46,793 bases of DNA from positions 1-46,793 of the forward strand of contig CANRDZ010000001.1 of the NCBI GenBank assembly GCA_947629465.1, in the 5' to 3' direction. A program made the translations under genes and the position numbers. Numbering within the stretch: the first letter of the stretch is position 1; each line of letters starts with the position of its first letter. The notes beneath the pieces were generated by a model that saw only the letters and a list, made by a program, of their open reading frames with translations, was not told the origin of the DNA and did not search any database. This stretch comes from an uncultured Bacilli bacterium (GTDB lineage: Bacteria; Bacillota_I; Bacilli_A; RF39; UBA660). Below, piece by piece: positions 1-46,793 of the stretch.

Positions 1-103
1 AAAAAAGTTCAAGAAACACCGATAAATCCTTTATTTATGGTATATAGCAAATTGAACTTTTTTATGTTATAATTTTTTTGAAGCTGATAAAGAAGGAGTA
101 AAT

Positions 104-616
104 ATGGAAAAAAAGAAAAAAGAAATTGTTAAAATGTTACTTAATCAAAATTTAGAAGAGAAAGATGAAGAAGAAATTTTTGATCTTTTAATTAATAATC
201 CAATAACAATAGATGTAGATAAAGAAAATGATAAAAAGATGACTTTGGGAGATAAAGTAGCAGATAAATTTTCTGAAATAGCTGGAAGTTGGACATTTAT
301 TATTTTGTTTTGTGTTTTTTTAGCAATATGGATTATTATAAATAGTCTATTAGCTAGTAAAGCAATAGATCCATATCCATTTATATTATTAAATTTATTA
401 TTGTCTTGTTTAGCATCATTGCAAGCTCCAATTATTATGATGAGTCAAAATAGACAAGCTAAAAAAGATACAATTAGAAATAAAAATGATTTTCATACTG
501 ATTTAAAAAGTGAATTAATTTTGGAATCTTTGCATGATGATTTAGAAAAAATACTTCAAAATCAAAAAGTAATTATGAAATATATAAAAAATATTGATGA
601 AGATAAATCTAAATAA
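104..616 (+). CDS. DUF1003-family integral membrane protein
   Basis: 170 aa. Acidic N-terminus, two TM helices, then LQAPIIMMSQNRQAKKD, typical of DUF1003. AAGGAG RBS upstream. Confidence 0.6.
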   Translation: MEKKKKEIVKMLLNQNLEEKDEEEIFDLLINNPITIDVDKENDKKMTLGDKVADKFSEIAGSWTFIILFCVFLAIWIIINSLLASKAIDPYPFILLNLLLSCLASLQAPIIMMSQNRQAKKDTIRNKNDFHTDLKSELILESLHDDLEKILQNQKVIMKYIKNIDEDKSK

Positions 617-702
617 TTTGAATTATTTTTATAAAATAATATTAAATTAGTTATTTTTATAGAAATATAATAAAAAATAATTTATAATTATTAAAGGAGG
701 GT

Positions 703-1344
703 ATGATGAGGCGATTTTTATTTAGTTTCTTTTTATGCTTTTTGCTACTGCCAATTGGAGTTAATGCTAAATATAATGCAACTAATCTAGATGAAGCCTT
801 AAACGACGAAGTTATTGTTCATGATTTTTCTAATTATAAAGAAACTGATGATCAAGTAATTATTTATTTATTTAGAGGTAATGGATGTCAACATTGTCGA
901 GCTTTCTTAAAATTTTTAAATAGTATTGTTCCTGATTATGGAAAATATTTTAAGTTAGAATCTTATGAAATATGGGATGAGAAAAATAAAGATAATAAAG
1001 CTTTACTTAATGATGTAGCCATTCATATGGGGTATGATCCCACAAATAATTTTGGTATACCTTTTATAATTATTGGTGATAAAGTTTTTGATGTTTATTC
1101 TAGTAATTATGATAATGAAATTAAAAGTACTATTATTAGGGAATATCAAAAAAAAGATAGATATGATGTATTAGTCGATATGAAAATTAAAAAAGGTAAA
1201 TCAAAAATAAATTTTGCAAATATTTTAAAAATAATTTATGGTTTATCAATAAGTGGAATTTTAGTAATAAGTATAATAAATTTTAATAAATTAAAAAAAA
1301 TTAATTTAAATATAGAAAATATGTTAAATAGTGGAAGGAAGTAA
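703..1344 (+). CDS. Exported thioredoxin-fold protein with CxxC (GCQHC), C-terminal TM anchor
   Basis: Signal peptide (FLLLPIGVNA), YLFRGNGCQHCRAF active-site-like motif, C-terminal hydrophobic helix. The start could be the second ATG at 706. Confidence 0.5.
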   Translation: MMRRFLFSFFLCFLLLPIGVNAKYNATNLDEALNDEVIVHDFSNYKETDDQVIIYLFRGNGCQHCRAFLKFLNSIVPDYGKYFKLESYEIWDEKNKDNKALLNDVAIHMGYDPTNNFGIPFIIIGDKVFDVYSSNYDNEIKSTIIREYQKKDRYDVLVDMKIKKGKSKINFANILKIIYGLSISGILVISIINFNKLKKINLNIENMLNSGRK

Positions 1345-1347
1345 AAA

Positions 1348-2043
1348 ATGAAAAAAATAATTTTAATAGTAATGATAACATTAAGTTTATTATTAGTTGG
1401 TGGTTGTGATAAAAAAGAGGTTATGACAGATACAGATGCAATTAAATTTAAAGAAGAATATGAGTCTTTAAATGGGGAAAGTAATAGTTCTGGGAAAAAA
1501 TATCGTGAAGTTAGTATAAGTTCTGAAAATCCAATTGTATATGCTACTGCAAATGATATAGTTAAAAAAATAGATAATAAAGAATCTTTTATTGTTTACT
1601 TTGGATTTAAATCTTGTCCTTGGTGCCGTAGTATGCTTGAAACTTTATTAAAAGTTGCTGAAGCTGAAAAAATAGATAAAGTATATTATGTAGATATATA
1701 TGAATTAAGAGATACATACACTTTAGATGGAGATAAACCAGTTAAAAGCAAAGATGGTGGTGAAGGCTATACTGATTTATTAGATAGATTAAAAGATGTT
1801 TTAAGTGATTATACTTTAACTAATGAAAAAGGTAAAACTATAAAAGTTGGTGAAAAAAGAATTTATGCTCCAAATATAGTAAGTGTAGTTGAAGGCGTTG
1901 CTCAAAAATTGACAACAGGTATAAGTGATTTACAAACTGATAGTTATATGGATTTAACGGATGAAATGAAAACGGAAATGTATGAAAAAATAGATTGTGT
2001 ATTTGATTGTTTAGAGAAAAAAGCTTGTACACAAGGTTGTTAG
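1348..2043 (+). CDS. Thioredoxin-fold lipoprotein with CxxC (CPWC), bacteriocin-transport-accessory (PedC/BrcD)-like
   Basis: Lipobox LLVGGC, then YFGFKSCPWCR. A further Cys-rich C-terminus (CVFDCLEKKACTQGC). Confidence 0.6.
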   Translation: MKKIILIVMITLSLLLVGGCDKKEVMTDTDAIKFKEEYESLNGESNSSGKKYREVSISSENPIVYATANDIVKKIDNKESFIVYFGFKSCPWCRSMLETLLKVAEAEKIDKVYYVDIYELRDTYTLDGDKPVKSKDGGEGYTDLLDRLKDVLSDYTLTNEKGKTIKVGEKRIYAPNIVSVVEGVAQKLTTGISDLQTDSYMDLTDEMKTEMYEKIDCVFDCLEKKACTQGC

Positions 2044-2070
2044 TAATAAATAATAGAAAGAGATGAATTA

Positions 2071-2697
2071 ATGGCAAAAAAAATCATTAGCATAAGTTTA
2101 ATAATATTTACATGTTTGTTATTAGTTGGATGTAATAATAATGATTTTACTGAAGGAATAATTGAAGGTTATGAATATAAAGAAACAGATAATATAAGTA
2201 ATTATGTAAAAATGGTTACTAATCAAAATAAAGTAGTTTTGATTGAATTATATCCTTCAATTGCTCCGATTACAGTTTCTCATTTTCAAGAGTTAGTTCA
2301 AGAAAAGTTTTATGATAATTTACTTTTTCATCGGGTTGTTCCCGGATTTGTTATTCAAACTGGTTCTCCTGATGGAACAGTATATTCAAGTTATGGTGAT
2401 TCTATAAAAGGAGAATTTAAAAACAATGGAGTGGAAAACAATTTAAAACATGAAGAAGGAGTATTATCAATGGCTAGAAGTAATGATATGGATTCTGCTA
2501 GTAGTCAATTCTTTATTTGTGTTAATAACAATGAAAATTTGAAATATTTAGATGGTAATTATGCTGCCTTTGGAAAAATTATTGCTGGTTATGATGCCAT
2601 AGTAGAAATATCCCAAGTTAAAACGGATGACAATGACAAACCTCTTACTCCCCAAAAAATAAAAACTTTAAGATTTGTTGAAATAACAAATAAATAA
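2071..2697 (+). CDS. Cyclophilin-type peptidyl-prolyl cis-trans isomerase lipoprotein
   Basis: Lipobox LLVGC. Cyclophilin signature FHRVVPGFVIQTGSP, SMARSNDMDSASSQFFI, AFGKII. Confidence 0.85.
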   Translation: MAKKIISISLIIFTCLLLVGCNNNDFTEGIIEGYEYKETDNISNYVKMVTNQNKVVLIELYPSIAPITVSHFQELVQEKFYDNLLFHRVVPGFVIQTGSPDGTVYSSYGDSIKGEFKNNGVENNLKHEEGVLSMARSNDMDSASSQFFICVNNNENLKYLDGNYAAFGKIIAGYDAIVEISQVKTDDNDKPLTPQKIKTLRFVEITNK

Positions 2698-2722
2698 CGT
2701 AGATAATTTATAGGCGGTAAAA

Positions 2723-3397
2723 ATGGAAAGAAAAAATAAAATTATTTTAATTGGAATAATTGTTTTAACTGTTTTAGTATTAATTGTTTGTGGTTATTTG
2801 TTAAGTGTTAAAAATAATGTTTTAAAAGATAGTGATAGATTTAGAATAGAATATATGGAATTAAATGATAAAACTAATAATGATTCATATCCAGTAGTAA
2901 ATATTAGTGAAAATAATACTATTAAATATATAACTTCTAATGAAGCTGTAAATTTAATTTCTCAAGGCACAGGTGTTATTTATTTTGGCTTTAATAGTTG
3001 TTTTCAATGTCGACTTTTAGTGGAAACACTTTTAAATAAAGCTAGCCAATTAAATGAGACAATTTATTATTTGAATATAGAAAATATTAGATCAGAATTT
3101 GCAATTTCTGATGATGAATTAATAAATACTAAAAAAGGTAGTCAAGAATATTATAAAATTTTGGATCTATTGGATGAATATTTAGATGAATATTATTTAA
3201 CTGATAATAATTTTAATGATTATGATACTTTTGAAAAAAGATTACAAGCTCCAACATTGTTAGCTATAAAAAATGGGGAAGTAACAGATATTCATGTAGG
3301 TACAGTTGAAGAAGAAAACATTTCTGATGGTCTTAAAAATGAGCAATTAAAAGAGTTAGAAAAAATTATTGAAAATTTAATTATTAGTAAAAATTGA
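2723..3397 (+). CDS. Membrane-anchored thioredoxin-fold protein with CxxC (CFQC), paralog of 1348..2043
   Basis: N-terminal TM helix. YFGFNSCFQCRLL aligns with YFGFKSCPWCRSM of the neighbouring paralog. Shared APxxxxxxxGE C-terminal motif. Confidence 0.55.
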   Translation: MERKNKIILIGIIVLTVLVLIVCGYLLSVKNNVLKDSDRFRIEYMELNDKTNNDSYPVVNISENNTIKYITSNEAVNLISQGTGVIYFGFNSCFQCRLLVETLLNKASQLNETIYYLNIENIRSEFAISDDELINTKKGSQEYYKILDLLDEYLDEYYLTDNNFNDYDTFEKRLQAPTLLAIKNGEVTDIHVGTVEEENISDGLKNEQLKELEKIIENLIISKN

Positions 3398-3454
3398 TAT
3401 TAATATTTAAAAAAATTTGATATAATGAAAAAGAAATAATAAGGGTGAATTATT

Positions 3455-4378
3455 ATGGCAAAGAAAAAAACTAAAATTGAATTAGAAAATATTGAATTAA
3501 AACCACAAGTTATTGGATATACTTATAAAAAGAAATCTAATCTTGGAAGAGTTACATTTATTTTTATTTGTTTTGTTTTAGTTATTTATTATATAAATGA
3601 TATTAGTGTGTATATTAATAATTTATTAGGTAAAAATACTGCTGAAACTATTCAGAATAATACTACTTCTAATAAAGATAAAGAAGATGTTCCAGGGGAA
3701 TCTAAAAATATTGTTTATAATGTTTTTAGTGAAGATTTAGCAATAACAGAAAATAATTTAGTATTAAATAATTTTAAATTAGCTGATAAAGTTTTATCTT
3801 TTGACGCTAATAATAATACTAATACAATGATTGATTTGACAAATAAAAAATATTTTTTAGAAATTTATACGCAAGGTAAAACTTTGCTTAAAAGAATGAA
3901 AATAGATTTTAATAATATAAATGCTAATTCTAAAATAAGTTTAATGTTTGATGTCGATAGTGAATTTTATTATATTGCAATAGTGGAAAAAACTATTGAT
4001 GATTATCCACAACCTTCTTTCACTCAAACGAATGGTATTATTAATTTTACTTGCAAAAAAGGAAATGAAGAAATTAATTATAATTTTCAAGATAATAAAT
4101 TAACTGCAATTAAGCATACAATAGTTGATAATAATATTAATGATAGTGATTATTCTTCTAGATATTTATCTTATCAAAATAAAGTACGTGAATATAATAA
4201 TTTAAATGGTGTTAATGCTGCTTTTGATGGAACAGTTAATGGTTTTAAAGTAACAATTTCTATTGCTTTAAGTAGTTTAGAAGAAAAATTAAGTGAAAAA
4301 TATTATTTTCAATCTGAAACGACACCTAGAATAGTAAATTTTGAAATGGAAACTTATGGATTTAAATGCCAACAATAA
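3455..4378 (+). CDS. Hypothetical membrane-anchored protein
   Basis: 307-aa ORF with one N-terminal TM (VTFIFICFVLVIYYI) and an Asn-rich extracytoplasmic part. No recognisable motif. Confidence 0.4.
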   Translation: MAKKKTKIELENIELKPQVIGYTYKKKSNLGRVTFIFICFVLVIYYINDISVYINNLLGKNTAETIQNNTTSNKDKEDVPGESKNIVYNVFSEDLAITENNLVLNNFKLADKVLSFDANNNTNTMIDLTNKKYFLEIYTQGKTLLKRMKIDFNNINANSKISLMFDVDSEFYYIAIVEKTIDDYPQPSFTQTNGIINFTCKKGNEEINYNFQDNKLTAIKHTIVDNNINDSDYSSRYLSYQNKVREYNNLNGVNAAFDGTVNGFKVTISIALSSLEEKLSEKYYFQSETTPRIVNFEMETYGFKCQQ

Positions 4379-4386
4379 GGTGATTT

Positions 4387-5109
4387 ATGAATATACAATT
4401 AGAAGATTTTGAAGGACCTTTTGATTTACTTTTACATTTAATAAAAGTCTCTAAAATGGATATATATAATATTAATATTAAAGATATAATTGATCAATAT
4501 TTAATGTTTATTAATGATCATAAAGATGATATAGATATATCTAGTGAATATTTAGTTATGTCATCAGAACTAGTTCATTTAAAAAGTAAAATGTTAGTAA
4601 ATAAAAATGATTTTGATGAAGAAGGGGAAGATGAATATTTAATTAAGAGTGAAGAGGATTTAAAAAATAAATTAATTGAATATGAAAAATATAAAAATAT
4701 GACTGATACTTTTAGAAAGTTATCAGAAAATAGGAATGATTATTATACAAAAATTCCAGAAAATTTAAGTAATTATATAGAAGATGAAAAAGTAGTTAAT
4801 AGTAATGTTTCAATTGATGAATTAATAAATGCTTTTTTAGAAATGCAAAAAAGAGTAAATTTTGCTAAACCTATAACAACAAGAATTACCAGAAAAGAAT
4901 ATAGTGTTAAAGAGAGAATAAATGAAATTAGAAGTTTGCTTAAAAAAAAGAATAAATTGGAATTTACTGAACTTTTTGATATTTTGACTAAAGAATCTTT
5001 GGTTGTTACTTTTTTATCTATATTAGATATGAGTAAAAATAAAGAAATTACTTTAAAACAAGATAAATTATTTAGTACTATTATCATAGAAAGAGTTGAA
5101 GAAGCATGA
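4387..5109 (+). CDS. scpA: Segregation and condensation protein A
   Basis: N-terminal FEGPFDLLLHLI motif, about 240 aa, 4-nt overlap with scpB. Confidence 0.85.
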   Translation: MNIQLEDFEGPFDLLLHLIKVSKMDIYNINIKDIIDQYLMFINDHKDDIDISSEYLVMSSELVHLKSKMLVNKNDFDEEGEDEYLIKSEEDLKNKLIEYEKYKNMTDTFRKLSENRNDYYTKIPENLSNYIEDEKVVNSNVSIDELINAFLEMQKRVNFAKPITTRITRKEYSVKERINEIRSLLKKKNKLEFTELFDILTKESLVVTFLSILDMSKNKEITLKQDKLFSTIIIERVEEA

Positions 5110-5672
5110 ATTTAGTAGGAGTTTTAGAGGGTATATTGTTCGTTGTTGGTGATGATGGCATTAGTATGGAAAACATATGTAAAACTTTAGAAGTTGATGA
5201 AGCTAAAGCAAAAGAACTCTTATTATATTTAAAAAAAACGTACGAAAGTGAAGAAAGAGGTTTAAAAATTAGCTTTTTGGGAGATGTCTTTAAACTTACA
5301 ACTAAAAAAGAGCATAAAGAATATTATCAAAAACTAATCGAAAATAAAGAAGAAGTATTATCTCAAGCTCAATTAGAAGTTTTAGCTATTATTGCCTATA
5401 ATGAACCGATTACTAGAATTGAAATTGATGAAATTAGGGGAATAAGTAGTTCTCATATCATAAAAAAATTATTAAGCAAAGATCTTATTAAAGTAGTTGG
5501 TAAAAGTACTTTACCAGGTAAGCCAAATTTATATCGTACGACAAGGGAATTTTTGGATTGTTTTGGTCTTGCTACTTTAAATGATTTACCTGATTTAATA
5601 TTAGAAAATAATGATGATATTGAAACAAAAGATTTATTTCCAAAAAAAGAAATAAATGAAGAAAAAATTTAG
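5106..5672 (+). CDS. scpB: Segregation and condensation protein B
   Basis: GILFVVGDDGIS, LEVLAIIAYNEPITRIEIDEIRG, GKPNLYRTT winged-helix motifs. Coupled to scpA. Confidence 0.85.
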   Translation: MNLVGVLEGILFVVGDDGISMENICKTLEVDEAKAKELLLYLKKTYESEERGLKISFLGDVFKLTTKKEHKEYYQKLIENKEEVLSQAQLEVLAIIAYNEPITRIEIDEIRGISSSHIIKKLLSKDLIKVVGKSTLPGKPNLYRTTREFLDCFGLATLNDLPDLILENNDDIETKDLFPKKEINEEKI

Positions 5673-5710
5673 TAAATTTTTATTTTTTATGTTATAATTT
5701 ATTTGTGCTT

Positions 5711-5796
5711 GCTCGTATGGCGGAATTGGTAGACGCGATAGACTCAAAATCTATTTTCCTTTGGAAGTTTCGGTTCAAGTCCGAATACGAGCACCA
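5711..5796 (+). tRNA. tRNA-Leu (anticodon CAA), CCA encoded
   Basis: Acceptor stem gctcgta/tacgagc, anticodon loop ctCAAaa, long variable arm, TPsiC ggttcaagtcc, 3' acca. Extended -10 TGtTATAAT at 5690..5698. Confidence 0.9.
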
Positions 5797-5849
5797 GATA
5801 TTGATAGGAAACTCGGACTATTTATAATTCGAGTATGTATAACATAAAG

Positions 5850-5878
5850 ACAACTTGCCAAAAAGTTGTTTTTATTTT
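5850..5878 (+). terminator. Rho-independent terminator after tRNA-Leu
   Basis: Stem acaactt/aagttgt followed by a T-run (tttttatttt). Confidence 0.5.
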
Positions 5879-5981
5879 ACTATGAATAGTATGTCTATTT
5901 TTTGATTAAATTTTTTATAGGCAAATAAATTATTTAACTAAAAAATAATTTTCATAATATATAAAGAAAGGAATATATATT

Positions 5982-6230
5982 ATGAATACATATAGAGTGT
6001 TAAATTATCCAAACAATTATCCTGTAACTCCCCTTAATAATGATCGTTACTTTTTACTTCCATTTTTAGGAGGAGCATTAGTTGGAGGTGCTGCGGTAGG
6101 GTTAACTCGGCCAAGACCTATCTATAATGTAGCCCCAAATCCAGGATATGGAAGACCACCATATGTTCCAAATGCTCCTTATTATAATAATTCTTATAGT
6201 TATTACGTTCCATATCCTAGATATTATTAG
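5982..6230 (+). CDS. Small Pro/Tyr/Asn-rich protein with a central Gly-hydrophobic segment
   Basis: 82-aa ORF, extreme composition (many Y, P, N), GGALVGGAAVG core. GGA-rich RBS (aaagaaaggaat) upstream. Confidence 0.4.
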   Translation: MNTYRVLNYPNNYPVTPLNNDRYFLLPFLGGALVGGAAVGLTRPRPIYNVAPNPGYGRPPYVPNAPYYNNSYSYYVPYPRYY

Positions 6231-6266
6231 TTTTTATAAAAGAAAATAATAATAATTTATAATATC

Positions 6267-6297
6267 AAAAAGCTTCAAAACTTTAATTGAAGCTTTT
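6267..6297. terminator. Bidirectional hairpin terminator between convergent genes
   Basis: aaaagcttcaa / ttgaagctttt 11-bp stem with A- and T-runs on either side. It overlaps the sortase stop codon. Confidence 0.55.
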
Positions 6298-6831
6298 CAT
6301 TTGACATATTATTACTAATTGTTTATTTTTTTTATTACTACATGTTGTTAAAACAAGAATATTTTTATAATTTTTATCAATTGTTATTTTGCCATTTTTT
6401 TCTGTTTCATATATATTTATTATATTATAATAATAAATCTTATCTTTGTAATATAGATTAACTTCATCATTTATTTTTAATTTATATAAATTTTTAAAAT
6501 AGGCATTTTTTCCATTACCTGAATGGGACGCTAAAGCAATTATACTATTATCTTCATCAGGCATGATTGAATTTTTTAATAATTTTATATTTTTATTAAC
6601 ATTATTATTTTTGTCATTTAGCGAATAAAATCCTTTTTCTAAATCTATAGCATTAATTTTTAATAATCCTAAATAATTATTATCAGTTTCTTTGATTGTT
6701 TTTATATTTGTTTGAAAGTATCTTTGAACTAATCTTTTTTCTTGAATATTATATAAATAATCATTTAAATAAAAAACTATATTAATAATTAGAAAAATAA
6801 TAAGTAATATTTTAATTTTCTTTTTTTTCAT
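6283..6831 (-). CDS. Sortase-family transpeptidase (atypical: no Arg downstream of the catalytic Cys)
   Basis: N-terminal TM, ALASHSGNG (His), LVLTTCS (TLxTC-like Cys). Overlaps the adhesin gene 3' end by 20 nt. Confidence 0.65.
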   Translation of the reverse strand: MKKKKIKILLIIFLIINIVFYLNDYLYNIQEKRLVQRYFQTNIKTIKETDNNYLGLLKINAIDLEKGFYSLNDKNNNVNKNIKLLKNSIMPDEDNSIIALASHSGNGKNAYFKNLYKLKINDEVNLYYKDKIYYYNIINIYETEKNGKITIDKNYKNILVLTTCSNKKNKQLVIICQMKSFN

Positions 6832-9529
6832 AAAAACATATGCCTAAAATAATCAAAATAAGTAAAACTATCATATTTAAATCATAACTTTTAGTATTAG
6901 GTACATCAAAAGTAAAATCTTTATTTTGAATTGGTTCATTAATTAGTTCTAAATTTATTTCATCATTTTCATTATTTATATCAAAATAAAGTCTTGTATT
7001 ATTTAATAAGTATCCTTCAGGAGCTTCAATTTCTTCTAAAAAATATTTGCCTATTATTAAATTATTTAAAGTAATATTTCCCAATTCATCAGTTTTTCCT
7101 TCATATATTAATGTTGCTTCATTTTCATCAGTTGTATATTTATAAATAGCTATTTTAGCATTTGGTAAAGGACTATTTGAATTATTTTTTTTATTAAAAA
7201 TTAATTTACCTTTTTTTAAATAATTTTTAATATTTATATTTACATTAACAATTTCTGTATATTGATCTTGATAAGATAAATTAATATCATACTTATTTTT
7301 ATCTAATAAATAACCATCGGGAGTTTCTTTTTCTATTAAATAATAATTGCCTAAATATAAATCATTTATTGCTATTTTACCATTTATTGTTTGATAGGTG
7401 TTTATTAAAGTGTCTTTTTTATAAATTAATGTATGATCTCCACTATAAATGTCTTCTTTTGCATATAATTCAAATATAACATTATCTAATGGTATATCAA
7501 GATATGAATATGTATTGTTACCTAGGTTTAATTCTTCTCCTAGTTTTTCAATTATAATATTTCCTTTAACTTCTTTATTTGCAAATTTTAATTCTAAAAT
7601 TGTTCCTAAACCATCAACGTTTTCTAATTTAGAATTTTTACTAATTTCAAATTTTAATGGTTCTTTATTCCATAGATAACCTGTAATTTTTTGATCAATT
7701 TCTTCTAATTGATATATTCCTCCTGTTAATTCATATGGTGTATATAAATAGCCATTAATATCTGTTTCATAAATACAAATATTTTCTAAATTAGGATAAG
7801 TTAATTGTTGACAAACATATTCATTGGTTTTTAGATTTTTAATTTTAAATTTTATTCCTTTTAAAGGAATATTTTTTTTAGTTATAGAATCAATTTTAAT
7901 TATTTTTAATCTTGCTTTTATTAGCTCATTATTGATTACTTTTTCTATATCATTAGATTTAATATTTATTGTAAAACAGGCAGCATTATTAGTAAATTCA
8001 CTTCCTTTAATTTGACAAACTTGATATGTCCCATAGGGTAGAGTTATACTAGCTTTTCCATTTTGATCTGTAATCATTTTACCTATAAGTTTATTATTTT
8101 TAGCTAAATAAATATTAAATTCAGCATTTGGTTCAATTTCAACAATTCCACTTTTGCCATCACCCTCTGTTTTTAATAGAGAAAATTTATATTTAATAAC
8201 TGGTTCTTTTGATAGAACTTTTAAAACTTCATTTTCATGTTGAATAAAAATTGTATACTCTGAATTATCAATTTTATATCCTTCGCTTGGTTTTATTTCT
8301 TTAACTATATATTTTCCATAGGGTAGAAGTATTGATTTTGCATAACCATTTTCATCAGTTATTAATTCTGATATTTTTTCTCCATTCATATTGTAAATAC
8401 CATAAATTGCTCCTTTTAAAGTTGCATCACCTTGAGAAATGTTTCCGGTTTCACTGTCGGTTTTATAAATTTCAATTGTACCTTCAATTAATTTATTGCT
8501 AATATCATATGATATTTTTGGTGTTGAAGAATTTATATTAAAAGAATAAATTTTATCACTTATTTTATAACCTTCAGGACAACTTATTTCTTTCATTGTA
8601 TAACTTCCATAAGTTAAGTTATCACATTTGCCATAACCATATTCATCAGTAGTTATTCTACATACTTCTTCATTGGCTTCATTATATATTCCAAAAACAA
8701 CATTACTAATTTTTTCTCCTTTTTGATTTGTTTTAGTAACTTCTACTTCGCCATAAACAACTTCTAAAAATATATTTACATAAACATTAGTTAGATCAGA
8801 AATACCAAAATAAGCTTGTTTTTGACTACCGTCTGCATAATAAAATTTAGTGTATTTATCAGTATAACTATTATTAACTAAATTAAAAGTTAAATCTTCT
8901 TTTGAATTAAATTTAATATATAAATTATTACCTTCAATTCGACTTTGAGAATTTAATTGATAGAGAATTCTAAAATTAGATAAAACATTATTTTCATCAG
9001 TTAATACTAGCTCTTCACCAACAATAATTTTATGACGAGTTAAATCAAATGAAGGTTTCAGTCCATGTTGATTAATAAGTCTATTTATTTCATCTCTTTC
9101 ATCTTTTAAATCAATAAATTTTCCTCCACCACCAATTTCAGTCCATACTTCATTTTGTTGACCTCCAATAGCTTCCCAAATCATAAGTTGGGTAGCCATT
9201 TTATAACGAAGAGTTTGATGATTTGGATAATCATAGCCATAATAAGCAATTAAATTAATTTTTCTTGTTAATTCTTCATCATAAGGTGAAGTAGTTTCTT
9301 TTAAATAATCAGATTCTTTATTTATGGTAATTCCTGGCTCAATACAATAGGTTGTATCACCATCAATTTTATAAGTATATAATTCTCCAGAATGCGGTTT
9401 ATCATTACCACCTCGACGATAAAAATAATAATCGGTAAAACTTTCGGTTATCTGGTATGCTTTAACTCCATTTGAACAACTAAATAATAAAATAAAAAAT
9501 AAAACAAAAAATAGAAAATTTTTTTTCAT
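6812..9529 (-). CDS. Cell-surface adhesin: N-terminal thioester domain (TED) plus about 6 SpaA/Cna-B-type repeat domains and a C-terminal sorting-like signal
   Basis: Signal peptide. TYCIEPG (thioester Cys) and ATQLMIWEA (TQxxIW Gln). Repeated ...KTD/N..G..L.GA.F.I....G......TD.NG......L.YG.Y...E...P.GY... modules. Tail DVPNTKS + hydrophobic helix + EKKEN. Confidence 0.8.
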   Translation of the reverse strand: MKKNFLFFVLFFILLFSCSNGVKAYQITESFTDYYFYRRGGNDKPHSGELYTYKIDGDTTYCIEPGITINKESDYLKETTSPYDEELTRKINLIAYYGYDYPNHQTLRYKMATQLMIWEAIGGQQNEVWTEIGGGGKFIDLKDERDEINRLINQHGLKPSFDLTRHKIIVGEELVLTDENNVLSNFRILYQLNSQSRIEGNNLYIKFNSKEDLTFNLVNNSYTDKYTKFYYADGSQKQAYFGISDLTNVYVNIFLEVVYGEVEVTKTNQKGEKISNVVFGIYNEANEEVCRITTDEYGYGKCDNLTYGSYTMKEISCPEGYKISDKIYSFNINSSTPKISYDISNKLIEGTIEIYKTDSETGNISQGDATLKGAIYGIYNMNGEKISELITDENGYAKSILLPYGKYIVKEIKPSEGYKIDNSEYTIFIQHENEVLKVLSKEPVIKYKFSLLKTEGDGKSGIVEIEPNAEFNIYLAKNNKLIGKMITDQNGKASITLPYGTYQVCQIKGSEFTNNAACFTINIKSNDIEKVINNELIKARLKIIKIDSITKKNIPLKGIKFKIKNLKTNEYVCQQLTYPNLENICIYETDINGYLYTPYELTGGIYQLEEIDQKITGYLWNKEPLKFEISKNSKLENVDGLGTILELKFANKEVKGNIIIEKLGEELNLGNNTYSYLDIPLDNVIFELYAKEDIYSGDHTLIYKKDTLINTYQTINGKIAINDLYLGNYYLIEKETPDGYLLDKNKYDINLSYQDQYTEIVNVNINIKNYLKKGKLIFNKKNNSNSPLPNAKIAIYKYTTDENEATLIYEGKTDELGNITLNNLIIGKYFLEEIEAPEGYLLNNTRLYFDINNENDEINLELINEPIQNKDFTFDVPNTKSYDLNMIVLLILIILGICFYEKKEN

Positions 9530-9560
9530 ATTTTTCCTCCTTCTAAATATATATATCGCT

Positions 9561-9617
9561 TAAAAAAAGCAATTTCCTTTTAAAAAATTAAATTTTTTAA
9601 GTAAAAAAAGCAATTTC
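9561..9617 (+). repeat. Two 16-bp direct repeats (taaaaaaagcaatttc) 41 bp apart in the divergent adhesin/clpC-like intergenic region
   Basis: Identical 16-mers at 9561..9576 and 9602..9617. Confidence 0.6.
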
Positions 9618-9696
9618 TTTGCGAATTTTATAGAGATTTTGCATATTTTTTTCCTAAAAAAAACATTATTAACATAGAATTGTAAGGGAGAATAAT

Positions 9697-11811
9697 ATGT
9701 TTAATAATTTTGGTATAGTAGGAGCAAATTTATTTAAAAAGGCCGAAGCTTTAAGATGTGAGTTACATCATCCTTATGTTGGAACTGAACATTTACTTTT
9801 AGCAATATTGGCAAATGATAAAGAAATGAGTCTTTATTTAAAAGAATATGGTCTTACTTTTGAACGATTTAAAAAAGAATTAATTTTAGTTGTTGGAAAT
9901 GGGACAAAGTCAAGTGATATAAATTTATATACGCCAATGCTTAAAAGAGTTATTAATACAGCTTTAGAAAATGCTAAAGAAAATAATAATGGAATTGTAA
10001 CTGCTAAACATTTAATTATTTCAATTTTAGAAGAAGGAGAAGGAATAGCTATTCGACTTTTAGTAAGTATGGGCATAGATATTGATGAAATATATGAAAA
10101 TTTAAATAAAAATAATAAATTAGTTAATAAAAAATTAGAGATTTATCAAACAGGAAATATATTAAATGATTTAGTCGATGATAATGAAACTGTGGTTGGT
10201 AGAGATAAAGAAATAAATTTAATAATTGAAACTCTTTTAAGAAAGAAAAAAAATAATCCTCTTTTAATTGGTGATGCAGGAGTTGGTAAAACAGCAATTA
10301 TTGAAGAATTAGTAAGAAGAATTAAAAGAAAAGAAGTACCAGAATTTTTATTTGATGCTAAAGTTGTTTCTTTAGAAATGGGTTCTTTAGTATCAGGGAC
10401 AAAATATCGAGGTGAATTTGAAGAAAAACTAACTAAAATAATAAAAGAACTTGAAACCGAAGATAAAATTATTTTATTTATAGATGAAATTCATGCGATG
10501 GTAAGTGCCGGAGGAGCAGAAGGGGCAATTACTGCTGGGGATATATTTAAACCAGCTTTAGCAAGAGGAAAAATTAAATGTATTGGGGCTACTACTTGTG
10601 AAGAATTTAATAAATTTTTTTCTGGTGATAAAGCTTTAATGAGAAGATTTGAAGTTATTAATATTAAAGAACCTAATAATTTAGAAACTAAAAATATTTT
10701 AGAAAAAGTTAAAGGTGAATATGAAAAACATCATAATGTTATAATTCCAGATAATATCCTTGATTTAATTATAAAATATACTGATCGATTTATAAAAAAT
10801 AAAAAGAATCCAGATAAAGCGATTGATTTTTTAGATTCAGTTTGTTCTAAAGTAAAAAATGAAAGTAATTATAATGAAGAAAAAAAGAAATTATATGAAA
10901 AAATTGAAGAATTAAAAATAAAGAAAAATGAATATGTAAAAAGTAATGATTATGATAATGCTTTAAATACATATAGTGAAGAATTATTAATTAGTAAAAA
11001 ATTAAAAGGTTATTTTAAAAATAAAAAATTAATTGTTAAAGAACAAGATGTAATTAAAGTTTTAGAAAATAAAACAGGAATGATTTTTACAAAAGATAAA
11101 TTAAATTTTTTAAATAATATAGAATTAGATATTAATAATATTTTATATAATTCAAGTAAATATATAAAAAGAATTAATAATTTAATTAAAGAAAATTTAA
11201 TTAATAAAAAAGGATTTTTAAAAATTTATTTAGAAGGTGGCATTGGTCTTGGAAAAAGTACAATAGCTAAAAAATATGGAACAAGTATTCCTAATGCTAA
11301 TTTTATTAGAATTGATTTAAAAGAGTATAAGACAATTTATGATATAAATAAACTTATTGGAACTACTCAAGGTTATATAGGATATAATGATGAACATTTA
11401 TTTACTAAATTAAAAAATAATAATTTTAATATTATATTATTTGATAATTATAGTGAAGCTCATGGAAATATTAAAGATTTAATAAAAGAAATATTAAAAG
11501 AAGGATATATTACTGATAATAAAGGGGAAAAAATATATTTTAATAATTCATTTATTTTTATTACAGATGATATAAGTTCAAATAAAAAAATTGGCTTTGC
11601 AAATAATAATTATGAAAATTATAATGAAATAGAAGATTTAGTTGATGGTGTAATAAAATTTGAAAGTTTAAATAAAGAAACATTAGTAAATTATTTAGAT
11701 AGTAAAAAAGTTTATAATAAAGATGAAATAATTGCTAACAGTAATTATGAAAAAGTAAATTATAAAAATTTAGATAAATTAATTAAAGAAAATAAATTAA
11801 TTAATAATTAA
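9697..11811 (+). CDS. ClpC-like AAA+ chaperone with a degenerate second nucleotide-binding module
   Basis: Clp_N repeats (HPYVGTEHLLLAIL; TAKHLIISILEEGEGIAIRLL). Canonical D1 (GDAGVGKTAI, ILFIDEIH, RRFE). D2 keeps GGIGLGKS, but Walker B reads ILFDNYSEAH and the C-terminal small domain is short (704 aa in total). Confidence 0.8.
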   Translation: MFNNFGIVGANLFKKAEALRCELHHPYVGTEHLLLAILANDKEMSLYLKEYGLTFERFKKELILVVGNGTKSSDINLYTPMLKRVINTALENAKENNNGIVTAKHLIISILEEGEGIAIRLLVSMGIDIDEIYENLNKNNKLVNKKLEIYQTGNILNDLVDDNETVVGRDKEINLIIETLLRKKKNNPLLIGDAGVGKTAIIEELVRRIKRKEVPEFLFDAKVVSLEMGSLVSGTKYRGEFEEKLTKIIKELETEDKIILFIDEIHAMVSAGGAEGAITAGDIFKPALARGKIKCIGATTCEEFNKFFSGDKALMRRFEVINIKEPNNLETKNILEKVKGEYEKHHNVIIPDNILDLIIKYTDRFIKNKKNPDKAIDFLDSVCSKVKNESNYNEEKKKLYEKIEELKIKKNEYVKSNDYDNALNTYSEELLISKKLKGYFKNKKLIVKEQDVIKVLENKTGMIFTKDKLNFLNNIELDINNILYNSSKYIKRINNLIKENLINKKGFLKIYLEGGIGLGKSTIAKKYGTSIPNANFIRIDLKEYKTIYDINKLIGTTQGYIGYNDEHLFTKLKNNNFNIILFDNYSEAHGNIKDLIKEILKEGYITDNKGEKIYFNNSFIFITDDISSNKKIGFANNNYENYNEIEDLVDGVIKFESLNKETLVNYLDSKKVYNKDEIIANSNYEKVNYKNLDKLIKENKLINN

Positions 11812-11824
11812 TTCAGTTTAAAGG

Positions 11825-11847
11825 AACTCTATATTAGAGTTTTTTTT
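11825..11847 (+). terminator. Terminator after the clpC-like gene
   Basis: aactct/agagtt stem followed by T7. Confidence 0.5.
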
Positions 11848-11864
11848 ATATGTATATGGATAAT

Positions 11865-11894
11865 AAAAAAGATTGATCTTTTTTAAAATCAATC
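11865..11894 (-). terminator. Terminator after the P-type ATPase gene
   Basis: gattgat/atcaatc stem. On the minus strand it is followed by a T-run (plus-strand A-run at 11865..11870). Confidence 0.5.
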
Positions 11895-11903
11895 CTTTAA
11901 ATA

Positions 11904-14465
11904 TTATATTTCTATTTTTATACCATTTCTTTTTATAATTAATTTTCTTATAAAATCAATAGGAATTACACTAAATGCTATAATAATTACAAATATTAAT
12001 TCAAATAAAGTCATACCATAGGTTCTAAATAATTCATGGCCATTATATATTAAAAATATTTGGGCTATTGTTATAAAAGAAAATATTATTATAAATACTT
12101 TATTTTTAAATATATTAGATAAAATATTTAATCTTTCAGTACGAGCATTAAAAGCATTAAAGATACCAATAAAAATAAATAATGCAAAATAAGAAGTCAT
12201 AAAGTGTTTATAATCACTTCTTATAAACTCTTTTATAATTGGTAGTTTTAAAAATAATATACAAATTAAAGCAGAATATATTGAATTAATTATTATTTGG
12301 GAATACATATATTTATTAATAATAGGTTCATCTTTCTTCTTTGGTAATTGAGCCATATAATATTTTAAAGGTGCTTCATAAGAAAAGGCTAGTCCTGAAA
12401 AAGTATCCATAATCATATTCAACCATAACATTTGAATAATAGTAATAGGAGTACTTACACCAATATAAGAACCAATGATTGATAAAAATAGAGCAGTCAT
12501 ATTAACTGTTAATTGATAAGTAACAAATCTTCTAATGCTTTTAAAGATGGTTCTACCATATAAAATAGCTTTACTTATTGATAAAATATTATTATCTAAT
12601 ATTACTATATCACTAGCTTCTTTGGCTACTTCTGTTCCACTTCCCATTGCAAATCCTACATTTGCTTTTTTTAAAGCTGGAGCATCATTTACTCCATCAC
12701 CAGTCATTCCAACAACATAATTCATACTCTCTAATATTGAAACTAATCGACTTTTATCTTTTGGGTAAGCTCGAGCAACAACTTTTAACCTGTGAATCAC
12801 TTTTTTAATATCTTCTTCATCCATTTTATTTAATTCATCGCTTGTTAAGATTAAATCTTTATCATTATCAATGATCCCACAATCTTTTGCTATATTTTTA
12901 GCTGTATCTTTAGCATCACCAGTAATCATTATAATATTAATACCAGCTTTTTTAATTAAATCTATTCCTTCTTTAGCTTCTTTTCTTAATTCATCTTTCA
13001 ATGTTATAAATCCTAAAAAAGTTAAATTATTATTTAAATTATTGCCTTTTGCAAGTGTTATTACTCGAAAGCCTTTTTTAGTATATTTATCTATTTCTCT
13101 AAAAATTAATTTATTATTTAAGATTATTTTTTCTTCACCTAAAGTATTTAAATATTTGCTACATTTTGGAATTATTACTTCACTTGCACCTTTTAAATAA
13201 ATTGTATCATTTAAATAAATTGCACTATATTTAATTTCACTATCAAAAGGTATTCTTTTAGTTATAGTTTTATTTTCTTTTTTAGGTTTTAAAAATTGAA
13301 TTAATGCTTTATCTGTTGAATTTCCCCCAATGACATTACCTTTACTTATAATACTTTCATTATTCATTATAATAGCATCATATATTGTCTCAAATATTTT
13401 AGTTCTTTTTAATTCTTCTTCTTTTTTATAGGTTTTTAAATCACCTGAAATATAATTGGTAACTTCTAAAATACCTTTGGTTAATGTTCCTGTTTTATCT
13501 GTAAGTAAGTAATTAATATTACCACTTGTTTCAATTCCTGTTGGTTTTCTTACTAATACATTATCTTTAAGCATTCTTTTCATATTGGATGATAATACTA
13601 AAGTAATCATCATAGGTAGACCTTCGGGAACGGCAACTATAATTATAGTTACAGATAAAGTTAAAGCGTAAATTAAATAATTTAATATAATTTTTGGAGT
13701 AGAAATAGTTGCTATAATTAAATCTAAATTAAAATTATTGGCTATAACAATTTTATTAAAAAGATATGAAAGTGAAACAACAAAAGCCCCAATATAACCA
13801 ATTTTACTAATTATTTTAGCCAAACCATATAATCTTAATTTAAGAGTAGAAGGAGGATCATCTTGTTGAATTTCAAGGGATATTTTACCATATTCAGTAT
13901 TATTTCCAACTGCTTTAACTATCATCTTTCCATTACCATTAGTAACAACGGATCCTCGATATAATTTACTATTATTAATTTTTTTTATATCTTTTGATTC
14001 CCCAGTAAGAGCAGATTCATTACATGATATTGATCCGTTAATTAAAATTCCATCGGCTGGAATGCTATCTCCAGAGGAAATATTTACGATATCACCAACA
14101 ACTATTTCATTTATTTCAACTTCAACTAAAGTATTATTTCTTAATACTTTAACTTTAATTTTACTAGCTTCATCTTGTAATCTTTTAAATGCTTCTTCAC
14201 TACCATATTCTGAAAGAGTAGAAATCATGGATGCAAGCATAACGGCAACTGCTATACCAATTGTTTCATACCAGTCATATTTAGAAAAGATGAAAAGAAC
14301 TTTAATACATAAGGCTATAAGAAGAATTTTAATGATTGGATCTCCTAATGAACTAATTAATATTTTAAAAAATGTTTTTTTCTTTACTTTAGTTAATTCA
14401 TTATTACCATATTTTTTACGACTATCTAATACTTCTTCATCATTAAGACCATTATAATTTATCAT
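11904..14465 (-). CDS. Calcium-translocating P-type ATPase (type II, PMCA/SERCA-like)
   Basis: DKTGTLT phosphorylation site, TGES, VAVPEGLP in TM4, MTGDGVNDAPALKKANVGFAMG hinge. 853 aa with about 10 TM helices. Confidence 0.85.
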   Translation of the reverse strand: MINYNGLNDEEVLDSRKKYGNNELTKVKKKTFFKILISSLGDPIIKILLIALCIKVLFIFSKYDWYETIGIAVAVMLASMISTLSEYGSEEAFKRLQDEASKIKVKVLRNNTLVEVEINEIVVGDIVNISSGDSIPADGILINGSISCNESALTGESKDIKKINNSKLYRGSVVTNGNGKMIVKAVGNNTEYGKISLEIQQDDPPSTLKLRLYGLAKIISKIGYIGAFVVSLSYLFNKIVIANNFNLDLIIATISTPKIILNYLIYALTLSVTIIIVAVPEGLPMMITLVLSSNMKRMLKDNVLVRKPTGIETSGNINYLLTDKTGTLTKGILEVTNYISGDLKTYKKEEELKRTKIFETIYDAIIMNNESIISKGNVIGGNSTDKALIQFLKPKKENKTITKRIPFDSEIKYSAIYLNDTIYLKGASEVIIPKCSKYLNTLGEEKIILNNKLIFREIDKYTKKGFRVITLAKGNNLNNNLTFLGFITLKDELRKEAKEGIDLIKKAGINIIMITGDAKDTAKNIAKDCGIIDNDKDLILTSDELNKMDEEDIKKVIHRLKVVARAYPKDKSRLVSILESMNYVVGMTGDGVNDAPALKKANVGFAMGSGTEVAKEASDIVILDNNILSISKAILYGRTIFKSIRRFVTYQLTVNMTALFLSIIGSYIGVSTPITIIQMLWLNMIMDTFSGLAFSYEAPLKYYMAQLPKKKDEPIINKYMYSQIIINSIYSALICILFLKLPIIKEFIRSDYKHFMTSYFALFIFIGIFNAFNARTERLNILSNIFKNKVFIIIFSFITIAQIFLIYNGHELFRTYGMTLFELIFVIIIAFSVIPIDFIRKLIIKRNGIKIEI

Positions 14466-14595
14466 TATTTATTAGCTCACCCATTTAAATATATGGAAAA
14501 AAGCATAAAATAAGACCATATAATATATGTTAAATTTTAAAATATGTTCCTATAATTTATTCATTAAATAAAAAAGAAAGTTTAAATAAATTTAT

Positions 14596-15108
14596 TTAAT
14601 TACTTTCTTCAATAAAATTTTTGGATTTATGTGGTTCATCAAATAATAGATTAGGATAATTTTGTTGACGTAAGGCTTCATATAAAACAATAGCAACAGT
14701 ATTAGATAAATTTAAGGCTCTTACATCACTAGTCATTGGTATTCTTAAACATCTATCAATATATGGTTTTAAGATTTTAGGAGGTATACCCGTTGATTCT
14801 TTTCCAAAGAAAAAATAAATGTTTTTTGAAGTGTCACTATAATCAAAAGTAGTATGAGGTTTATGACCATAACGAGTTAAAAAATAATATTCACCTTTAT
14901 TTTTTTGAAAGAATTCATCGATATTTTCATAAACAGTATATTTACATTTATCAATATAATTAACGCCACTTCGTCTTACATATTTATCATCTAAACTAAA
15001 ACCTAATGGTTTAATTAAATGAAGATGAGTATTAGTAGCAATACAAGTGCGCATAATATTGCCAGTATTAGTAGGAATTTCTGGCTCAAATAATACGACA
15101 TTTAACAT
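14596..15108 (-). CDS. trmL: tRNA (cytidine/uridine-2'-O-)-methyltransferase TrmL (SpoU family)
   Basis: MLNVVLFEPEIPTNTGNIMRTC N-terminus, LNLSNTVAIVLYEALRQ C-terminal knot motif. Start moved to the ATG at 15108 (family-typical N-terminus). Confidence 0.8.
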   Translation of the reverse strand: MLNVVLFEPEIPTNTGNIMRTCIATNTHLHLIKPLGFSLDDKYVRRSGVNYIDKCKYTVYENIDEFFQKNKGEYYFLTRYGHKPHTTFDYSDTSKNIYFFFGKESTGIPPKILKPYIDRCLRIPMTSDVRALNLSNTVAIVLYEALRQQNYPNLLFDEPHKSKNFIEESN

Positions 15109-15194
15109 TTTTAATTCACCAAAAAATATTATATAAAATATAGAATTAATTGTCAAAAAAAGAGTTTTAGTTTATAATGATAATGGTGATAGTA

Positions 15195-17465
15195 ATGGCA
15201 AAAAGGAAAAAATCGAAAGAAACAAGTAATATAGGAATGAGTACTGAACTTACTGGCCTTTTTTTAGCCATTATAGGAATTATTGGCTTTGGCTTTGGAC
15301 ATGTTGGCACAATTATAAAAGAATTTGCTATGTTTTTATTTGGCTCTTGGTGGTTAATTTTTGTTATTTATTTATTAGTCACTGGTTTATATATGCTGTT
15401 TAAAAGAAAAATGCCTAAATTTTTTTCTTCTAAATTAATAGGCCTTTATTTAATTATTTTAGTAGTATTAGTTGCTAGCCATTTTACATTTTTAAATAAA
15501 ATTGGGACTCCAGGGGGAATAATTTCGGAAACTGTAAATCGGTATATGGATCGGATTGGAACTATTGATTTGACTGATTCAATTTTAAACACAGGTGATA
15601 CTACATTAGCAATTGGGGGAGGCATTGTTGGAGCAGTTTTTATTAGTGCCTTGTATTTTTTATTCGCTAGAGTAGGAACAATAATAGTTTTAGTTGTAAT
15701 GGCTATTTTTGGAATAATTATGTTATTTAATATTACATTATCAGATTTAATTGATGGTTTTAAAAAATTTGTAAATAAAAATAAAAAAGATAGTGAAGAT
15801 GATGATGATGTAGAAGAATTACCTAATTTAGCAGAAATAAGTGAAACGGTAAGTAATAATAACTTAAATGATTTAAAAGAAAAAGAAGAAATAAAAGAAA
15901 ATGTTGTAGTTAGAAGTTTAGATGAAGTTAAGAATAAAAGTGAAGATATAAAGGAAATTGTTAACATTGAACCTGAAGTTATACCTGAAGTGGAAGATGA
16001 ACCAATTTTATCAGAAAAGTATTCATCTTATAAACTTCCTTCATTAAATTTATTAAATGAAGTTAAAAAAGATAAAAAAACTGGTCTTGATGCTTATACA
16101 TTAAATAATAAAGATGTTTTAGAAAAAGTATTAAAAGATTTTCAAATTACAGCAAAAGTAGTTGATATTCATGTGGGACCGGCAGTTACTCAATATGAAA
16201 TAGTTGTTCCAGCTGGGACAAAGGTTAGTAGAATATTGTCAATTAATAAAGAAATAGCTTTAGCTTTGGCTGCTAAAGATGTTCGTATAGAAGCTCCAAT
16301 ACCTGGTAAGAGTACAATTGGTATTGAAATACCTAATCAAAATATAAGTGCTGTCTCATTTAGAGAAATTTTAGAAGCTAATTATGCTTTAAAAGATAAG
16401 TATGACATTATGATTACTTTAGGTAAGAATTTAATGGGTAAACCAATAGTTGCCGATATGGCTAAAATGCCTCATTTATTGGTAGCTGGTTCCACTGGTA
16501 GTGGTAAATCTGTATGTATAAATTCTATTATTTGTTCAATTTTAATGAATTATAATCCAAGTGATGTAAAACTTATTATGGTTGATCCTAAAAAAGTTGA
16601 ACTTACAAATTATAATGGTACACCTCATTTATTATGTCCTGTTGTAAATGATCCTAAAAAAGCTTCTATAATGCTTCAAAATGTAGTTAGAGAAATGGAA
16701 AAAAGATATGATATATTTGCCGAAGCTGGAGTAAAAAAGATAAGTGAATATAATAATTATATAGAAAAAGAGAATAGAAAAAATCCGGATAGTCCACTTC
16801 CTAAAATGCCTTATATGGTTGTAATTATAGATGAACTTGCTGATTTAATGTTAGTTGCAAGTAAAGAAGTTGAAGATTCTATAATGAGAATTACTCAAAT
16901 GGCAAGAGCAGCAGGTATTCATTTAATTGTTGCAACTCAAAGACCATCTACAGATGTTATTACTGGGGTTGTAAAAGCTAATATTCCATCCCGAATTTGC
17001 TTTGCTGTTGCAAGTAGTATTGATTCTAGAACGGCTCTTGACATGACTGGTGCTGAAAAACTTCTTGGTAAAGGAGATATGTTATATTTGCCAATGGGTG
17101 AAAACACTCCAGAGCGTATTCAAGGTTGCTATATTTCTGATGATGAGATTAATCGCTTAATAAATTATTGTTCTAAACAATTAAAGGCGAGTTATGAAGA
17201 AGGCATGACTTTAACTCAAGCTCAATCTAATACATCAAGTGGTAGTGGAAACGGTGATGATGATTATGATGATCCTATGTATAATGAAATAGTAGAATTT
17301 GCAATGCAAACTGGTAAAATTAGTGCTTCTTTAATTCAAAGAAAGTTTAGGTTTGGTTTTAATCGAGCAGCTAGAATGATTGATTTATTAGAGGCAAGAG
17401 GTATTGTTGGTCCTCAAAACGGTAGTAAACCTAGAGAAGTTTTAAAAAAGGATGAAGAAGAATAA
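15195..17465 (+). CDS. ftsK: DNA translocase FtsK/SpoIIIE
   Basis: N-terminal TM helices, acidic linker, motor domain (LLVAGSTGSGKSV, VVIIDELADL, ATQRPS), gamma winged helix (LIQRKFRFGFNRAARMIDLLEARGIVG). Alternative start at 15177. Confidence 0.9.
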   Translation: MAKRKKSKETSNIGMSTELTGLFLAIIGIIGFGFGHVGTIIKEFAMFLFGSWWLIFVIYLLVTGLYMLFKRKMPKFFSSKLIGLYLIILVVLVASHFTFLNKIGTPGGIISETVNRYMDRIGTIDLTDSILNTGDTTLAIGGGIVGAVFISALYFLFARVGTIIVLVVMAIFGIIMLFNITLSDLIDGFKKFVNKNKKDSEDDDDVEELPNLAEISETVSNNNLNDLKEKEEIKENVVVRSLDEVKNKSEDIKEIVNIEPEVIPEVEDEPILSEKYSSYKLPSLNLLNEVKKDKKTGLDAYTLNNKDVLEKVLKDFQITAKVVDIHVGPAVTQYEIVVPAGTKVSRILSINKEIALALAAKDVRIEAPIPGKSTIGIEIPNQNISAVSFREILEANYALKDKYDIMITLGKNLMGKPIVADMAKMPHLLVAGSTGSGKSVCINSIICSILMNYNPSDVKLIMVDPKKVELTNYNGTPHLLCPVVNDPKKASIMLQNVVREMEKRYDIFAEAGVKKISEYNNYIEKENRKNPDSPLPKMPYMVVIIDELADLMLVASKEVEDSIMRITQMARAAGIHLIVATQRPSTDVITGVVKANIPSRICFAVASSIDSRTALDMTGAEKLLGKGDMLYLPMGENTPERIQGCYISDDEINRLINYCSKQLKASYEEGMTLTQAQSNTSSGSGNGDDDYDDPMYNEIVEFAMQTGKISASLIQRKFRFGFNRAARMIDLLEARGIVGPQNGSKPREVLKKDEEE

Positions 17466-17559
17466 AAATGAAATATTTTCTTTGACATAATTATATATTT
17501 ATAGTAGAAATAAGTTTACAAGAAATTTTATAATATGATAAAATATTATTTGAAAGGAT

Positions 17560-18171
17560 ATGGTACTAATGAGTTTAAAAAAAACAGTTACTGCAAAAAA
17601 GGAAACTAAAGGTAGCAAAAATAAAAAAGTAGTGAAAGTTAGTGCAGAAAAGTATGTAGATCCTAAAAATTATTTGTATTCTATATTAATTTTAGTTGGA
17701 GGAATAATTTTAACTTTATTAATTTTTAAATGGTATAATGTTAAAAAAGATGAAAAATTAATGGTTAGTTATTTAATATCAAGTAATACAATAAAATCTA
17801 GTATTGATAATATAAATTCTTTAGATTTAATTAAACAAGAAGCTCCATCATCATATTTTATTTATTTATCCTATACTAATGATGAAGAAGTTTATAAATT
17901 TGAAAAAAGTTTAAAAAATTTAATTGATAAGTATAAATTAAATGATATATTTTATTATGTTGATTTAACTAAATATATAAAAAATAATGAAGATTATTTA
18001 AAACAAATAAAAGAAAATTTGAAAATTAGTAATTTAGATAATTTACCTGCTATTATATATATTGTTGATGGTGAAGTTGAAGCAATATTAGATGGAGTTA
18101 AAAAGACAAAATTAAAAGTAGCAGATTTTGAAGAATTATTAGATATTTATGAATTTGAAGCTATAAAATAG
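17560..18171 (+). CDS. Membrane-anchored thioredoxin-fold-like protein lacking the CxxC (redox-dead paralog of 2723..3397)
   Basis: One TM. FIYLSYTNDEEVYKF occupies the position of YFGFNSCFQCRLL, and LPAIIYIVDGEV matches APTLLAIKNGEV in the CxxC paralog. Confidence 0.4.
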   Translation: MVLMSLKKTVTAKKETKGSKNKKVVKVSAEKYVDPKNYLYSILILVGGIILTLLIFKWYNVKKDEKLMVSYLISSNTIKSSIDNINSLDLIKQEAPSSYFIYLSYTNDEEVYKFEKSLKNLIDKYKLNDIFYYVDLTKYIKNNEDYLKQIKENLKISNLDNLPAIIYIVDGEVEAILDGVKKTKLKVADFEELLDIYEFEAIK

Positions 18172-18201
18172 GCAAAAGCATATAAGACATTTAAATTATC
18201 T

Positions 18202-18209
18202 CATACATT
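18202..18209 (+). promoter_or_regulatory. Mother-cell sigma (sigma-E/sigma-K type) -10-like element CATACATT upstream of the cotJ operon
   Basis: catacatt lies 23 nt upstream of the cotJ start, after a gcatata element at 18178..18184. B. subtilis cotJ is sigma-E dependent. In AT-rich DNA this match is weak evidence. Confidence 0.3.
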
Positions 18210-18231
18210 AATGTAGGAGGTAATTTTTTTT

Positions 18232-18705
18232 ATGCTATTTGATAATAACGATTTGGATTTTGCTCTTTTTAATTTATCTACCCCAAAAAGTATGCCAATG
18301 AATATGTCTATGAATATGACAAATATGTTTGATAAAAGTAATTTAAACATTTTATCAGCTAAAGAAGGATTTTTAAGAGGAAACATGTTTAAAGATGAAT
18401 ATAAACCATATAAAAATTTAACTTATATTGATATTAAACCTAGAAATGATAGAGAAGCAAAATTATTTAATGTAATGCAATATTCATTTGCAATAAATGA
18501 TATGAATTTATATTTAGATTTACATCCTGATGATATGGAAGCTATGGCATTATTTGAAGAATTTGTAAAAGAAGCTAAAGAAGCTAAAAAAGAATATATG
18601 GAACAATATGGACCATTAACTGTAACTAAAACTAAAGGTAATAAATTTAATTGGATAGATAATCCATGGCCTTGGGATGATTTAGGAGGTAATATATATG
18701 TTTAA
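18232..18705 (+). CDS. cotJB: Spore coat-associated protein CotJB with an N-terminal CotJA-like extension
   Basis: FAINDMNLYLDLHPDDMEAMALF and C-terminal NPWPWD are CotJB hallmarks. The N-terminal AKEGFLRGNMFKDEYKPY resembles the CotJA AL.KGT.W.DLY..Y motif. The stop overlaps the cotJC start (ATGTTTAA). Confidence 0.7.
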   Translation: MLFDNNDLDFALFNLSTPKSMPMNMSMNMTNMFDKSNLNILSAKEGFLRGNMFKDEYKPYKNLTYIDIKPRNDREAKLFNVMQYSFAINDMNLYLDLHPDDMEAMALFEEFVKEAKEAKKEYMEQYGPLTVTKTKGNKFNWIDNPWPWDDLGGNIYV

Positions 18706-18795
18706 ATATGTAAAACACACTAATTATCCAATAAATATATCTAAAAAAGATTTAAGAATGGCAAAATATTTGATCACTCAATTTGGTGGTGCTAA
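18698..18795 (+). CDS. cotJC: cotJC 5' segment (codons 1-32 plus two bases of codon 33), interrupted by the intervening element
   Basis: MFKYVKHTNYPINISKKDLRMAKYLITQFGGA matches the CotJC N-terminus (B. subtilis ...AKYLIEQYGGADGELAAALRY...). As it stands the frame runs into element DNA and stops at 18839..18841. Confidence 0.85.
18782..18795 (+). repeat. attL core: 14-bp direct repeat tttggtggtgctaa
   Basis: Identical 14-mer at 22983..22996. Both copies encode F-G-G-A of CotJC in frame. Confidence 0.85.
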
Positions 18796-18796
18796 A

Positions 18797-18808
18797 TGTA
18801 AAAGCGAT
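18797..18808 (+). repeat. Left element arm tgtaaaagcgat (inverted repeat of 22970..22981)
   Basis: Perfect 12-bp reverse complement of atcgcttttaca at 22970..22981. Each arm lies 1 nt from the core. Confidence 0.8.
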
Positions 18809-18815
18809 GTTTTTT

Positions 18816-20258
18816 TTATTCTTTGTAATAAATTTCGATAGTTTCATTTTTTTTGTCATAAACAATGTAATCAATTAATTCATGAATTACGGTATATTTT
18901 TTCATCATATCTATTTTTTCATCAATTAATAATTCATATACATTTTTAGCATTTATAGAAATGTTTTGTTCTTTAATTGTTTCATTATCTTTAGGCAATT
19001 TATTAATTTTTTCATTAATTTCTTTAATATTTTTTTCGGTTTGCAATTTGTTTTCTTTATATTCTTCTAATGTGTCAATTCCTTCTAAATATAAATTTTT
19101 ATATCTTACTAATTTTTCTTGTAAAATTTTTAAATTATTTTTTAAAATTTCTTTTTCATCTAAAAGATTATTTTCTATTTTTTTCTTACTAAAATTAATA
19201 TTAATAGGATTTTTATAATCTTTTTGAATTTGATTCAATATTGCTGGTATAATTTTTGAATAACTAATATAATGACTTTCTTCACAGCTACCATGAGAAT
19301 AACCTATACATTGAAGAGCATTTTTTTGTGTAGTTAGAGTAGATCCACAATTACTACATTTCACTAATTTACTAATCCAACTAAAGTTGCTAGTTGAAGT
19401 TGATTTATATAAATCCTTTTTCTTTAAAATTTGAGCTTGTATTTTATCAAATATTGCTTCATCAATTAAAGCTTCATGGTTTCCTTTTTTTAATATTCCG
19501 TTTTTTTCTTTAAATTTATAATCCCAACTTGATTTAGAGTTAGGTGTCCATAGAGTATAACCTTTATATACCGGATTTCTTAATATGTATTCAATTGTTC
19601 TTACTTCCCATTTATTATTATGAGTTGTTCTAATTCCTAAATTATTTAATTTTCTAGCAATTTCTTTAAAGCTAATTCCATTTTGATAATTATTAAATAT
19701 CATTTTTACTATTTTAGATGTCTCTTGATCAACGATTAATTGTTTATCGACCATTTTATAACCAAAAGGTGCTTTTGTTTGATATTCGCCTCTATTTGCC
19801 TTTTCAACCATGCCTTTTTTTACTTCGTCAGATAAGTTAAGAGAATAGTATTCGGCCATTGCTTCTAACATTGCCTCTAAAATAACAGAAAATTTATCAT
19901 CACCAAAATCTTCAGTAATAGATATTACTTCAACTTTACATTCTCTTTTAAGTAGTGATTTATAAACTATACTATCTTCACGGTTTCTTGCAAATCTATC
20001 TAATTTATGTACTAAAATAACATTAAATGGAGAAGTAGGTTTTATTTTTGCTGTAGCAATCATTTCCATAAATGCTGGCCTTTTTTCTGCTTTGCGACCA
20101 CTAAACCCTTCATCTTTATAAATGTATTTGGGATCTATTTCAATATTATTTTTTTTAGCATATTCTTTTATCGCTTTTAATTGTGCGTCAGGAGAGTATT
20201 CTGTTTGAGAATCTGTACTGACACGAATATATACTGCAGCAATTCTTTCTTCTTTCAT
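18816..20258 (-). CDS. Large serine recombinase (SpoIVCA/SprA-like)
   Basis: Resolvase catalytic domain AAVYIRVSTDSQ ... LVHKLDRFARN, recombinase domain, zinc ribbon CSNCGS...C..YSHGSC, C-terminal coiled coil. 480 aa. Confidence 0.9.
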   Translation of the reverse strand: MKEERIAAVYIRVSTDSQTEYSPDAQLKAIKEYAKKNNIEIDPKYIYKDEGFSGRKAEKRPAFMEMIATAKIKPTSPFNVILVHKLDRFARNREDSIVYKSLLKRECKVEVISITEDFGDDKFSVILEAMLEAMAEYYSLNLSDEVKKGMVEKANRGEYQTKAPFGYKMVDKQLIVDQETSKIVKMIFNNYQNGISFKEIARKLNNLGIRTTHNNKWEVRTIEYILRNPVYKGYTLWTPNSKSSWDYKFKEKNGILKKGNHEALIDEAIFDKIQAQILKKKDLYKSTSTSNFSWISKLVKCSNCGSTLTTQKNALQCIGYSHGSCEESHYISYSKIIPAILNQIQKDYKNPININFSKKKIENNLLDEKEILKNNLKILQEKLVRYKNLYLEGIDTLEEYKENKLQTEKNIKEINEKINKLPKDNETIKEQNISINAKNVYELLIDEKIDMMKKYTVIHELIDYIVYDKKNETIEIYYKE

Positions 20259-20287
20259 AAATTTCCTTTCTTTTAATTAAATTTTAT

Positions 20288-20320
20288 GCTACAATATATA
20301 CGAAAACCTATATATGTAGC
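20288..20320. promoter_or_regulatory. Imperfect palindrome gctacaatatata-N8-tatatatgtagc just upstream of the recombinase start
   Basis: 13/12-nt arms with one bulge. Overlaps an extended -10-like TGcTACAAT on the plus strand (20287..20295). Confidence 0.4.
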
Positions 20321-20369
20321 AATTTAATATATGCTATTTAAAAATTCGTTTAGTTTGGGTTTTCACTTA

Positions 20370-20404
20370 CCTCTATTCTGTTCTAGCAGAGTAGAGGATT
20401 TTTT
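20370..20404 (+). terminator. Plus-strand Rho-independent terminator with no annotated plus-strand gene upstream
   Basis: 11-bp stem cctctattctg/cagagtagagg, 6-nt loop, then attttttatt. The minus-strand version has no U-tract. Confidence 0.6.
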
Positions 20405-20422
20405 ATTATATGTGTTAAATAC

Positions 20423-20450
20423 TTGACTAATAAATGTATTTTTTTATAAT
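20423..20450 (+). promoter_or_regulatory. Near-consensus sigma-A promoter TTGACT-16-TATAAT facing the 3' end of the Abi gene
   Basis: -35 at 20423..20428, -10 at 20445..20450. The predicted start near 20457 lies just upstream of hairpin copy 2. Confidence 0.5.
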
Positions 20451-20456
20451 AATTTT

Positions 20457-20506
20457 GCATAATATTTAATGATCCTAAGTATCCCGTGTGGACTTAGGAC
20501 ATTTTT
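20457..20506 (+). ncRNA. Candidate small hairpin RNA, copy 2 (stem UCCUAAGU/ACUUAGGA, loop AUCCCGUGUGG, U5)
   Basis: Hairpin at 20473..20499 followed by cattttt. Same-sense duplicate of the hairpin in the Abi leader. Overlaps the Abi stop codon on the opposite strand. Confidence 0.4.
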
Positions 20507-21450
20507 GATATATCGTGCCAATTTGTTGGGAAATTCATAGCATTTAATACATCATTTAAGGATATAGTATGTAGTTTTGATTGTATACTCATCATTCTAC
20601 TAAATAATTTGTGATGAAATTTATCATAATCTTCTTTAGGTAATAGTAATTTTAACGTAATTACGACAGCGAATAAATCATTTTTCCCAATTTCATATCT
20701 TCCATTATCAATTGGCAAATTCATCATTTGATGATATTTAGTGTCATTTATACTAGTGTAGGTTGGAAATTTATAATTATATAGTCTTTCATCATGCGCA
20801 CACAGATTTCTGGTTTTAGTTAAAATATTCAATAAACTATATAAATCTGCTTCATTAATATTTAATTCAATGGCTATTTTTGTTCTTTCACGTTGTTTCA
20901 TTAACCTATAAAAATTACAAATATCACCAAAGGATAATATATTAACTAATACCCATAAAGGAACGAAGCCGTAATTTATTATGTAATGATTGATATATTT
21001 GTTTTCAATATTGCTTGCTATATTTTTATTTATATTGCCTATTAAAGATTGAATATATTTAATATTTTTTTGTTTAGTATCATTATTTACGTTAACGTTT
21101 TCAAATGTTTCAAAATTATTCAATTTTAAATAATTATCATTTCCATATTGTTCGGAAAAGTAATATGCAATTAAAGCACGTAATGAATTTTCAAATTTTA
21201 AAATATATTCTAAAAATATATTTCTTAATTGCCTATCAAATTCATAAAGAGCATATATTTCATTAAAATTTGTTCCAAATTTGTAAATACTAGAATCTTG
21301 CTCATCTAAAAATAAATCTTTATATCCATTTATGATGTTGTAATAATTATTATGCAATAATATTTTTTTTGCTTCTTCCTCGTTTTCGAATATTATATTT
21401 CTTGATTTTAGTAAATTTATTTGCTCATCTATATCTTTAAATTCTTTCAT
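20494..21450 (-). CDS. Abi_2 family (AbiD/AbiF-like) abortive-infection protein, HEPN-type Rx4H motif
   Basis: N-terminus MKEFKDIDEQINLLKSRNIIF, NYYNIINGYKD, FGDICNFYRL, TRNLCAHDERLYNYKF (RNLCAH). The track ORF extends to a TTG at 21513, but the family N-terminus supports the ATG at 21450. Confidence 0.85.
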   Translation of the reverse strand: MKEFKDIDEQINLLKSRNIIFENEEEAKKILLHNNYYNIINGYKDLFLDEQDSSIYKFGTNFNEIYALYEFDRQLRNIFLEYILKFENSLRALIAYYFSEQYGNDNYLKLNNFETFENVNVNNDTKQKNIKYIQSLIGNINKNIASNIENKYINHYIINYGFVPLWVLVNILSFGDICNFYRLMKQRERTKIAIELNINEADLYSLLNILTKTRNLCAHDERLYNYKFPTYTSINDTKYHQMMNLPIDNGRYEIGKNDLFAVVITLKLLLPKEDYDKFHHKLFSRMMSIQSKLHTISLNDVLNAMNFPTNWHDISKMS

Positions 21451-21456
21451 AATAAT

Positions 21457-21498
21457 AAAAAAGTCTTCAGTCCACACGGGATACTGAAGATCACTTAC
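21457..21498 (-). ncRNA. Candidate small hairpin RNA / leader terminator, copy 1 (stem UCUUCAGU/ACUGAAGA, loop AUCCCGUGUGG, U6)
   Basis: Hairpin at 21464..21490, followed on the minus strand by cUUUUUUAUUAUU and then the Abi ATG. It lies directly downstream of the promoter at 21505..21533. Confidence 0.45.
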
Positions 21499-21504
21499 AA
21501 AGTA

Positions 21505-21533
21505 ATAATACAACTAATTTATGTGATTGTCAA
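21505..21533 (-). promoter_or_regulatory. Near-consensus sigma-A promoter TTGACA-17-TATTAT driving the hairpin leader and the Abi gene
   Basis: Minus strand: -35 at 21533..21528, -10 at 21510..21505. Confidence 0.5.
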
Positions 21534-21694
21534 TATCCAATTTTGATTTTCAAATTTACGTCATTTTGACATTTAGACTTTATTTTTTCACTCCTTTCAA
21601 ATACCGGAAAAAAATCCGTTTTTTTTCTTGTATTCATAGAATACTCGAAATTATTTCTTGTATTTTATGAATGATGGAAATGTTTTTCTCAATT

Positions 21695-22384
21695 TTACAA
21701 TCTTGTCCTCTTTTCTTTAGCAATACCAATAATTTTAACTGGTAAATTTGCTATTTGTTCTTTATTGTAAAAAGTTGGTAAGTATTTATCTTGATTATTT
21801 AAATTTAGGGGTATAAGAGTTATTCCAGATTCATTTATTGTTACATTTTTAAAAGTAGCATCAAAACCATTTACCATAACAGCACAGTCTTTATTATTTG
21901 CTTTTTCATAATCATTAACTTGTTCGAAAATAACAATATCATTTTCTTCATATTTTGGTGCCATGCTGTCTCCACTTATTTTTAAACCATAAAATTGTTT
22001 ACCACCTTTTAACCATTCTTTTGGTATATCTATATATTCTAATATATCTTGTTGAGCTTCAATAGCAATACCTGCTTTAATAGTTCCTAAAACAGGTATT
22101 TGTATAGTTTCATTAGTTGAAACAAGTTGAGTAGCATTATCAAAGTTTAAATCTTCAATTTTAACATCACCCGATTGTATAAGTAAATCGTTTATTGACA
22201 TTCCCATAGCGTTTGCAATTTTTTTTAATGTATCAACTGTAACTCTAACTGGTTTGCCTGTTCTAGGATCATAGCCTTTTTCAATGCTATCCAAATGAGT
22301 ATGGCTAATATCGCATTTTTTGGCAAAGTCTCTTAATGACATATTTCCACGAAATTTTTTGATATATTCACCTATATAATTCAA
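21695..22384 (-). CDS. CI/LexA-type repressor: XRE helix-turn-helix plus S24 self-cleaving peptidase domain
   Basis: MSLRDFAKKCDISHTHLDSIEKG (HTH). LKISGDSMAPKY (Ser nucleophile) and a downstream Lys (ATFKNV). TTG start preceded by GGGAGG at 8-nt spacing. Confidence 0.85.
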   Translation of the reverse strand: MNYIGEYIKKFRGNMSLRDFAKKCDISHTHLDSIEKGYDPRTGKPVRVTVDTLKKIANAMGMSINDLLIQSGDVKIEDLNFDNATQLVSTNETIQIPVLGTIKAGIAIEAQQDILEYIDIPKEWLKGGKQFYGLKISGDSMAPKYEENDIVIFEQVNDYEKANNKDCAVMVNGFDATFKNVTINESGITLIPLNLNNQDKYLPTFYNKEQIANLPVKIIGIAKEKRTRL

Positions 22385-22411
22385 ATAATATTCCTCCCTT
22401 TTTCATTAATT

Positions 22412-22440
22412 ATTGTAATTTATAATTTACAAAAAATCAA
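22412..22440 (-). promoter_or_regulatory. Putative repressor promoter TTGATT-17-TACAAT overlapping the palindromic operator TTGTAAtttataatTTACAA (22413..22432)
   Basis: Minus strand: -35 at 22440..22435, -10 at 22417..22412. 20-bp imperfect palindrome. A related half-site ttgtaaattat at 22457..22467. Confidence 0.4.
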
Positions 22441-22469
22441 TAATTTTAAATACTTTTTGTAAATTATGC

Positions 22470-22498
22470 TTGACATTAATTTTAAGTAAAAATAATCA
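22470..22498 (+). promoter_or_regulatory. Putative divergent promoter (perfect -35 TTGACA, weak -10 TAATCA) next to the operator half-site
   Basis: TTGACA at 22470..22475. The best -10 at 17-nt spacing is poor, so support is limited. Confidence 0.3.
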
Positions 22499-22686
22499 AT
22501 TAAAATTCAGGCATTTACTTAAAGACCAGATTAACCTCTTTTACTTTTTTATATTTTAAAATACTATTTAAACAAATTTTTCTATTTTTCATCTAGTTCT
22601 CAAATATGTGTCTTTATAAATCTACTAGAATTAGATAATAACTCAAATTAAACAAAAAACATAAGCTAATATAGGAGTTGAAACTC

Positions 22687-22797
22687 ATGGAATGTAAAAA
22701 AGAATTAAAAGTAATAGTTCATAATCCAGTTACCGAAGAAAAAGCATCAAAAAAAATAAGAGATATATGTGAATTATTAAAAAATATGGAGACTTAA
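22687..22797 (+). CDS. 36-aa micro-ORF (MECKKELKVIVHNPVTEEKASKKIRDICELLKNMET), candidate recombination directionality factor or relic
   Basis: AGGAG at 22673..22677, 9 nt before the ATG. The only RBS-supported plus-strand ORF in the element. Confidence 0.3.
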   Translation: MECKKELKVIVHNPVTEEKASKKIRDICELLKNMET

Positions 22798-22921
22798 TAG
22801 TATCAACTACATATTATACTATTACTGATTTAGATGGTGATAGAGAGTATATCAGCAAATAGAAATGATAAAATGTTTGTGTGGGCTTCTATGAATACAA
22901 AAAATATTAAATTATATAAAT

Positions 22922-22954
22922 AAGGTAGGGAAATAATTTCTACCTTGTTTTTTT
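22922..22954 (+). terminator. Rho-independent terminator just inside the right end of the element
   Basis: aaggtag...ctacctt stem with inner extension, followed by gtttttttatttg. Confidence 0.6.
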
Positions 22955-22969
22955 ATTTGAATTTTTACT

Positions 22970-22981
22970 ATCGCTTTTACA
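22970..22981 (+). repeat. Right element arm atcgcttttaca (inverted repeat of 18797..18808)
   Basis: Perfect 12-bp reverse complement of the left arm. Confidence 0.8.
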
Positions 22982-22982
22982 C

Positions 22983-23456
22983 TTTGGTGGTGCTAATGGC
23001 GAACTTGCAGCAGCAATGCGTTATTTTAGTCAAAAATTTACAATGCCTGATGATAAAGGTAAAGCCTTACTTAATGATATAGCTACAGAAGAACTTGGTC
23101 ATTGTGAAATGATTTGTTCAATGGTACATCAATTAACCAAAAATGCTACTATTAAAGAACTTGAAGAAGTAGGTCTAGCTTCATATTATGCTGATCATAA
23201 TAAAGGTATATATCCTATTGATGCAAGTGGAGTTCCTTTTACAGCAACATATTTTGCAGTTACAGCTGATCCAATTGCTGATTTAATGGAAGATATGGCA
23301 GCTGAACAAAAAGCTAGGGCAGTATATGAAAATTTAATTGATTTAACTGATGATGAAGATGTTTTAGCACCATTATTATTCTTAAGACAAAGAGAAGTTG
23401 TGCATTTTAATCGTTTTAAAGAATTATATGAATACTATAAAACAAAAGGATATTAA
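22983..23456 (+). CDS. cotJC: cotJC 3' segment (manganese-catalase-family spore coat protein), begins with the attR core
   Basis: In frame: FGGANGELAAAMRYFSQKFTMPD..TEELGHCEMI..GVPFTA..DPIADL..MAAEQKARAVYE..LLFLRQREVVHFNRF, colinear with B. subtilis CotJC. There is no start codon or RBS of its own at the junction. Confidence 0.9.
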   Translation, partial: FGGANGELAAAMRYFSQKFTMPDDKGKALLNDIATEELGHCEMICSMVHQLTKNATIKELEEVGLASYYADHNKGIYPIDASGVPFTATYFAVTADPIADLMEDMAAEQKARAVYENLIDLTDDEDVLAPLLFLRQREVVHFNRFKELYEYYKTKGY

Positions 23457-23463
23457 ATAAATT

Positions 23464-23488
23464 GAACTATCAAATGATAGTTCTTTTT
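23464..23488 (+). terminator. cotJ operon terminator
   Basis: gaactatc/gatagttc 8-bp stem, 4-nt loop, T5. Confidence 0.6.
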
Positions 23489-23585
23489 GTATAATCTTGT
23501 CAAAATTTTAAAAAAAATTTTTTTAAATAATTATAATTTTAATGTTTTTTGGTATAATTACGTTAGAAAGTAGGAAAATAATAGT

Positions 23586-23813
23586 ATGGAAAATAAAGTG
23601 ATAATTAATAAATATGAAAATTATAAGAATCGTCCCAAACTAAAAAAAGAAGATGAAAAAACTCCTATTAAAAGAAGAAATCAATATGAAGAAGATTTAG
23701 AAAAAATTGAAAAAAGAGAAATATCTGAAAATGAAGCAGTAATGTGGGGATTTGTTTTAGGCTTTCTTTTATTTTTAATCCTTTTTATTTTTATTATCAT
23801 ATTTACCATTTAA
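23586..23813 (+). CDS. Small hypothetical membrane protein
   Basis: 75 aa. Lys/Glu-rich N-terminus and one C-terminal TM helix. AGGAAA RBS. Confidence 0.35.
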   Translation: MENKVIINKYENYKNRPKLKKEDEKTPIKRRNQYEEDLEKIEKREISENEAVMWGFVLGFLLFLILFIFIIIFTI

Positions 23814-23828
23814 AGAAAGGACTATTAT

Positions 23829-24341
23829 ATGTTACTATTTAAGTGTCTTAAAATATTTTTAGCTAGAATTGCAGATGTATCTTTAGGAACGCTTAGAACG
23901 GTATTATGTGTTAAAGGTAAAAGCTTTGAACCATTTGTGATTGCTTTTTTTGAAGTTTTAATATGGTATGCAATCGCTAAAGAAGCTTTAAATACGACGG
24001 GAAATACTATTTATGTTGCTATATCATATTCTTTGGGATATGCAACTGGTACGTATATTGGATCTATTTTATCTAAAGTTTTAATTAAAGGGGTTGTTGG
24101 AGTTCAAATTATTGTTAAAGAAAATAGTGATAAATTAGTAAAACAATTAAGAAAAATTGGCTATGGTGTATCTATTATAGAACTTAAAAATGATTATGAA
24201 GGAAAAAATAAAGATATGCTTTATATTCAAGCCAATAATAAAAGATTAAAAGAGTTAAAAAATATTGTAGAAAAATATGATAAAAATGCATTTTTAGTAG
24301 TTAATGATACAAAATTAATTCAAAATGGGTTTATAAAATAA
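23829..24341 (+). CDS. UPF0316 family membrane protein (DUF5698/DUF2179)
   Basis: IFLARIADVSLGTLRTVLCVKGK N-terminus, three TM helices, C-terminal DUF2179-like alpha/beta domain. Confidence 0.7.
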   Translation: MLLFKCLKIFLARIADVSLGTLRTVLCVKGKSFEPFVIAFFEVLIWYAIAKEALNTTGNTIYVAISYSLGYATGTYIGSILSKVLIKGVVGVQIIVKENSDKLVKQLRKIGYGVSIIELKNDYEGKNKDMLYIQANNKRLKELKNIVEKYDKNAFLVVNDTKLIQNGFIK

Positions 24342-24370
24342 TATAATTTACTTTATAAAGATAAAAAGTC

Positions 24371-24399
24371 TTGTACGTATTAATATTTTTTGATATAAT
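24371..24399 (+). promoter_or_regulatory. Sigma-A promoter TTGTAC-17-(TGa)TATAAT for the rimP-nusA operon
   Basis: -35 at 24371..24376, extended -10 tgatataat at 24391..24399. Confidence 0.5.
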
Positions 24400-24413
24400 A
24401 ATTTTACAGTTTT

Positions 24414-24440
24414 AAGTGGGCATAATATCCCACTTTTATT
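24414..24440 (+). terminator. Leader hairpin plus U-tract between the promoter and rimP (possible attenuator)
   Basis: aagtggg/cccactt 7-bp stem, 8-nt loop, then ttttattatt. Located 18 nt upstream of the GTG start. Confidence 0.5.
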
Positions 24441-24457
24441 ATTAGTTGAGGTGAAAT

Positions 24458-24706
24458 GTGAAAAATTTAGAAAAATTAAGAGATACTTTGGTAACAGTTT
24501 TAAAAGAAAAAGATATTATTGTTGATGATATTTTTATAAAGAAAAAGGGAAAATATAATTTTTTAACTGTTGTATTAGACAAAGTTGGAGGTATTGATTT
24601 AGATGGGATTGTTGAAGCAACTCATTTGATAAATCCGATTGTAGATGAATATGATATATGTGATAGTGAATACATATTAGATGTTATAAGTAAGGAAAGA
24701 GGTTAA
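24458..24706 (+). CDS. rimP: Ribosome maturation factor RimP, N-terminal domain only
   Basis: GTG start after GAGGTG. FLTVVLDKVGGIDLDGIVEATHLINPIVD...YILDVIS matches the RimP N-domain. At 82 aa it lacks the C-terminal Sm-like domain. Confidence 0.65.
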   Translation: MKNLEKLRDTLVTVLKEKDIIVDDIFIKKKGKYNFLTVVLDKVGGIDLDGIVEATHLINPIVDEYDICDSEYILDVISKERG

Positions 24707-24708
24707 GT

Positions 24709-25821
24709 ATGGATAGTAAAGCATTTATTAAAGCATTAGATCAAATAGTTAAAGAGAAAAATATTAGTTCTGATATCGTTTTTGATGCAATGACTTTAGC
24801 ATTGCAAACAGCTTATAAGAAAAATTTTGATTCTAAAACTAATGTAAGAGTTGATATTAATAGAGAAACTGGCGAAATTAAAGTTTTTTCTTATTTAGTA
24901 GTAGTTGATGAAATTGATGAAGGTGGAGAAGAAGTTGATGAAGAAGGAAATGTAATAGAAATTCCGCCAAAAATTAATCTTGATGCTCAAATTTTATTAG
25001 AAGATGCAAAAGAAATAGATCCTAATGCTAAAGTAGGAGATATTATTGAAAAAGAAGTTACACCAAAAGATTTTGGAAGAGTTGCAGCTGGAACAGCAAA
25101 ACAAGTTGTTACTCAAAAAATAAGAGAGGCTGAAAAAAATAGTATAATTGAAGAATTTCAAGATAAAGAAGCTGAACTTATGTTAGGATTGGTAGCAATG
25201 GAAGACCAAAAAAATTATTATATTGATTTAGGTCGAACAAGAGGTATACTTCCTAAAAGTGAAATTATTCCTGGTGAGACTATTAAAATGGGTTCTAATA
25301 TTAGAGTATATATAACTAAAGTTGAAAGTGGAACTAAAGGACCTATTATAATGCTTTCTAGAAAACATTATGGTTTTGTAAAAAGATTATTTGAATCTTT
25401 TATTCCTGAACTTCAAGATGGAGAAGTAGTATTATATGGAGTAGCAAGAGATGCAGGTAATAGAAGTAAAGTTGCTTTATATTCAAATAATGAGAGAATT
25501 GATGCAATTGGTTCATGTATTGGTGAAAAAGGTAGTAGAATAGCAAATATTTTAAAAGAATTAAATGGAGAAAAAGTTGATTTAGTTTTATATGATGAAA
25601 ATCCAGAAGTATTTATTGCAAATGCTTTATCACCAGCTAAAAATGTTATTGTAAATATAATTGATAATGAAAAAAAGGAAGCTCTTGCAATAGTTACTGA
25701 TGATAATTTAAGTTTAGCTATTGGTAAAAAAGGAAGTAATATAAGATTAGCAAGTAAGCTTACTAAATATAAATTAGAAATTAAAACTTTATCTCAAATT
25801 AATGCTGAAGGTAATAAATAG
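24709..25821 (+). CDS. nusA: Transcription termination/antitermination factor NusA
   Basis: N-terminal domain, S1 (GLVAMEDQKNYYIDLGRTRGILP), KH1/KH2 (GSCIGEKGSRI; AIGKKGSNIRLA). Confidence 0.9.
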   Translation: MDSKAFIKALDQIVKEKNISSDIVFDAMTLALQTAYKKNFDSKTNVRVDINRETGEIKVFSYLVVVDEIDEGGEEVDEEGNVIEIPPKINLDAQILLEDAKEIDPNAKVGDIIEKEVTPKDFGRVAAGTAKQVVTQKIREAEKNSIIEEFQDKEAELMLGLVAMEDQKNYYIDLGRTRGILPKSEIIPGETIKMGSNIRVYITKVESGTKGPIIMLSRKHYGFVKRLFESFIPELQDGEVVLYGVARDAGNRSKVALYSNNERIDAIGSCIGEKGSRIANILKELNGEKVDLVLYDENPEVFIANALSPAKNVIVNIIDNEKKEALAIVTDDNLSLAIGKKGSNIRLASKLTKYKLEIKTLSQINAEGNK

Positions 25822-25835
25822 TTAAGGAGTTTTAA

Positions 25836-26096
25836 ATGAAGACAAAGAAAATTCCAATGCGTACTTGTATAATTACTAAAGAAAAGTGTGAAAAAAAAGA
25901 TTTAGTTAGAGTAGTAAGAACTCCAGAAGGGAATGTAGTTGTTGATATAACGGGAAAGAAAAATGGCCGAGGAGCTTATTTAAAAAAAGATAAAGATGTT
26001 TTTGCAAAAGCAAAGCAAAGTGGAATTTTGGAAAAGGTTTTAGAAATTAAAATAACTGATGAAGTTTATGAAGAATTAAATAATTTATTAAAATAA
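25836..26096 (+). CDS. ylxR: YlxR/RnpM family RNA-binding protein (DUF448)
   Basis: PMRTCIITKEKCEKKDLVRVV ... GRGAYL signature. Conserved position after nusA. Confidence 0.8.
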   Translation: MKTKKIPMRTCIITKEKCEKKDLVRVVRTPEGNVVVDITGKKNGRGAYLKKDKDVFAKAKQSGILEKVLEIKITDEVYEELNNLLK

Positions 26097-26112
26097 GAAA
26101 GGAATTGGTTAA

Positions 26113-28221
26113 ATGAGTGTTAAAGATTATGCTAAAGATTTAAATTTATCTGTGGCTGAAGTTTTAAAAAAATGTCGTGAATTAGGAATTAATGTTTTTA
26201 ATGGTGATGATTTTTTAGAAGACGATGATATAGTAATGTTAGATAACACTTTAAATTTAATTAGTACTGATGAAGAAATTACTTATGATGAAGATGAATT
26301 AGTAGAAAATATTGCTTTTGATATTATGGAAAGTAATAATATATCTGAAAGTAATACATCTAAAAAGCAAAAATTGAAAAAGAAAGATCGTACTAGTGAA
26401 AATAAAGATAATTATCAAATATTAAAAAAAGAAATGTATAAGCATAAAGAAAAATTAATGGATAATTCATCTTCAAATGAAGATATTGTTTTATATAAAA
26501 AAGGAATGAGTGTTAAAGCATTAGCTGATAGTTTGAATGTTAATGGTGCTGATATTGTCAAAAAATTAATTTCTTTAGGGTTAATGCTTAGTTTAAGTGA
26601 TCCAATTGATTTTGAAAATGCAGAATTAATTACATTAGATTATGGTAAAACTTTAAAACATGAAGAAACTCAAGATTTAGCTAATTTTGAAGAATTCGAA
26701 ATTATTGATCGAGATGAAGATTTAGTAAAAAGACCTCCAATAGTTACTATTATGGGACATGTTGATCATGGTAAAACAACTTTACTTGATTACATTAGAA
26801 ATTCACATGTTGTTGATAGTGAATTTGGAGGAATAACTCAACATATTGGAGCTTATCAAATAGATCATAATGGCAATAAAATTACATTTATTGATACACC
26901 AGGACATGCTGCTTTTACTGAAATGAGAGCTAGAGGAGCTAGTGTTACTGATATTGTTATTATAATTGTTGCTGCCGATGACGGGGTTATGCCTCAAACT
27001 AAAGAAGCTATTGATCATGCTAAAGTTGCTAAAGTACCAATTATAGTGGCAGTTAATAAAATTGATAAGCCTGATGCTAATCCTGAAAAAATTTTAACAG
27101 AAATGTCTGAATATGGTATTACTCCAGAAGCTTGGGGTGGTGATGTACCTTTTATTAATATATCTGCTAAAACAGGAGAAGGTGTATCCTTATTATTAGA
27201 AACTATTGAAACAATTGCGGAAATTAATGATTATAAAGCTAATCCGAATAGATATGCTTCAGGTGTTGTTATTGAATCACGTTTAGATAAAAATATTGGT
27301 GGAGTAGCATCCTTTATTATTCAAAATGGAACTTTAAGAATTGGCGATCCAATTGTTGTAGGAGAATATTTTGGTAAAGTTAGAACTATGAAAAATGATT
27401 TAGGAGAATCTATTGTGGAAGCTTATCCTTCTATGCCAGTTGAAGTAACAGGTATATCTGATAATCCTTCAGCGGGAGATAAATTTATGGCTTTTGAAAC
27501 TGAAAGTAAAGCTAAAGAAATAGCCAATAAAAGAAAAAATATAGCTCTATCCAAATATCAAACTAATATTGTTTCATTAGATGATTTATTTAAACAAATT
27601 GAAAATGGAAATAAAGAAGTTAATGTTTTAATTAAAGCTGATGTTAGAGGTAGCGAAGAAGCAGTTAAAAATGCTCTTCAAAAAATTACAGTTGGTGATG
27701 TTAAAGTTAATGTTATTAGAAGTGGAATTGGAACAATTACTGAAAGTGATGTTGTTCTAGCTAATGCTTCAAATGCTATTATCATTGGTTTTAATGTTGT
27801 TCCAAGTAATATAACCAAAGAAATAGCTAAAGAATATAATGTTGATATTAGATTATATACAATTATATATAAATTAGTTGAAGAAATGGAATTAGCAATG
27901 AAAGGTATGTTAGATCCTGAATTTGAAGATAAAATTATAGGTACTGCTGAAATTAGAAAAATATTTAAATTTTCTAAAATTGGTAATATTGCTGGTTGTT
28001 ATATAACTGATGGAATCATTAAAAATAATTGTAGTGTTAGATTAATTCGTGATGGTGTAGTTTTATGTGAAGATAAAATTTCTTCATTACAAAAAGGTAA
28101 AGAAAGTGTTAAAGAAATGAAGAAAGGATTTGAATGCGGTATTACTTTAGAAAATTTTAATGATATTAAAGAAGGAGATATTTTAGAAGCATTCGAATTA
28201 GTTGAGGTTAAACATGAATAG
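26113..28221 (+). CDS. infB: Translation initiation factor IF-2
   Basis: GTPase motifs MGHVDHGKTTLLD, DTPGHAAF, NKID, and C-terminal IF-2 domains. 702 aa. Confidence 0.95.
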   Translation: MSVKDYAKDLNLSVAEVLKKCRELGINVFNGDDFLEDDDIVMLDNTLNLISTDEEITYDEDELVENIAFDIMESNNISESNTSKKQKLKKKDRTSENKDNYQILKKEMYKHKEKLMDNSSSNEDIVLYKKGMSVKALADSLNVNGADIVKKLISLGLMLSLSDPIDFENAELITLDYGKTLKHEETQDLANFEEFEIIDRDEDLVKRPPIVTIMGHVDHGKTTLLDYIRNSHVVDSEFGGITQHIGAYQIDHNGNKITFIDTPGHAAFTEMRARGASVTDIVIIIVAADDGVMPQTKEAIDHAKVAKVPIIVAVNKIDKPDANPEKILTEMSEYGITPEAWGGDVPFINISAKTGEGVSLLLETIETIAEINDYKANPNRYASGVVIESRLDKNIGGVASFIIQNGTLRIGDPIVVGEYFGKVRTMKNDLGESIVEAYPSMPVEVTGISDNPSAGDKFMAFETESKAKEIANKRKNIALSKYQTNIVSLDDLFKQIENGNKEVNVLIKADVRGSEEAVKNALQKITVGDVKVNVIRSGIGTITESDVVLANASNAIIIGFNVVPSNITKEIAKEYNVDIRLYTIIYKLVEEMELAMKGMLDPEFEDKIIGTAEIRKIFKFSKIGNIAGCYITDGIIKNNCSVRLIRDGVVLCEDKISSLQKGKESVKEMKKGFECGITLENFNDIKEGDILEAFELVEVKHE

Positions 28222-28555
28222 CCATAAAGTTGATCGCATAGCAAGTGATATAATAAAATATTTAGGTAATATTATTTATACAGAAACAAGAGATAATTTA
28301 TTAAAATCTATTACATTAACCGATATTAAATTAAGTAAAGATTTAAGTTATGCTAAAATATATTTTACTAGTATTTTAGATATGCCTCATCAAGAAATAG
28401 AAAAAGAAGTAAATGAAGCTTCACCATATTTAAGGGGATGTTTAGCTAAAGTCATTGATATTAGAAATATTCCAGAATTAAAATTTGAATATGATGAATC
28501 AATAGAGTATGCAAATAATATTGAAAAAATTATTGAGAAAATAAATAATAATTAG
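28214..28555 (+). CDS. rbfA: Ribosome-binding factor A
   Basis: ATG overlaps the infB stop (ATGAATAG). RIASDIIKYLGNII...YAKIYFT...LRGCLAKVIDIRNIPELKF pattern. Confidence 0.85.
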   Translation: MNSHKVDRIASDIIKYLGNIIYTETRDNLLKSITLTDIKLSKDLSYAKIYFTSILDMPHQEIEKEVNEASPYLRGCLAKVIDIRNIPELKFEYDESIEYANNIEKIIEKINNN

Positions 28556-28645
28556 AGAGAAAAATAAAGAAGGAGAAATGATATATATTAGTTAGTATTA
28601 AGTACAATCTCTCTAGTAACTAACTATATATTTCAGATAAATATT

Positions 28646-29236
28646 ATGAATTTAAATAATTTACATATGGTAATAAATGATGATGGATTTTTAACAGATA
28701 AGGAAAGATATTTATTAATAAAAGCATATTTTGAATTATTTAGTAGAATGTATGGTAAAGATGTTCCAACAGCTCTTTTAGAAGTTTTAAAGTTAGATGA
28801 AAATCATCAATTAACTAAAAAGATTTTGAATTTATCAGAAAATTATAAAAAAGCATTATTGGCTTTAAAACAAATAATGCCAGATATTAATGGAAAATAT
28901 TTAAAATTGTTAATGATTTATAATAATAATGAATTAGTTGCTGCGGCAAGATTTGGAAGTTTAAGTGAAAAAGTTGGAAGTATTCCTGATGCTGTTTTTA
29001 TGGTTTCTTTAGAAGAGAGAAAAATATTATGGCCAAAGATGATTAAATATATAGAAAATTATTTAAAATTAAATGGTTATGAAAAAATGTATATTGAAGT
29101 ACCTCTTGTTGATCCTTTTCTTTTAAAAGGCTGTTTTGATTTAAATTTTCATGAAGATTATGAAGATATAGTAAAAAATGAAGGGACAAGGACTTATTTT
29201 TTAAATAAAACTTTAGAAAGAAAAAAGAATGAATAA
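28646..29236 (+). CDS. Hypothetical protein (possibly GNAT-like fold), lineage-specific insert between rbfA and truB
   Basis: 196-aa ORF. ELVAAARFGS...KMYIEVPL only vaguely resembles an acetyltransferase core. No firm motif. Confidence 0.35.
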   Translation: MNLNNLHMVINDDGFLTDKERYLLIKAYFELFSRMYGKDVPTALLEVLKLDENHQLTKKILNLSENYKKALLALKQIMPDINGKYLKLLMIYNNNELVAAARFGSLSEKVGSIPDAVFMVSLEERKILWPKMIKYIENYLKLNGYEKMYIEVPLVDPFLLKGCFDLNFHEDYEDIVKNEGTRTYFLNKTLERKKNE

Positions 29237-30065
29237 AGCCATAATTGTTAATAAGGAAGCTGGTTATACTAGTCGAGATGTTGTTAATAAATTAAATTAT
29301 ATTTTAAAAACAAAAAAAATTGGTCATGCTGGAACACTAGATCCTTTAGCAACTGGAGTACTTGTTTGTTTAACTGGAAAATATACTAAACTATTATCAG
29401 TTATAACTAATGAGGAAAAAGAATATATTGCTGAAATAAAATTAGGAATTAAAACAGATACATTAGATATAACTGGTACAATTATTGAAAAAAAAGATAT
29501 AGGCAAATTAGATATAGAGAATATTAAAAAAGTTTTAAAAAGTTTTATAGGAGAGTATAAAGAAACAGTTCCTTTATATTCGGCAGTTCATATTAATGGG
29601 AAAAGATTGTATGAGTATGCAAGAGAAGGAAAAAAAGTTGATTTGCCAGTTAGAAAAGTTTTAATAAAAGATATAGAATTATTAAAATATGAAAAAGATA
29701 TAATTAAATTTAAAGTTTTAGTTAGTAAAGGTACTTATATAAGAAGTTTAATAGATAGTATTTGTGAGAAACTGAATGTTATTGGAACAATGTATAGTTT
29801 AGTAAGAACTAAACAAGGACTCTTTAAGATAGAGGATGCATCTACTTTAGATGATATTGAAAGAGGAAAATATAAATCTTTTTCTTTAGAAGAATTAATA
29901 AAAGTTACAGTAATAGAATTAGATAGTTCTTTAGAAACTAAAGTTTTAAATGGTAATAAAATAGAAATGAATAAAGATGGGTTGATACTTTTTGTAAAAA
30001 ATAATATGGAAATAGCTTTATATTATTTTGAAAATAATATTGGGAGACTTAAAATATTATTTTAA
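29229..30065 (+). CDS. truB: tRNA pseudouridine(55) synthase TruB
   Basis: KIGHAGTLDPLATGVLV catalytic Asp motif, YSAVHINGKRLYEYAREG, GTYIRSL. Confidence 0.9.
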   Translation: MNKAIIVNKEAGYTSRDVVNKLNYILKTKKIGHAGTLDPLATGVLVCLTGKYTKLLSVITNEEKEYIAEIKLGIKTDTLDITGTIIEKKDIGKLDIENIKKVLKSFIGEYKETVPLYSAVHINGKRLYEYAREGKKVDLPVRKVLIKDIELLKYEKDIIKFKVLVSKGTYIRSLIDSICEKLNVIGTMYSLVRTKQGLFKIEDASTLDDIERGKYKSFSLEELIKVTVIELDSSLETKVLNGNKIEMNKDGLILFVKNNMEIALYYFENNIGRLKILF

Positions 30066-30080
30066 ATTAGGGAGTATTAT

Positions 30081-31502
30081 ATGTCTAATCAAGGTAAATT
30101 TAATAATTTTATCAAAAAAATTAATATAGATTATACGAAAAAAATTGTTAATAATTTAGATAGATTAATTGAAGCATTTACAATTTATTATGGCGCTGAT
30201 AAAAGAAAACATATTGAAGATGCTATAAAAGATACTATTTTTATTTGGTATATTGATAATGTTTTAGATGAAATGCATGATGATTTAATTAATGATTCTA
30301 TTAATTTAAGAGCTAATTATACTTTTAAAATATTAAAAATGTTGAATATACCTGTAAAAAATTTGAAAATTTTAGGTGATTTTGATAATTTATATTTAAA
30401 AAAAGAAGGGGTTGTATTAGGAAATGGTCAAGTTGTAGAGGCAACAGTAAGTCAAGTAATTAGTATTATAAAATTATTAGAATTTTTATTTGGTAATAAA
30501 AAGATATTTGATTTTAATTACAATCAAATACCTCTTTATAATTATTTTAATTTAGACAATAAAGAAAAAGAAAAAATAAGAAATATTTTAAAAGAATTTT
30601 TAGAAGAAAAGGAAATAGAAGATAAAATTAAAGAAGTTATTAAATATATGGACAGTTGTAAAGAAAATGCTTTTTTAGAAAAAAAATATTTTGATATTGA
30701 ATATTTTTATCGGTATAAAAATGAAAATTTAAAAATTTTACCTGTTATTTTAAGAATTTTAAAGTTAAAAAGATATTGGCAATTAGTTGGTTCTTATCCG
30801 GCTCAATTTTTAGAATCAGAAAAATCTATATATTATGATTTTATTATGTCTTATTTAAAAGATGCTTTAGCTTTTTGTCTTGATAATGGTGATTGCAGTT
30901 TTATTGTATTTCCTATTTTTAGTGTAAGTGATAAGTTTTTAATTCATGAATTAAATCATCGAGTTAAATCTAATATTTTAGGTCATGATGATAGTAGATT
31001 ATTGACTTTAAGTGGAATATCACTTTCTTTTGGTAAAAATTGTTATCATAAAGATGAGGGAATAGAAGAAGTAATTAATGATTTACAAGCTAGAGATATT
31101 ACGGAAATATTTCATAATTTGGGCGAGACAATTTTTGATTCAGAAAGAGATTTTGGAATAAAAATTCATGAACTTTATCCTCTTTTATATCCTTTGGTTG
31201 AAAAATTTTATCAAAAGTATAAAAATGAATTAAAAGAAGTTGGTTTAGAAGGTAGTTTAAATAAGCTTTTTAAATTTATTGATAAAAATAATTTTTATAA
31301 ATATGCTAGTTTTATTCAAAAATTTTATTTGGCGTTACTAGAAGAAAAGGAAGTTTTTTGCCTTAGTGAAGAAAATTTAGAAGAAGCTTTAAAATATATT
31401 GATAAATTAGTTAAAGAGGAAGAAAAAGTAAATTTTGAACATTTTTATGATATAGTAGGATATAGGAAAAATATTCCTTTAGTAAGGGCAAGAAAAAGAT
31501 AA
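30081..31502 (+). CDS. Hypothetical protein with an HExxH (HELNH) motif, in the position usually held by ribF
   Basis: 473-aa ORF with GGAG RBS. FLIHELNHRV is a candidate zinc-metalloprotease motif. Otherwise unrecognised. Confidence 0.4.
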   Translation: MSNQGKFNNFIKKINIDYTKKIVNNLDRLIEAFTIYYGADKRKHIEDAIKDTIFIWYIDNVLDEMHDDLINDSINLRANYTFKILKMLNIPVKNLKILGDFDNLYLKKEGVVLGNGQVVEATVSQVISIIKLLEFLFGNKKIFDFNYNQIPLYNYFNLDNKEKEKIRNILKEFLEEKEIEDKIKEVIKYMDSCKENAFLEKKYFDIEYFYRYKNENLKILPVILRILKLKRYWQLVGSYPAQFLESEKSIYYDFIMSYLKDALAFCLDNGDCSFIVFPIFSVSDKFLIHELNHRVKSNILGHDDSRLLTLSGISLSFGKNCYHKDEGIEEVINDLQARDITEIFHNLGETIFDSERDFGIKIHELYPLLYPLVEKFYQKYKNELKEVGLEGSLNKLFKFIDKNNFYKYASFIQKFYLALLEEKEVFCLSEENLEEALKYIDKLVKEEEKVNFEHFYDIVGYRKNIPLVRARKR

Positions 31503-31630
31503 TTTTGATAATAAATTTGTTTACTTTTAAGCAATTTTATAATATAATTAATATTGAAGTTTTTACTTGGATTAAAAAAATTCCGATTTTAATCTCAGTT
31601 AAAACCGATTAATAGAAAGGAAGAAAAAAT

Positions 31631-31900
31631 ATGGCTTTAAACAAAGAAGAAAAAGCAAAAATAATTAAAGAATTTGCTAAAAATGAAAAAGATTGTGGTT
31701 CTGCTGAAGTTCAAATTGCACTTTTAACTAAAGAAATTAATGAACTTACCCAACATATGCAAGAACATATACACGATTATCATTCAAAAAGAGGCCTTCT
31801 TATGAAAGTAGGAAGAAGAAAAAAATTACTTAATTATTTAAAAGAAAATGATATAGTAAGTTACAGAGAAGTAATTAAAAAATTAGATTTAAGAAAATAA
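31631..31900 (+). CDS. rpsO: 30S ribosomal protein S15
   Basis: GSAEVQIALLTKEINELTQHMQEHIHDYHSKRGLLMKVGRRKKLLNYL. Confidence 0.95.
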   Translation: MALNKEEKAKIIKEFAKNEKDCGSAEVQIALLTKEINELTQHMQEHIHDYHSKRGLLMKVGRRKKLLNYLKENDIVSYREVIKKLDLRK

Positions 31901-31901
31901 G

Positions 31902-31927
31902 GGCACTTTGTTTTAGTGTCTTTTTTT
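31902..31927 (+). terminator. Hairpin plus T7 between rpsO and pnp (partial terminator/attenuator)
   Basis: ggcact/agtgtc stem (one G-U), 7-nt loop, ttttttt. Confidence 0.5.
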
Positions 31928-31944
31928 ATTAGAAAGAGGTTATT

Positions 31945-34113
31945 ATGAAAGACGTATTTGAATTAGATTTTTATGGAAGAAAATTAATTGTAGAGCATGG
32001 TGAATTAGCTAAACAAGCTCATGGTGCTGTTTTAGTAAGATTTGATGATACAGTTATTTTAAGTACTGCTGTTGTATCAAAAACGGCAAATTTATTATCT
32101 GATTTCTTTCCTTTGATGGTTTTATATAACGAAAAACTATATTCAGTCGGTAAAATTCCGGGAGGATTTATTAAAAGAGAAGGAAGACCTACAGATAATG
32201 CCACACTAGCTGCGAGAATGATTGATAGACCAATGCGTCCGTTATTTCCAGAAGACTTTAGAAATGAAGTTCAAATTGTTAATACAGTCTTAAGTGTTGA
32301 TCAAGATAATTCGCCTGAATTAACAGCATTATTTGGTTCATCTTTAGCAACTTGTATTAGTAAAATCCCTTTTAATGGTCCAGTTGCTGCGGTTAAAGTA
32401 GGAAGAATTAATGGTGAATTTATTATTGATCCAACGGTTGAAGAATTAGAAGCTTCAGATATAGATTTAACAGTTGCAGGAACTAAAGACGCAATTAATA
32501 TGGTTGAAGCTGGTGCTAAAGAAGTTAGTGAAGATGATATGTTAGAAGCATTGCTTTTTGGACATGAAGCGGTTAAAAAATTAGTAGAATTTCAAGAAAA
32601 AATTATTGAAGCTATTGGTGAAGAAAAGATGGAATATCCTCATCTAGAAATCTCTGATGAGCTTAAGAGTGATATTGAAGATTTAGTAGCTAAAAAATTA
32701 GATGAAGCAATGCGTATTAAAGATAAAATAACAATGTATGAAACAATTGAAAATTTGAAAAATGAAACAATTGAAAAATATAAATTAGAAAATGAAAATG
32801 ATTTAAAAATTGATGAATTAAATGAGCTTCTTACTAAAGTTGCAATAGTATTTGAGAATATTCAATATAATGTTTTTAGAAAAATTGTAGTTGATGAAAA
32901 AATAAGAATAGATGGAAGAAGAATGGATGAAATAAGACCAATAAGTGCTTCAATTGATATATTACCACGAACTCATGGTTCAGCATTATTTACAAGAGGT
33001 CAAACTCAAAGTTTATCTATTACTACTCTTGGAGCTTTAGGAGAAAGCCAAATGTTGGATGGACTTTCAATTGAAGAAGAAAAAAGATTTATGTTACATT
33101 ATAATTTTCCTCAATTTAGTGTTGGTGAAACTGGTCGTTATGGTTCTCCCGGAAGAAGAGAAATTGGTCATGGAGCTTTAGGAGAACGAGCCCTTTTACA
33201 AGTAATTCCTTCTGAAGAAGAATTCCCTTATACAATTAGAGTAGTATCTGAAATACTTGAAAGTAATGGTTCTTCTAGTCAAGCTAGTATTTGTGCTGGA
33301 TGCTTATCATTAATGGCTGCTGGAGTACCAATAAAAGCGCCGGTAGCTGGTATTGCGATGGGATTAATTACAAGTGGTAATAATTATACAATTTTGACAG
33401 ATATTCAAGGAATGGAAGATCATTTAGGAGATATGGATTTTAAAGTAGCTGGTACTAGACAAGGTATTTGTGCTCTACAAATGGATATTAAAATAGATGG
33501 AGTAAATAAAAATATTTTAAAAGAGGCTTTAGCTCAAGCCAAAAAAGCCAGAATGGAAATTCTTGATTTGTTTGAGACCGTTATCAAAGAACCTCGTAAA
33601 GAGTTAAGCAAATATGCACCAAAAATTGAAACCTTTACAATTGATCCTGAAAAAATTAAAGATGTAATTGGTCGTGGTGGCGAAATGATAACTAAAATTA
33701 TTCTTGAAGCAAGTAATGTTAAATCTGTTAATGATAAAGATGCAGTTAAAGTTGATTTAGAAGATGATGGAAGAGTAGTAATTTATCATCGTGATGCAAA
33801 TATTATTGCTAAAACAAAAGAAATGATTGAAATGGTTATAAGAGAAGTAAAGACTGGGGAAATATATACAGGTAAAGTTGTAAAAGTTGAAGATTTTGGA
33901 TGTTTTGTAGAATTATGGCCAGGTTGTGAAGGAATGGTACATGTTTCACATTTAGACTTTAAACATGTAAATAAAGCAAGTGATATTGTTAAAGTTGGAG
34001 ATGAAATTATAGTAAAATCTTTAGGTTATGACAATAGAGGTCGTTTAAATTTATCAAGAAAAGATGCCTTACCTAAAAAAGAAAAAGAAGAAATAAAAGA
34101 AGAAAAGAAATAA
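31945..34113 (+). CDS. pnp: Polyribonucleotide nucleotidyltransferase (PNPase)
   Basis: Two RNase PH domains ([18 protein letters not shown]), KH (VIGRGGEMI), S1 ([15 protein letters not shown]). Confidence 0.95.
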
Positions 34114-34138
34114 TATAATTTATTGAAGGAGTAGTTTT

Positions 34139-34882
34139 ATGATTTTTATTGTTTTGATTTTTTTAATAATTATTTTAGTAAATTCAATTAAGCAAATTAA
34201 TGAATATGAAAGAGGAATTAAATTTAGATTTGGTAAGTTTGTTAAAGTTTTAAATCCTGGTTGGAAAATAGTTATACCTATTATTGAATCTTATAAAAAA
34301 GTAGATATAAGGACTAAAGCAGTAGATGTTCCAAGTCAAGAAGCAATTACAAGAGATAATGTTTCAGTTCAAATTAATGCTGTTATTTACTATAAATTAT
34401 TTGATGCTTCTAAAGCTATTTTAGCTGTTGAAGATTTCTATTATGCAGTTGGTCAATTAGCACAAACGACAATGCGTAATGTCGTTGGTTCAGTATCTTT
34501 AGATGAATTATTAGCGGAAAGAGATAAAATAAGTTCTGAAATATGTAATATAATTGATGAAGCAACTGATCCTTGGGGAATAAAAGTTGAGAATGTTGAA
34601 TTAAAAGATGTATCACTTCCAGAAGATATGAAAAGAGTATTAGCAATTGCGGCAGAAGCTGAAAGAGAAAAACAAGCTGTGGTTACTAAAGCAAAAGGTG
34701 AAGTGGAAGCTTCAAATAATCTTGCTAAAGCAGCTGAAATAATGAGTAAAACACCTGGGGCAATGCATTTAAGAACTTTATCAACATTGAGTGATATTTC
34801 AGGTGATAAATCCAATACAATTCTTTTCTGTTTACCAATAGAAATACTTGATGCTATAAAAGGAAAAAATGAAAAAAAGTAG
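34139..34882 (+). CDS. SPFH/band-7 (stomatin-like) membrane protein
   Basis: N-terminal TM, INEYERGIKFRFGKF, TRDNVSVQINAVIYY, AEAEREKQA coiled segment. Confidence 0.85.
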   Translation: MIFIVLIFLIIILVNSIKQINEYERGIKFRFGKFVKVLNPGWKIVIPIIESYKKVDIRTKAVDVPSQEAITRDNVSVQINAVIYYKLFDASKAILAVEDFYYAVGQLAQTTMRNVVGSVSLDELLAERDKISSEICNIIDEATDPWGIKVENVELKDVSLPEDMKRVLAIAAEAEREKQAVVTKAKGEVEASNNLAKAAEIMSKTPGAMHLRTLSTLSDISGDKSNTILFCLPIEILDAIKGKNEKK

Positions 34883-34945
34883 AAATACTTTTTTTTAATT
34901 GACATAAAATAAGAGTATTGTTATATTTTAAATGAAGTGAATTAT

Positions 34946-35599
34946 ATGAAAAAGAGAAAAAAATTAAATATTGTCTATGAAGATAAAGATATAATTATAA
35001 TTAATAAAGATGCTCATCTTTTAACTATAAGTACAATTAATGAAAAAGAAAATACTTTATATTTTCAAGTTTCTTCTTATTTAAAAAAACAAAATAAGAA
35101 TAATAAAGTATTTATTGTACATCGTTTGGATAAAGAAACTTCTGGTTTAATTATTTTTGCTAAAAGTCTGAAAGTTAAAAAGATATTACAAGATAATTGG
35201 TCTTATGTTAAAAGAGGTTATATTGCTTTAGTTCATGGTAATATTTATGAAGATAAAGGAATTATTAAATCTTATTTAAAGGAAACTAAATCTCATTTTG
35301 TTTATAGTACTATAAAAGGCACAAAAGAAGCTATTACAGAGTATGAAGTAATAAAAAGAAGTAATTTATATAGTTTACTTAAAATTATGATTAAAACGGG
35401 TAAAAAACATCAAATACGTGTTCATTTAAATGATATAGGTCATCCTATAGTAGGAGAGAAGACATATTCTAAATTTAAAGATAAAAAAGATAGATTATAT
35501 TTACATGCTTATTTTTTAGAATTTAAACACCCTATAAATAATAAATTAATTAAAATAGATATTTCTTATCCAAATATATTTTTAAATTATTTTAAATAA
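34946..35599 (+). CDS. RluA-family pseudouridine synthase
   Basis: VHRLDKETSGLIIFAK catalytic motif, KTGKKHQIRVHL. The track ORF starts at a GTG at 34937; the ATG at 34946 is preferred. Confidence 0.85.
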   Translation: MKKRKKLNIVYEDKDIIIINKDAHLLTISTINEKENTLYFQVSSYLKKQNKNNKVFIVHRLDKETSGLIIFAKSLKVKKILQDNWSYVKRGYIALVHGNIYEDKGIIKSYLKETKSHFVYSTIKGTKEAITEYEVIKRSNLYSLLKIMIKTGKKHQIRVHLNDIGHPIVGEKTYSKFKDKKDRLYLHAYFLEFKHPINNKLIKIDISYPNIFLNYFK

Positions 35600-35603
35600 A
35601 AAA

Positions 35604-35634
35604 CCTAATTCAATGATTTTGAATTAGGCTTTTT
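35604..35634. terminator. Bidirectional terminator between convergent genes
   Basis: cctaattcaa/ttgaattagg 10-bp stem flanked by A5 and T5. Confidence 0.7.
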
Positions 35635-35635
35635 A

Positions 35636-37534
35636 TTATTTTTCATCTTTTTCTTTACTTGAAGTTGTAGAATCAACTTTAGTTTGTCTTGTTTCTCCTG
35701 TTGCAATCCATCCTTCAAGTTTAGATTCAGTACTCCATTTATATCTATATTTAGTTACTTTTTTAGTAGTCTTAGTTGCATCTATAATTTTACTTGTACC
35801 TTTAACACATTTAGTTTCAGTACCTGAACCAACTTTACTATAACCACTAGGGCAAGTATATTGAGTATCTTTTACAGGATTTTTGGTTTCTTTTCCAGAA
35901 TATACACATTTATTATTGGCATCTTTTGTATATCCTGTAGGACAAGAATATTGAGTATTTTTAATAGGAGAAGTTGTACTTTCATAACTATAATAGCACT
36001 TGTCATTAATTAAATATTGATATGAATATGGACAAGAATATTTAATTTCTTCTCTTAAAGTACCATAAATTGTTGTTGTTCTAGAACATTTAGTATTTTC
36101 ACCACGTCCAGAAATTACATAGCCAACTGGACACTTATAACTTGTTTCAGCAGTGGCATTTTTAGTATCTGTTTTAGTAACAGTTTTAGTACATTTAGTA
36201 TTTGCACCTGAACCAGATGGATTATAACCAGAAGGACATTTATAAGTAGTAGTTTCTTTTGCAGGTACGTCTTTATAAGATGATACAGGACAATAATATT
36301 TATAATATGTTCTTGTACATCCTTTATAATCTGAACAAACATCAGTATATGATCCACTATATGTACATCCATTGTAAGTTTTTCCGTAATAGTATTCATA
36401 AGATTTATAAGTAGCTTTAGTTGAATAAATACGGCAATATTTTTCGTTAACTAATGTTCCTTCTGAACAAGTATAAGATGTTTCAGCAGTGGCATTTTTA
36501 GTTTCAGTTGAGGTTATAGTTTTAGTACATTTAGTATTTGCTCCTGAACCAGATTTATCATAACCATCAGGACAATTATAAGTTGTTGTTTTAGTTGCTG
36601 ATATAGTTTCAGTAGTTGTTTTAGCACATTTAGCTGATGCACCACTACCAATCATTGAATAACCACTATCACATTTATAAATAATTTCTTTTTTAGCATC
36701 TACATAAGATGAACTAGTCATGTAACATTTAGTATTTGCACCACTACCAGAAGCAGTATAACCACTAGGACATGTATAAACAGTAGTAGCAATTGGATCT
36801 TTTACATCACTATAATTTTTATAACATTTAGTATTTTCACCACTACCAGAAGCAGTATAACCACTAGGACATTTATATGTTACATTTTTAGTGGCATCAA
36901 TTGTGTTTTTATCACTTTTAACACATTTAGTACCATCTTTAATGTATCCACTAGGACAACTATATACAGTTTCATAATCAGTATATGATTGTTTAAATCT
37001 ATATTCAGTTATGAATTTTTCAGCATCTTCAGGATTTTGACAGTTGTTACCATTACATAATTGATTACATCCAAGTTCTTCTTCTGTTTTAGCAACTTCA
37101 ATTCCACATACAAGAGTAATAGTTAATTTATATTGACCATTTACATTTGTTACATAAGCATAACTAGCTTCAGTATCACAAGTTTGACCATCTTTATATT
37201 CCCAGGCAAATATTAAACCTTTATTTATTAATTCTTGTAAAGTATATTTTAATGTTTCACCTTCTTTAGGTAATTCACTAATTAAGAAATATTCTTTAAC
37301 AGTATCATGAAAATAACGATATCCTTCTAAATATTCTTTAGAATATGCTTTATTATTAGGAACAACAATATTGTTTCCATTATTATTGTTATTATTGTTA
37401 TTAAAATTTGTATCGTTATTTCTAGCAAATAACCAGATTATGAAGAAAATAACTAATGCAACTAGTAAAATAACAATTCCTTTTTTAATAACAGAACCCC
37501 AATTTATTGAAGTTTTAGTTTCTTCTGTATACAT
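35636..37534 (-). CDS. Membrane-anchored Cys-repeat protein (about 11 copies of Y-x-C-P-x-G-Y-x(n)-K-C)
   Basis: Start at the ATG at 37534, 7 nt after GGAGGT. One TM, an Asn-run linker, then repeats such as YKCPSGYTASGSGENTKC, YTCPSGYTASGSGANTKC, YNCPDGYDKSGSGANTKC, YSCPTGYTKDANNKC. Confidence 0.6.
   Translation of the reverse strand: MYTEETKTSINWGSVIKKGIVILLVALVIFFIIWLFARNNDTNFNNNNNNNNGNNIVVPNNKAYSKEYLEGYRYFHDTVKEYFLISELPKEGETLKYTLQELINKGLIFAWEYKDGQTCDTEASYAYVTNVNGQYKLTITLVCGIEVAKTEEELGCNQLCNGNNCQNPEDAEKFITEYRFKQSYTDYETVYSCPSGYIKDGTKCVKSDKNTIDATKNVTYKCPSGYTASGSGENTKCYKNYSDVKDPIATTVYTCPSGYTASGSGANTKCYMTSSSYVDAKKEIIYKCDSGYSMIGSGASAKCAKTTTETISATKTTTYNCPDGYDKSGSGANTKCTKTITSTETKNATAETSYTCSEGTLVNEKYCRIYSTKATYKSYEYYYGKTYNGCTYSGSYTDVCSDYKGCTRTYYKYYCPVSSYKDVPAKETTTYKCPSGYNPSGSGANTKCTKTVTKTDTKNATAETSYKCPVGYVISGRGENTKCSRTTTIYGTLREEIKYSCPYSYQYLINDKCYYSYESTTSPIKNTQYSCPTGYTKDANNKCVYSGKETKNPVKDTQYTCPSGYSKVGSGTETKCVKGTSKIIDATKTTKKVTKYRYKWSTESKLEGWIATGETRQTKVDSTTSSKEKDEK
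36144..36554. repeat. Two 75-bp related copies 336 bp apart within the Cys-repeat gene
   Basis: 36144..36218 and 36480..36554. They share an identical 23-nt start and a 36-nt end with one mismatch, with a divergent centre. Confidence 0.7.
36723..36872. repeat. Two 51-bp near-identical (50/51) copies exactly 99 bp apart within the Cys-repeat gene
   Basis: 36723..36773 and 36822..36872 (taacatttagtattt[g/t]caccactaccagaagcagtataaccactaggacat). One 33-codon repeat unit. Confidence 0.8.
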
Positions 37535-37548
37535 TATTATTACCTCCT

Positions 37549-39411
37549 TTATCTTGTTAATTCTTGATTTCCGCAAATGCTTTCAAATTCTGGACCAGCT
37601 AAAGCTGTATTTATGATTACTTGAACATCATGTATTTTTCCAAATTTAGCATTATAATCTATAAGAGCTAATTTGTAGTTTGCAAGTTCAAGTTCATAAG
37701 TGGCATTTAATCTATCTATTTCTGTTTGTGATAAACCATTAGTTATAACTGGTTTTACTGGTTCTTCTGGAATTATTGGTGTATTAAGTGGATATAATGG
37801 AGCAATAAATGAATTATATGCTACAAACCAATCAATATAATCAATAACTATGGCATCTTCATTGTAATCTTTATCATTTGTTAAAACTTTTTCTAAATCA
37901 ACATTTGAATATCCAGCAAATGATAATGCAAATATATTAATAAAATTAAATAATTTATCTTGATTTTCTTGAGTTGGATTTGCTAATACATTTTTAGCTA
38001 AACTTCCAAATCTAGTTAAAAATTTATCCATATCTGAACCATCTTTTGCAAAATATTGTAAAGCATCCATTTTGTTAATATCTTCAGTAGTTGGACTATT
38101 AAATAAGAAATTATTAACTATAGGATTAAAAGCAGTATTAAATGATTGAGCTAAATTACCATTATCATATTTATATAAATCTTTATTATCGATAGACATA
38201 ACTACTTTAACGATATCATCAATTGATGCACCTTCATAAAAGTTAGTAGCAGCAATTTTATAAGAACGATTTACAAAATCAACAGCATCTTCAGCAGTTA
38301 CAACATATAAATTAGTTGTATTTTCATAATCTTCTAAATAATCTAAATTAAAATCTTTACAATTAGCATATTTTTCAGCTTCAGGTCTATAAATTGCAAG
38401 TAAAGAATCAATAGTAGCTTTATCAAAATTTTGAACCATTAATACAGATGCATATTCACTATATCCTTTAGTAATTAAAGCTTCAACAGTTGGATCAAGA
38501 GTTTCTATTGGTTTTTCTGGAGTTTGATCATTTGGTGTAGTAAGATTATCGCTTTGAGTTGTATCTTTTTCAGAATTATCTTTTAAACTCTTAATTTCTT
38601 TTTTTATTTGAGAAAGATAACCAACTAAACTTGCAATAGTAGCAATTGTAACTATAGAAGCAGTTAAAGCTTTCCAATTCTTTTTAAACCAATTTGATAA
38701 TTTAGAATTTTCACTTTTTGTGTCTACTTTCTTTTTAATATTTTTGAATTCTTCCATATCATCTAAAACTTCGTCAAAAAGAATATTAAATTTATTTTCA
38801 GTTGCAGTAATAGTTTCAGCTAAATATTTTTTTCTATTTTCATCAGTTTTTGATTTTAAGAAATTCATTAAATTTTCACCAATATAGTGAATATCATCAA
38901 ATTTGTCTTCATATTCAGAAATTCCTTCTAATTGATAATTGATTTTTTCAATTTCATCTTCAGCTTTTTCTAAATCTTCACCTTTTAAAAGACGAATATT
39001 TCTTTGTAAATAATTAAGTCTTTTAGTTAGTTTAACTTTATAAGCATCTAAATCCTTTAAATCTTCTTCACTAATATCGTATTTTCTTTTTAATAAACTT
39101 AAATTATCTTTGTCTTCATTATTTAGTATACTAGCAATATCAGCTTTAATAGCAGTTGCTTTTTGATCACCAAATTTTAAATTTTCAAGTTCATCTAATT
39201 TATCAAGAATTTCTTGATAATTAAATAAATATGAAACTCTTTTTCTCATTTTTTCAAGTTGTTGAATAAGTTTATCAAGTTTTTCTAATTTTTTCTCCCT
39301 TTTTTTAGAATCGCTATTTTCAATTTCACTTTTTTGTTCATAAGCTGCAATTATTGTTTCGCTTAAATCGTTTGTATAAATTTCTAATTGTTTAATAAAT
39401 TCACTATTCAT
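37549..39411 (-). CDS. Bitopic membrane protein: about 260-aa cytoplasmic coiled coil, one TM, about 330-aa extracytoplasmic domain of unknown function
   Basis: Start at the ATG at 39411, 7 nt after GGGGGA. Heptad-rich Lys/Glu N-terminus, TM ALTASIVTIATIASLVGYL. The stop overlaps the RBS of the downstream Cys-repeat gene. Confidence 0.5.
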   Translation of the reverse strand: MNSEFIKQLEIYTNDLSETIIAAYEQKSEIENSDSKKREKKLEKLDKLIQQLEKMRKRVSYLFNYQEILDKLDELENLKFGDQKATAIKADIASILNNEDKDNLSLLKRKYDISEEDLKDLDAYKVKLTKRLNYLQRNIRLLKGEDLEKAEDEIEKINYQLEGISEYEDKFDDIHYIGENLMNFLKSKTDENRKKYLAETITATENKFNILFDEVLDDMEEFKNIKKKVDTKSENSKLSNWFKKNWKALTASIVTIATIASLVGYLSQIKKEIKSLKDNSEKDTTQSDNLTTPNDQTPEKPIETLDPTVEALITKGYSEYASVLMVQNFDKATIDSLLAIYRPEAEKYANCKDFNLDYLEDYENTTNLYVVTAEDAVDFVNRSYKIAATNFYEGASIDDIVKVVMSIDNKDLYKYDNGNLAQSFNTAFNPIVNNFLFNSPTTEDINKMDALQYFAKDGSDMDKFLTRFGSLAKNVLANPTQENQDKLFNFINIFALSFAGYSNVDLEKVLTNDKDYNEDAIVIDYIDWFVAYNSFIAPLYPLNTPIIPEEPVKPVITNGLSQTEIDRLNATYELELANYKLALIDYNAKFGKIHDVQVIINTALAGPEFESICGNQELTR

Positions 39412-39488
39412 AATATAATCCCCCTTCATGAATACGGCGTTTATGATACCATAAAACTCATCTATTGTCAATAGTAACTTCTTAATCC

Positions 39489-40616
39489 TTATTTTAAACT
39501 CTTTAAATGCACTGGTTTATTACTATTTTCAAATAAAACTACTTTATTTTTACTTATTAATTCATATACTTTAGCACTTATTAATTCATATTTATAAATA
39601 AGAGAGTCTTTATTAATTGTTAAAGGTATTTGTAAATCTTTTTTAATTTTATTTAAATATTTTTGACCATTATTATTAAATCCTAAAACTTTAATATAAT
39701 CTAAAGTTAATTTTTGATTATCTTTTTTAGTAAATCCTATTAAAATATGAATAAACATTCTTCTTAAACGGTTATAAGTGTATCTTTTAGATTTAGTCAT
39801 TTCTATTAATTCATCTAAACTATGACATTTATTAATAATCTTTTTTAAGCGATTTTCAATTCCTTCTGAAACATCTTGATAAATATTTAAATTGTCATCA
39901 GTAATAATCTTATATTTAAGATATGAAAAGTAATCATCTAAAGAAATGTTTTCAATATAATCTAATGAACATGTTGGTACATATTTAGTTATGTCTTTAT
40001 TATCTTTTAATTTAACTCTTATATTTGTGGCGCTTACTATATTGGTATCTTCTAAAGTATCTAAATAATTATTAGTTCTTTTAATTGAAATAGGATTAAT
40101 TTGATAATTATTTAATTTTATAGCTTTTAAATAAGAAATTCCAAGTAAATCATTGGGGAGAAAGTTAAAGTTGATATTTAAAGCTTTTGCTAAAGCAGTT
40201 GGATAATTATATCCTTCTTTTAAATAATTTTTAATATCTTTTTGATATTTTTCACTTTCAATATAAGTATATTCACTTATTTTTTGTAAAATTTCTAAAT
40301 TGTTTGATTCACTACCAAATACTAAATATTGACATTTTAATTCATTTAAGATTTTAAGACTAATACTAGCAAATGTATCAGCACTTTGAGTTCCAAAAAC
40401 AAAAGGTAGTTCAATAACTAAATCAATACCATTTAATAAAGCAATTTTAGTTTTGTTTTCTTTAGAAATAATTGAAATTTCCCCACGTTCTAAAAAATAA
40501 CCATTTAAGATAAGAATAATAAGTGAATTAGGAAATAATTCTTTAATCTTTTTTAAATGGTAAATATGTCCATTATGAAATGGATTATATTCACAAATAA
40601 TACCAATAATATCCAT
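39489..40616 (-). CDS. tmcAL: tRNA(Met) cytidine acetate ligase TmcAL (YlbM/UPF0348 nucleotidyltransferase)
   Basis: GIICEYNPFHNGHIYHLKK N-terminus (HxGH-type), about 375 aa. Confidence 0.8.
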   Translation of the reverse strand: MDIIGIICEYNPFHNGHIYHLKKIKELFPNSLIILILNGYFLERGEISIISKENKTKIALLNGIDLVIELPFVFGTQSADTFASISLKILNELKCQYLVFGSESNNLEILQKISEYTYIESEKYQKDIKNYLKEGYNYPTALAKALNINFNFLPNDLLGISYLKAIKLNNYQINPISIKRTNNYLDTLEDTNIVSATNIRVKLKDNKDITKYVPTCSLDYIENISLDDYFSYLKYKIITDDNLNIYQDVSEGIENRLKKIINKCHSLDELIEMTKSKRYTYNRLRRMFIHILIGFTKKDNQKLTLDYIKVLGFNNNGQKYLNKIKKDLQIPLTINKDSLIYKYELISAKVYELISKNKVVLFENSNKPVHLKSLK

Positions 40617-40713
40617 ATAAAATCACAGATTCACTATAACATATTTCTTTCTTTTTGGAAACAATTTATTGCTATTAAAAAAACTTTTGGTATAATTAAA
40701 AACAGGTGATTAA

Positions 40714-41571
40714 ATGATAATTTGTGTTGTAGGTCCAACTGGAGTAGGTAAAACTAAACTTAGCATTATGCTAGCTAAACATTATAATGGGGTAGTAGTA
40801 AATGCTGATGCTTGTCAAATATATAAAGAACTTAATATAGGTAGTGCTAAAGTAAAAGAAGAAGAAAAAGAAGGAATAAAACATCTTCTTTTCGATATAA
40901 AGAGTCCAAAAGATGATTATAGTGTTTGTGACTATCAAAAAGATTTAAGAAAAGTTTTAGAAGATTATAAAGATTCTAATATTATTTTAGTGGGGGGAAC
41001 AGGACTATATATTAAAGCAGGATTATTTGATTATAGTTTTAGTGAAATTGAAAAAAAAGATTATAGTAATTTTACTAATGAAGAATTATATAAAATGTGT
41101 TTAGAAATTGATGAAAATATAAAAATAGATAAAAATAATCGAAGAAGATTAGAAAATTTTTTAAATAGAAAAGATAAAAAAATTAAAAATCCTATACCTT
41201 TATATGATGTAGTTTATATAGGTCTTACAACAAATAGAAATAAATTATATAGTATAATTAATGAAAGAGTAGATAAGATGTTTGATGAAGGTCTTTTAGA
41301 AGAAGTTAAAGAACTTTATATAAAATATCCGCAAGCTAATATATTGCAAAGAGCAATTGGTTATAAAGAAATTATCTCTTATTTAAATGGTTCTATTTCA
41401 TTAGAAGAGGCAAAAGAATTAATCAAAAAAAATACTCGTCATTATGCTAAAAGACAATATACTTGGTTTAATAATCAATTAAATGTTTGTTGGTTTAATA
41501 CTGATTTTACTGATTTTAATAAAACGTATGAAGAGGTTATTAATTATTTAGAAAATATTATTTTAAAATAA
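40714..41571 (+). CDS. miaA: tRNA dimethylallyltransferase MiaA
   Basis: P-loop VVGPTGVGKTKLS, ILVGGTGLY, RHYAKRQYTWF. Confidence 0.9.
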   Translation: MIICVVGPTGVGKTKLSIMLAKHYNGVVVNADACQIYKELNIGSAKVKEEEKEGIKHLLFDIKSPKDDYSVCDYQKDLRKVLEDYKDSNIILVGGTGLYIKAGLFDYSFSEIEKKDYSNFTNEELYKMCLEIDENIKIDKNNRRRLENFLNRKDKKIKNPIPLYDVVYIGLTTNRNKLYSIINERVDKMFDEGLLEEVKELYIKYPQANILQRAIGYKEIISYLNGSISLEEAKELIKKNTRHYAKRQYTWFNNQLNVCWFNTDFTDFNKTYEEVINYLENIILK

Positions 41572-41628
41572 TCTATTGACTAGTAAAAAAATATAGATTA
41601 AAATTTAGTTAATAGAATAGGTGAATAT

Positions 41629-42015
41629 ATGAAGGGTAGAAATTTTTTAATTGCTATTTTGATGGTTGTTGAAGCTTGTTCTCTTTTTTTGATGTATAAA
41701 AGTAGTAATAATAAAAATGCTGAACCAGTCGTTTTGGAAAATGTTGTATATAATGATAGTAGTATAAAATTTGTATATATGTTAGAACAAAATAGGGGAA
41801 TGGAAGATTATCTTAAATCATATGTTAATAATTGGCCTAGTGATATATATCAATATGATGAATTTAAATCTAATTGTTTAAATTATGATAATGAAAAAAT
41901 TGCCGATGCTTTAAGTTATAATTTGGAAAATAATTTAGTTATTTTAAATTCTAATATAGCTAAAATATGTTATTTATATTTTAATAAAAAAGAAAATACT
42001 AATCAGTTGGATTAG
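41629..42015 (+). CDS. Hypothetical membrane-anchored protein
   Basis: 128 aa, one N-terminal TM. No recognisable motif. Confidence 0.35.
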   Translation: MKGRNFLIAILMVVEACSLFLMYKSSNNKNAEPVVLENVVYNDSSIKFVYMLEQNRGMEDYLKSYVNNWPSDIYQYDEFKSNCLNYDNEKIADALSYNLENNLVILNSNIAKICYLYFNKKENTNQLD

Positions 42016-42967
42016 TATTTTTAAATTCTTGATAATATATAGTTTTAAAATTATGAGCTTCAACTTTAACTTGACCTTCATCAGCTTTTTTTAATTCTTC
42101 ATTATTTACTAAAAAATACTTATGATGAATATAATCTTTACCATCATTTGCTACAGGATCATCCCAAGTTAAATCTAAATGTAACCATTCATCATCAATT
42201 TTAACGGCATTCCAAACATGGCCATCTGATTCATTATTAGTATCTTTACTAGTAGTACCTATTTTATAATTTTGATAACCTAATTTAGATAATATAATAG
42301 CCATTAAATCAGCATATCCATTACAAGTAGCATACCCTTCAATAGCTGGTCCATATGCTATATAGGATGTATATTTACTAGTTCCTGTTTCGTTTCTTTC
42401 AATATCATATTTTGTATGGTTTATAATATAATCATGAATTCTTTTTAAATTTTCAAAATCATCATCATCTTTTTTATATAAGTCTTTAATTAAATTATCA
42501 ACAAATTCATTTATAGTTTTTATTTCATCTTCAGTATATATATATTCGACGTTTATAGTTATTTCTCCTGATTCTGTTCGTGAAGCATGAAGAGGATTTT
42601 TAATGGTATGATAAGGGTGAACATAGTTATTAATATGGGTTAAAATTTCTTCAGAATTCATAATTTGAGAATAATCATCTAAACAATTTTCATATTCATT
42701 TGGACAATAAAAAGTAAATTCACTCCATCCTTGATTTAGGACACTATAAAAAATATTTAATAAATCTTGATAAGAGTAGGGAATATATTCTTTACTATTT
42801 TGAATATATAAAAAATCATAGTCTTTAGTATATTCATCACCTTTTTCAATCGTTAAAACTGGTTTATTAGAGATCGTTTTCGATAAAAAATTAGTTATTT
42901 TATTTGCATTTAATAATATGATAATAATAAAAATATAGCATATTAGAGGAATAATATATTTTTTCAT
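41999..42967 (-). CDS. Transglutaminase-like (Cys-His-Asp) domain protein, membrane-anchored
   Basis: GYATCNGYADLMAIIL (Cys), DGHVWNAV (His), HLDLTWDD (Asp). N-terminal TM. Confidence 0.7.
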   Translation of the reverse strand: MKKYIIPLICYIFIIIILLNANKITNFLSKTISNKPVLTIEKGDEYTKDYDFLYIQNSKEYIPYSYQDLLNIFYSVLNQGWSEFTFYCPNEYENCLDDYSQIMNSEEILTHINNYVHPYHTIKNPLHASRTESGEITINVEYIYTEDEIKTINEFVDNLIKDLYKKDDDDFENLKRIHDYIINHTKYDIERNETGTSKYTSYIAYGPAIEGYATCNGYADLMAIILSKLGYQNYKIGTTSKDTNNESDGHVWNAVKIDDEWLHLDLTWDDPVANDGKDYIHHKYFLVNNEELKKADEGQVKVEAHNFKTIYYQEFKNTNPTD

Positions 42968-43014
42968 TACACACCTTCTATGACAATTTTATCAAAAAAA
43001 AATAAAGTAGTAAA

Positions 43015-43278
43015 CTACTTCATATTTTTAATTTTAGCATTTAATCTTTGTTTTTCACGATTAACTTTATTTTCTTTAATTAAACCTTTTTGATAAGCTT
43101 TATCAATAGTTTCTTGTAAATCTTTAAAAACTTTTGTTGCACCTTCAACATTAGAAGAGGCAATTTCTTTTTCACAAGCTTTAATTAAATTTTTAACTTT
43201 TGCTTTTAGTTCATGATTGGCATCTGTTTTTTTTGCAATTACTTTAACAGCTTTTTTAGAACTTTTGATATTTGGCAT
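43015..43278 (-). CDS. rpsT: 30S ribosomal protein S20
   Basis: MPNIKSSKKAVKV... basic helical 87-aa protein. Confidence 0.9.
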   Translation of the reverse strand: MPNIKSSKKAVKVIAKKTDANHELKAKVKNLIKACEKEIASSNVEGATKVFKDLQETIDKAYQKGLIKENKVNREKQRLNAKIKNMK

Positions 43279-43436
43279 GTAATCCCTCCTTAAAAATTCA
43301 TATTAATTTTATCAAAAAATATGTTATAGTGCAAGTAATTCTTGTATTTATATTAATTTTTACTAAATGTTAATAATTCCTTATCATTCGACATAATATA
43401 TAGAAAAATATATTTATAATGTAATTGGTGAGTAAT

Positions 43437-44348
43437 ATGAGAAAATTTAAAACTCGTAAAAAAATAAATATGTTTATTATTTATATAGGATTATTTTTAG
43501 TTAGTATGGGGCTTTCAATAAAATATTTATATAGTAATAATTTGATTAATAATAATACTATTATTGATTATCTTATTGCTGATAATTTTTCTTATGAAGA
43601 TATTAATAGTGTTGATTTTTTATTAAAATATGCTCTTAATATAAATATAATTAAAGATAAAGAAACAAATATAGAAGATGATATTAGTAAGCCTTTAGAA
43701 GTTCCTTTAAAACCTGATACTTCTTTAAAACCTATTGTTTATATTTATAATACTCACCAAGAGGAAAAATACGAAAGTCCTTATTTAGGAGCATATAATA
43801 TTGCTACTAACGTATTATTAGCAAGTAAAATGTTAAAAGAATATTTGGAAGATGAAGGAATTGGAAGTTATGTTGAAGAAGAAAATATTACTAATATGAT
43901 TCACGCTCTTAATTTAAAATATAAAAATAGTTATGAAGTTAGTAGAATGCTTTTAGAAAGGAGAAAAAGTGAAATAGATACTTTAAAATATTTTATAGAT
44001 TTACATCGAGATAGTAGTGCTTATTCGAAAACAACGGCCCAAATTGATGGGGTTAGCTATGCAAAAATTTTATTGGTGGTTGGATTAGAACATGATCAGT
44101 ATGAAATAAATTTAGAAAAAGCAAATATTATTGCTTCAAAAATTGAAGCTTTTAATCCATTATTATTTAGAGGAATTTCTAAAAAAAGTGGAGAAGGAGT
44201 AAATGGTATTTACAATCAAGATTTTGATCCTAATACTTTATTAATTGAAGTAGGAGGACAATATAATAATATTAGTGAAATAAATAATACGCTAAAAGTT
44301 CTTTCTAAAATTTTAGCTGAATTTATAAAGGAAAATGAAAATGAATAA
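43437..44348 (+). CDS. spoIIP: Stage II sporulation protein P (SpoIIP amidase/endopeptidase)
   Basis: VYIYNTHQEEKY, IDLHRDS, ILLVVG, LLIEVGG motifs. The track ORF starts at a TTG at 43425; the ATG at 43437 is preferred. Confidence 0.85.
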   Translation: MRKFKTRKKINMFIIYIGLFLVSMGLSIKYLYSNNLINNNTIIDYLIADNFSYEDINSVDFLLKYALNINIIKDKETNIEDDISKPLEVPLKPDTSLKPIVYIYNTHQEEKYESPYLGAYNIATNVLLASKMLKEYLEDEGIGSYVEEENITNMIHALNLKYKNSYEVSRMLLERRKSEIDTLKYFIDLHRDSSAYSKTTAQIDGVSYAKILLVVGLEHDQYEINLEKANIIASKIEAFNPLLFRGISKKSGEGVNGIYNQDFDPNTLLIEVGGQYNNISEINNTLKVLSKILAEFIKENENE

Positions 44349-44667
44349 AAAGAAAAAAATGCATCCGATATTAAAAATTATATGTGCTTTATTTGTTGTT
44401 TTTATAGCACTTTATATTGCTAGTTTTAGTGGATATTATGAAAGTAGAATTAGAAATAAAGTAGCTATTACTAATGAAAGTATTAAAGAATTTGAAGAAA
44501 AAATAAATAATGGAGAAGTTATTAATTTAGATTCATATCTACAGAATGAAATTGAAGATTATAGTAATCCTGTATCTAAATTGGGAGATAATATTACGAC
44601 GGGAATTGAAAAAGTAGTTACAGAAGGTTCAAAGATTGTTGTTAACATTCTTAAATCACTCTTTTAA
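44335..44667 (+). CDS. Small membrane protein, YqxA-like by position (downstream of spoIIP)
   Basis: 110 aa, one TM. Its position after spoIIP mirrors B. subtilis spoIIP-yqxA. The sequence is not diagnostic. Confidence 0.4.
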   Translation: MKMNKKKKMHPILKIICALFVVFIALYIASFSGYYESRIRNKVAITNESIKEFEEKINNGEVINLDSYLQNEIEDYSNPVSKLGDNITTGIEKVVTEGSKIVVNILKSLF

Positions 44668-44695
44668 AAATATATATTTTATAGTATAATATTAA

Positions 44696-45838
44696 ATGGA
44701 AAGTAGGGTTTTAAAGGTGAAAGTATTATGTATTGGTAAATCATGTATAGAAACTACTTGTGTTATTAATGAAAGACTTGAAGAAGGTAAAACTATTACG
44801 ATTGAAAATAAGACAGAATGTAGTGGAGGACTGATAGGAAATATTGCCTATTTATTAGGTAAATGGGGGGCTGAAGTTTATATTGCAAGTATGCTTGGTG
44901 CTGATGATGGTGCGACTAAAATAAAAAAGGATTTTGAAACTATAGGTGTTAAAACTGATTATATTGAAACAAGTTTTGATAAAAAAACAGCTCAAATTAT
45001 TTCAATTGTTAACGAAACAACAAAAAATAAAACAATATTAGATATTGTTACTAATTCTTTTTTAAAAAAGTATTCATTTGGAATAGAACCAGATGTTATA
45101 GTTAGTGATGGTAATGATTTTAATGCATTAGTTTCAGCATATGATAGATATCCTAAAGTTCCGTCTTATTTAGTAGTAACTCATACTAATAGTGAAATGT
45201 TAGAACTTTGTAAATATGGTGGTACTTTAATTATTAATAAAGGAGCTGCTGAAACTATAAGTGGAATGAAATTTGATTATAATAATAGTGCAACATTAGT
45301 AAATATTTATAATAAATTAAAACAAAGATTTAGTAAATCAGAAATAATTATTACTTTAAAAGAAAGAGGATCATTATATTCTATAAATGGTCAAGTAAAA
45401 ATAATGCCGACAATTACAACTGCAATTGTTGATACAAATGGTGCTAAAGATACTTTTGTAGGAGCTTTTGTTTATGGAATGGGTCGTAATTTTGGATTAG
45501 AAAAATCAATTGCCTATGCTACAATTGCGGCTTCTATTAGTACAACTAGATTAACTAGTAGAAATTCAATTCCATCATTAACAGAAGTATCTACTTATTA
45601 TGATTCTAAATTTGGACCACAAAATAATCCAAATAATGATAATACTAATACCCAAACCGGTACAACTGAAAATAATAAAGAAACTACTAGTGAGCCAGCA
45701 AATCAAACGGTTTCAGTTTCTAACCCAGTAGAAACGCCAGAAAATAAAGTTGAACAAACAAGTTCTCCTTCTTTTGAAAACCAAGAAAAAAGTGAAAATG
45801 ATGATGGTAATGGGGCAGTAAATCTAAATGTTAACTAG
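44696..45838 (+). CDS. PfkB/ribokinase-family carbohydrate kinase with a low-complexity C-terminal tail
   Basis: GG motif (CSGGLIGNIAY) and DTNGAKDTFVGAF (variant of the DTxGAGD anion-hole motif). About 80 aa of Asn/Thr/Glu/Pro-rich tail. Confidence 0.7.
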   Translation: MESRVLKVKVLCIGKSCIETTCVINERLEEGKTITIENKTECSGGLIGNIAYLLGKWGAEVYIASMLGADDGATKIKKDFETIGVKTDYIETSFDKKTAQIISIVNETTKNKTILDIVTNSFLKKYSFGIEPDVIVSDGNDFNALVSAYDRYPKVPSYLVVTHTNSEMLELCKYGGTLIINKGAAETISGMKFDYNNSATLVNIYNKLKQRFSKSEIIITLKERGSLYSINGQVKIMPTITTAIVDTNGAKDTFVGAFVYGMGRNFGLEKSIAYATIAASISTTRLTSRNSIPSLTEVSTYYDSKFGPQNNPNNDNTNTQTGTTENNKETTSEPANQTVSVSNPVETPENKVEQTSSPSFENQEKSENDDGNGAVNLNVN

Positions 45839-46073
45839 TAAAACACCACGGATTGATTTACATGGTGAAGAAGTTGCTCTTTGCTATGCTTTAGTTAATG
45901 AATTTTTAAATGATAACTTTAAAATGGGAAATAAAGAAGTAGTAATTGTCCATGGTAAAAGTACAAATATTTTAACCAATGAAGTTCATAAAATATTAAA
46001 AAGTCATAAGCTAGTTCATAAATATTATCTTAATAATTGGAATTTAGGAGAAACAATTGTAATTTTAAAATAA
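45828..46073 (+). CDS. Smr (small MutS-related) domain protein
   Basis: RIDLHGEE ... VVIVHGKS pattern. 81 aa. Overlaps the upstream kinase gene by 11 nt. Confidence 0.6.
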   Translation: MLTSKTPRIDLHGEEVALCYALVNEFLNDNFKMGNKEVVIVHGKSTNILTNEVHKILKSHKLVHKYYLNNWNLGETIVILK

Positions 46074-46158
46074 ATGTAAAAAACAGAATGTCAAAAAATA
46101 TAAAAATTTAATTAAGTAAGACTATTTTTTACTTAAATTTTAATTTTTAGACAAATAG

Positions 46159-46187
46159 TTGACATTTCTTTTTTTATGTGCTATACT
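46159..46187 (+). promoter_or_regulatory. Sigma-A promoter TTGACA-17-(TGc)TATACT
   Basis: -35 at 46159..46164, extended -10 at 46179..46187. 27 nt upstream of the ORF at 46214. Confidence 0.5.
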
Positions 46188-46213
46188 TATAACGTATTTA
46201 GGGGGTATGGCAA

Positions 46214-46633
46214 ATGAAAGGATACGTTTTAGATTACATTAACGAGAATGAATTTAAAAAATTAGAAAGAGCTTTAAAAAAATATAATATGTTAGCTTTT
46301 AAAAAATTAAATTTTGAATTCTATCCTGCCTTAAGAAATGGTAAATTTTTAGGAGAAAAGGTTGAGACTAGTCGAAAAAATGATACTGAAAAATATGAAC
46401 TTCGATTACCAAGCGATAAAATGTTTACGCAAATACATGGTGAAGTAAAATTAATTTATACTGTTCATAAAAAAGAACAAGTTGTTATTCTTGAGACAAT
46501 TACACCATCAGATATTTTATTAGAAGGTCATATGTCAGAATTAACTACATATAAAGGTATTATGATTTCAAAAGCTAATGCTTCAAAAGATATGTTTAAG
46601 ATTGATTTACTTAATATGTTACAAAATAAATAA
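46214..46633 (+). CDS. Hypothetical protein (weak RelE/ParE-like core pattern)
   Basis: 139 aa, GGGGGT RBS. YELRLP....KLIYTVHKKEQVVILETITP resembles toxin-fold strands, but this is not diagnostic. Confidence 0.4.
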   Translation: MKGYVLDYINENEFKKLERALKKYNMLAFKKLNFEFYPALRNGKFLGEKVETSRKNDTEKYELRLPSDKMFTQIHGEVKLIYTVHKKEQVVILETITPSDILLEGHMSELTTYKGIMISKANASKDMFKIDLLNMLQNK

Positions 46634-46636
46634 TTA

Positions 46637-46668
46637 AGATATTAGTTAAAAAGCTAATATCTTTTTTT
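46637..46668 (+). terminator. Rho-independent terminator
   Basis: agatattag/ctaatatct 9-bp stem, 8-nt loop, T7. Confidence 0.7.
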
Positions 46669-46718
46669 AATAAATGCTTGAAGTTTAAATATAGTTATAG
46701 TATAATTAAATGGCAAGT

Positions 46719-46793
46719 GGACCTCTAGCTCAGTTGGTTAGAGCATCCGGCTCATAACCGGGCGGTCGTAGGTTCGAGTCCTACGAGGTCCAC
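46719..46793 (+). tRNA. tRNA with CAU anticodon (elongator Met or lysidine-modified Ile2), 3' CCA cut by the window edge
   Basis: Acceptor ggacctc/gaggtcc, D-loop agctcagttggttagagc, anticodon loop ctCATaa, TPsiC ggttcgagtcc. Confidence 0.85.

Follow-up and report, generated by a model that had tools for sequence, protein, structure and literature searches.

Among the known elements that interrupt sporulation genes, skinCd lies in sigK of C. difficile and encodes the large serine recombinase (LSR) CD1231 together with CD1234, a proven excision cofactor (RDF) of 72 aa. The recombinase is constitutive, and CD1234 has a sigma-E/SpoIIID-dependent transcription start only 14 bp from its start codon (PMC5025042). 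In Bacillus cereus, gerE is interrupted by gin, an element that encodes GirC and GirX and whose two junctions carry a short overlap sequence (PMC5595907). The spore-coat gene cotJC has also been named as a target: it is interrupted in Laceyella sacchari (Galperin et al. 2022), and the survey of Abe et al. 2013, as cited by Kohm et al., lists it. A first-pass annotation of the DNA described here had left it open whether cotJC was known as a target, which these remarks answer. Because cotJC is already listed, as far as the survey is cited, the element in our sequence does not represent a new type of system, but a compact addition to the known class of sporulation-gene intervening elements. The novelty lies in the family of candidate RDFs and in how widely cotJC serves as a target.

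The window, by which we mean the whole stretch of 46,793 nucleotides that was analysed, comes from an uncultured rabbit-gut bacterium of a low-GC Bacilli lineage. SpoIIP is encoded in the window, which suggests that the host sporulates, or did. A 4,201-bp insert breaks cotJC at codon 32. The 5′ ORF (18698..18841, 47 aa), whose ATG overlaps the stop of the CotJB ORF (18232..18705), reads ...AKYLITQFGGA through 18795 and continues with unrelated codons. The 3′ part (FGGANGELAAAMRYFSQKF...) picks up at 22983 in the same phase, has its stop at 23454-23456 and matches Pfam Mn_catalase (E 5e-38). Joined in silico, 18698-18795 and 22997-23456 encode an open protein of 185 aa that is colinear with intact orthologues of 84-96% identity. 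The first-pass annotation had described this frame, its overlap with cotJB and its stop, the in-phase resumption, the 185-aa product of deleting 18796..22996 and an LSR by one junction, and all of these were confirmed, the LSR gene lying 20 bp from the left junction. Its structural reading, an LSR element in frame within a mother-cell coat gene, also stands, with att sites intact and the gene restored by in-silico excision. The features are as follows.

18180..18209, plus strand: candidate sigma-E-type promoter of the cotJ operon (ATATAA, 16-nt spacer, CATACATT; the -10 lies 5 nt before the RBS)
18232..18705, plus strand: cotJB, 157 aa, apparently a cotJA-cotJB fusion (Pfam CotJB, E 1e-26, residues 78-149)
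18698..18795, plus strand: cotJC 5′ segment, codons 1-32 (...TQFGGA), 100% colinear with intact 185-aa orthologues
after that segment to the stop at 18841, plus strand: 15 junk codons
18796..22996, no strand: intervening element, 4,201 bp, whose ends can slide anywhere inside a 14-bp core
18782..18808, no strand: attL, core TTTGGTGGTGCTAA (18782-18795) and element-side arm TGTAAAAGCGAT (18797-18808)
18816..20258, minus strand: LSR (integrase), 480 aa (Pfam Resolvase, Recombinase, Zn_ribbon_recom)
20259..20404, minus strand: conserved region upstream of the LSR gene (alignment of five elements)
20494..21450, minus strand: AbiD-family abortive-infection gene (Abi_2), cargo (Pfam Abi_2, 1e-47)
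21695..22384, minus strand: CI/LexA-like repressor, 229 aa (Pfam HTH_3 and Peptidase_S24)
22385..22686, no strand: divergent control region, inverted repeat at 22408-22481
22687..22797, plus strand: conserved 36-aa ORF (MECKKELKVIVHNPVTEEKASKKIRDICELLKNMET), candidate RDF
22918..22950, plus strand: intrinsic terminator past the 36-aa ORF, just inside attR
22970..22996, no strand: attR, element-side arm ATCGCTTTTACA (22970-22981) and core TTTGGTGGTGCTAA (22983-22996)
22997..23456, plus strand: cotJC 3′ segment, codons 33-185 and stop (Pfam Mn_catalase; in-silico join)

Locus L048 encodes a CotJA+CotJB fusion whose CotJA motif aligns with the N-terminal part of the window's CotJB, and the CATACA.T box of the cotJ promoter, which we take to be sigma-E-type by the B. 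subtilis consensus, is invariant in six related genomes, as is the AGGAGG after it. The first-pass annotation had also proposed searching relatives for an uninterrupted cotJC, and more than 100 such proteins were found, nearly all of exactly 185 aa and 83-96% identical. At one locus, L088, an intact, insert-free copy sits in the same neighbourhood as in the window (SpoU-FtsK-DUF6568-CotJB-CotJC-orf74-DUF2179-RimP-NusA).

A direct repeat, CA[A/C]TTTGGTGGTGCTAA, occurs at 18779-18795 and 22980-22996 (4201 bp start to start), and an inverted repeat, AAATGTAAAAGCGAT / ATCGCTTTTACACTT, lies just within the element ends. The rebuilt attP, ATCGCTTTTACA-C-TTTGGTGGTGCTAA-A-TGTAAAAGCGAT, is a perfect 12-bp inverted repeat about a 16-bp centre, the shape expected for an LSR attP. 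Because the symmetry centre of this attP falls there, the predicted crossover dinucleotide is the GG at 18788-18789 in attL and at 22989-22990 in attR. Excision is predicted to leave attB as TCACTCAATTTGGTGGTGCTAATGGCGAACTT, and an empty attB is present in the syntenic relative L088; the excised circle would carry attP as ATCGCTTTTACACTTTGGTGGTGCTAAATGTAAAAGCGAT. We found no excised junction, and attP was unmatched in viral and JGI metagenome contigs. GC content is 24.2% in the element and 24.3% in the whole window.

Inside the insert, the LSR matches PHROG 95 'integrase' (E 1e-107), and its catalytic residues R12/S14/D87-R88/R91 are invariant across 27 homologues. The region upstream of its gene holds a palindrome (GCTACATATATA...TATATATTGTAGC), the motif AACCCAAACTAAAC at 20348-20361 and a hairpin at 20370-20397 that scores as a plus-strand terminator. 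The cargo is AbiD by PADLOC (E 9e-65; PHROG 2158); two hairpins whose loops are identical (20473-20499 and 21464-21490) flank its gene, and L008 and L009, two related elements, lack this block of gene and hairpins. The repressor matches PHROG 4 'transcriptional repressor' (1e-27), and its gene shares 91% DNA identity with part of the L009 prophage repressor. The divergent control region contains the motif AACTCAAATTAAAC (22640-22653), the box CATAAGCTA (22660-22668), which has the sigma-K-type pattern CATAnnnTA, and the RBS AGGAG (22673-22677). A hairpin occupies the position in L008 equivalent to the terminator at 22918..22950. The first-pass annotation was right that a defence gene is carried, but the insert holds more than that: judged from its gene content, it is a reduced prophage that has kept integrase, repressor, candidate RDF and AbiD.

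Prophage-like elements at the same cotJC site support this ancestry, carrying LSRs 79% and 93% identical to the window's. The L004 and L010 elements have ERF, SSB, DnaB and a Cro/CI module, and the L009 element has DnaD-like, Cro-like and CI-like genes. Clade members also occur on about 25 IMG/VR viral contigs; in several, the integrase stop is directly followed by a palindromic attP that has GGxGGxCC as its core. The window LSR belongs to a phage-integrase clade. Across 80 loci, taken as species representatives from Clostridia, Erysipelotrichaceae and uncultured Bacilli, a cotJC fragment lies less than 200 bp from the LSR stop codon in 53-54 species, broken at residues ~28-33, which answers the first-pass proposal to look for the element at the same codon. 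The same FGGA/YGGP codons are broken, in either orientation, and the host elements range from full prophages down to 3.7-6.8-kb mini-elements. The best explanation would be that the large serine integrase of a temperate phage takes the conserved FGGA/YGGP codons of cotJC as attB. Four mini-elements are fully delimited: the window's (4.2 kb), L008 (3.7 kb), L023 (6.8 kb; Massilimicrobiota timonensis, NZ_AP031415) and L048 site 1 (4.0 kb). Their sole common parts are the LSR and the 36-aa ORF, and they probably represent convergent reduction. The reduction in L008 is later than its split from L009.

We propose by association that the 36-aa ORF is a candidate RDF. Changes among its aligned homologues fall mostly at third-codon positions, and its family of 177 members has no Pfam or PHROG match. 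Within the LSR clade, 19 of the 80 loci from genomes and 6 of the 26 from viruses contain the ORF (25/106), against none of 53 loci whose LSR is distant. The ORF is specific to this clade, in which it was detected at only about one locus in four, and its strand is always the opposite of the LSR's. When the search was begun from the small ORF and not from the LSR, it appeared in full phages as an early-operon gene just downstream of cro. The motif AACCCAAA..AAAC stands upstream of both the LSR gene and the 36-aa ORF, and its copies covary within each element. The conserved block 5′ of the ORF begins exactly at a -35/-10-like motif, beyond which sequences may be unrelated. CATAnnnTA lies 4 nt before the RBS; it precedes 8 of 17 homologues compared with 3.9% of control genes (p = 2e-6; p = 0.002 with close relatives collapsed), and in cotJ the invariant CATACATT is placed likewise with respect to the RBS. 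The -10-like motif of the 36-aa ORF is AT-rich and short, in a genome of 24% GC. Its conservation may come partly from shared descent, and its spacing to an upstream ACAA box is variable.

Both split cotJC halves, the LSR and the 36-aa ORF are under strong purifying selection. Between the window and L008, in both of which cotJC is split, dN/dS is 0.058 for the 5′ half, 0.064 for the 3′ half, 0.076 for the LSR and 0.08-0.14 for the 36-aa ORF; it is 0.056 for the window cotJC against the intact L088 copy. The LSR has a dS of 0.52, close to the 0.52-0.58 of the host neighbours cotJB, DUF6568 and nusA, and LSR and host FtsK identities rise together (99.6/94.9, 92.5/84.6 and 79.2/74.7%). Decay of split copies in relatives, which the first-pass annotation had named, together with an intact second cotJC elsewhere, as the sign of a dead insertion, was looked for, and no frameshift or stop was found in the cotJC fragments of ~54 species. 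As the L088 locus demonstrates, the site need not be occupied, and if insertions are independent and recent, the low dN/dS could be a legacy of the time before them.

On balance, we think it probable that the insert is a phage remnant in cotJC that is excised with its candidate RDF, likeliest in the sporulating mother cell. Mother-cell excision, which the first-pass annotation had proposed by analogy with skin, is the likeliest mechanism, which we infer from the precedent of characterised elements, the purifying selection and the mother-cell-type -10 motif before the 36-aa ORF. The element would be a self-contained integration/excision cassette plus cargo, with the integrase at one end and the 36-aa ORF at the other. 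In growing cells and the forespore it would be integrated, and cotJC therefore split and non-functional. Expression of the 36-aa ORF, most likely in the mother cell during sporulation and driven by a promoter of mother-cell type with a short leader, like that of cotJ, would lead integrase and cofactor to recombine attL with attR, with the predicted crossover in the second glycine codon, at its GG, within core TTTGGTGGTGCTAA. The predicted products are a 4.2-kb circle with attP and an intact 185-aa cotJC behind the sigma-E-type promoter; since the mother cell dies afterwards, the spore would still inherit the element.

The CI-like S24 repressor beside the 36-aa ORF suggests SOS-type control, and ordinary SOS-type prophage control fits it just as well. 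It is possible, if rather unlikely, that the insert is an ordinary prophage remnant that excises on repressor cleavage with no developmental link, leaving its carriers without CotJC. The phage clade would then use cotJC only because its metal-ligand codons are a conserved, dispensable landing site. B. subtilis cotJ mutants have mild phenotypes, so loss of cotJC might simply be tolerated. This account draws on the divergent arrangement of repressor and 36-aa ORF, the place of that ORF in the Cro-side early operon of full phages, and a clade of true phage integrases with free attP forms. Two or three independent LSR elements within one cotJC (L048, L034 and L074) are also easier to explain as tolerated disruption than as coordinated excision. 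However, cotJC halves stay intact in lineages that carry the split, at a dN/dS of 0.06 and free of frameshifts and stops, and even the three pieces of the triple-split L048 gene are all still open and conserved. The L008 element has lost the repressor, yet retains LSR and 36-aa ORF, and the exact start of the conserved block at the -35/-10-like motif also argues against purely SOS-type control.

We consider it improbable that the insertion is dead and fixed, with the element unable to excise and cotJC a pseudogene in the window lineage. The metagenome-assembled genome and three metagenome assemblies show the split allele only, an intact CotJC 100% identical to the window's is absent from 5.8 billion protein clusters, and most phage genes are gone. 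Against this, the LSR is full length with complete catalytic residues, the att arms form a perfect inverted repeat, no interruption is seen in the 36-aa ORF or in either half of cotJC, all of which are conserved, and so are the cotJ promoter and cotJB, both of them intact. Although the window is from a metagenome-assembled genome, mis-assembly fusing a mobile element to cotJC has a negligible chance of being correct, since the cotJB-cotJC5′-recombinase-AbiD junction is present in three ENA metagenomes that were assembled independently (L001-L003), the two junctions have the 14-bp core in common and arms that complement each other, and other genomes show the same architecture, both those of sister species and complete ones from cultured bacteria (L008; L023).

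Returning to the favoured reading, excision from cotJC in the mother cell, the Laceyella sacchari and Abe 2013 cases share the target gene and, as far as they are described, the element type (skin-like, phage- or transposon-related). They come from a different taxon as one-line genome-survey remarks, and as published or cited we found in them neither att sites nor a candidate RDF, and neither a clade analysis nor data on excision. The gin element is gene-intervening without phage structural genes, has an overlap at both junctions and pairs an LSR with a tiny, motif-less RDF of 42 aa, as the window element pairs its LSR with a 36-aa candidate. In contrast, gin spans 28.6 kb, has three recombinases and has been described as not of prophage origin, whereas the 4.2-kb window element has a single LSR and clearly comes from a phage lysogeny module. 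In SPbeta of B. subtilis (SprA/SprB), as in the window, a phage LSR has its attB inside a mother-cell envelope/coat gene, there spsM, and the likeness could extend to control by both stress and sporulation. SPbeta is a 134-kb active phage, whereas the window element lacks structural and lysis genes, its complete or near-complete prophage relatives lying at the same cotJC site. The target gene differs, and the LSRs are unrelated beyond family level; SPbeta is not in the best 25 phage records listed for the window LSR, the best of which is 43% identical. For skinCd, excision and RDF function are proven, whereas those of the window element are predicted from sequence, and the sizes and targets differ (14.6 kb in sigK and 4.2 kb in cotJC). 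The 36-aa ORF has no detectable similarity to characterised proteins in Pfam and PHROGs. Both elements are prophage remnants in which the LSR gene adjoins one junction of a mother-cell sporulation gene and another part of the element encodes a very small, orphan accessory protein, and the short leader of CD1234 resembles the placement of CATAnnnTA before the 36-aa ORF.

The gene cotJC, which stands 3′ of cotJB, is interrupted at codon 32 by a 4,201-bp insert (18796..22996). The ATG of the 5′ ORF (18698..18841) overlaps the stop of an ORF with a CotJB domain (18232..18705); the frame reads MFKYVKHTNYPINISKKDLRMAKYLITQFGGA to 18795, continues into 15 unrelated codons, and is picked up again at 22983 as TTTGGTGGTGCTAATGGCGAACTT..., that is FGGANGELAAAMRYFSQKF..., with a stop at 23454-23456 and a Pfam Mn_catalase match in the 3′ part (E 5e-38). 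Joining 18698-18795 to 22997-23456 in silico gave an open 185-aa protein colinear with intact orthologues. The protein collection contains more than 100 uninterrupted homologues of this restored CotJC, nearly all of exactly 185 aa and 83-96% identical, the best reaching 96% and none 100%. No second cotJC copy is present within the window. The empty site, attB, is known because a related locus, L088 (GCA_947628375.1), carries an insert-free cotJC in the same SpoU-FtsK-DUF6568-CotJB-CotJC-orf74-DUF2179-RimP-NusA neighbourhood. The first-pass annotation had described a split cotJC, its in-frame resumption and a recombinase at the junction, and the ORFs, the join, the repeats and the homologues bear this out in full. 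As a separate observation, the window 'CotJB' ORF (18232-18705) encodes 157 aa, and in these lineages cotJA and cotJB seem to form a single fused gene, since the N-terminal half of this ORF can be aligned with the CotJA motif region in the CotJA+CotJB protein (Pfam) of the Defluviitaleaceae locus L048.

Working independently, a repeat finder returned a direct repeat, CA[A/C]TTTGGTGGTGCTAA, at 18779-18795 and 22980-22996, 4201 bp apart, as well as a terminal inverted repeat, AAATGTAAAAGCGAT / ATCGCTTTTACACTT. A 14-bp core is shared by both ends, a short overlap that would permit precise excision; removal of the insert in silico restores the ORF, with an attB junction of ...GATCACTCAATTTGGTGGTGCTAATGGCGAACTTGC... 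and an attP junction of ...ATCGCTTTTACACTTTGGTGGTGCTAAATGTAAAAGCGAT.... The rebuilt attP, ATCGCTTTTACA-C-TTTGGTGGTGCTAA-A-TGTAAAAGCGAT, is a perfect 12-bp inverted repeat around 16 bp, centred on the GG of the second glycine codon; by inspection, the attP centre of L094, a distant member of the clade of window recombinase relatives, falls at the same position. A degenerate attP pattern, used to look for an excised or free form, had no match in IMG/VR viral contigs or JGI metagenome contigs, and no attB or attP junction came to light in the collections searched; the rabbit samples are ENA data that probably lie outside the JGI set.

Predicted genes and signals of the element
18816..20258, minus strand: large serine recombinase (LSR), 480 aa, 20 bp from attL; Resolvase, Recombinase and Zn-ribbon domains; PHROG 'integrase', E 1e-107
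20494..21450, minus strand: AbiD/Abi_2 abortive-infection protein; PF07751 E 1e-47, PADLOC AbiD 9e-65, PHROG 2158 3e-74
21695..22384, minus strand: CI/LexA-like repressor with HTH and S24 (Pfam, PHROG)
22687..22797, plus strand: small ORF, 36 aa, 186 bp from attR, good RBS
22918-22950, plus strand: terminator 3′ of the small ORF

All three large genes lie on the minus strand, and the GC content of the insert (24.2%) is that of the window. The 480-aa protein is by its domains a large serine recombinase of the phage serine integrase type: PF00239 and PF07508 score above their cut-offs, PF13408 reaches 24.5 against a cut-off of 25.3 though it is present in homologues, the catalytic residues R12, S14, D87, R88 and R91 are invariant across 27 homologues, and the catalytic domain matches TP901-1 integrase (PDB). 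The cargo protein belongs by profile match to the AbiD/Abi_2 family and has a putative defence role. No Rfam family matched within 18500-23600. A sigma-70 promoter scan, which is uninformative in DNA this AT-rich, returned 37 sites against 43.7 expected from shuffles; in the same scan only terminators were enriched (4 vs 1.0).

Several hairpins mark the element. Two of them, at 20473-20499 (+) and 21464-21490 (-), flank the AbiD gene and share an identical 11-nt loop, ATCCCGTGTGG, while their 8-bp stems differ and compensate mutually (TCCTAAGT/ACTTAGGA and TCTTCAGT/ACTGAAGA). Within the window the 17-mer AGTATCCCGTGTGGACT occurs only at these two hairpins (0.02 expected by chance), and outside it only in the identical ENA metagenome contigs L001 and L002. 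The block between them (~20404-21693) is exactly what the related elements L008 and L009 are missing, which suggests that a cassette-like insertion or exchange took place. A further, conserved hairpin upstream of the LSR gene (20370-20397, +) has the score of an intrinsic terminator on the plus strand. Transcription reading through from the cotJ promoter would cross the whole LSR gene antisense and end there, and antisense control of the LSR by such transcription is a speculative possibility.

LSRs require a recombination directionality factor (RDF) for attL x attR recombination (PMC5025042), and the small ORF is the candidate; among known pairs, CD1231/CD1234 and GirC/GirX have been studied in heterologous assays. 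It is the only gene besides the LSR common to the four fully delimited mini-elements (the window element, L008, L023 and L048 site 1), and all close elements conserve its coding sequence, the aligned homologues changing mostly at third-codon positions. A profile search started from an alignment defined a family of 177 small proteins of 30-88 aa, all unannotated, and the ORF has no PHROG match and, among 17 members, no consistent Pfam match. Traced from the small ORF, the family lies immediately 3′ of cro among the early-operon genes of phages with this LSR, and in reduced or ICE-like elements it directly adjoins the cotJC 3′ fragment. Of 106 clade loci, 25 have a detected copy of the ORF, in every case on the other strand from the LSR, versus 0 of 53 loci with distant LSRs; about three quarters of the clade loci are without a detectable homologue. 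A motif, AACCCAAA..AAAC, stands ahead of the LSR gene and again ahead of the small ORF, its two copies covarying within each element.

A possible developmental signal also precedes the small ORF. A CATAnnnTA box, a motif that is short and AT-rich, lies 4 nt before its RBS and recurs in 8 of 17 homologues versus 3.9% of control genes (p = 2e-6, or 0.002 with close relatives collapsed). CD1234, the proven RDF gene of the C. difficile skin element, has a sigma-E/SpoIIID-dependent start 14 bp from its start codon (PMC5025042), and the placement of the box mirrors both that gene and the cotJ promoter of the window organism. A SpoIIID site was considered and set aside: ACAA[AG] occurs upstream of 13 of 17 homologues versus 17% of controls, but the distance between it and the -10-like box ranges from 2 to 9 nt. 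We regard the assignment of the 36-aa ORF as the RDF of the window LSR as suggestive but not conclusive.

We propose that in the germ line (vegetative cells and the forespore) the element remains integrated, and that expression of the small ORF would turn a constitutively available LSR to its excision mode. Recombination of attL with attR within TTTGGTGGTGCTAA would then release a 4.2-kb circle and restore cotJC behind its sigma-E-type promoter; with excision taking place in the terminal mother cell, the spore would retain the element. Mother-cell expression of cotJC would be expected from B. subtilis cotJ, and the promoter region is conserved in six genomes, with an invariant CATACATT (a sigma-E-type -10 by the B. 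subtilis consensus) 5 nt before the RBS. Developmental excision is plausible, and we hold the complete scheme, mother-cell timing included, to be moderately probable.

The strongest competing explanation is that excision is purely prophage-like and SOS-driven, the loss of cotJC being tolerated. The S24 repressor adjacent to the small ORF points to SOS-type control and speaks for this explanation, which we judge rather unlikely. That the insertion is simply dead seems improbable. Between the window and L008, whose cotJC is split too, dN/dS is 0.058 for the 5′ half of cotJC, 0.064 for the 3′ half and 0.076 for the LSR; the small ORF gave 0.08-0.14, and cotJC compared with the uninterrupted L088 copy gave 0.056. 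Frameshifts or stops were found in the cotJC fragments of none of the searched loci. The window also encodes a SpoIIP homologue (43425-44348, +, Pfam E 1.5e-46), which shows that this 24% GC uncultured rabbit-gut Bacilli lineage keeps the engulfment machinery; it is therefore probably a spore former. Together, selection, intact fragments, the conserved cotJ promoter and SpoIIP argue against a dead insertion. They do not prove excision, because a low dN/dS could predate the insertion if the insertions were independent; the site is vacant in L088, and the reduction of L008 came later than its separation from L009. An assembly artefact can be dismissed, because the left junction is also found in three independently assembled metagenome contigs.

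The element traces back to a phage. LSR homologues number in the thousands, and the nearest lie at the same cotJC site. Among these, L008 (LSR 93% identical) is a 3,715-bp mini-element that shares the LSR and the small ORF but has other cargo and lacks a repressor; L009 (LSR 93%) exceeds 10 kb and carries MazF-like, CI-like, Cro-like and DnaD-like genes; and L004/L010 (LSR 79%) hold a prophage-like element with ERF, SSB, DnaB_C, DUF1351 and an HTH/M78 lysogeny module. Clade members are also encoded on about 25 IMG/VR viral contigs, 25-50 kb long, several of them with a palindromic attP with a GGxGGxCC core directly 3′ of the integrase stop. The window element itself is not a functional temperate prophage: its 4.2 kb hold the LSR, AbiD, the repressor and the small ORF only, without structural, packaging, lysis or replication genes; phage genes for replication and recombination do occur in its relatives L004/L010 and L009. 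Because its cotJC-site relatives are prophage-like and clade members occur on viral contigs, the window element is a deletion derivative of a temperate phage that keeps the lysogeny module and one early gene. Recent interspecies transfer of the element is unsupported: the dS of the LSR (0.52) is close to that of the adjacent host genes cotJB, DUF6568 and nusA (0.52-0.58), and LSR identity tracks that of host FtsK (LSR/FtsK pairs of 99.6/94.9, 92.5/84.6 and 79.2/74.7%). This pattern fits long co-residence or co-divergence, independent insertions by co-diverging phages being a possible alternative to co-residence.

The preference for cotJC extends across the clade. When one genome per species was taken (80 loci) and the loci were searched for CotJC and CotJB, a cotJC fragment lay less than 200 bp from the LSR stop codon in 53-54 of them; in 28-32 of these loci it is the 5′ fragment, running antisense to the LSR as it does in the window, and in 21 it is the 3′ fragment, on the LSR strand. 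The break always falls at residues ~28-33. Hosts include Clostridia, Lachnospiraceae, Oscillospiraceae, Defluviitaleaceae, Massilimicrobiota, Petroclostridium, Anaerosolibacter and uncultured Bacilli or 'Tenericutes'. Among the other loci, several represent attP in its free form and a few adjoin another gene. Full-length CotJC was also regained by in-silico excision in L008, at L048 site 1 and in L023 (Massilimicrobiota timonensis f30, NZ_AP031415; a 6,796-bp element within 1434395-1455822).

Some loci depart from this arrangement. In L048 (6983-15187 of the Defluviitaleaceae MAG contig WRBD01000010), cotJC lies in three pieces (aa 1-32, 26-136 and 133-183), split by two separate mini-elements with an LSR each, the two LSRs being only 22% identical to each other. 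The second (517 aa, 13413..14966) belongs to an insertion at the DMAAEQKAR motif with its own 14-bp inverted-repeat arms, AAATTTTGTCTTTA. L034, L074, L058 and L061 are related cases, and a third hotspot lies at aa ~60-65, the TEELGH region, in other loci. With breaks at residues ~28-33, at DMAAEQKAR and around TEELGH, LSRs therefore insert into cotJC at no fewer than three sites, each close to a highly conserved motif. A clade subgroup (L080 from Anaerocolumna sedimenticola, NZ_CP048000, with L049, L059 and L085) adjoins a different truncated gene, which represents another attB; in L080 (11467-12522, -) it is a 351-aa ORF ending ...RQPILTQYCDGRNVTCPGWM, with a sub-threshold CarboxypepD_reg match (E 3e-4, 21.4 bits vs a cut-off of 32.3). 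In the prophage L172 (ENA ERZ28645793 scaffold_67, 5356-10123), the small ORF is identical to that of the cotJC-integrated L171 prophage and the LSR is 53% identical to that of the window, the same level as the L171 LSR; it adjoins a hydrolase gene, not cotJC, and either the target changed or the junction went unrecognised. Two non-phage elements, L175 (8066-10690) and L023 (4733-6843), have the small ORF immediately adjoining the cotJC 3′ fragment, with a gene for a tyrosine integrase nearby and, in L175, a T4SS coupling protein too; both phages and ICE/IME-like elements therefore use the same cotJC site.

A wider reading can be offered only tentatively, and we doubt it somewhat more than we trust it: that the small ORF founds an unrecognised RDF family paired with a pan-Firmicutes, cotJC-specialised clade of phage serine integrases, that members of this clade were repeatedly cut down to domesticated mother-cell switches of 4-7 kb with defence or toxin cargo, and that cotJC is a multi-site hotspot for three LSR lineages near its most conserved motifs. 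Were it true, some genomes would need to excise two or three elements in one developmental window for a single coat protein. If the 36-aa protein is the excision cofactor, its family would be a new and very small kind of RDF and, with a defined LSR/att pair, could serve genome engineering. As the comparative data show, one integrase clade returns again and again to cotJC, a major landing site in Clostridia, Erysipelotrichaceae and uncultured Bacilli, with insertions in both orientations and up to three elements per gene. Annotation pipelines will label cotJC a pseudogene in such genomes and underestimate their coat gene content. The cultured Massilimicrobiota timonensis f30, with its complete genome and 6.8-kb relative, offers a testable system.

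Gene-intervening elements show how selfish DNA is wired into a developmental programme, and the class is established: skin in sigK, SPbeta in spsM, vfbin in spoVFB, vrin in spoVR, gin in gerE and yin in yabG. Like these skin-like elements, the window element interrupts a mother-cell sporulation gene, encodes its own LSR and has short overlap sequences at its two junctions. The first-pass annotation read it in this way, and its interpretation is partly supported: the architecture stands and developmental excision is plausible, but the implied novelty was overstated, since cotJC is already named as an insertion target. Galperin et al. 2022 described a skin-like element in cotJC of Laceyella sacchari, and the passage of Kohm et al. 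that cites Abe et al. 2013 (Mol Microbiol) names cotJC, gerE, yaaH and yhbH as genes in which integration is frequent. Judged by the searchable literature, what the present element and its relatives add to the known systems is the very small size together with AbiD as cargo, att sites that are defined, an integrase clade broadly dedicated to this codon stretch in both orientations, and a candidate RDF family. With an integrase, a candidate cofactor, a repressor and one defence gene in 4.2 kb, the window element is near-minimal and makes the indispensable parts visible.

Follow-up and report, generated by a model that had tools for sequence, protein, structure and literature searches.

We conclude that positions 18782–18808 of the window (the whole stretch of 46,793 nucleotides analysed here, which comes from an uncultured Bacilli bacterium) are very probably the attL site of a 4201-bp integrative gene-intervening element that sits in the spore-coat gene cotJC and was inserted by a serine recombinase with crossover at a GG dinucleotide. 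The element is bounded by direct repeats and splits cotJC at codons F29-G30-G31-A32. Elements that interrupt cotJC have already been reported, and the present one is a further, well-supported example. The locus adds a compact case, resolved by comparison with its relatives, to the set of elements that interrupt sporulation genes. The coordinates of its features are collected in Table 1.

Table 1. Features of the cotJC element and its flanks, numbered by position in the window
Feature	Position	Strand	Basis or remark
cotJB, upstream gene of the cotJ operon	18232..18705	+	Pfam CotJB PF12652, E=1.4e-26
cotJC 5' fragment, codons 1–32 plus 2 nt	18698..18795	+	tblastn and ORF listing; joined ORF is Mn_catalase
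attL, approximate extent	18764..18813	.	chromosomal B half-site (to G18788) and element P' half-site (from G18789)
attL 14-bp core copy TTTGGTGGTGCTAA	18782..18795	+	direct reading and script
Predicted crossover dinucleotide GG in attL	18788..18789	+	nucleotides 1–2 of the Gly31 codon; attP midpoint
P' arm TGTAAAAGCGAT, half-site positions 9–20	18797..18808	+	
Large serine recombinase, 480 aa	18816..20258	-	Pfam, PHROG and PDB profile matches; invariant residues
Conserved palindrome TTGCTACATATATAGG...TATATATTGTAGCA	20287..20322	-	upstream of the recombinase gene; unique in the window
AACCCAAACTAAAC box	20348..20361	-	upstream of the recombinase gene; conserved in relatives
Abi_2 abortive-infection cargo gene	20494..21513	-	Pfam PF07751, E=1.2e-47; PHROG 2158
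CI/LexA-like repressor (HTH and S24 peptidase)	21695..22384	-	Pfam PF00717 and PF01381; PHROG 4
Operator-like inverted repeat	22408..22481	.	separates the repressor gene from the rightward ORFs; 28-nt arms with 82% complementarity and an 18-nt gap
AACTCAAATTAAAC box followed by CATAAGCTA	22640..22668	+	AC-17 nt-CATAnnnTA, sigma-K-like promoter match; putative function
Conserved 36-aa micro-ORF MECKKELKVIVHNPVTEEKASKKIRDICELLKNMET	22687..22797	+	candidate directionality factor; near the attR end, strand opposite to the recombinase
Intrinsic-terminator-like hairpin and T-run	22918..22950	+	just inside attR
attR, approximate extent	22965..23014	.	element P half-site (to G22989) and chromosomal B' half-site
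P arm ATCGCTTTTACA	22970..22981	+	
attR 14-bp core copy	22983..22996	+	central GG at 22989–22990
cotJC 3' fragment, from within codon 33 to stop	22997..23456	+	tblastn aa 26–185 at 22974–23453; Pfam on the joined ORF

Anatomy of the att sites

The 14-mer TTTGGTGGTGCTAA is present once at each end of the element, and a script check of both strands established that these are its sole two copies in the 46.8-kb window. Identity between the direct repeats stops at both edges and cannot be extended by a single base, and an imperfect likeness of the two sites continues to the left of the core (CAaTTTGG... versus CAcTTTGG...). Just inside the cores, TGTAAAAGCGAT is the perfect reverse complement of ATCGCTTTTACA, each arm being unique in the window. 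This is the architecture proposed in an initial annotation of the locus, and the 14-bp core and perfect 12-bp inverted arms lie at the positions it claimed.

Such a composite is hardly expected by chance. At a GC content of 24%, the window contains 197 pairs of 14-mers repeated by chance within 0.5–20 kb, and only one pair has perfect 12-bp inverted arms just inside. The combination of core and arms appeared in 0 of 200 windows simulated under a first-order Markov model, the best simulated arm match being 11/12.

When the element ends are joined, the reconstructed sequence is ATCGCTTTTACA-c-TTTGGTGGTGCTAA-a-TGTAAAAGCGAT, which bears out the 40-bp palindromic attP that had been envisaged. Its midpoint falls between G18788 and G18789, nucleotides 1–2 of cotJC codon 31, as also claimed earlier. 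The core reads TTT GGT GGT GCT AA and corresponds to cotJC codons F29 G30 G31 A32 (N33), in keeping with the suggestion that the site lies within conserved FGGA codons.

The figure of 40 bp probably underestimates the functional attP, which we estimate at about 45–50 bp. This estimate draws on the 25-bp half-site of LI integrase, on the perfect arms of the window (12/12), which occupy half-site positions 9–20, and on conservation within the family that reaches to about position 22. The approximate extents of attL given in Table 1 likewise borrow the half-site length of 25 bp from the LI integrase structure (PMC3783163).

Reconstruction of cotJC

Removing the element in silico yields a 185-aa ORF that matches Mn_catalase/CotJC (Pfam E=5.9e-52), so the interrupted gene is restored in frame by the joining of its two fragments. 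The best match of the joined CotJC in the protein collection is an intact protein (P0121) with 96% identity; no intact CotJC of 100% identity was found there. In the integrated state, the 5' fragment runs into the element as a 47-aa ORF that ends at 18841.

A related rabbit-gut MAG (L164) provides an empty site. There the locus is syntenic, with FtsK, PedC-like, CotJB, CotJC, DUF2179, RimP and NusA, and cotJC is uninterrupted. The nucleotide alignment of this MAG to the window breaks at 18798 and 22980. The splitting of cotJC by the element is therefore established from both the joined reading frame and the empty locus.

The window also encodes SpoIIP (43425–44348), which indicates a spore-forming host. 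In B. subtilis, cotJ is expressed in the mother cell. The cotJC gene of that species is dispensable for spore formation, its loss having no obvious defect (PMC12122855), so that excision of the element need not be under selection.

A complete large serine recombinase

The reading of the sites as those of a serine recombinase agrees with the gene content of the element, which encodes a complete large serine recombinase. This protein matches the Pfam families Resolvase (PF00239, E=7e-29) and Recombinase (PF07508, E=1e-22), and its Zn_ribbon_recom match (PF13408) scores 24.5 bits, just below the cut-off of 25.3. It belongs to PHROG 95, integrase (E=1e-106), and PDB profile searches match its N-terminal domain to TP901-1 and its C-terminal domain to A118/LI. 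Residues R12 and S14 and four cysteines (C301, C304, C317 and C325) are invariant across 27 recombinase homologues.

Scans of genome collections and IMG/VR recovered homologues with 40–93% identity in Clostridia, Bacilli and Erysipelotrichia-like MAGs, in isolates such as Massilimicrobiota timonensis f30 (L019) and Petroclostridium sp. X23 (L039), and in viral contigs. Recombinases that are 93% identical were found in elements with differing cargo.

We also looked for promoters of the recombinase gene. A sigma-70 scan gave 42 sites compared with 50 expected from shuffled sequence, and thus no excess. Near the recombinase gene, conservation of a CATAnnnTA sequence was absent in L004 and L005.

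The recombinase clade and its target in cotJC

Of roughly 100 recombinase homologues, about 60 lie directly against cotJC, in either orientation and always at the same Gly-Gly codons. The recombinase stop codon of the window is 8 nt from the P' arm, a layout that recurs at about 60 related loci. The 98 assessable loci were scanned by regex for pieces of cotJC beside the recombinase. A 5' piece, on the opposite strand and immediately beyond the recombinase stop, matched at 39 loci, at least two of which (L012 and L088) prove not to be cotJC; a 3' piece, on the recombinase's own strand, matched at 24. The break falls at the same (F/Y)GG codons in every cotJC fragment. Because the N-fragment and C-fragment junctions share this one break, the clade is site-specific for the (F/Y)GG motif and inserts both ways. 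The dinucleotide GG is non-palindromic, and the occurrence of family members in both orientations relative to cotJC is consistent with the proposal of the initial annotation that it sets the polarity of the reaction.

The family permits the centre of the sites to be located independently of the window. Junctions were registered on the Gly31 codon, and the element-side half-sites were written from the centre outward. In this register, 29 non-redundant P' and 30 P half-sites, which come from different elements in opposite orientations, share the consensus (G/C)NCCnnAtTGCAwTAGgtATA, with position 1 being G or C at about 1.8 bits. Agreement between the P and P' profiles peaks at offset 0 (2.89, with 1.44 as the next best value), and at offsets of 1 it is 0.76 and 0.59. 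Conservation of the register across the family is thereby established.

Two further sets of sites bear on the centre. First, the GG is within the shared core of all four elements for which both ends are available. The attL/attR identity spans 14 bp in the window (7|7 about the centre), 11 bp in L004 (7|4), 9 bp in L019 (8|1) and 8 bp in L044 (7|1), the last two both stopping at the second G. Second, where the recombinase gene does not adjoin cotJC, the downstream sequence was searched without bias for its best palindrome, and eight free attP palindromes were recovered (L011, L015, L017, L020, L082, L087, L090 and L103). All are centred on GG/CC in a GGNGG-type core, and in L087 the arms match at 15/15 positions. 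Taken with the peak at offset 0, the paired cores and the free attP centres suggest that GG is the centre of the att sites and the likely point of crossover.

From the window alone, any core position would be compatible with attL and attR, and crossover could be placed at another dinucleotide within the 14-bp identity, such as TG at 18787–18788. This placement is very unlikely given the family data. The identity in L019 and L044 is bounded on the right by the second G, the eight free attP sites are centred on GG/CC, and the profile agreement of 2.89 falls to -0.19 at a relative offset of -2 and to 0.08 at +2, each equivalent to moving the centre by 1 bp.

It might also be argued that the ends are those of a DDE-type transposon, with the 14-bp repeat as a target-site duplication and the 12-bp arms as terminal inverted repeats, given that the order of direct repeat, inverted repeat, element, inverted repeat and direct repeat formally resembles that layout. 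However, the ORFs of the element include no transposase, and its sole recombinase is of the large serine type. The 1-nt spacer between direct and inverted repeat differs at the two ends (a versus c), and in unintegrated copies the core is flanked by the arms, the arrangement of an attP. The direct repeat also varies in length among relatives (14, 11, 9 and 8 bp) and is asymmetric about the centre, and the identical codon is used by about 60 independent elements. A transposon of this kind predicts a fixed repeat length and varied targets, the opposite of what is observed, and we rejected this extremely improbable reading.

The element-side and chromosomal sites of the cotJC-specific clade also resemble each other. 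The inner 10 bp of the attP half-sites are similar to the B half of attB (CnCCATATTG), as would be expected if the recombinase domain reads both. An inward shift of the distal attP motif gives a weak signal in the B half, with the best values at -5 and -6 (1.41 and 1.29), whereas the same profile test of the B' half is ambiguous, its peak at -6 (0.83) being no better than the value at +2 (0.98).

A related integrase, 43% identical, is encoded by the complete circular phage genome Bajarodcaudo virus 3, which carries similar inverted arms around GGAGGTAC, with a midpoint that is half a base off by count. A degenerate 34-nt pattern for the attP junction had 0 matches in JGI metagenome contigs and IMG/VR, and a terminal-overlap search among short contigs revealed no circular mini-elements. 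The first of these results is uninformative on excision, because circles from mother cells would be scarce and the source samples belong to ENA rabbit-gut data.

Together, these comparisons define a clade of recombinases that target a short and highly conserved coding motif as attB, with a predicted crossover point fixed by a Gly codon. The cotJC att sites are stable in gut genomes that range from Clostridia and Bacilli to Erysipelotrichia-like ones, and this clade, taken with its consensus attP and its use of two orientations, offers a set of orthogonal integrase/att pairs for testing. We recommend that cotJC fragments beside such recombinases not be annotated as pseudogenes.

Cargo and other features of the element

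The space between the att sites is occupied by the recombinase gene, a gene for an Abi_2 abortive-infection protein, a gene for a CI/LexA-like repressor and several small ORFs. The relative L004 carries a PemK/MazF-like gene, and its repressor is reduced to a 29-codon remnant. At the right-hand end, the terminator-like hairpin insulates the cotJC 3' fragment from transcription of the element.

The palindrome upstream of the recombinase gene is strongly conserved, being near-identical in the window and in L004–L007 though the flanks diverge. It adjoins the recombinase-side AACCCAAACTAAAC box, which has only two matches in the window, the second lying upstream of the micro-ORF described below.

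A conserved micro-ORF and the possible control of excision

The 36-aa micro-ORF is kept in the four closest elements (L004–L007) despite their differing cargo. An HMM of the family has matches at 24 of 104 clade loci and at none of the 56 control loci, whose serine recombinases are unrelated; the matches are always on the strand opposite to the recombinase and 0.2–5 kb upstream of it. Pairwise dN/dS values are 0.10–0.26 in eight of the nine computable pairs and 0.58 for the window versus L007, the ratio for L004 versus L006 being not computable. Judging from these ratios, the micro-ORF is evidently under purifying selection.

The micro-ORF product has no credible match among Pfam, PHROGs or PDB profiles. 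An exhaustive phmmer search of 1.84 billion representatives returned two true homologues of 35 aa and no others, a low count that could reflect under-calling of such short ORFs by gene finders.

Directly upstream of the micro-ORF, the arrangement AAC(C/T)CAAA(C/T)TAAAC-N6-CATAnnnTA is found in five elements (the window and L004–L007), and several distant clade members retain CATAnnnT or the CAAACTAAA box. The spacing AC-17 nt-CATAnnnTA matches the B. subtilis sigma-K consensus. Since this sigma-K-like -10 is only 4 nt from the Shine-Dalgarno sequence of the micro-ORF, a transcript starting from the motif would have almost no leader. By analogy with SprB and CD1234, such a pattern would be expected of a directionality factor with developmental expression, and the 36-aa ORF is a directly testable candidate for that role, though one not detected at most clade loci.

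One could suppose that the recombination module is a fossil, its sites and recombinase being relics that no longer recombine, because the cargo is reduced to 4.2 kb and the excised form is absent from the collections searched. This is very improbable. The recombinase ORF is full-length with all residues that are invariant in the family, arms and core match at 12/12 and 14/14 positions, the micro-ORF bears the mark of purifying selection, and the occurrence of 93%-identical recombinases with different cargo points to recent activity or turnover.

A more serious question concerns the control of an active element. The CI/LexA-type S24 repressor beside an operator-like repeat fits SOS-type rather than developmental control. 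It is possible, if doubtful, that the att sites are as described here and belong to an SOS- or phage-type integrative remnant or resident island, for which cotJC is a conserved and dispensable landing pad; excision, if any, would then follow repressor cleavage, and cotJC would be broken in spores. The placement of the HTH and S24 repressor next to the operator-like inverted repeat, with divergent small ORFs, is consistent with this account, as are the related recombinases in viral contigs of 25–50 kb and in a complete circular phage genome and the absence of an obvious defect on loss of cotJC in B. subtilis.

Three observations argue against this account. First, L004 has lost nearly all of its repressor gene, yet recombinase, micro-ORF and att sites are all retained, together with about 50 nt of conserved sequence ahead of the micro-ORF that includes AC-17-CATAnnnTA. 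Second, cotJC is targeted at three separate conserved motifs by different recombinases. Third, elements that are excised in development characteristically target mother-cell genes (PMC4191935, PMC5595907).

We speculate, tentatively, that the 36-aa protein is the founder of an unannotated family of directionality factors that serves a widespread clade of cotJC-specific integrases, and that its expression from a sigma-K-type promoter confines the rebuilding of the coat gene to the terminal mother cell. In this manner, minimal elements of 3.7–4.2 kb with anti-phage or toxin cargo (Abi_2, MazF-like) might ride the germ line of gut spore-formers without expense to the spore.

Proposed mechanism

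We propose the following course of events for the cotJC element. The 480-aa recombinase would bind each att site as a dimer. The attP would act as a pseudo-palindrome, both half-sites carrying (G/C)NCC..A.TG.AAAAGCGAT, and the attB would be the conserved coding sequence for ...TQ(F/Y)GG(A/P)(N/D)GE.... Strand exchange is predicted at the 2-bp GG that opens the second Gly codon. This non-palindromic dinucleotide, dictated by the genetic code (Gly = GGN), would provide a stable and polar crossover point. As for serine integrases generally, both strands would be cut in concert there to leave 2-nt 3' overhangs, and the reaction would run one way unless a directionality factor is present. Integration would split cotJC just ahead of its first metal-binding glutamate.

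In the reverse direction, recombination of attL with attR would restore the 185-aa ORF exactly and free a 4.2-kb circle that contains the 40-bp palindromic attP. Excision should require a directionality factor, by likeness to other large serine systems, and the best candidate would be the micro-ORF behind the AC-17-CATAnnnTA motif. If that motif does serve as a sigma-K-like promoter, it would set excision in the terminal mother cell, as is the case for skin, SPbeta and gin. We infer catalysis at GG, the identity of the directionality factor and the developmental timing from the comparisons above.

Relation to known gene-intervening elements

Gene-intervening elements that employ serine recombinases and have att sites composed of short direct and inverted repeats are known in sigK, spsM, spoVFB, spoVR and gerE (PMC4191935, PMC5499854, PMC5025042, PMC5595907). 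The cotJC element is like skin, which is excised from sigK by SpoIVCA in B. subtilis and is represented in C. difficile by skinCd with the directionality factor CD1234: it likewise appears prophage-derived, interrupts a mother-cell sporulation gene, has att sites formed by a short direct repeat with flanking inverted repeats, and combines variable cargo with a shared recombination module (Galperin preprint; PMC5025042). However, skin elements are 14–48 kb in length, target sigK and use a separate recombinase clade, whereas the present element is 4.2 kb and targets cotJC. The product of sigK is a regulator and that of cotJC a structural or enzymatic coat protein, and the timing of excision given here is a prediction.

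The SPbeta system of B. subtilis, in which the serine integrase SprA and the small directionality factor SprB, made from a sporulation-specific promoter, reconstitute spsM (PMC4191935, PMC5499854), offers a precedent for the pairing of integrase and small ORF proposed here. SPbeta is, by contrast, an active phage of 134 kb, and the micro-ORF of the window has no detectable similarity to any family or solved structure. In the gin element of B. cereus ATCC 10987, which interrupts gerE and, like the cotJC element, is not a phage, a serine recombinase (GirC) is similarly accompanied by a small accessory factor (GirX), and recombination takes place in 9 bp of shared sequence that lie in a small coding region (PMC5595907). 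That element is 28.6 kb with three recombinase genes, compared with one recombinase and defence-type (Abi_2) cargo here.

The domain architecture of the recombinase resembles that of the Listeria phage A118/LI integrase, whose attB is in comK, and its C-terminal domain aligns to 4KIS. The two systems also share a pseudo-palindromic attP, a central dinucleotide and an attB inside coding sequence (PMC3783163). In the LI structure, attB is the shorter of the two sites, the attP half-site is 25 bp long and the zinc-domain motif is at positions 16–24 in attP and 11–19 in attB (PMC3783163). Sequence similarity to this integrase is nonetheless very low (E ~2e-4), and the 5-bp shift of the zinc motif is only weakly recoverable in our profiles.

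With respect to cotJC itself, one preprint (bioRxiv 10.1101/2021.11.22.469490), citing Abe et al. 2013, lists the gene as a target of phage- or transposon-related insertions, and another describes a skin-like element in cotJC of Laceyella sacchari (bioRxiv 10.1101/2022.02.25.481979). These phage-like or skin-like elements share the target gene with the present one, and we liken them by gene only. For cotJC elements, the searchable literature yielded no account of the att sites or the crossover, nor of the recombinase clade or an accessory factor. None of the 30 matches listed from a phage-collection search, which returned 608 further records, was to a C. difficile phage. The C. difficile phage phi027 does adjoin a cotJC-like gene.

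A Micro-Protein Family Confined to the Recombinase Clade

The 36-aa micro-ORF of the window element belongs to an unannotated family of micro-proteins, roughly 33 to 51 amino acids long, with the consensus ..ELKVIV.NPPTEEQK..IIK.IE.YL (examples in the table). The family is under purifying selection, and its sole neighborhood is the cotJC-type serine recombinase clade. We consider these proteins to be candidate directionality factors for this clade. A 14-nt box precedes both the recombinase gene and the micro-ORF, and these are the only two copies in the whole window. A palindrome also lies near the recombinase gene.

Features of the window and of loci carrying homologs of its recombinase
Feature	Locus	Position	Strand	Remark
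Micro-ORF	Window	22687-22797	+	Unannotated family
Micro-ORF homolog	L004	5909-6016	-	
Micro-ORF homolog	L087	5722-5832	-	
Micro-ORF homolog	L011	622-744	-	
Box AAC(C/T)CAAA(C/T)TAAAC	Window	20348-20361	-	5′ of recombinase gene
Box AAC(C/T)CAAA(C/T)TAAAC	Window	22640-22653	+	5′ of micro-ORF
36-nt palindrome	Window	20287-20322	-	~80% of columns identical in five diverged elements
42-nt inverted repeat	Window	20470-20511 and 21452-21493		83% complementary
SpoIIP homolog	Window	43425-44348	+	Pfam E=1.5e-46
Two neighboring ORFs, 646 and 640 aa	Window	35636-39471	-	
Element, 3.7 kb	L004	5754-9469		Closest complete relative; recombinase 93% identical

Cargo Turnover

The element at L004 shares its ends and micro-ORF with the window element, but its cargo differs, comprising a PemK/MazF-like toxin gene and two unknown ORFs, with the repressor reduced to a 29-codon remnant. 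Around a fixed recombination module, the cargo turns over quickly.

In the window element, an inverted repeat that includes the perfect, GC-rich 12-mer CCCGTGTGGACT/AGTCCACACGGG could be a cassette boundary or delimit an invertible segment. It encloses nearly the entire Abi_2 gene, and is absent 5′ of the recombinase gene in the closest relatives (L004-L007).

Insertion Sites in cotJC and Beyond

In other genomes, cotJC is broken two or three times (L044, 9795-12983; L070, 9576-16777; L030, 9663-16404). Beyond the GG site at Gly31, insertions occur near amino acids 62-65, at the EELGH metal-binding motif, and near amino acid 136. Each extra insertion in L044 and L070 carries a separate, differing large serine recombinase (517 and 560 aa). 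This gene is a multi-hotspot target.

In one sub-branch of the clade (L045, L055, L076 at 9446-10522, and L081), the 3′ end of another gene, complete and stop-terminated, is ~20 nt away from the recombinase gene. The product of this other gene weakly matches the SpoIID domain and has the C terminus ...ILTQYCDGRNVTCPGWMTV; TQYCDG, the sequence at this point, is similar to TQYGGPDG, the target in cotJC. The sub-branch may have switched to a look-alike site in a different sporulation-type gene.

Host and Other Window Genes

The SpoIIP homolog, together with cotJB and cotJC, indicates that this 24%-GC uncultured member of the Bacilli from rabbit gut is an endospore former. The 646- and 640-aa ORFs may encode surface proteins; they have almost no family match, except that one weakly matches the Sushi repeat.

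Follow-up and report, generated by a model that had tools for sequence, protein, structure and literature searches.

A probable AbiF-type toxin-antitoxin module of gut Bacilli with the toxin gene placed between two inverted copies of a conserved RNA hairpin

The window analysed here is a stretch of 46,793 nucleotides from an uncultured Bacilli bacterium (GenBank assembly GCA_947629465.1, contig CANRDZ010000001.1, positions 1 to 46,793). On its minus strand it contains the gene abi (21450..20494; ATG at 21450, stop codon TAA at 20496..20494), which encodes a 318-residue homologue of the Abi_2/AbiD-F HEPN RNases and is the proposed toxin gene of the module described below. The product was assigned to Abi_2 (PF07751, E 1e-47) and to AbiD of PADLOC (E 1e-64), these being its only Pfam and PADLOC matches, and it is homologous to the PbAbiF structure 8VZ6 ('Abi family protein', E 1e-22). 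The Rx4H motif RNLCAH, which a preliminary description of this DNA had recognised as the mark of a HEPN protein, comprises residues 214-219 (window 20811..20794), and both R214 and H219 are invariant in 24 homologues. A TTG codon at 21513 upstream of the ATG was considered as the start, from which translation would run through one of the hairpins described below, and it was rejected because the homologues (1628 were found for the abi protein) are mostly 318 residues long and start with MKEFK. In agreement with the preliminary description, no Shine-Dalgarno sequence is visible in the 12 nt that separate this hairpin from the ATG, and the subclade to which the locus belongs is without one.

Two 30-mers, at 20471..20500 and 21463..21492, lie in inverted orientation on either side of abi exactly where they had been placed before. 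They are part of the longest inverted repeat between 18 and 24 kb of the window, the 42-nt arms of which (20470-20511 and 21452-21493) are 83% complementary, and the window has exactly two occurrences of their 17-nt core AGTATCCCGTGTGGACT, while 0.02 are expected by chance. The four differences between the copy in front of abi (copy A) and the copy at its end (copy B) can be read directly as two compensatory pairs, T-A to C-G and C-G to A-T, and folding confirmed for each copy the 8-bp stem with an 11-nt loop that had been proposed, in which CC/GG within the loop closes a GUGU tetraloop. The predicted RNA of hairpin A (21450..21499, minus strand), the proposed cis-encoded antitoxin and attenuator, comprises a short 5' leader UGUAAGU, the stem-loop at 21492..21463 and a U6 tract at 21462..21457. 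It separates a near-consensus promoter from the abi ATG, and its U6 tract ends 6 nt short of this ATG. The predicted RNA of hairpin B (20464..20513, plus strand) comprises the stem-loop at 20471..20500 and a U5 tract at 20502..20506, so that a U tract follows each copy as previously noticed. Copy B is convergent to abi; the abi stop codon lies opposite its 3' arm, and the last Lys and Met codons lie opposite its U tract. On the abi-sense strand, the complement of copy B may simply reflect a hairpin with which the abi mRNA ends. In hairpin A, a stem of 7-9 bp with a 3-nt bulge on its 5' side leads to the CC/GG inner helix and a GNGU tetraloop, and a U5-8 tail follows; the bulge, the inner helix and the loop are present in hairpin B as well. 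Both are matched by the covariation model, hairpin A with 72.6 bits (E 7e-14) and hairpin B with 67.5 bits (E 1.4e-12). This small conserved RNA motif is absent from Rfam.

The promoter P_A (21505..21533, minus strand) consists of TTGACA at 21533..21528, a 17-nt spacer and TATTAT at 21510..21505, it agrees with the consensus at 11 of 12 positions, and most homologous loci keep TATTGACA-17-TATAAT, equally far from hairpin A. Judged from this arrangement, P_A is the predicted promoter of hairpin A and, via read-through, of abi, which appears to have no promoter of its own and would be transcribable only from P_A through hairpin A. In front of copy B the preliminary description had named TTGACT-16-TATAAT (20423..20450, plus strand; 11 of 12 consensus positions). 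This site and P_A are indeed the two best promoter-like sites in 20200-21800, but the former is specific to this window, as it is missing from the closest homologous loci, e.g., L001 with 91% protein identity. The conserved promoter-like element, P_B, which it overlaps, is located at 20435..20463 on the plus strand and consists of TGTATT (20435..20440), a 17-nt spacer and CATAAT (20458..20463), the latter being placed 7 nt before hairpin B. When the sequences in front of copy B are aligned, 32 in number, A2 and T6 of the -10 hexamer (window 20459 and 20463) are invariant and the 'AT' in TGTAT reaches a conservation of at least 90%. The -35 element of P_B is poor.

Both copies have the makeup of an intrinsic terminator, i.e., a stable, GC-containing hairpin that is followed directly by a U tract. 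The mean folding energy is -11.2 kcal/mol for copy A and -10.0 kcal/mol for copy B, and among the next 8 nt on average 6.3 and 5.3, respectively, are U. With a folding energy of about -10 to -11 kcal/mol, hairpin A would be a leaky intrinsic terminator. The terminator consensus scanner missed both hairpins because their loop is longer than 8 nt. Tandem Repeats Finder reported no tandem repeat array at either hairpin, and each transcription unit has a single hairpin.

A scan of Abi_2 neighbourhoods by a covariance model, as had been suggested, was performed with model R1 on 674 kb of sequence, which included 42 homologous loci from gut Bacilli genomes. Both copies, in the positions and orientations seen here, occur in 34 of the 42 loci (42-91% protein identity); copy A is present in 39 and copy B, at unchanged position, in 36, and matches outside of the flanking positions amount to only about 3-5 in the 674 kb. 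In 36 more distant Abi_2 loci with less than 40% identity, as well as in phiC2, no flanking inverted copy was found; the palindrome that L054 has on both sides is unrelated to this hairpin. The alignment of the hairpins is paired in 92.8% of its cells, all 8 pairs of the outer helix show changes on both sides, and double-change cells number 134, compared to 42 in shuffles, while controls with slid partners are only 19-57% paired. RNAalifold arrives at the identical helix from an alignment that had not been adjusted to the structure. Moreover, G-U pairs exceed A-C mismatches by 27:1 for copy A in the abi-sense orientation and by 11:1 for copy B in the orientation antisense to abi, which argues that each copy folds as RNA and does so on its own strand. 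The earlier proposal of selection on a folded RNA is thus borne out for both hairpins by covariation and strand-specific G-U pairs across the 34 loci.

Within a locus, variants of the bulge and the loop shift jointly in A and B (both copies have UUACCC...GGG in L024 and in L026), which is the pattern expected of two ligands for one protein. L014, L031, and L038 are without copy B, and in L011, L012, L027, L028, and L032 its loop is divergent, which suggests that it is dispensable or evolving. Part of the conservation of copy B, in the 3' arm and in the U tract, is imposed by the stop, Ser, and Lys codons with which they overlap. Orphan hairpin copies occur in L092 and L093, where they have their own promoter and no gene to terminate.

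AbiF-ncRNA systems were first characterised in 2025 and have been proposed as ancestors of Cas13. AbiF forms a type III toxin-antitoxin system in which the homodimer binds two ncRNA hairpins (PMC12373285; PMC12737573; PMC13064643), and these publications substantiate the link between Abi_2/AbiF proteins and structured ncRNAs that the preliminary description had pointed out. The toxins of the systems compared here (PbAbiF-AbiFr, 8VZ6; AbiFCd-RCd22; lactococcal AbiD, AbiD1, and AbiF) likewise are Abi_2 HEPN proteins with an Rx4H motif, and the systems share the order of a sigma-A-type promoter, a structured ncRNA, a terminator and the toxin gene, which is expressed via read-through only. Like the locus described here, they reside on a prophage-like or integrative element. 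A further feature of AbiF systems, a conserved structured ncRNA directly upstream on the same strand between the promoter and the toxin start, has its apparent counterpart in copy A, judged by its presence in 39 of the 42 loci, its covariation and its conserved promoter. The two hairpin copies of this locus compare with the published two hairpins per protein dimer. However, the known Rfam RNA is a different one. In RF03085 (abiF motif), the sole curated family associated with AbiF, an asymmetric internal loop separates a 6-bp outer from a 3-bp inner stem. This motif is unrelated to the hairpin described here in sequence and in shape; it gave no match in the window, either at the gathering score or with E raised to 10, and none in 17 homologous loci, while phiC2 was matched with 37.6 bits as positive control. 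In the window and these 17 loci Rfam detected only tRNAs, tmRNA and the L21 leader, and no abiF, ToxI, or other antitoxin family. A match to RF03085 defines the Rfam family and not the type of the toxin-antitoxin system. As the hairpin has no such match, its equivalence to AbiFr and RCd22 rests on position and protein homology, and among the loci compared no relative of PbAbiF with more than 31% identity was available for a comparison of the ncRNAs. Furthermore, AbiF systems have a separate terminator after the ncRNA, whereas here the antitoxin hairpin itself is placed to serve as terminator. RCd22 contains two motifs, both of which are required, and it acts by termination in cis and by binding in trans (PMC12373285). 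These two motifs are arranged in tandem upstream of the toxin within one RNA, whereas here two separate, inverted genes are predicted, the second of which lies over the toxin stop. The published descriptions compared, which leave out a 2025 study in Cell, contain no AbiF ncRNA at a position other than upstream.

We consider it likely that the locus is an AbiF-type (Abi_2 HEPN RNase) type III toxin-antitoxin or abortive-infection module, the RNA antitoxin of which, approximately 45 nt in length, would be supplied by two flanking inverted genes. The core of the preliminary description, an RNA-antitoxin system of a type III-like kind built on an Abi_2 HEPN protein, is thereby supported by the published AbiF systems, the homology to 8VZ6 and AbiD and the conserved hairpins. 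Since the published AbiF dimer binds two RNAs, we read the locus as an AbiF system with three predicted differences: its RNA motif is new, its antitoxin hairpin would also serve as a leaky terminator, and a second, convergent copy would be independently transcribed. The type of toxin-antitoxin system is known, having been worked out in 2025, and the layout, with the proposed toxin between two inverted antitoxin-RNA hairpins, is new relative to the published descriptions compared.

The hairpin copies most likely keep the toxin off. By homology with PbAbiF (8VZ6) and with AbiF/RCd22 of C. difficile, one hairpin would be bound per monomer of the AbiF homodimer, and the bulge nucleotides of the bound hairpin would block the HEPN active site. 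Most transcripts from P_A would end at hairpin A, leaving the antitoxin RNA in large excess over a rare abi read-through mRNA, which additionally has no Shine-Dalgarno sequence. AbiF that sits on hairpin A of the full-length mRNA, 13 nt from the ATG, could moreover block translation initiation. P_B would yield a second hairpin, the supply of which is uncoupled from transcription of the toxin; because P_B is convergent, its transcripts would be complementary to the abi mRNA at the 3' end, and the activity of P_B may interfere with abi transcription. Upon a collapse of transcription, caused by phage infection or by loss of the 4.2-kb element that carries the module, the short RNAs would decay, and free AbiF would then cleave RNA and arrest growth.

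The hairpins might instead mainly control transcription, A as an attenuator in the abi leader and B as a terminator for both directions, which closes the cassette and stabilises the 3' end, the loop being kept for autoregulatory binding or for another factor. Both copies are hairpins with a U tract and terminator-like energies, transcription of abi must pass through copy A, the complement of copy B forms a hairpin at the 3' end of the abi mRNA, and RCd22 too acts partly via premature termination (PMC12373285). Yet generic terminators do not hold an 11-nt loop and a bulge near-invariant with covarying stems over 42-91% protein identity, and a terminator of abi needs neither the -10 box 7 nt upstream of copy B nor the G-U pairs of its antisense strand. 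On the abi-sense strand copy B is not followed by a proper U tract, and the promoter-bearing orphan copies (L092 and L093) have no gene to terminate, so we regard this explanation as unlikely, even if it comes ahead of the others considered here. Another reading is that copy B is mainly a cis-antisense RNA of a type I-like kind, which brings about the degradation of the abi mRNA by pairing to its 3' end, the likeness of copy B to A being secondary. The geometry fits, copy B lying on the opposite strand, convergent and over the stop codon, and a P_B transcript would be perfectly complementary to the last approximately 25-40 nt of the abi mRNA. Convergent small RNAs over the 3' end of the toxin gene, as in txpA/RatA and bsrG/SR4, are a known design in prophage-like elements of Firmicutes. 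An antisense RNA, however, needs no conserved fold, while copy B has a covarying stem and keeps the bulge, inner helix and loop of A, co-varying with A across loci, and the overlap extends for only about 6 nt more before the RNA would end in a U tract. As the main function of copy B we therefore hold antisense pairing to be rather improbable. The cis-antisense and the protein-binding roles of copy B are not mutually exclusive.

In addition, the inverted repeats could be DNA sites, either those at which an invertible, phase-variable abi cassette recombines, as the preliminary description had offered as an alternative, or the terminal inverted repeats that bound a small mobile cassette. They flank a gene that adjoins a serine recombinase in the window, and the cassette occurs in many unrelated contexts. 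However, in the assemblies compared all 34 two-copy loci have one and the same orientation of abi relative to the A-type and B-type arms. These arms form distinct lineages, of which neither hybrid nor flipped forms were seen, and the differences between them are compensatory, which preserves each hairpin and not the identity of the arms. The stems vary freely with their pairing kept and G-U pairs far exceed A-C on one strand, which points to RNA and not to duplex DNA sites. Most loci are without a nearby recombinase, and the recombinase in this window has attachment sites of its own, in cotJC. A role as DNA sites thus is highly improbable, and the phase-variable cassette is not upheld.

The preferred reading, an AbiF-type module, also has to be set apart from other families. 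ToxIN/AbiQ/CptIN/TenpIN systems share with it an RNA antitoxin directly upstream, an antitoxin to toxin ratio set by a terminator and abortive infection. Their antitoxins, in contrast, are tandem direct repeats processed by the toxin, whereas no tandem repeat is present here, and their toxins have the ToxN/AbiQ fold instead of that of an Abi_2 HEPN protein. Membership in the ToxIN family, the layout of which the preliminary description had invoked, is ruled out by the missing tandem array and the different toxin fold. With the type I systems txpA/RatA and bsrG/SR4 the locus shares a convergent small RNA over the 3' end of the toxin gene and the location on a prophage-like or skin-like element. 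Type I toxins, however, are small membrane peptides and not, as here, a 318-residue RNase homologue; here no more than approximately 25-40 nt overlap before the U tract is reached, and the RNA is a conserved hairpin resembling a protein ligand, which is duplicated upstream of the gene.

The locus defines a subfamily, represented in gut Bacilli by tens of genomes at species level, the RNA partner of which is not in Rfam. Its proposed design is more compact, since one hairpin would be antitoxin and attenuator, and a second, convergent antitoxin gene is proposed to overlap the toxin stop codon. If confirmed, it would provide a simple system to study how many RNA ligands an AbiF dimer requires, and it would make testable both the uncoupling of antitoxin supply from toxin transcription and a dual action of one RNA by protein binding and antisense pairing. 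The motif model can be used to annotate such systems in metagenomes and to flag orphan hairpins, which possibly serve phage counter-defence.

A further comparison concerns the direct-repeat hairpin of the Cas13 crRNA (type VI CRISPR), a proposed descendant of the AbiF ncRNA, as both combine a short conserved handle with a HEPN RNase. An RNA reading through copy B would similarly consist of a handle and a stretch complementary to the mRNA. In contrast to Cas13, there is no repeat-spacer array here, and the protein, with its single HEPN domain, would act as a dimer. Copy B might be a 'proto-guide', in that the read-through RNA from P_B would join an AbiF-binding handle to an abi-antisense stretch and tether AbiF to its own message, which would be cleaved or silenced, and it would then represent an extant link between type III antitoxin RNAs and Cas13 crRNAs. 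We regard this as very improbable. If true, the orphan promoter-equipped hairpins (L092, L093, and L127; on other elements and phages) could be anti-defence mimics of the antitoxin.

The cassette moves as a unit among unrelated gene contexts. Both copies are present on one viral contig (L128), the only viral contig of this subfamily in the Abi protein scan, and of 46 matches in a 15-mer scan of viral contigs four are true hairpins by the covariation model, the others being due to chance. A 4302-nt contig that encodes an identical protein was considered as an excised circular element; this was rejected, as the contig is an ordinary piece of the same chromosome. Just upstream of P_B, a terminator-like hairpin with a T tract (20370..20397, plus strand), the only such site that the scanner found in 20200-21800, probably insulates the cassette from transcription entering from the integrase side, and unrelated terminator-like hairpins occupy the equivalent position in L006, L007, L020, L092, and L093. 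At the other end, a purine-rich element, GAAAGGAGNG...AAAGTC (21576..21598, minus strand), approximately 40 nt upstream of the -35 hexamer of P_A, marks the left edge of the conserved cassette. In approximately 18 loci GAAAGGAGG-N(2-9)-AAAAGT is found upstream of P_A, and the sequence further upstream is unrelated among them.

The minus-strand gene abi (ATG at 21450, stop codon TAA at 20496..20494) encodes a protein of 318 aa, which belongs to Abi_2 (PF07751, E 1e-47) and matches PADLOC AbiD (E 1e-64), and a profile of this protein and its homologues matched 8VZ6 ('Abi family protein'), the solved structure of PbAbiF (E 1e-22). Residues 214-219 form the HEPN motif RNLCAH, in which R214 and H219 are invariant (n=24 homologues), and most of the 1628 homologues found at E <= 1e-10 are exactly 318 aa long. 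AbiF/AbiD-F proteins are now known to be type III toxins. In the PbAbiF homodimer each monomer binds one ncRNA, whose bulge nucleotides inhibit the RNase (PMC12737573); lactococcal AbiD, AbiD1 and AbiF require their own upstream region (PMC13064643). The module in the window shares the logic of these systems and is therefore assigned, by this comparison, as a putative member of the AbiF/AbiD-F type III toxin-antitoxin type. The main interpretation of the preliminary description, a type III-like RNA-antitoxin system on an Abi_2 HEPN gene, is thus supported by the Abi_2, AbiD and 8VZ6 matches and by conserved folded RNAs.

The overall observation of two inverted 30-nt repeats flanking abi was confirmed at the positions originally reported, as were the compensatory changes, since the four differences between the copies amount to two compensatory pairs. 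The 30-mers form the longest inverted repeat within 18-24 kb (42 nt, 83% complementary), and the window contains exactly two occurrences of their 17-nt core compared to 0.02 expected by chance. With upstream and downstream of abi given in the minus-strand sense, copy A (21492..21463, minus strand) lies between TTGACA-17-TATTAT and the abi ATG and is followed by U6 and then by 6 nt to the ATG without a Shine-Dalgarno sequence. Copy B (20471..20500, plus strand) is convergent to abi, and its 3' arm holds the abi stop codon.

For comparison, 80 homologue loci were fetched from species-representative genomes. Full modules are visible in the raw flanks of homologous loci, and a plain motif scan detected the loop on both sides of the gene, in sense upstream and in antisense downstream, in most loci with an identity above ~44%. 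The covariation model R1, built from 30 copies, yielded 83 matches in the window and 81 loci (674 kb in total), of which all except five lie at one of two places, directly ahead of the abi start in the sense orientation or spanning the abi stop in the antisense orientation. Among the 42 loci with at least 42% protein identity, 39 carry copy A, 36 carry copy B and 34 carry both, two of the six loci without copy B being contigs that end at the gene. Both copies are also present in the sole viral contig of this abi subfamily (L128), and the hosts are uncultured gut Bacilli, 'Tenericutes', Erysipelotrichaceae and relatives from rabbit, human, chicken and mouse. No inverted copy flanks the gene in 36 more distant Abi_2 loci or in phage phiC2, and the two-hairpin arrangement therefore marks one Abi_2 subfamily.

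In the consensus hairpin the outer stem spans 7-9 bp. A 3-nt bulge on the 5' side, with the sequence AUC except in one clade that has UUA, separates it from an inner helix of 2-3 bp, CC(C)/GG(G), which is capped by a GNGU tetraloop. In the R1 alignment pairing is found in 92.8% of cells, two-sided changes occur at all eight of the eight outer-helix pairs, and double-change cells number 134 versus 42 in shuffles; sliding the 3' partner as a control lowers pairing to 19-57%, and RNAalifold gives an identical helix on a MAFFT alignment, which was not fitted to structure. Inner-helix C-to-U changes yield G-U pairs, and in the proposed sense orientation G-U outnumbers A-C by 27:1 for copy A and by 11:1 for copy B, the latter after removal of seven rows aligned one column out of register. 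Such an asymmetry is not expected of a duplex-DNA site or of an opposite-strand RNA, which suggests that copy B acts as an RNA whose transcription runs towards abi. As judged from these alignments, both hairpins are under selection as RNAs. Bulge and loop variants of A and B change together within one locus (e.g., L024 and L026), a pattern consistent with both hairpins being ligands of a single protein. Among loci copy B varies, copy A being more constant: in L011 and L012 its stem is kept and the loop differs (AAACCUGUUAGGA), in L027, L028 and L032 an inner helix GCG/CGC replaces CCC/GGG together with another loop, and in L014, L031 and L038 copy B is lost.

Each hairpin carries promoter-like and terminator-like signals. 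TATTGACA-17-TATAAT precedes copy A in nearly all loci and ends ~10 nt before the stem (P_A), while CATAAT lies 7 nt ahead of the copy B stem, with invariant A2 and T6 (n=32 sequences), the two positions of greatest weight in a -10 hexamer. After a further 17-18 nt upstream comes a weak -35-like TGTAT, and the alignment across loci places this promoter-like element, P_B, at 20435..20440 and 20458..20463 on the plus strand. Both promoters proposed in the preliminary description are the best two sites in the region (11/12 positions each), but the near-consensus plus-strand site TTGACT-16-TATAAT, which overlaps the conserved P_B element, is missing from the closest relatives. U runs follow both copies and the folding energy is about -10 to -11 kcal/mol, so that both hairpins are terminator-like though modest in energy. 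On the opposite strand, the U tract and 3' arm of copy B also encode the last abi codons (K-M/K-S/F-stop). This double use accounts both for a B stem (CCUAAG/CUUAGG) that varies less than the A stem and for the conservation of the protein C-terminus as KMS or KKS. The purine-rich GAAAGGAGG-N(2-9)-AAAAGT, located 30-50 nt upstream of the P_A -35 (21576..21598, minus strand) and at the same place in ~18 loci, forms the left edge of the conserved cassette; it is Shine-Dalgarno-like without a conserved ORF following it. The motif CAnnnTGGgTATTGACA, adjoining the P_A -35 on its upstream side, is also conserved.

The signals predicted in the window leave transcription through hairpin A as the sole route to abi. 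Most transcription from P_A would stop at this hairpin, so that antitoxin would be made in excess of toxin mRNA. Each AbiF monomer would bind one hairpin, and AbiF sitting on the leader could in addition keep translation from starting. P_B would supply antitoxin independently of toxin transcription and might also cause antisense or convergent interference, and loss of transcription would free the RNase. A purely transcriptional role of the hairpins does not explain all observations, as it leaves the invariant loop, the promoter of copy B and orphan copies distant from abi unaccounted for, and a purely antisense role of copy B likewise leaves its conserved fold unaccounted for. The alternative reading as an invertible cassette, or as mobile repeats, is contradicted by an orientation fixed in all loci, by A-type and B-type arms that stay separate at every locus, by covariation of the RNA type and by most loci lacking a recombinase in the vicinity.

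Compared to known AbiF systems, the antitoxin pair proposed here differs in that the antitoxin hairpin itself is the predicted terminator, 12 nt before a start codon without a Shine-Dalgarno sequence, in that the two hairpins expected per dimer come from two inverted genes, and in that the second hairpin gene overlaps the toxin stop codon. No description of a downstream convergent copy was found in the AbiF literature covered, a scope outside which the primary 2025 Cell paper falls. The RNA also differs from the Rfam abiF motif RF03085, the two consensus structures being unrelated: RF03085 gives no match in the window with E relaxed to 10, nor, at gathering score, in 17 homologous loci, whereas the model does match phage phiC2. 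Distant Abi_2 genes (33-37% identity) in L042 (~3900-3990) and L044 (~3020-3100) have a promoter, a GC-rich hairpin and a U tract directly upstream; these hairpins are unrelated in sequence (e.g., GUCCUCCGAUAACCUAAGGGUUCGGAGGC), and several RNA motifs other than RF03085 may thus be in use across the AbiF family.

The abi module lies inside a ~4.2-kb element (18796..22996) splitting the spore-coat gene cotJC into an N-terminal part from 18698 and a C-terminal part (23016..23456). Two copies of a 14-bp core, TTTGGTGGTGCTAA, lie at 18782-18795 and 22983-22996; fusing them restores the CotJC reading frame (...LITQFGGANGELAAAMRYFSQKF...). The element also encodes a large serine recombinase (18816..20258, minus strand), a CI/LexA-like S24 repressor (21695..22384, minus strand) and a 36-aa ORF (22688..22798, plus strand). 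It resembles intervening elements of the skin type that interrupt sporulation genes, and the toxin-antitoxin module may conceivably stabilise it as well as defend the cell. A 28-nt inverted repeat with TTGTAAATTATAATTTACAA (22408..22481; 82% complementary, 18-nt gap), adjoined by a TTGACA box just upstream of the repressor, probably serves the element's genetic switch as operator and divergent-promoter region. A 30-nt unit, TTTCTTGTATTCATAGAATAATCGAAATGTA, is repeated 2.2 times (21624..21689; 78% matches) in the stretch separating the abi cassette from the repressor stop codon. Between the integrase start and P_B lies a strong terminator-like hairpin (20370..20397, plus strand; 12 bp, then T6) for which no gene to be terminated is evident; transcription from an extended -10-like box, TGCTACAAT, near 20288 could produce a ~100-nt RNA ending there, and unrelated terminators occupy the matching place in L006, L007, L020, L092 and L093.

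The cassette, including its purine-rich left edge, recurs in unrelated gene neighbourhoods. In L005, L009, L024 and L032 it is found ~0.5-2 kb from an uninterrupted cotJB-cotJC operon, and the surroundings of cotJ may serve repeatedly as a landing zone. Hairpins also occur as orphans, away from any abi gene, in L092 (7828-7877), L093 (1332-1381) and L127 (410-459). Those of L092 and L093 are single copies with their own TTATAAT box and U7 tail between a serine integrase and a CI-like repressor, and that of L127, a phage contig, is a single copy that lacks a U tract and lies upstream of terminase-like genes. These orphans may be remnants or, comparable to pseudo-ToxI, antitoxin mimics against AbiF.
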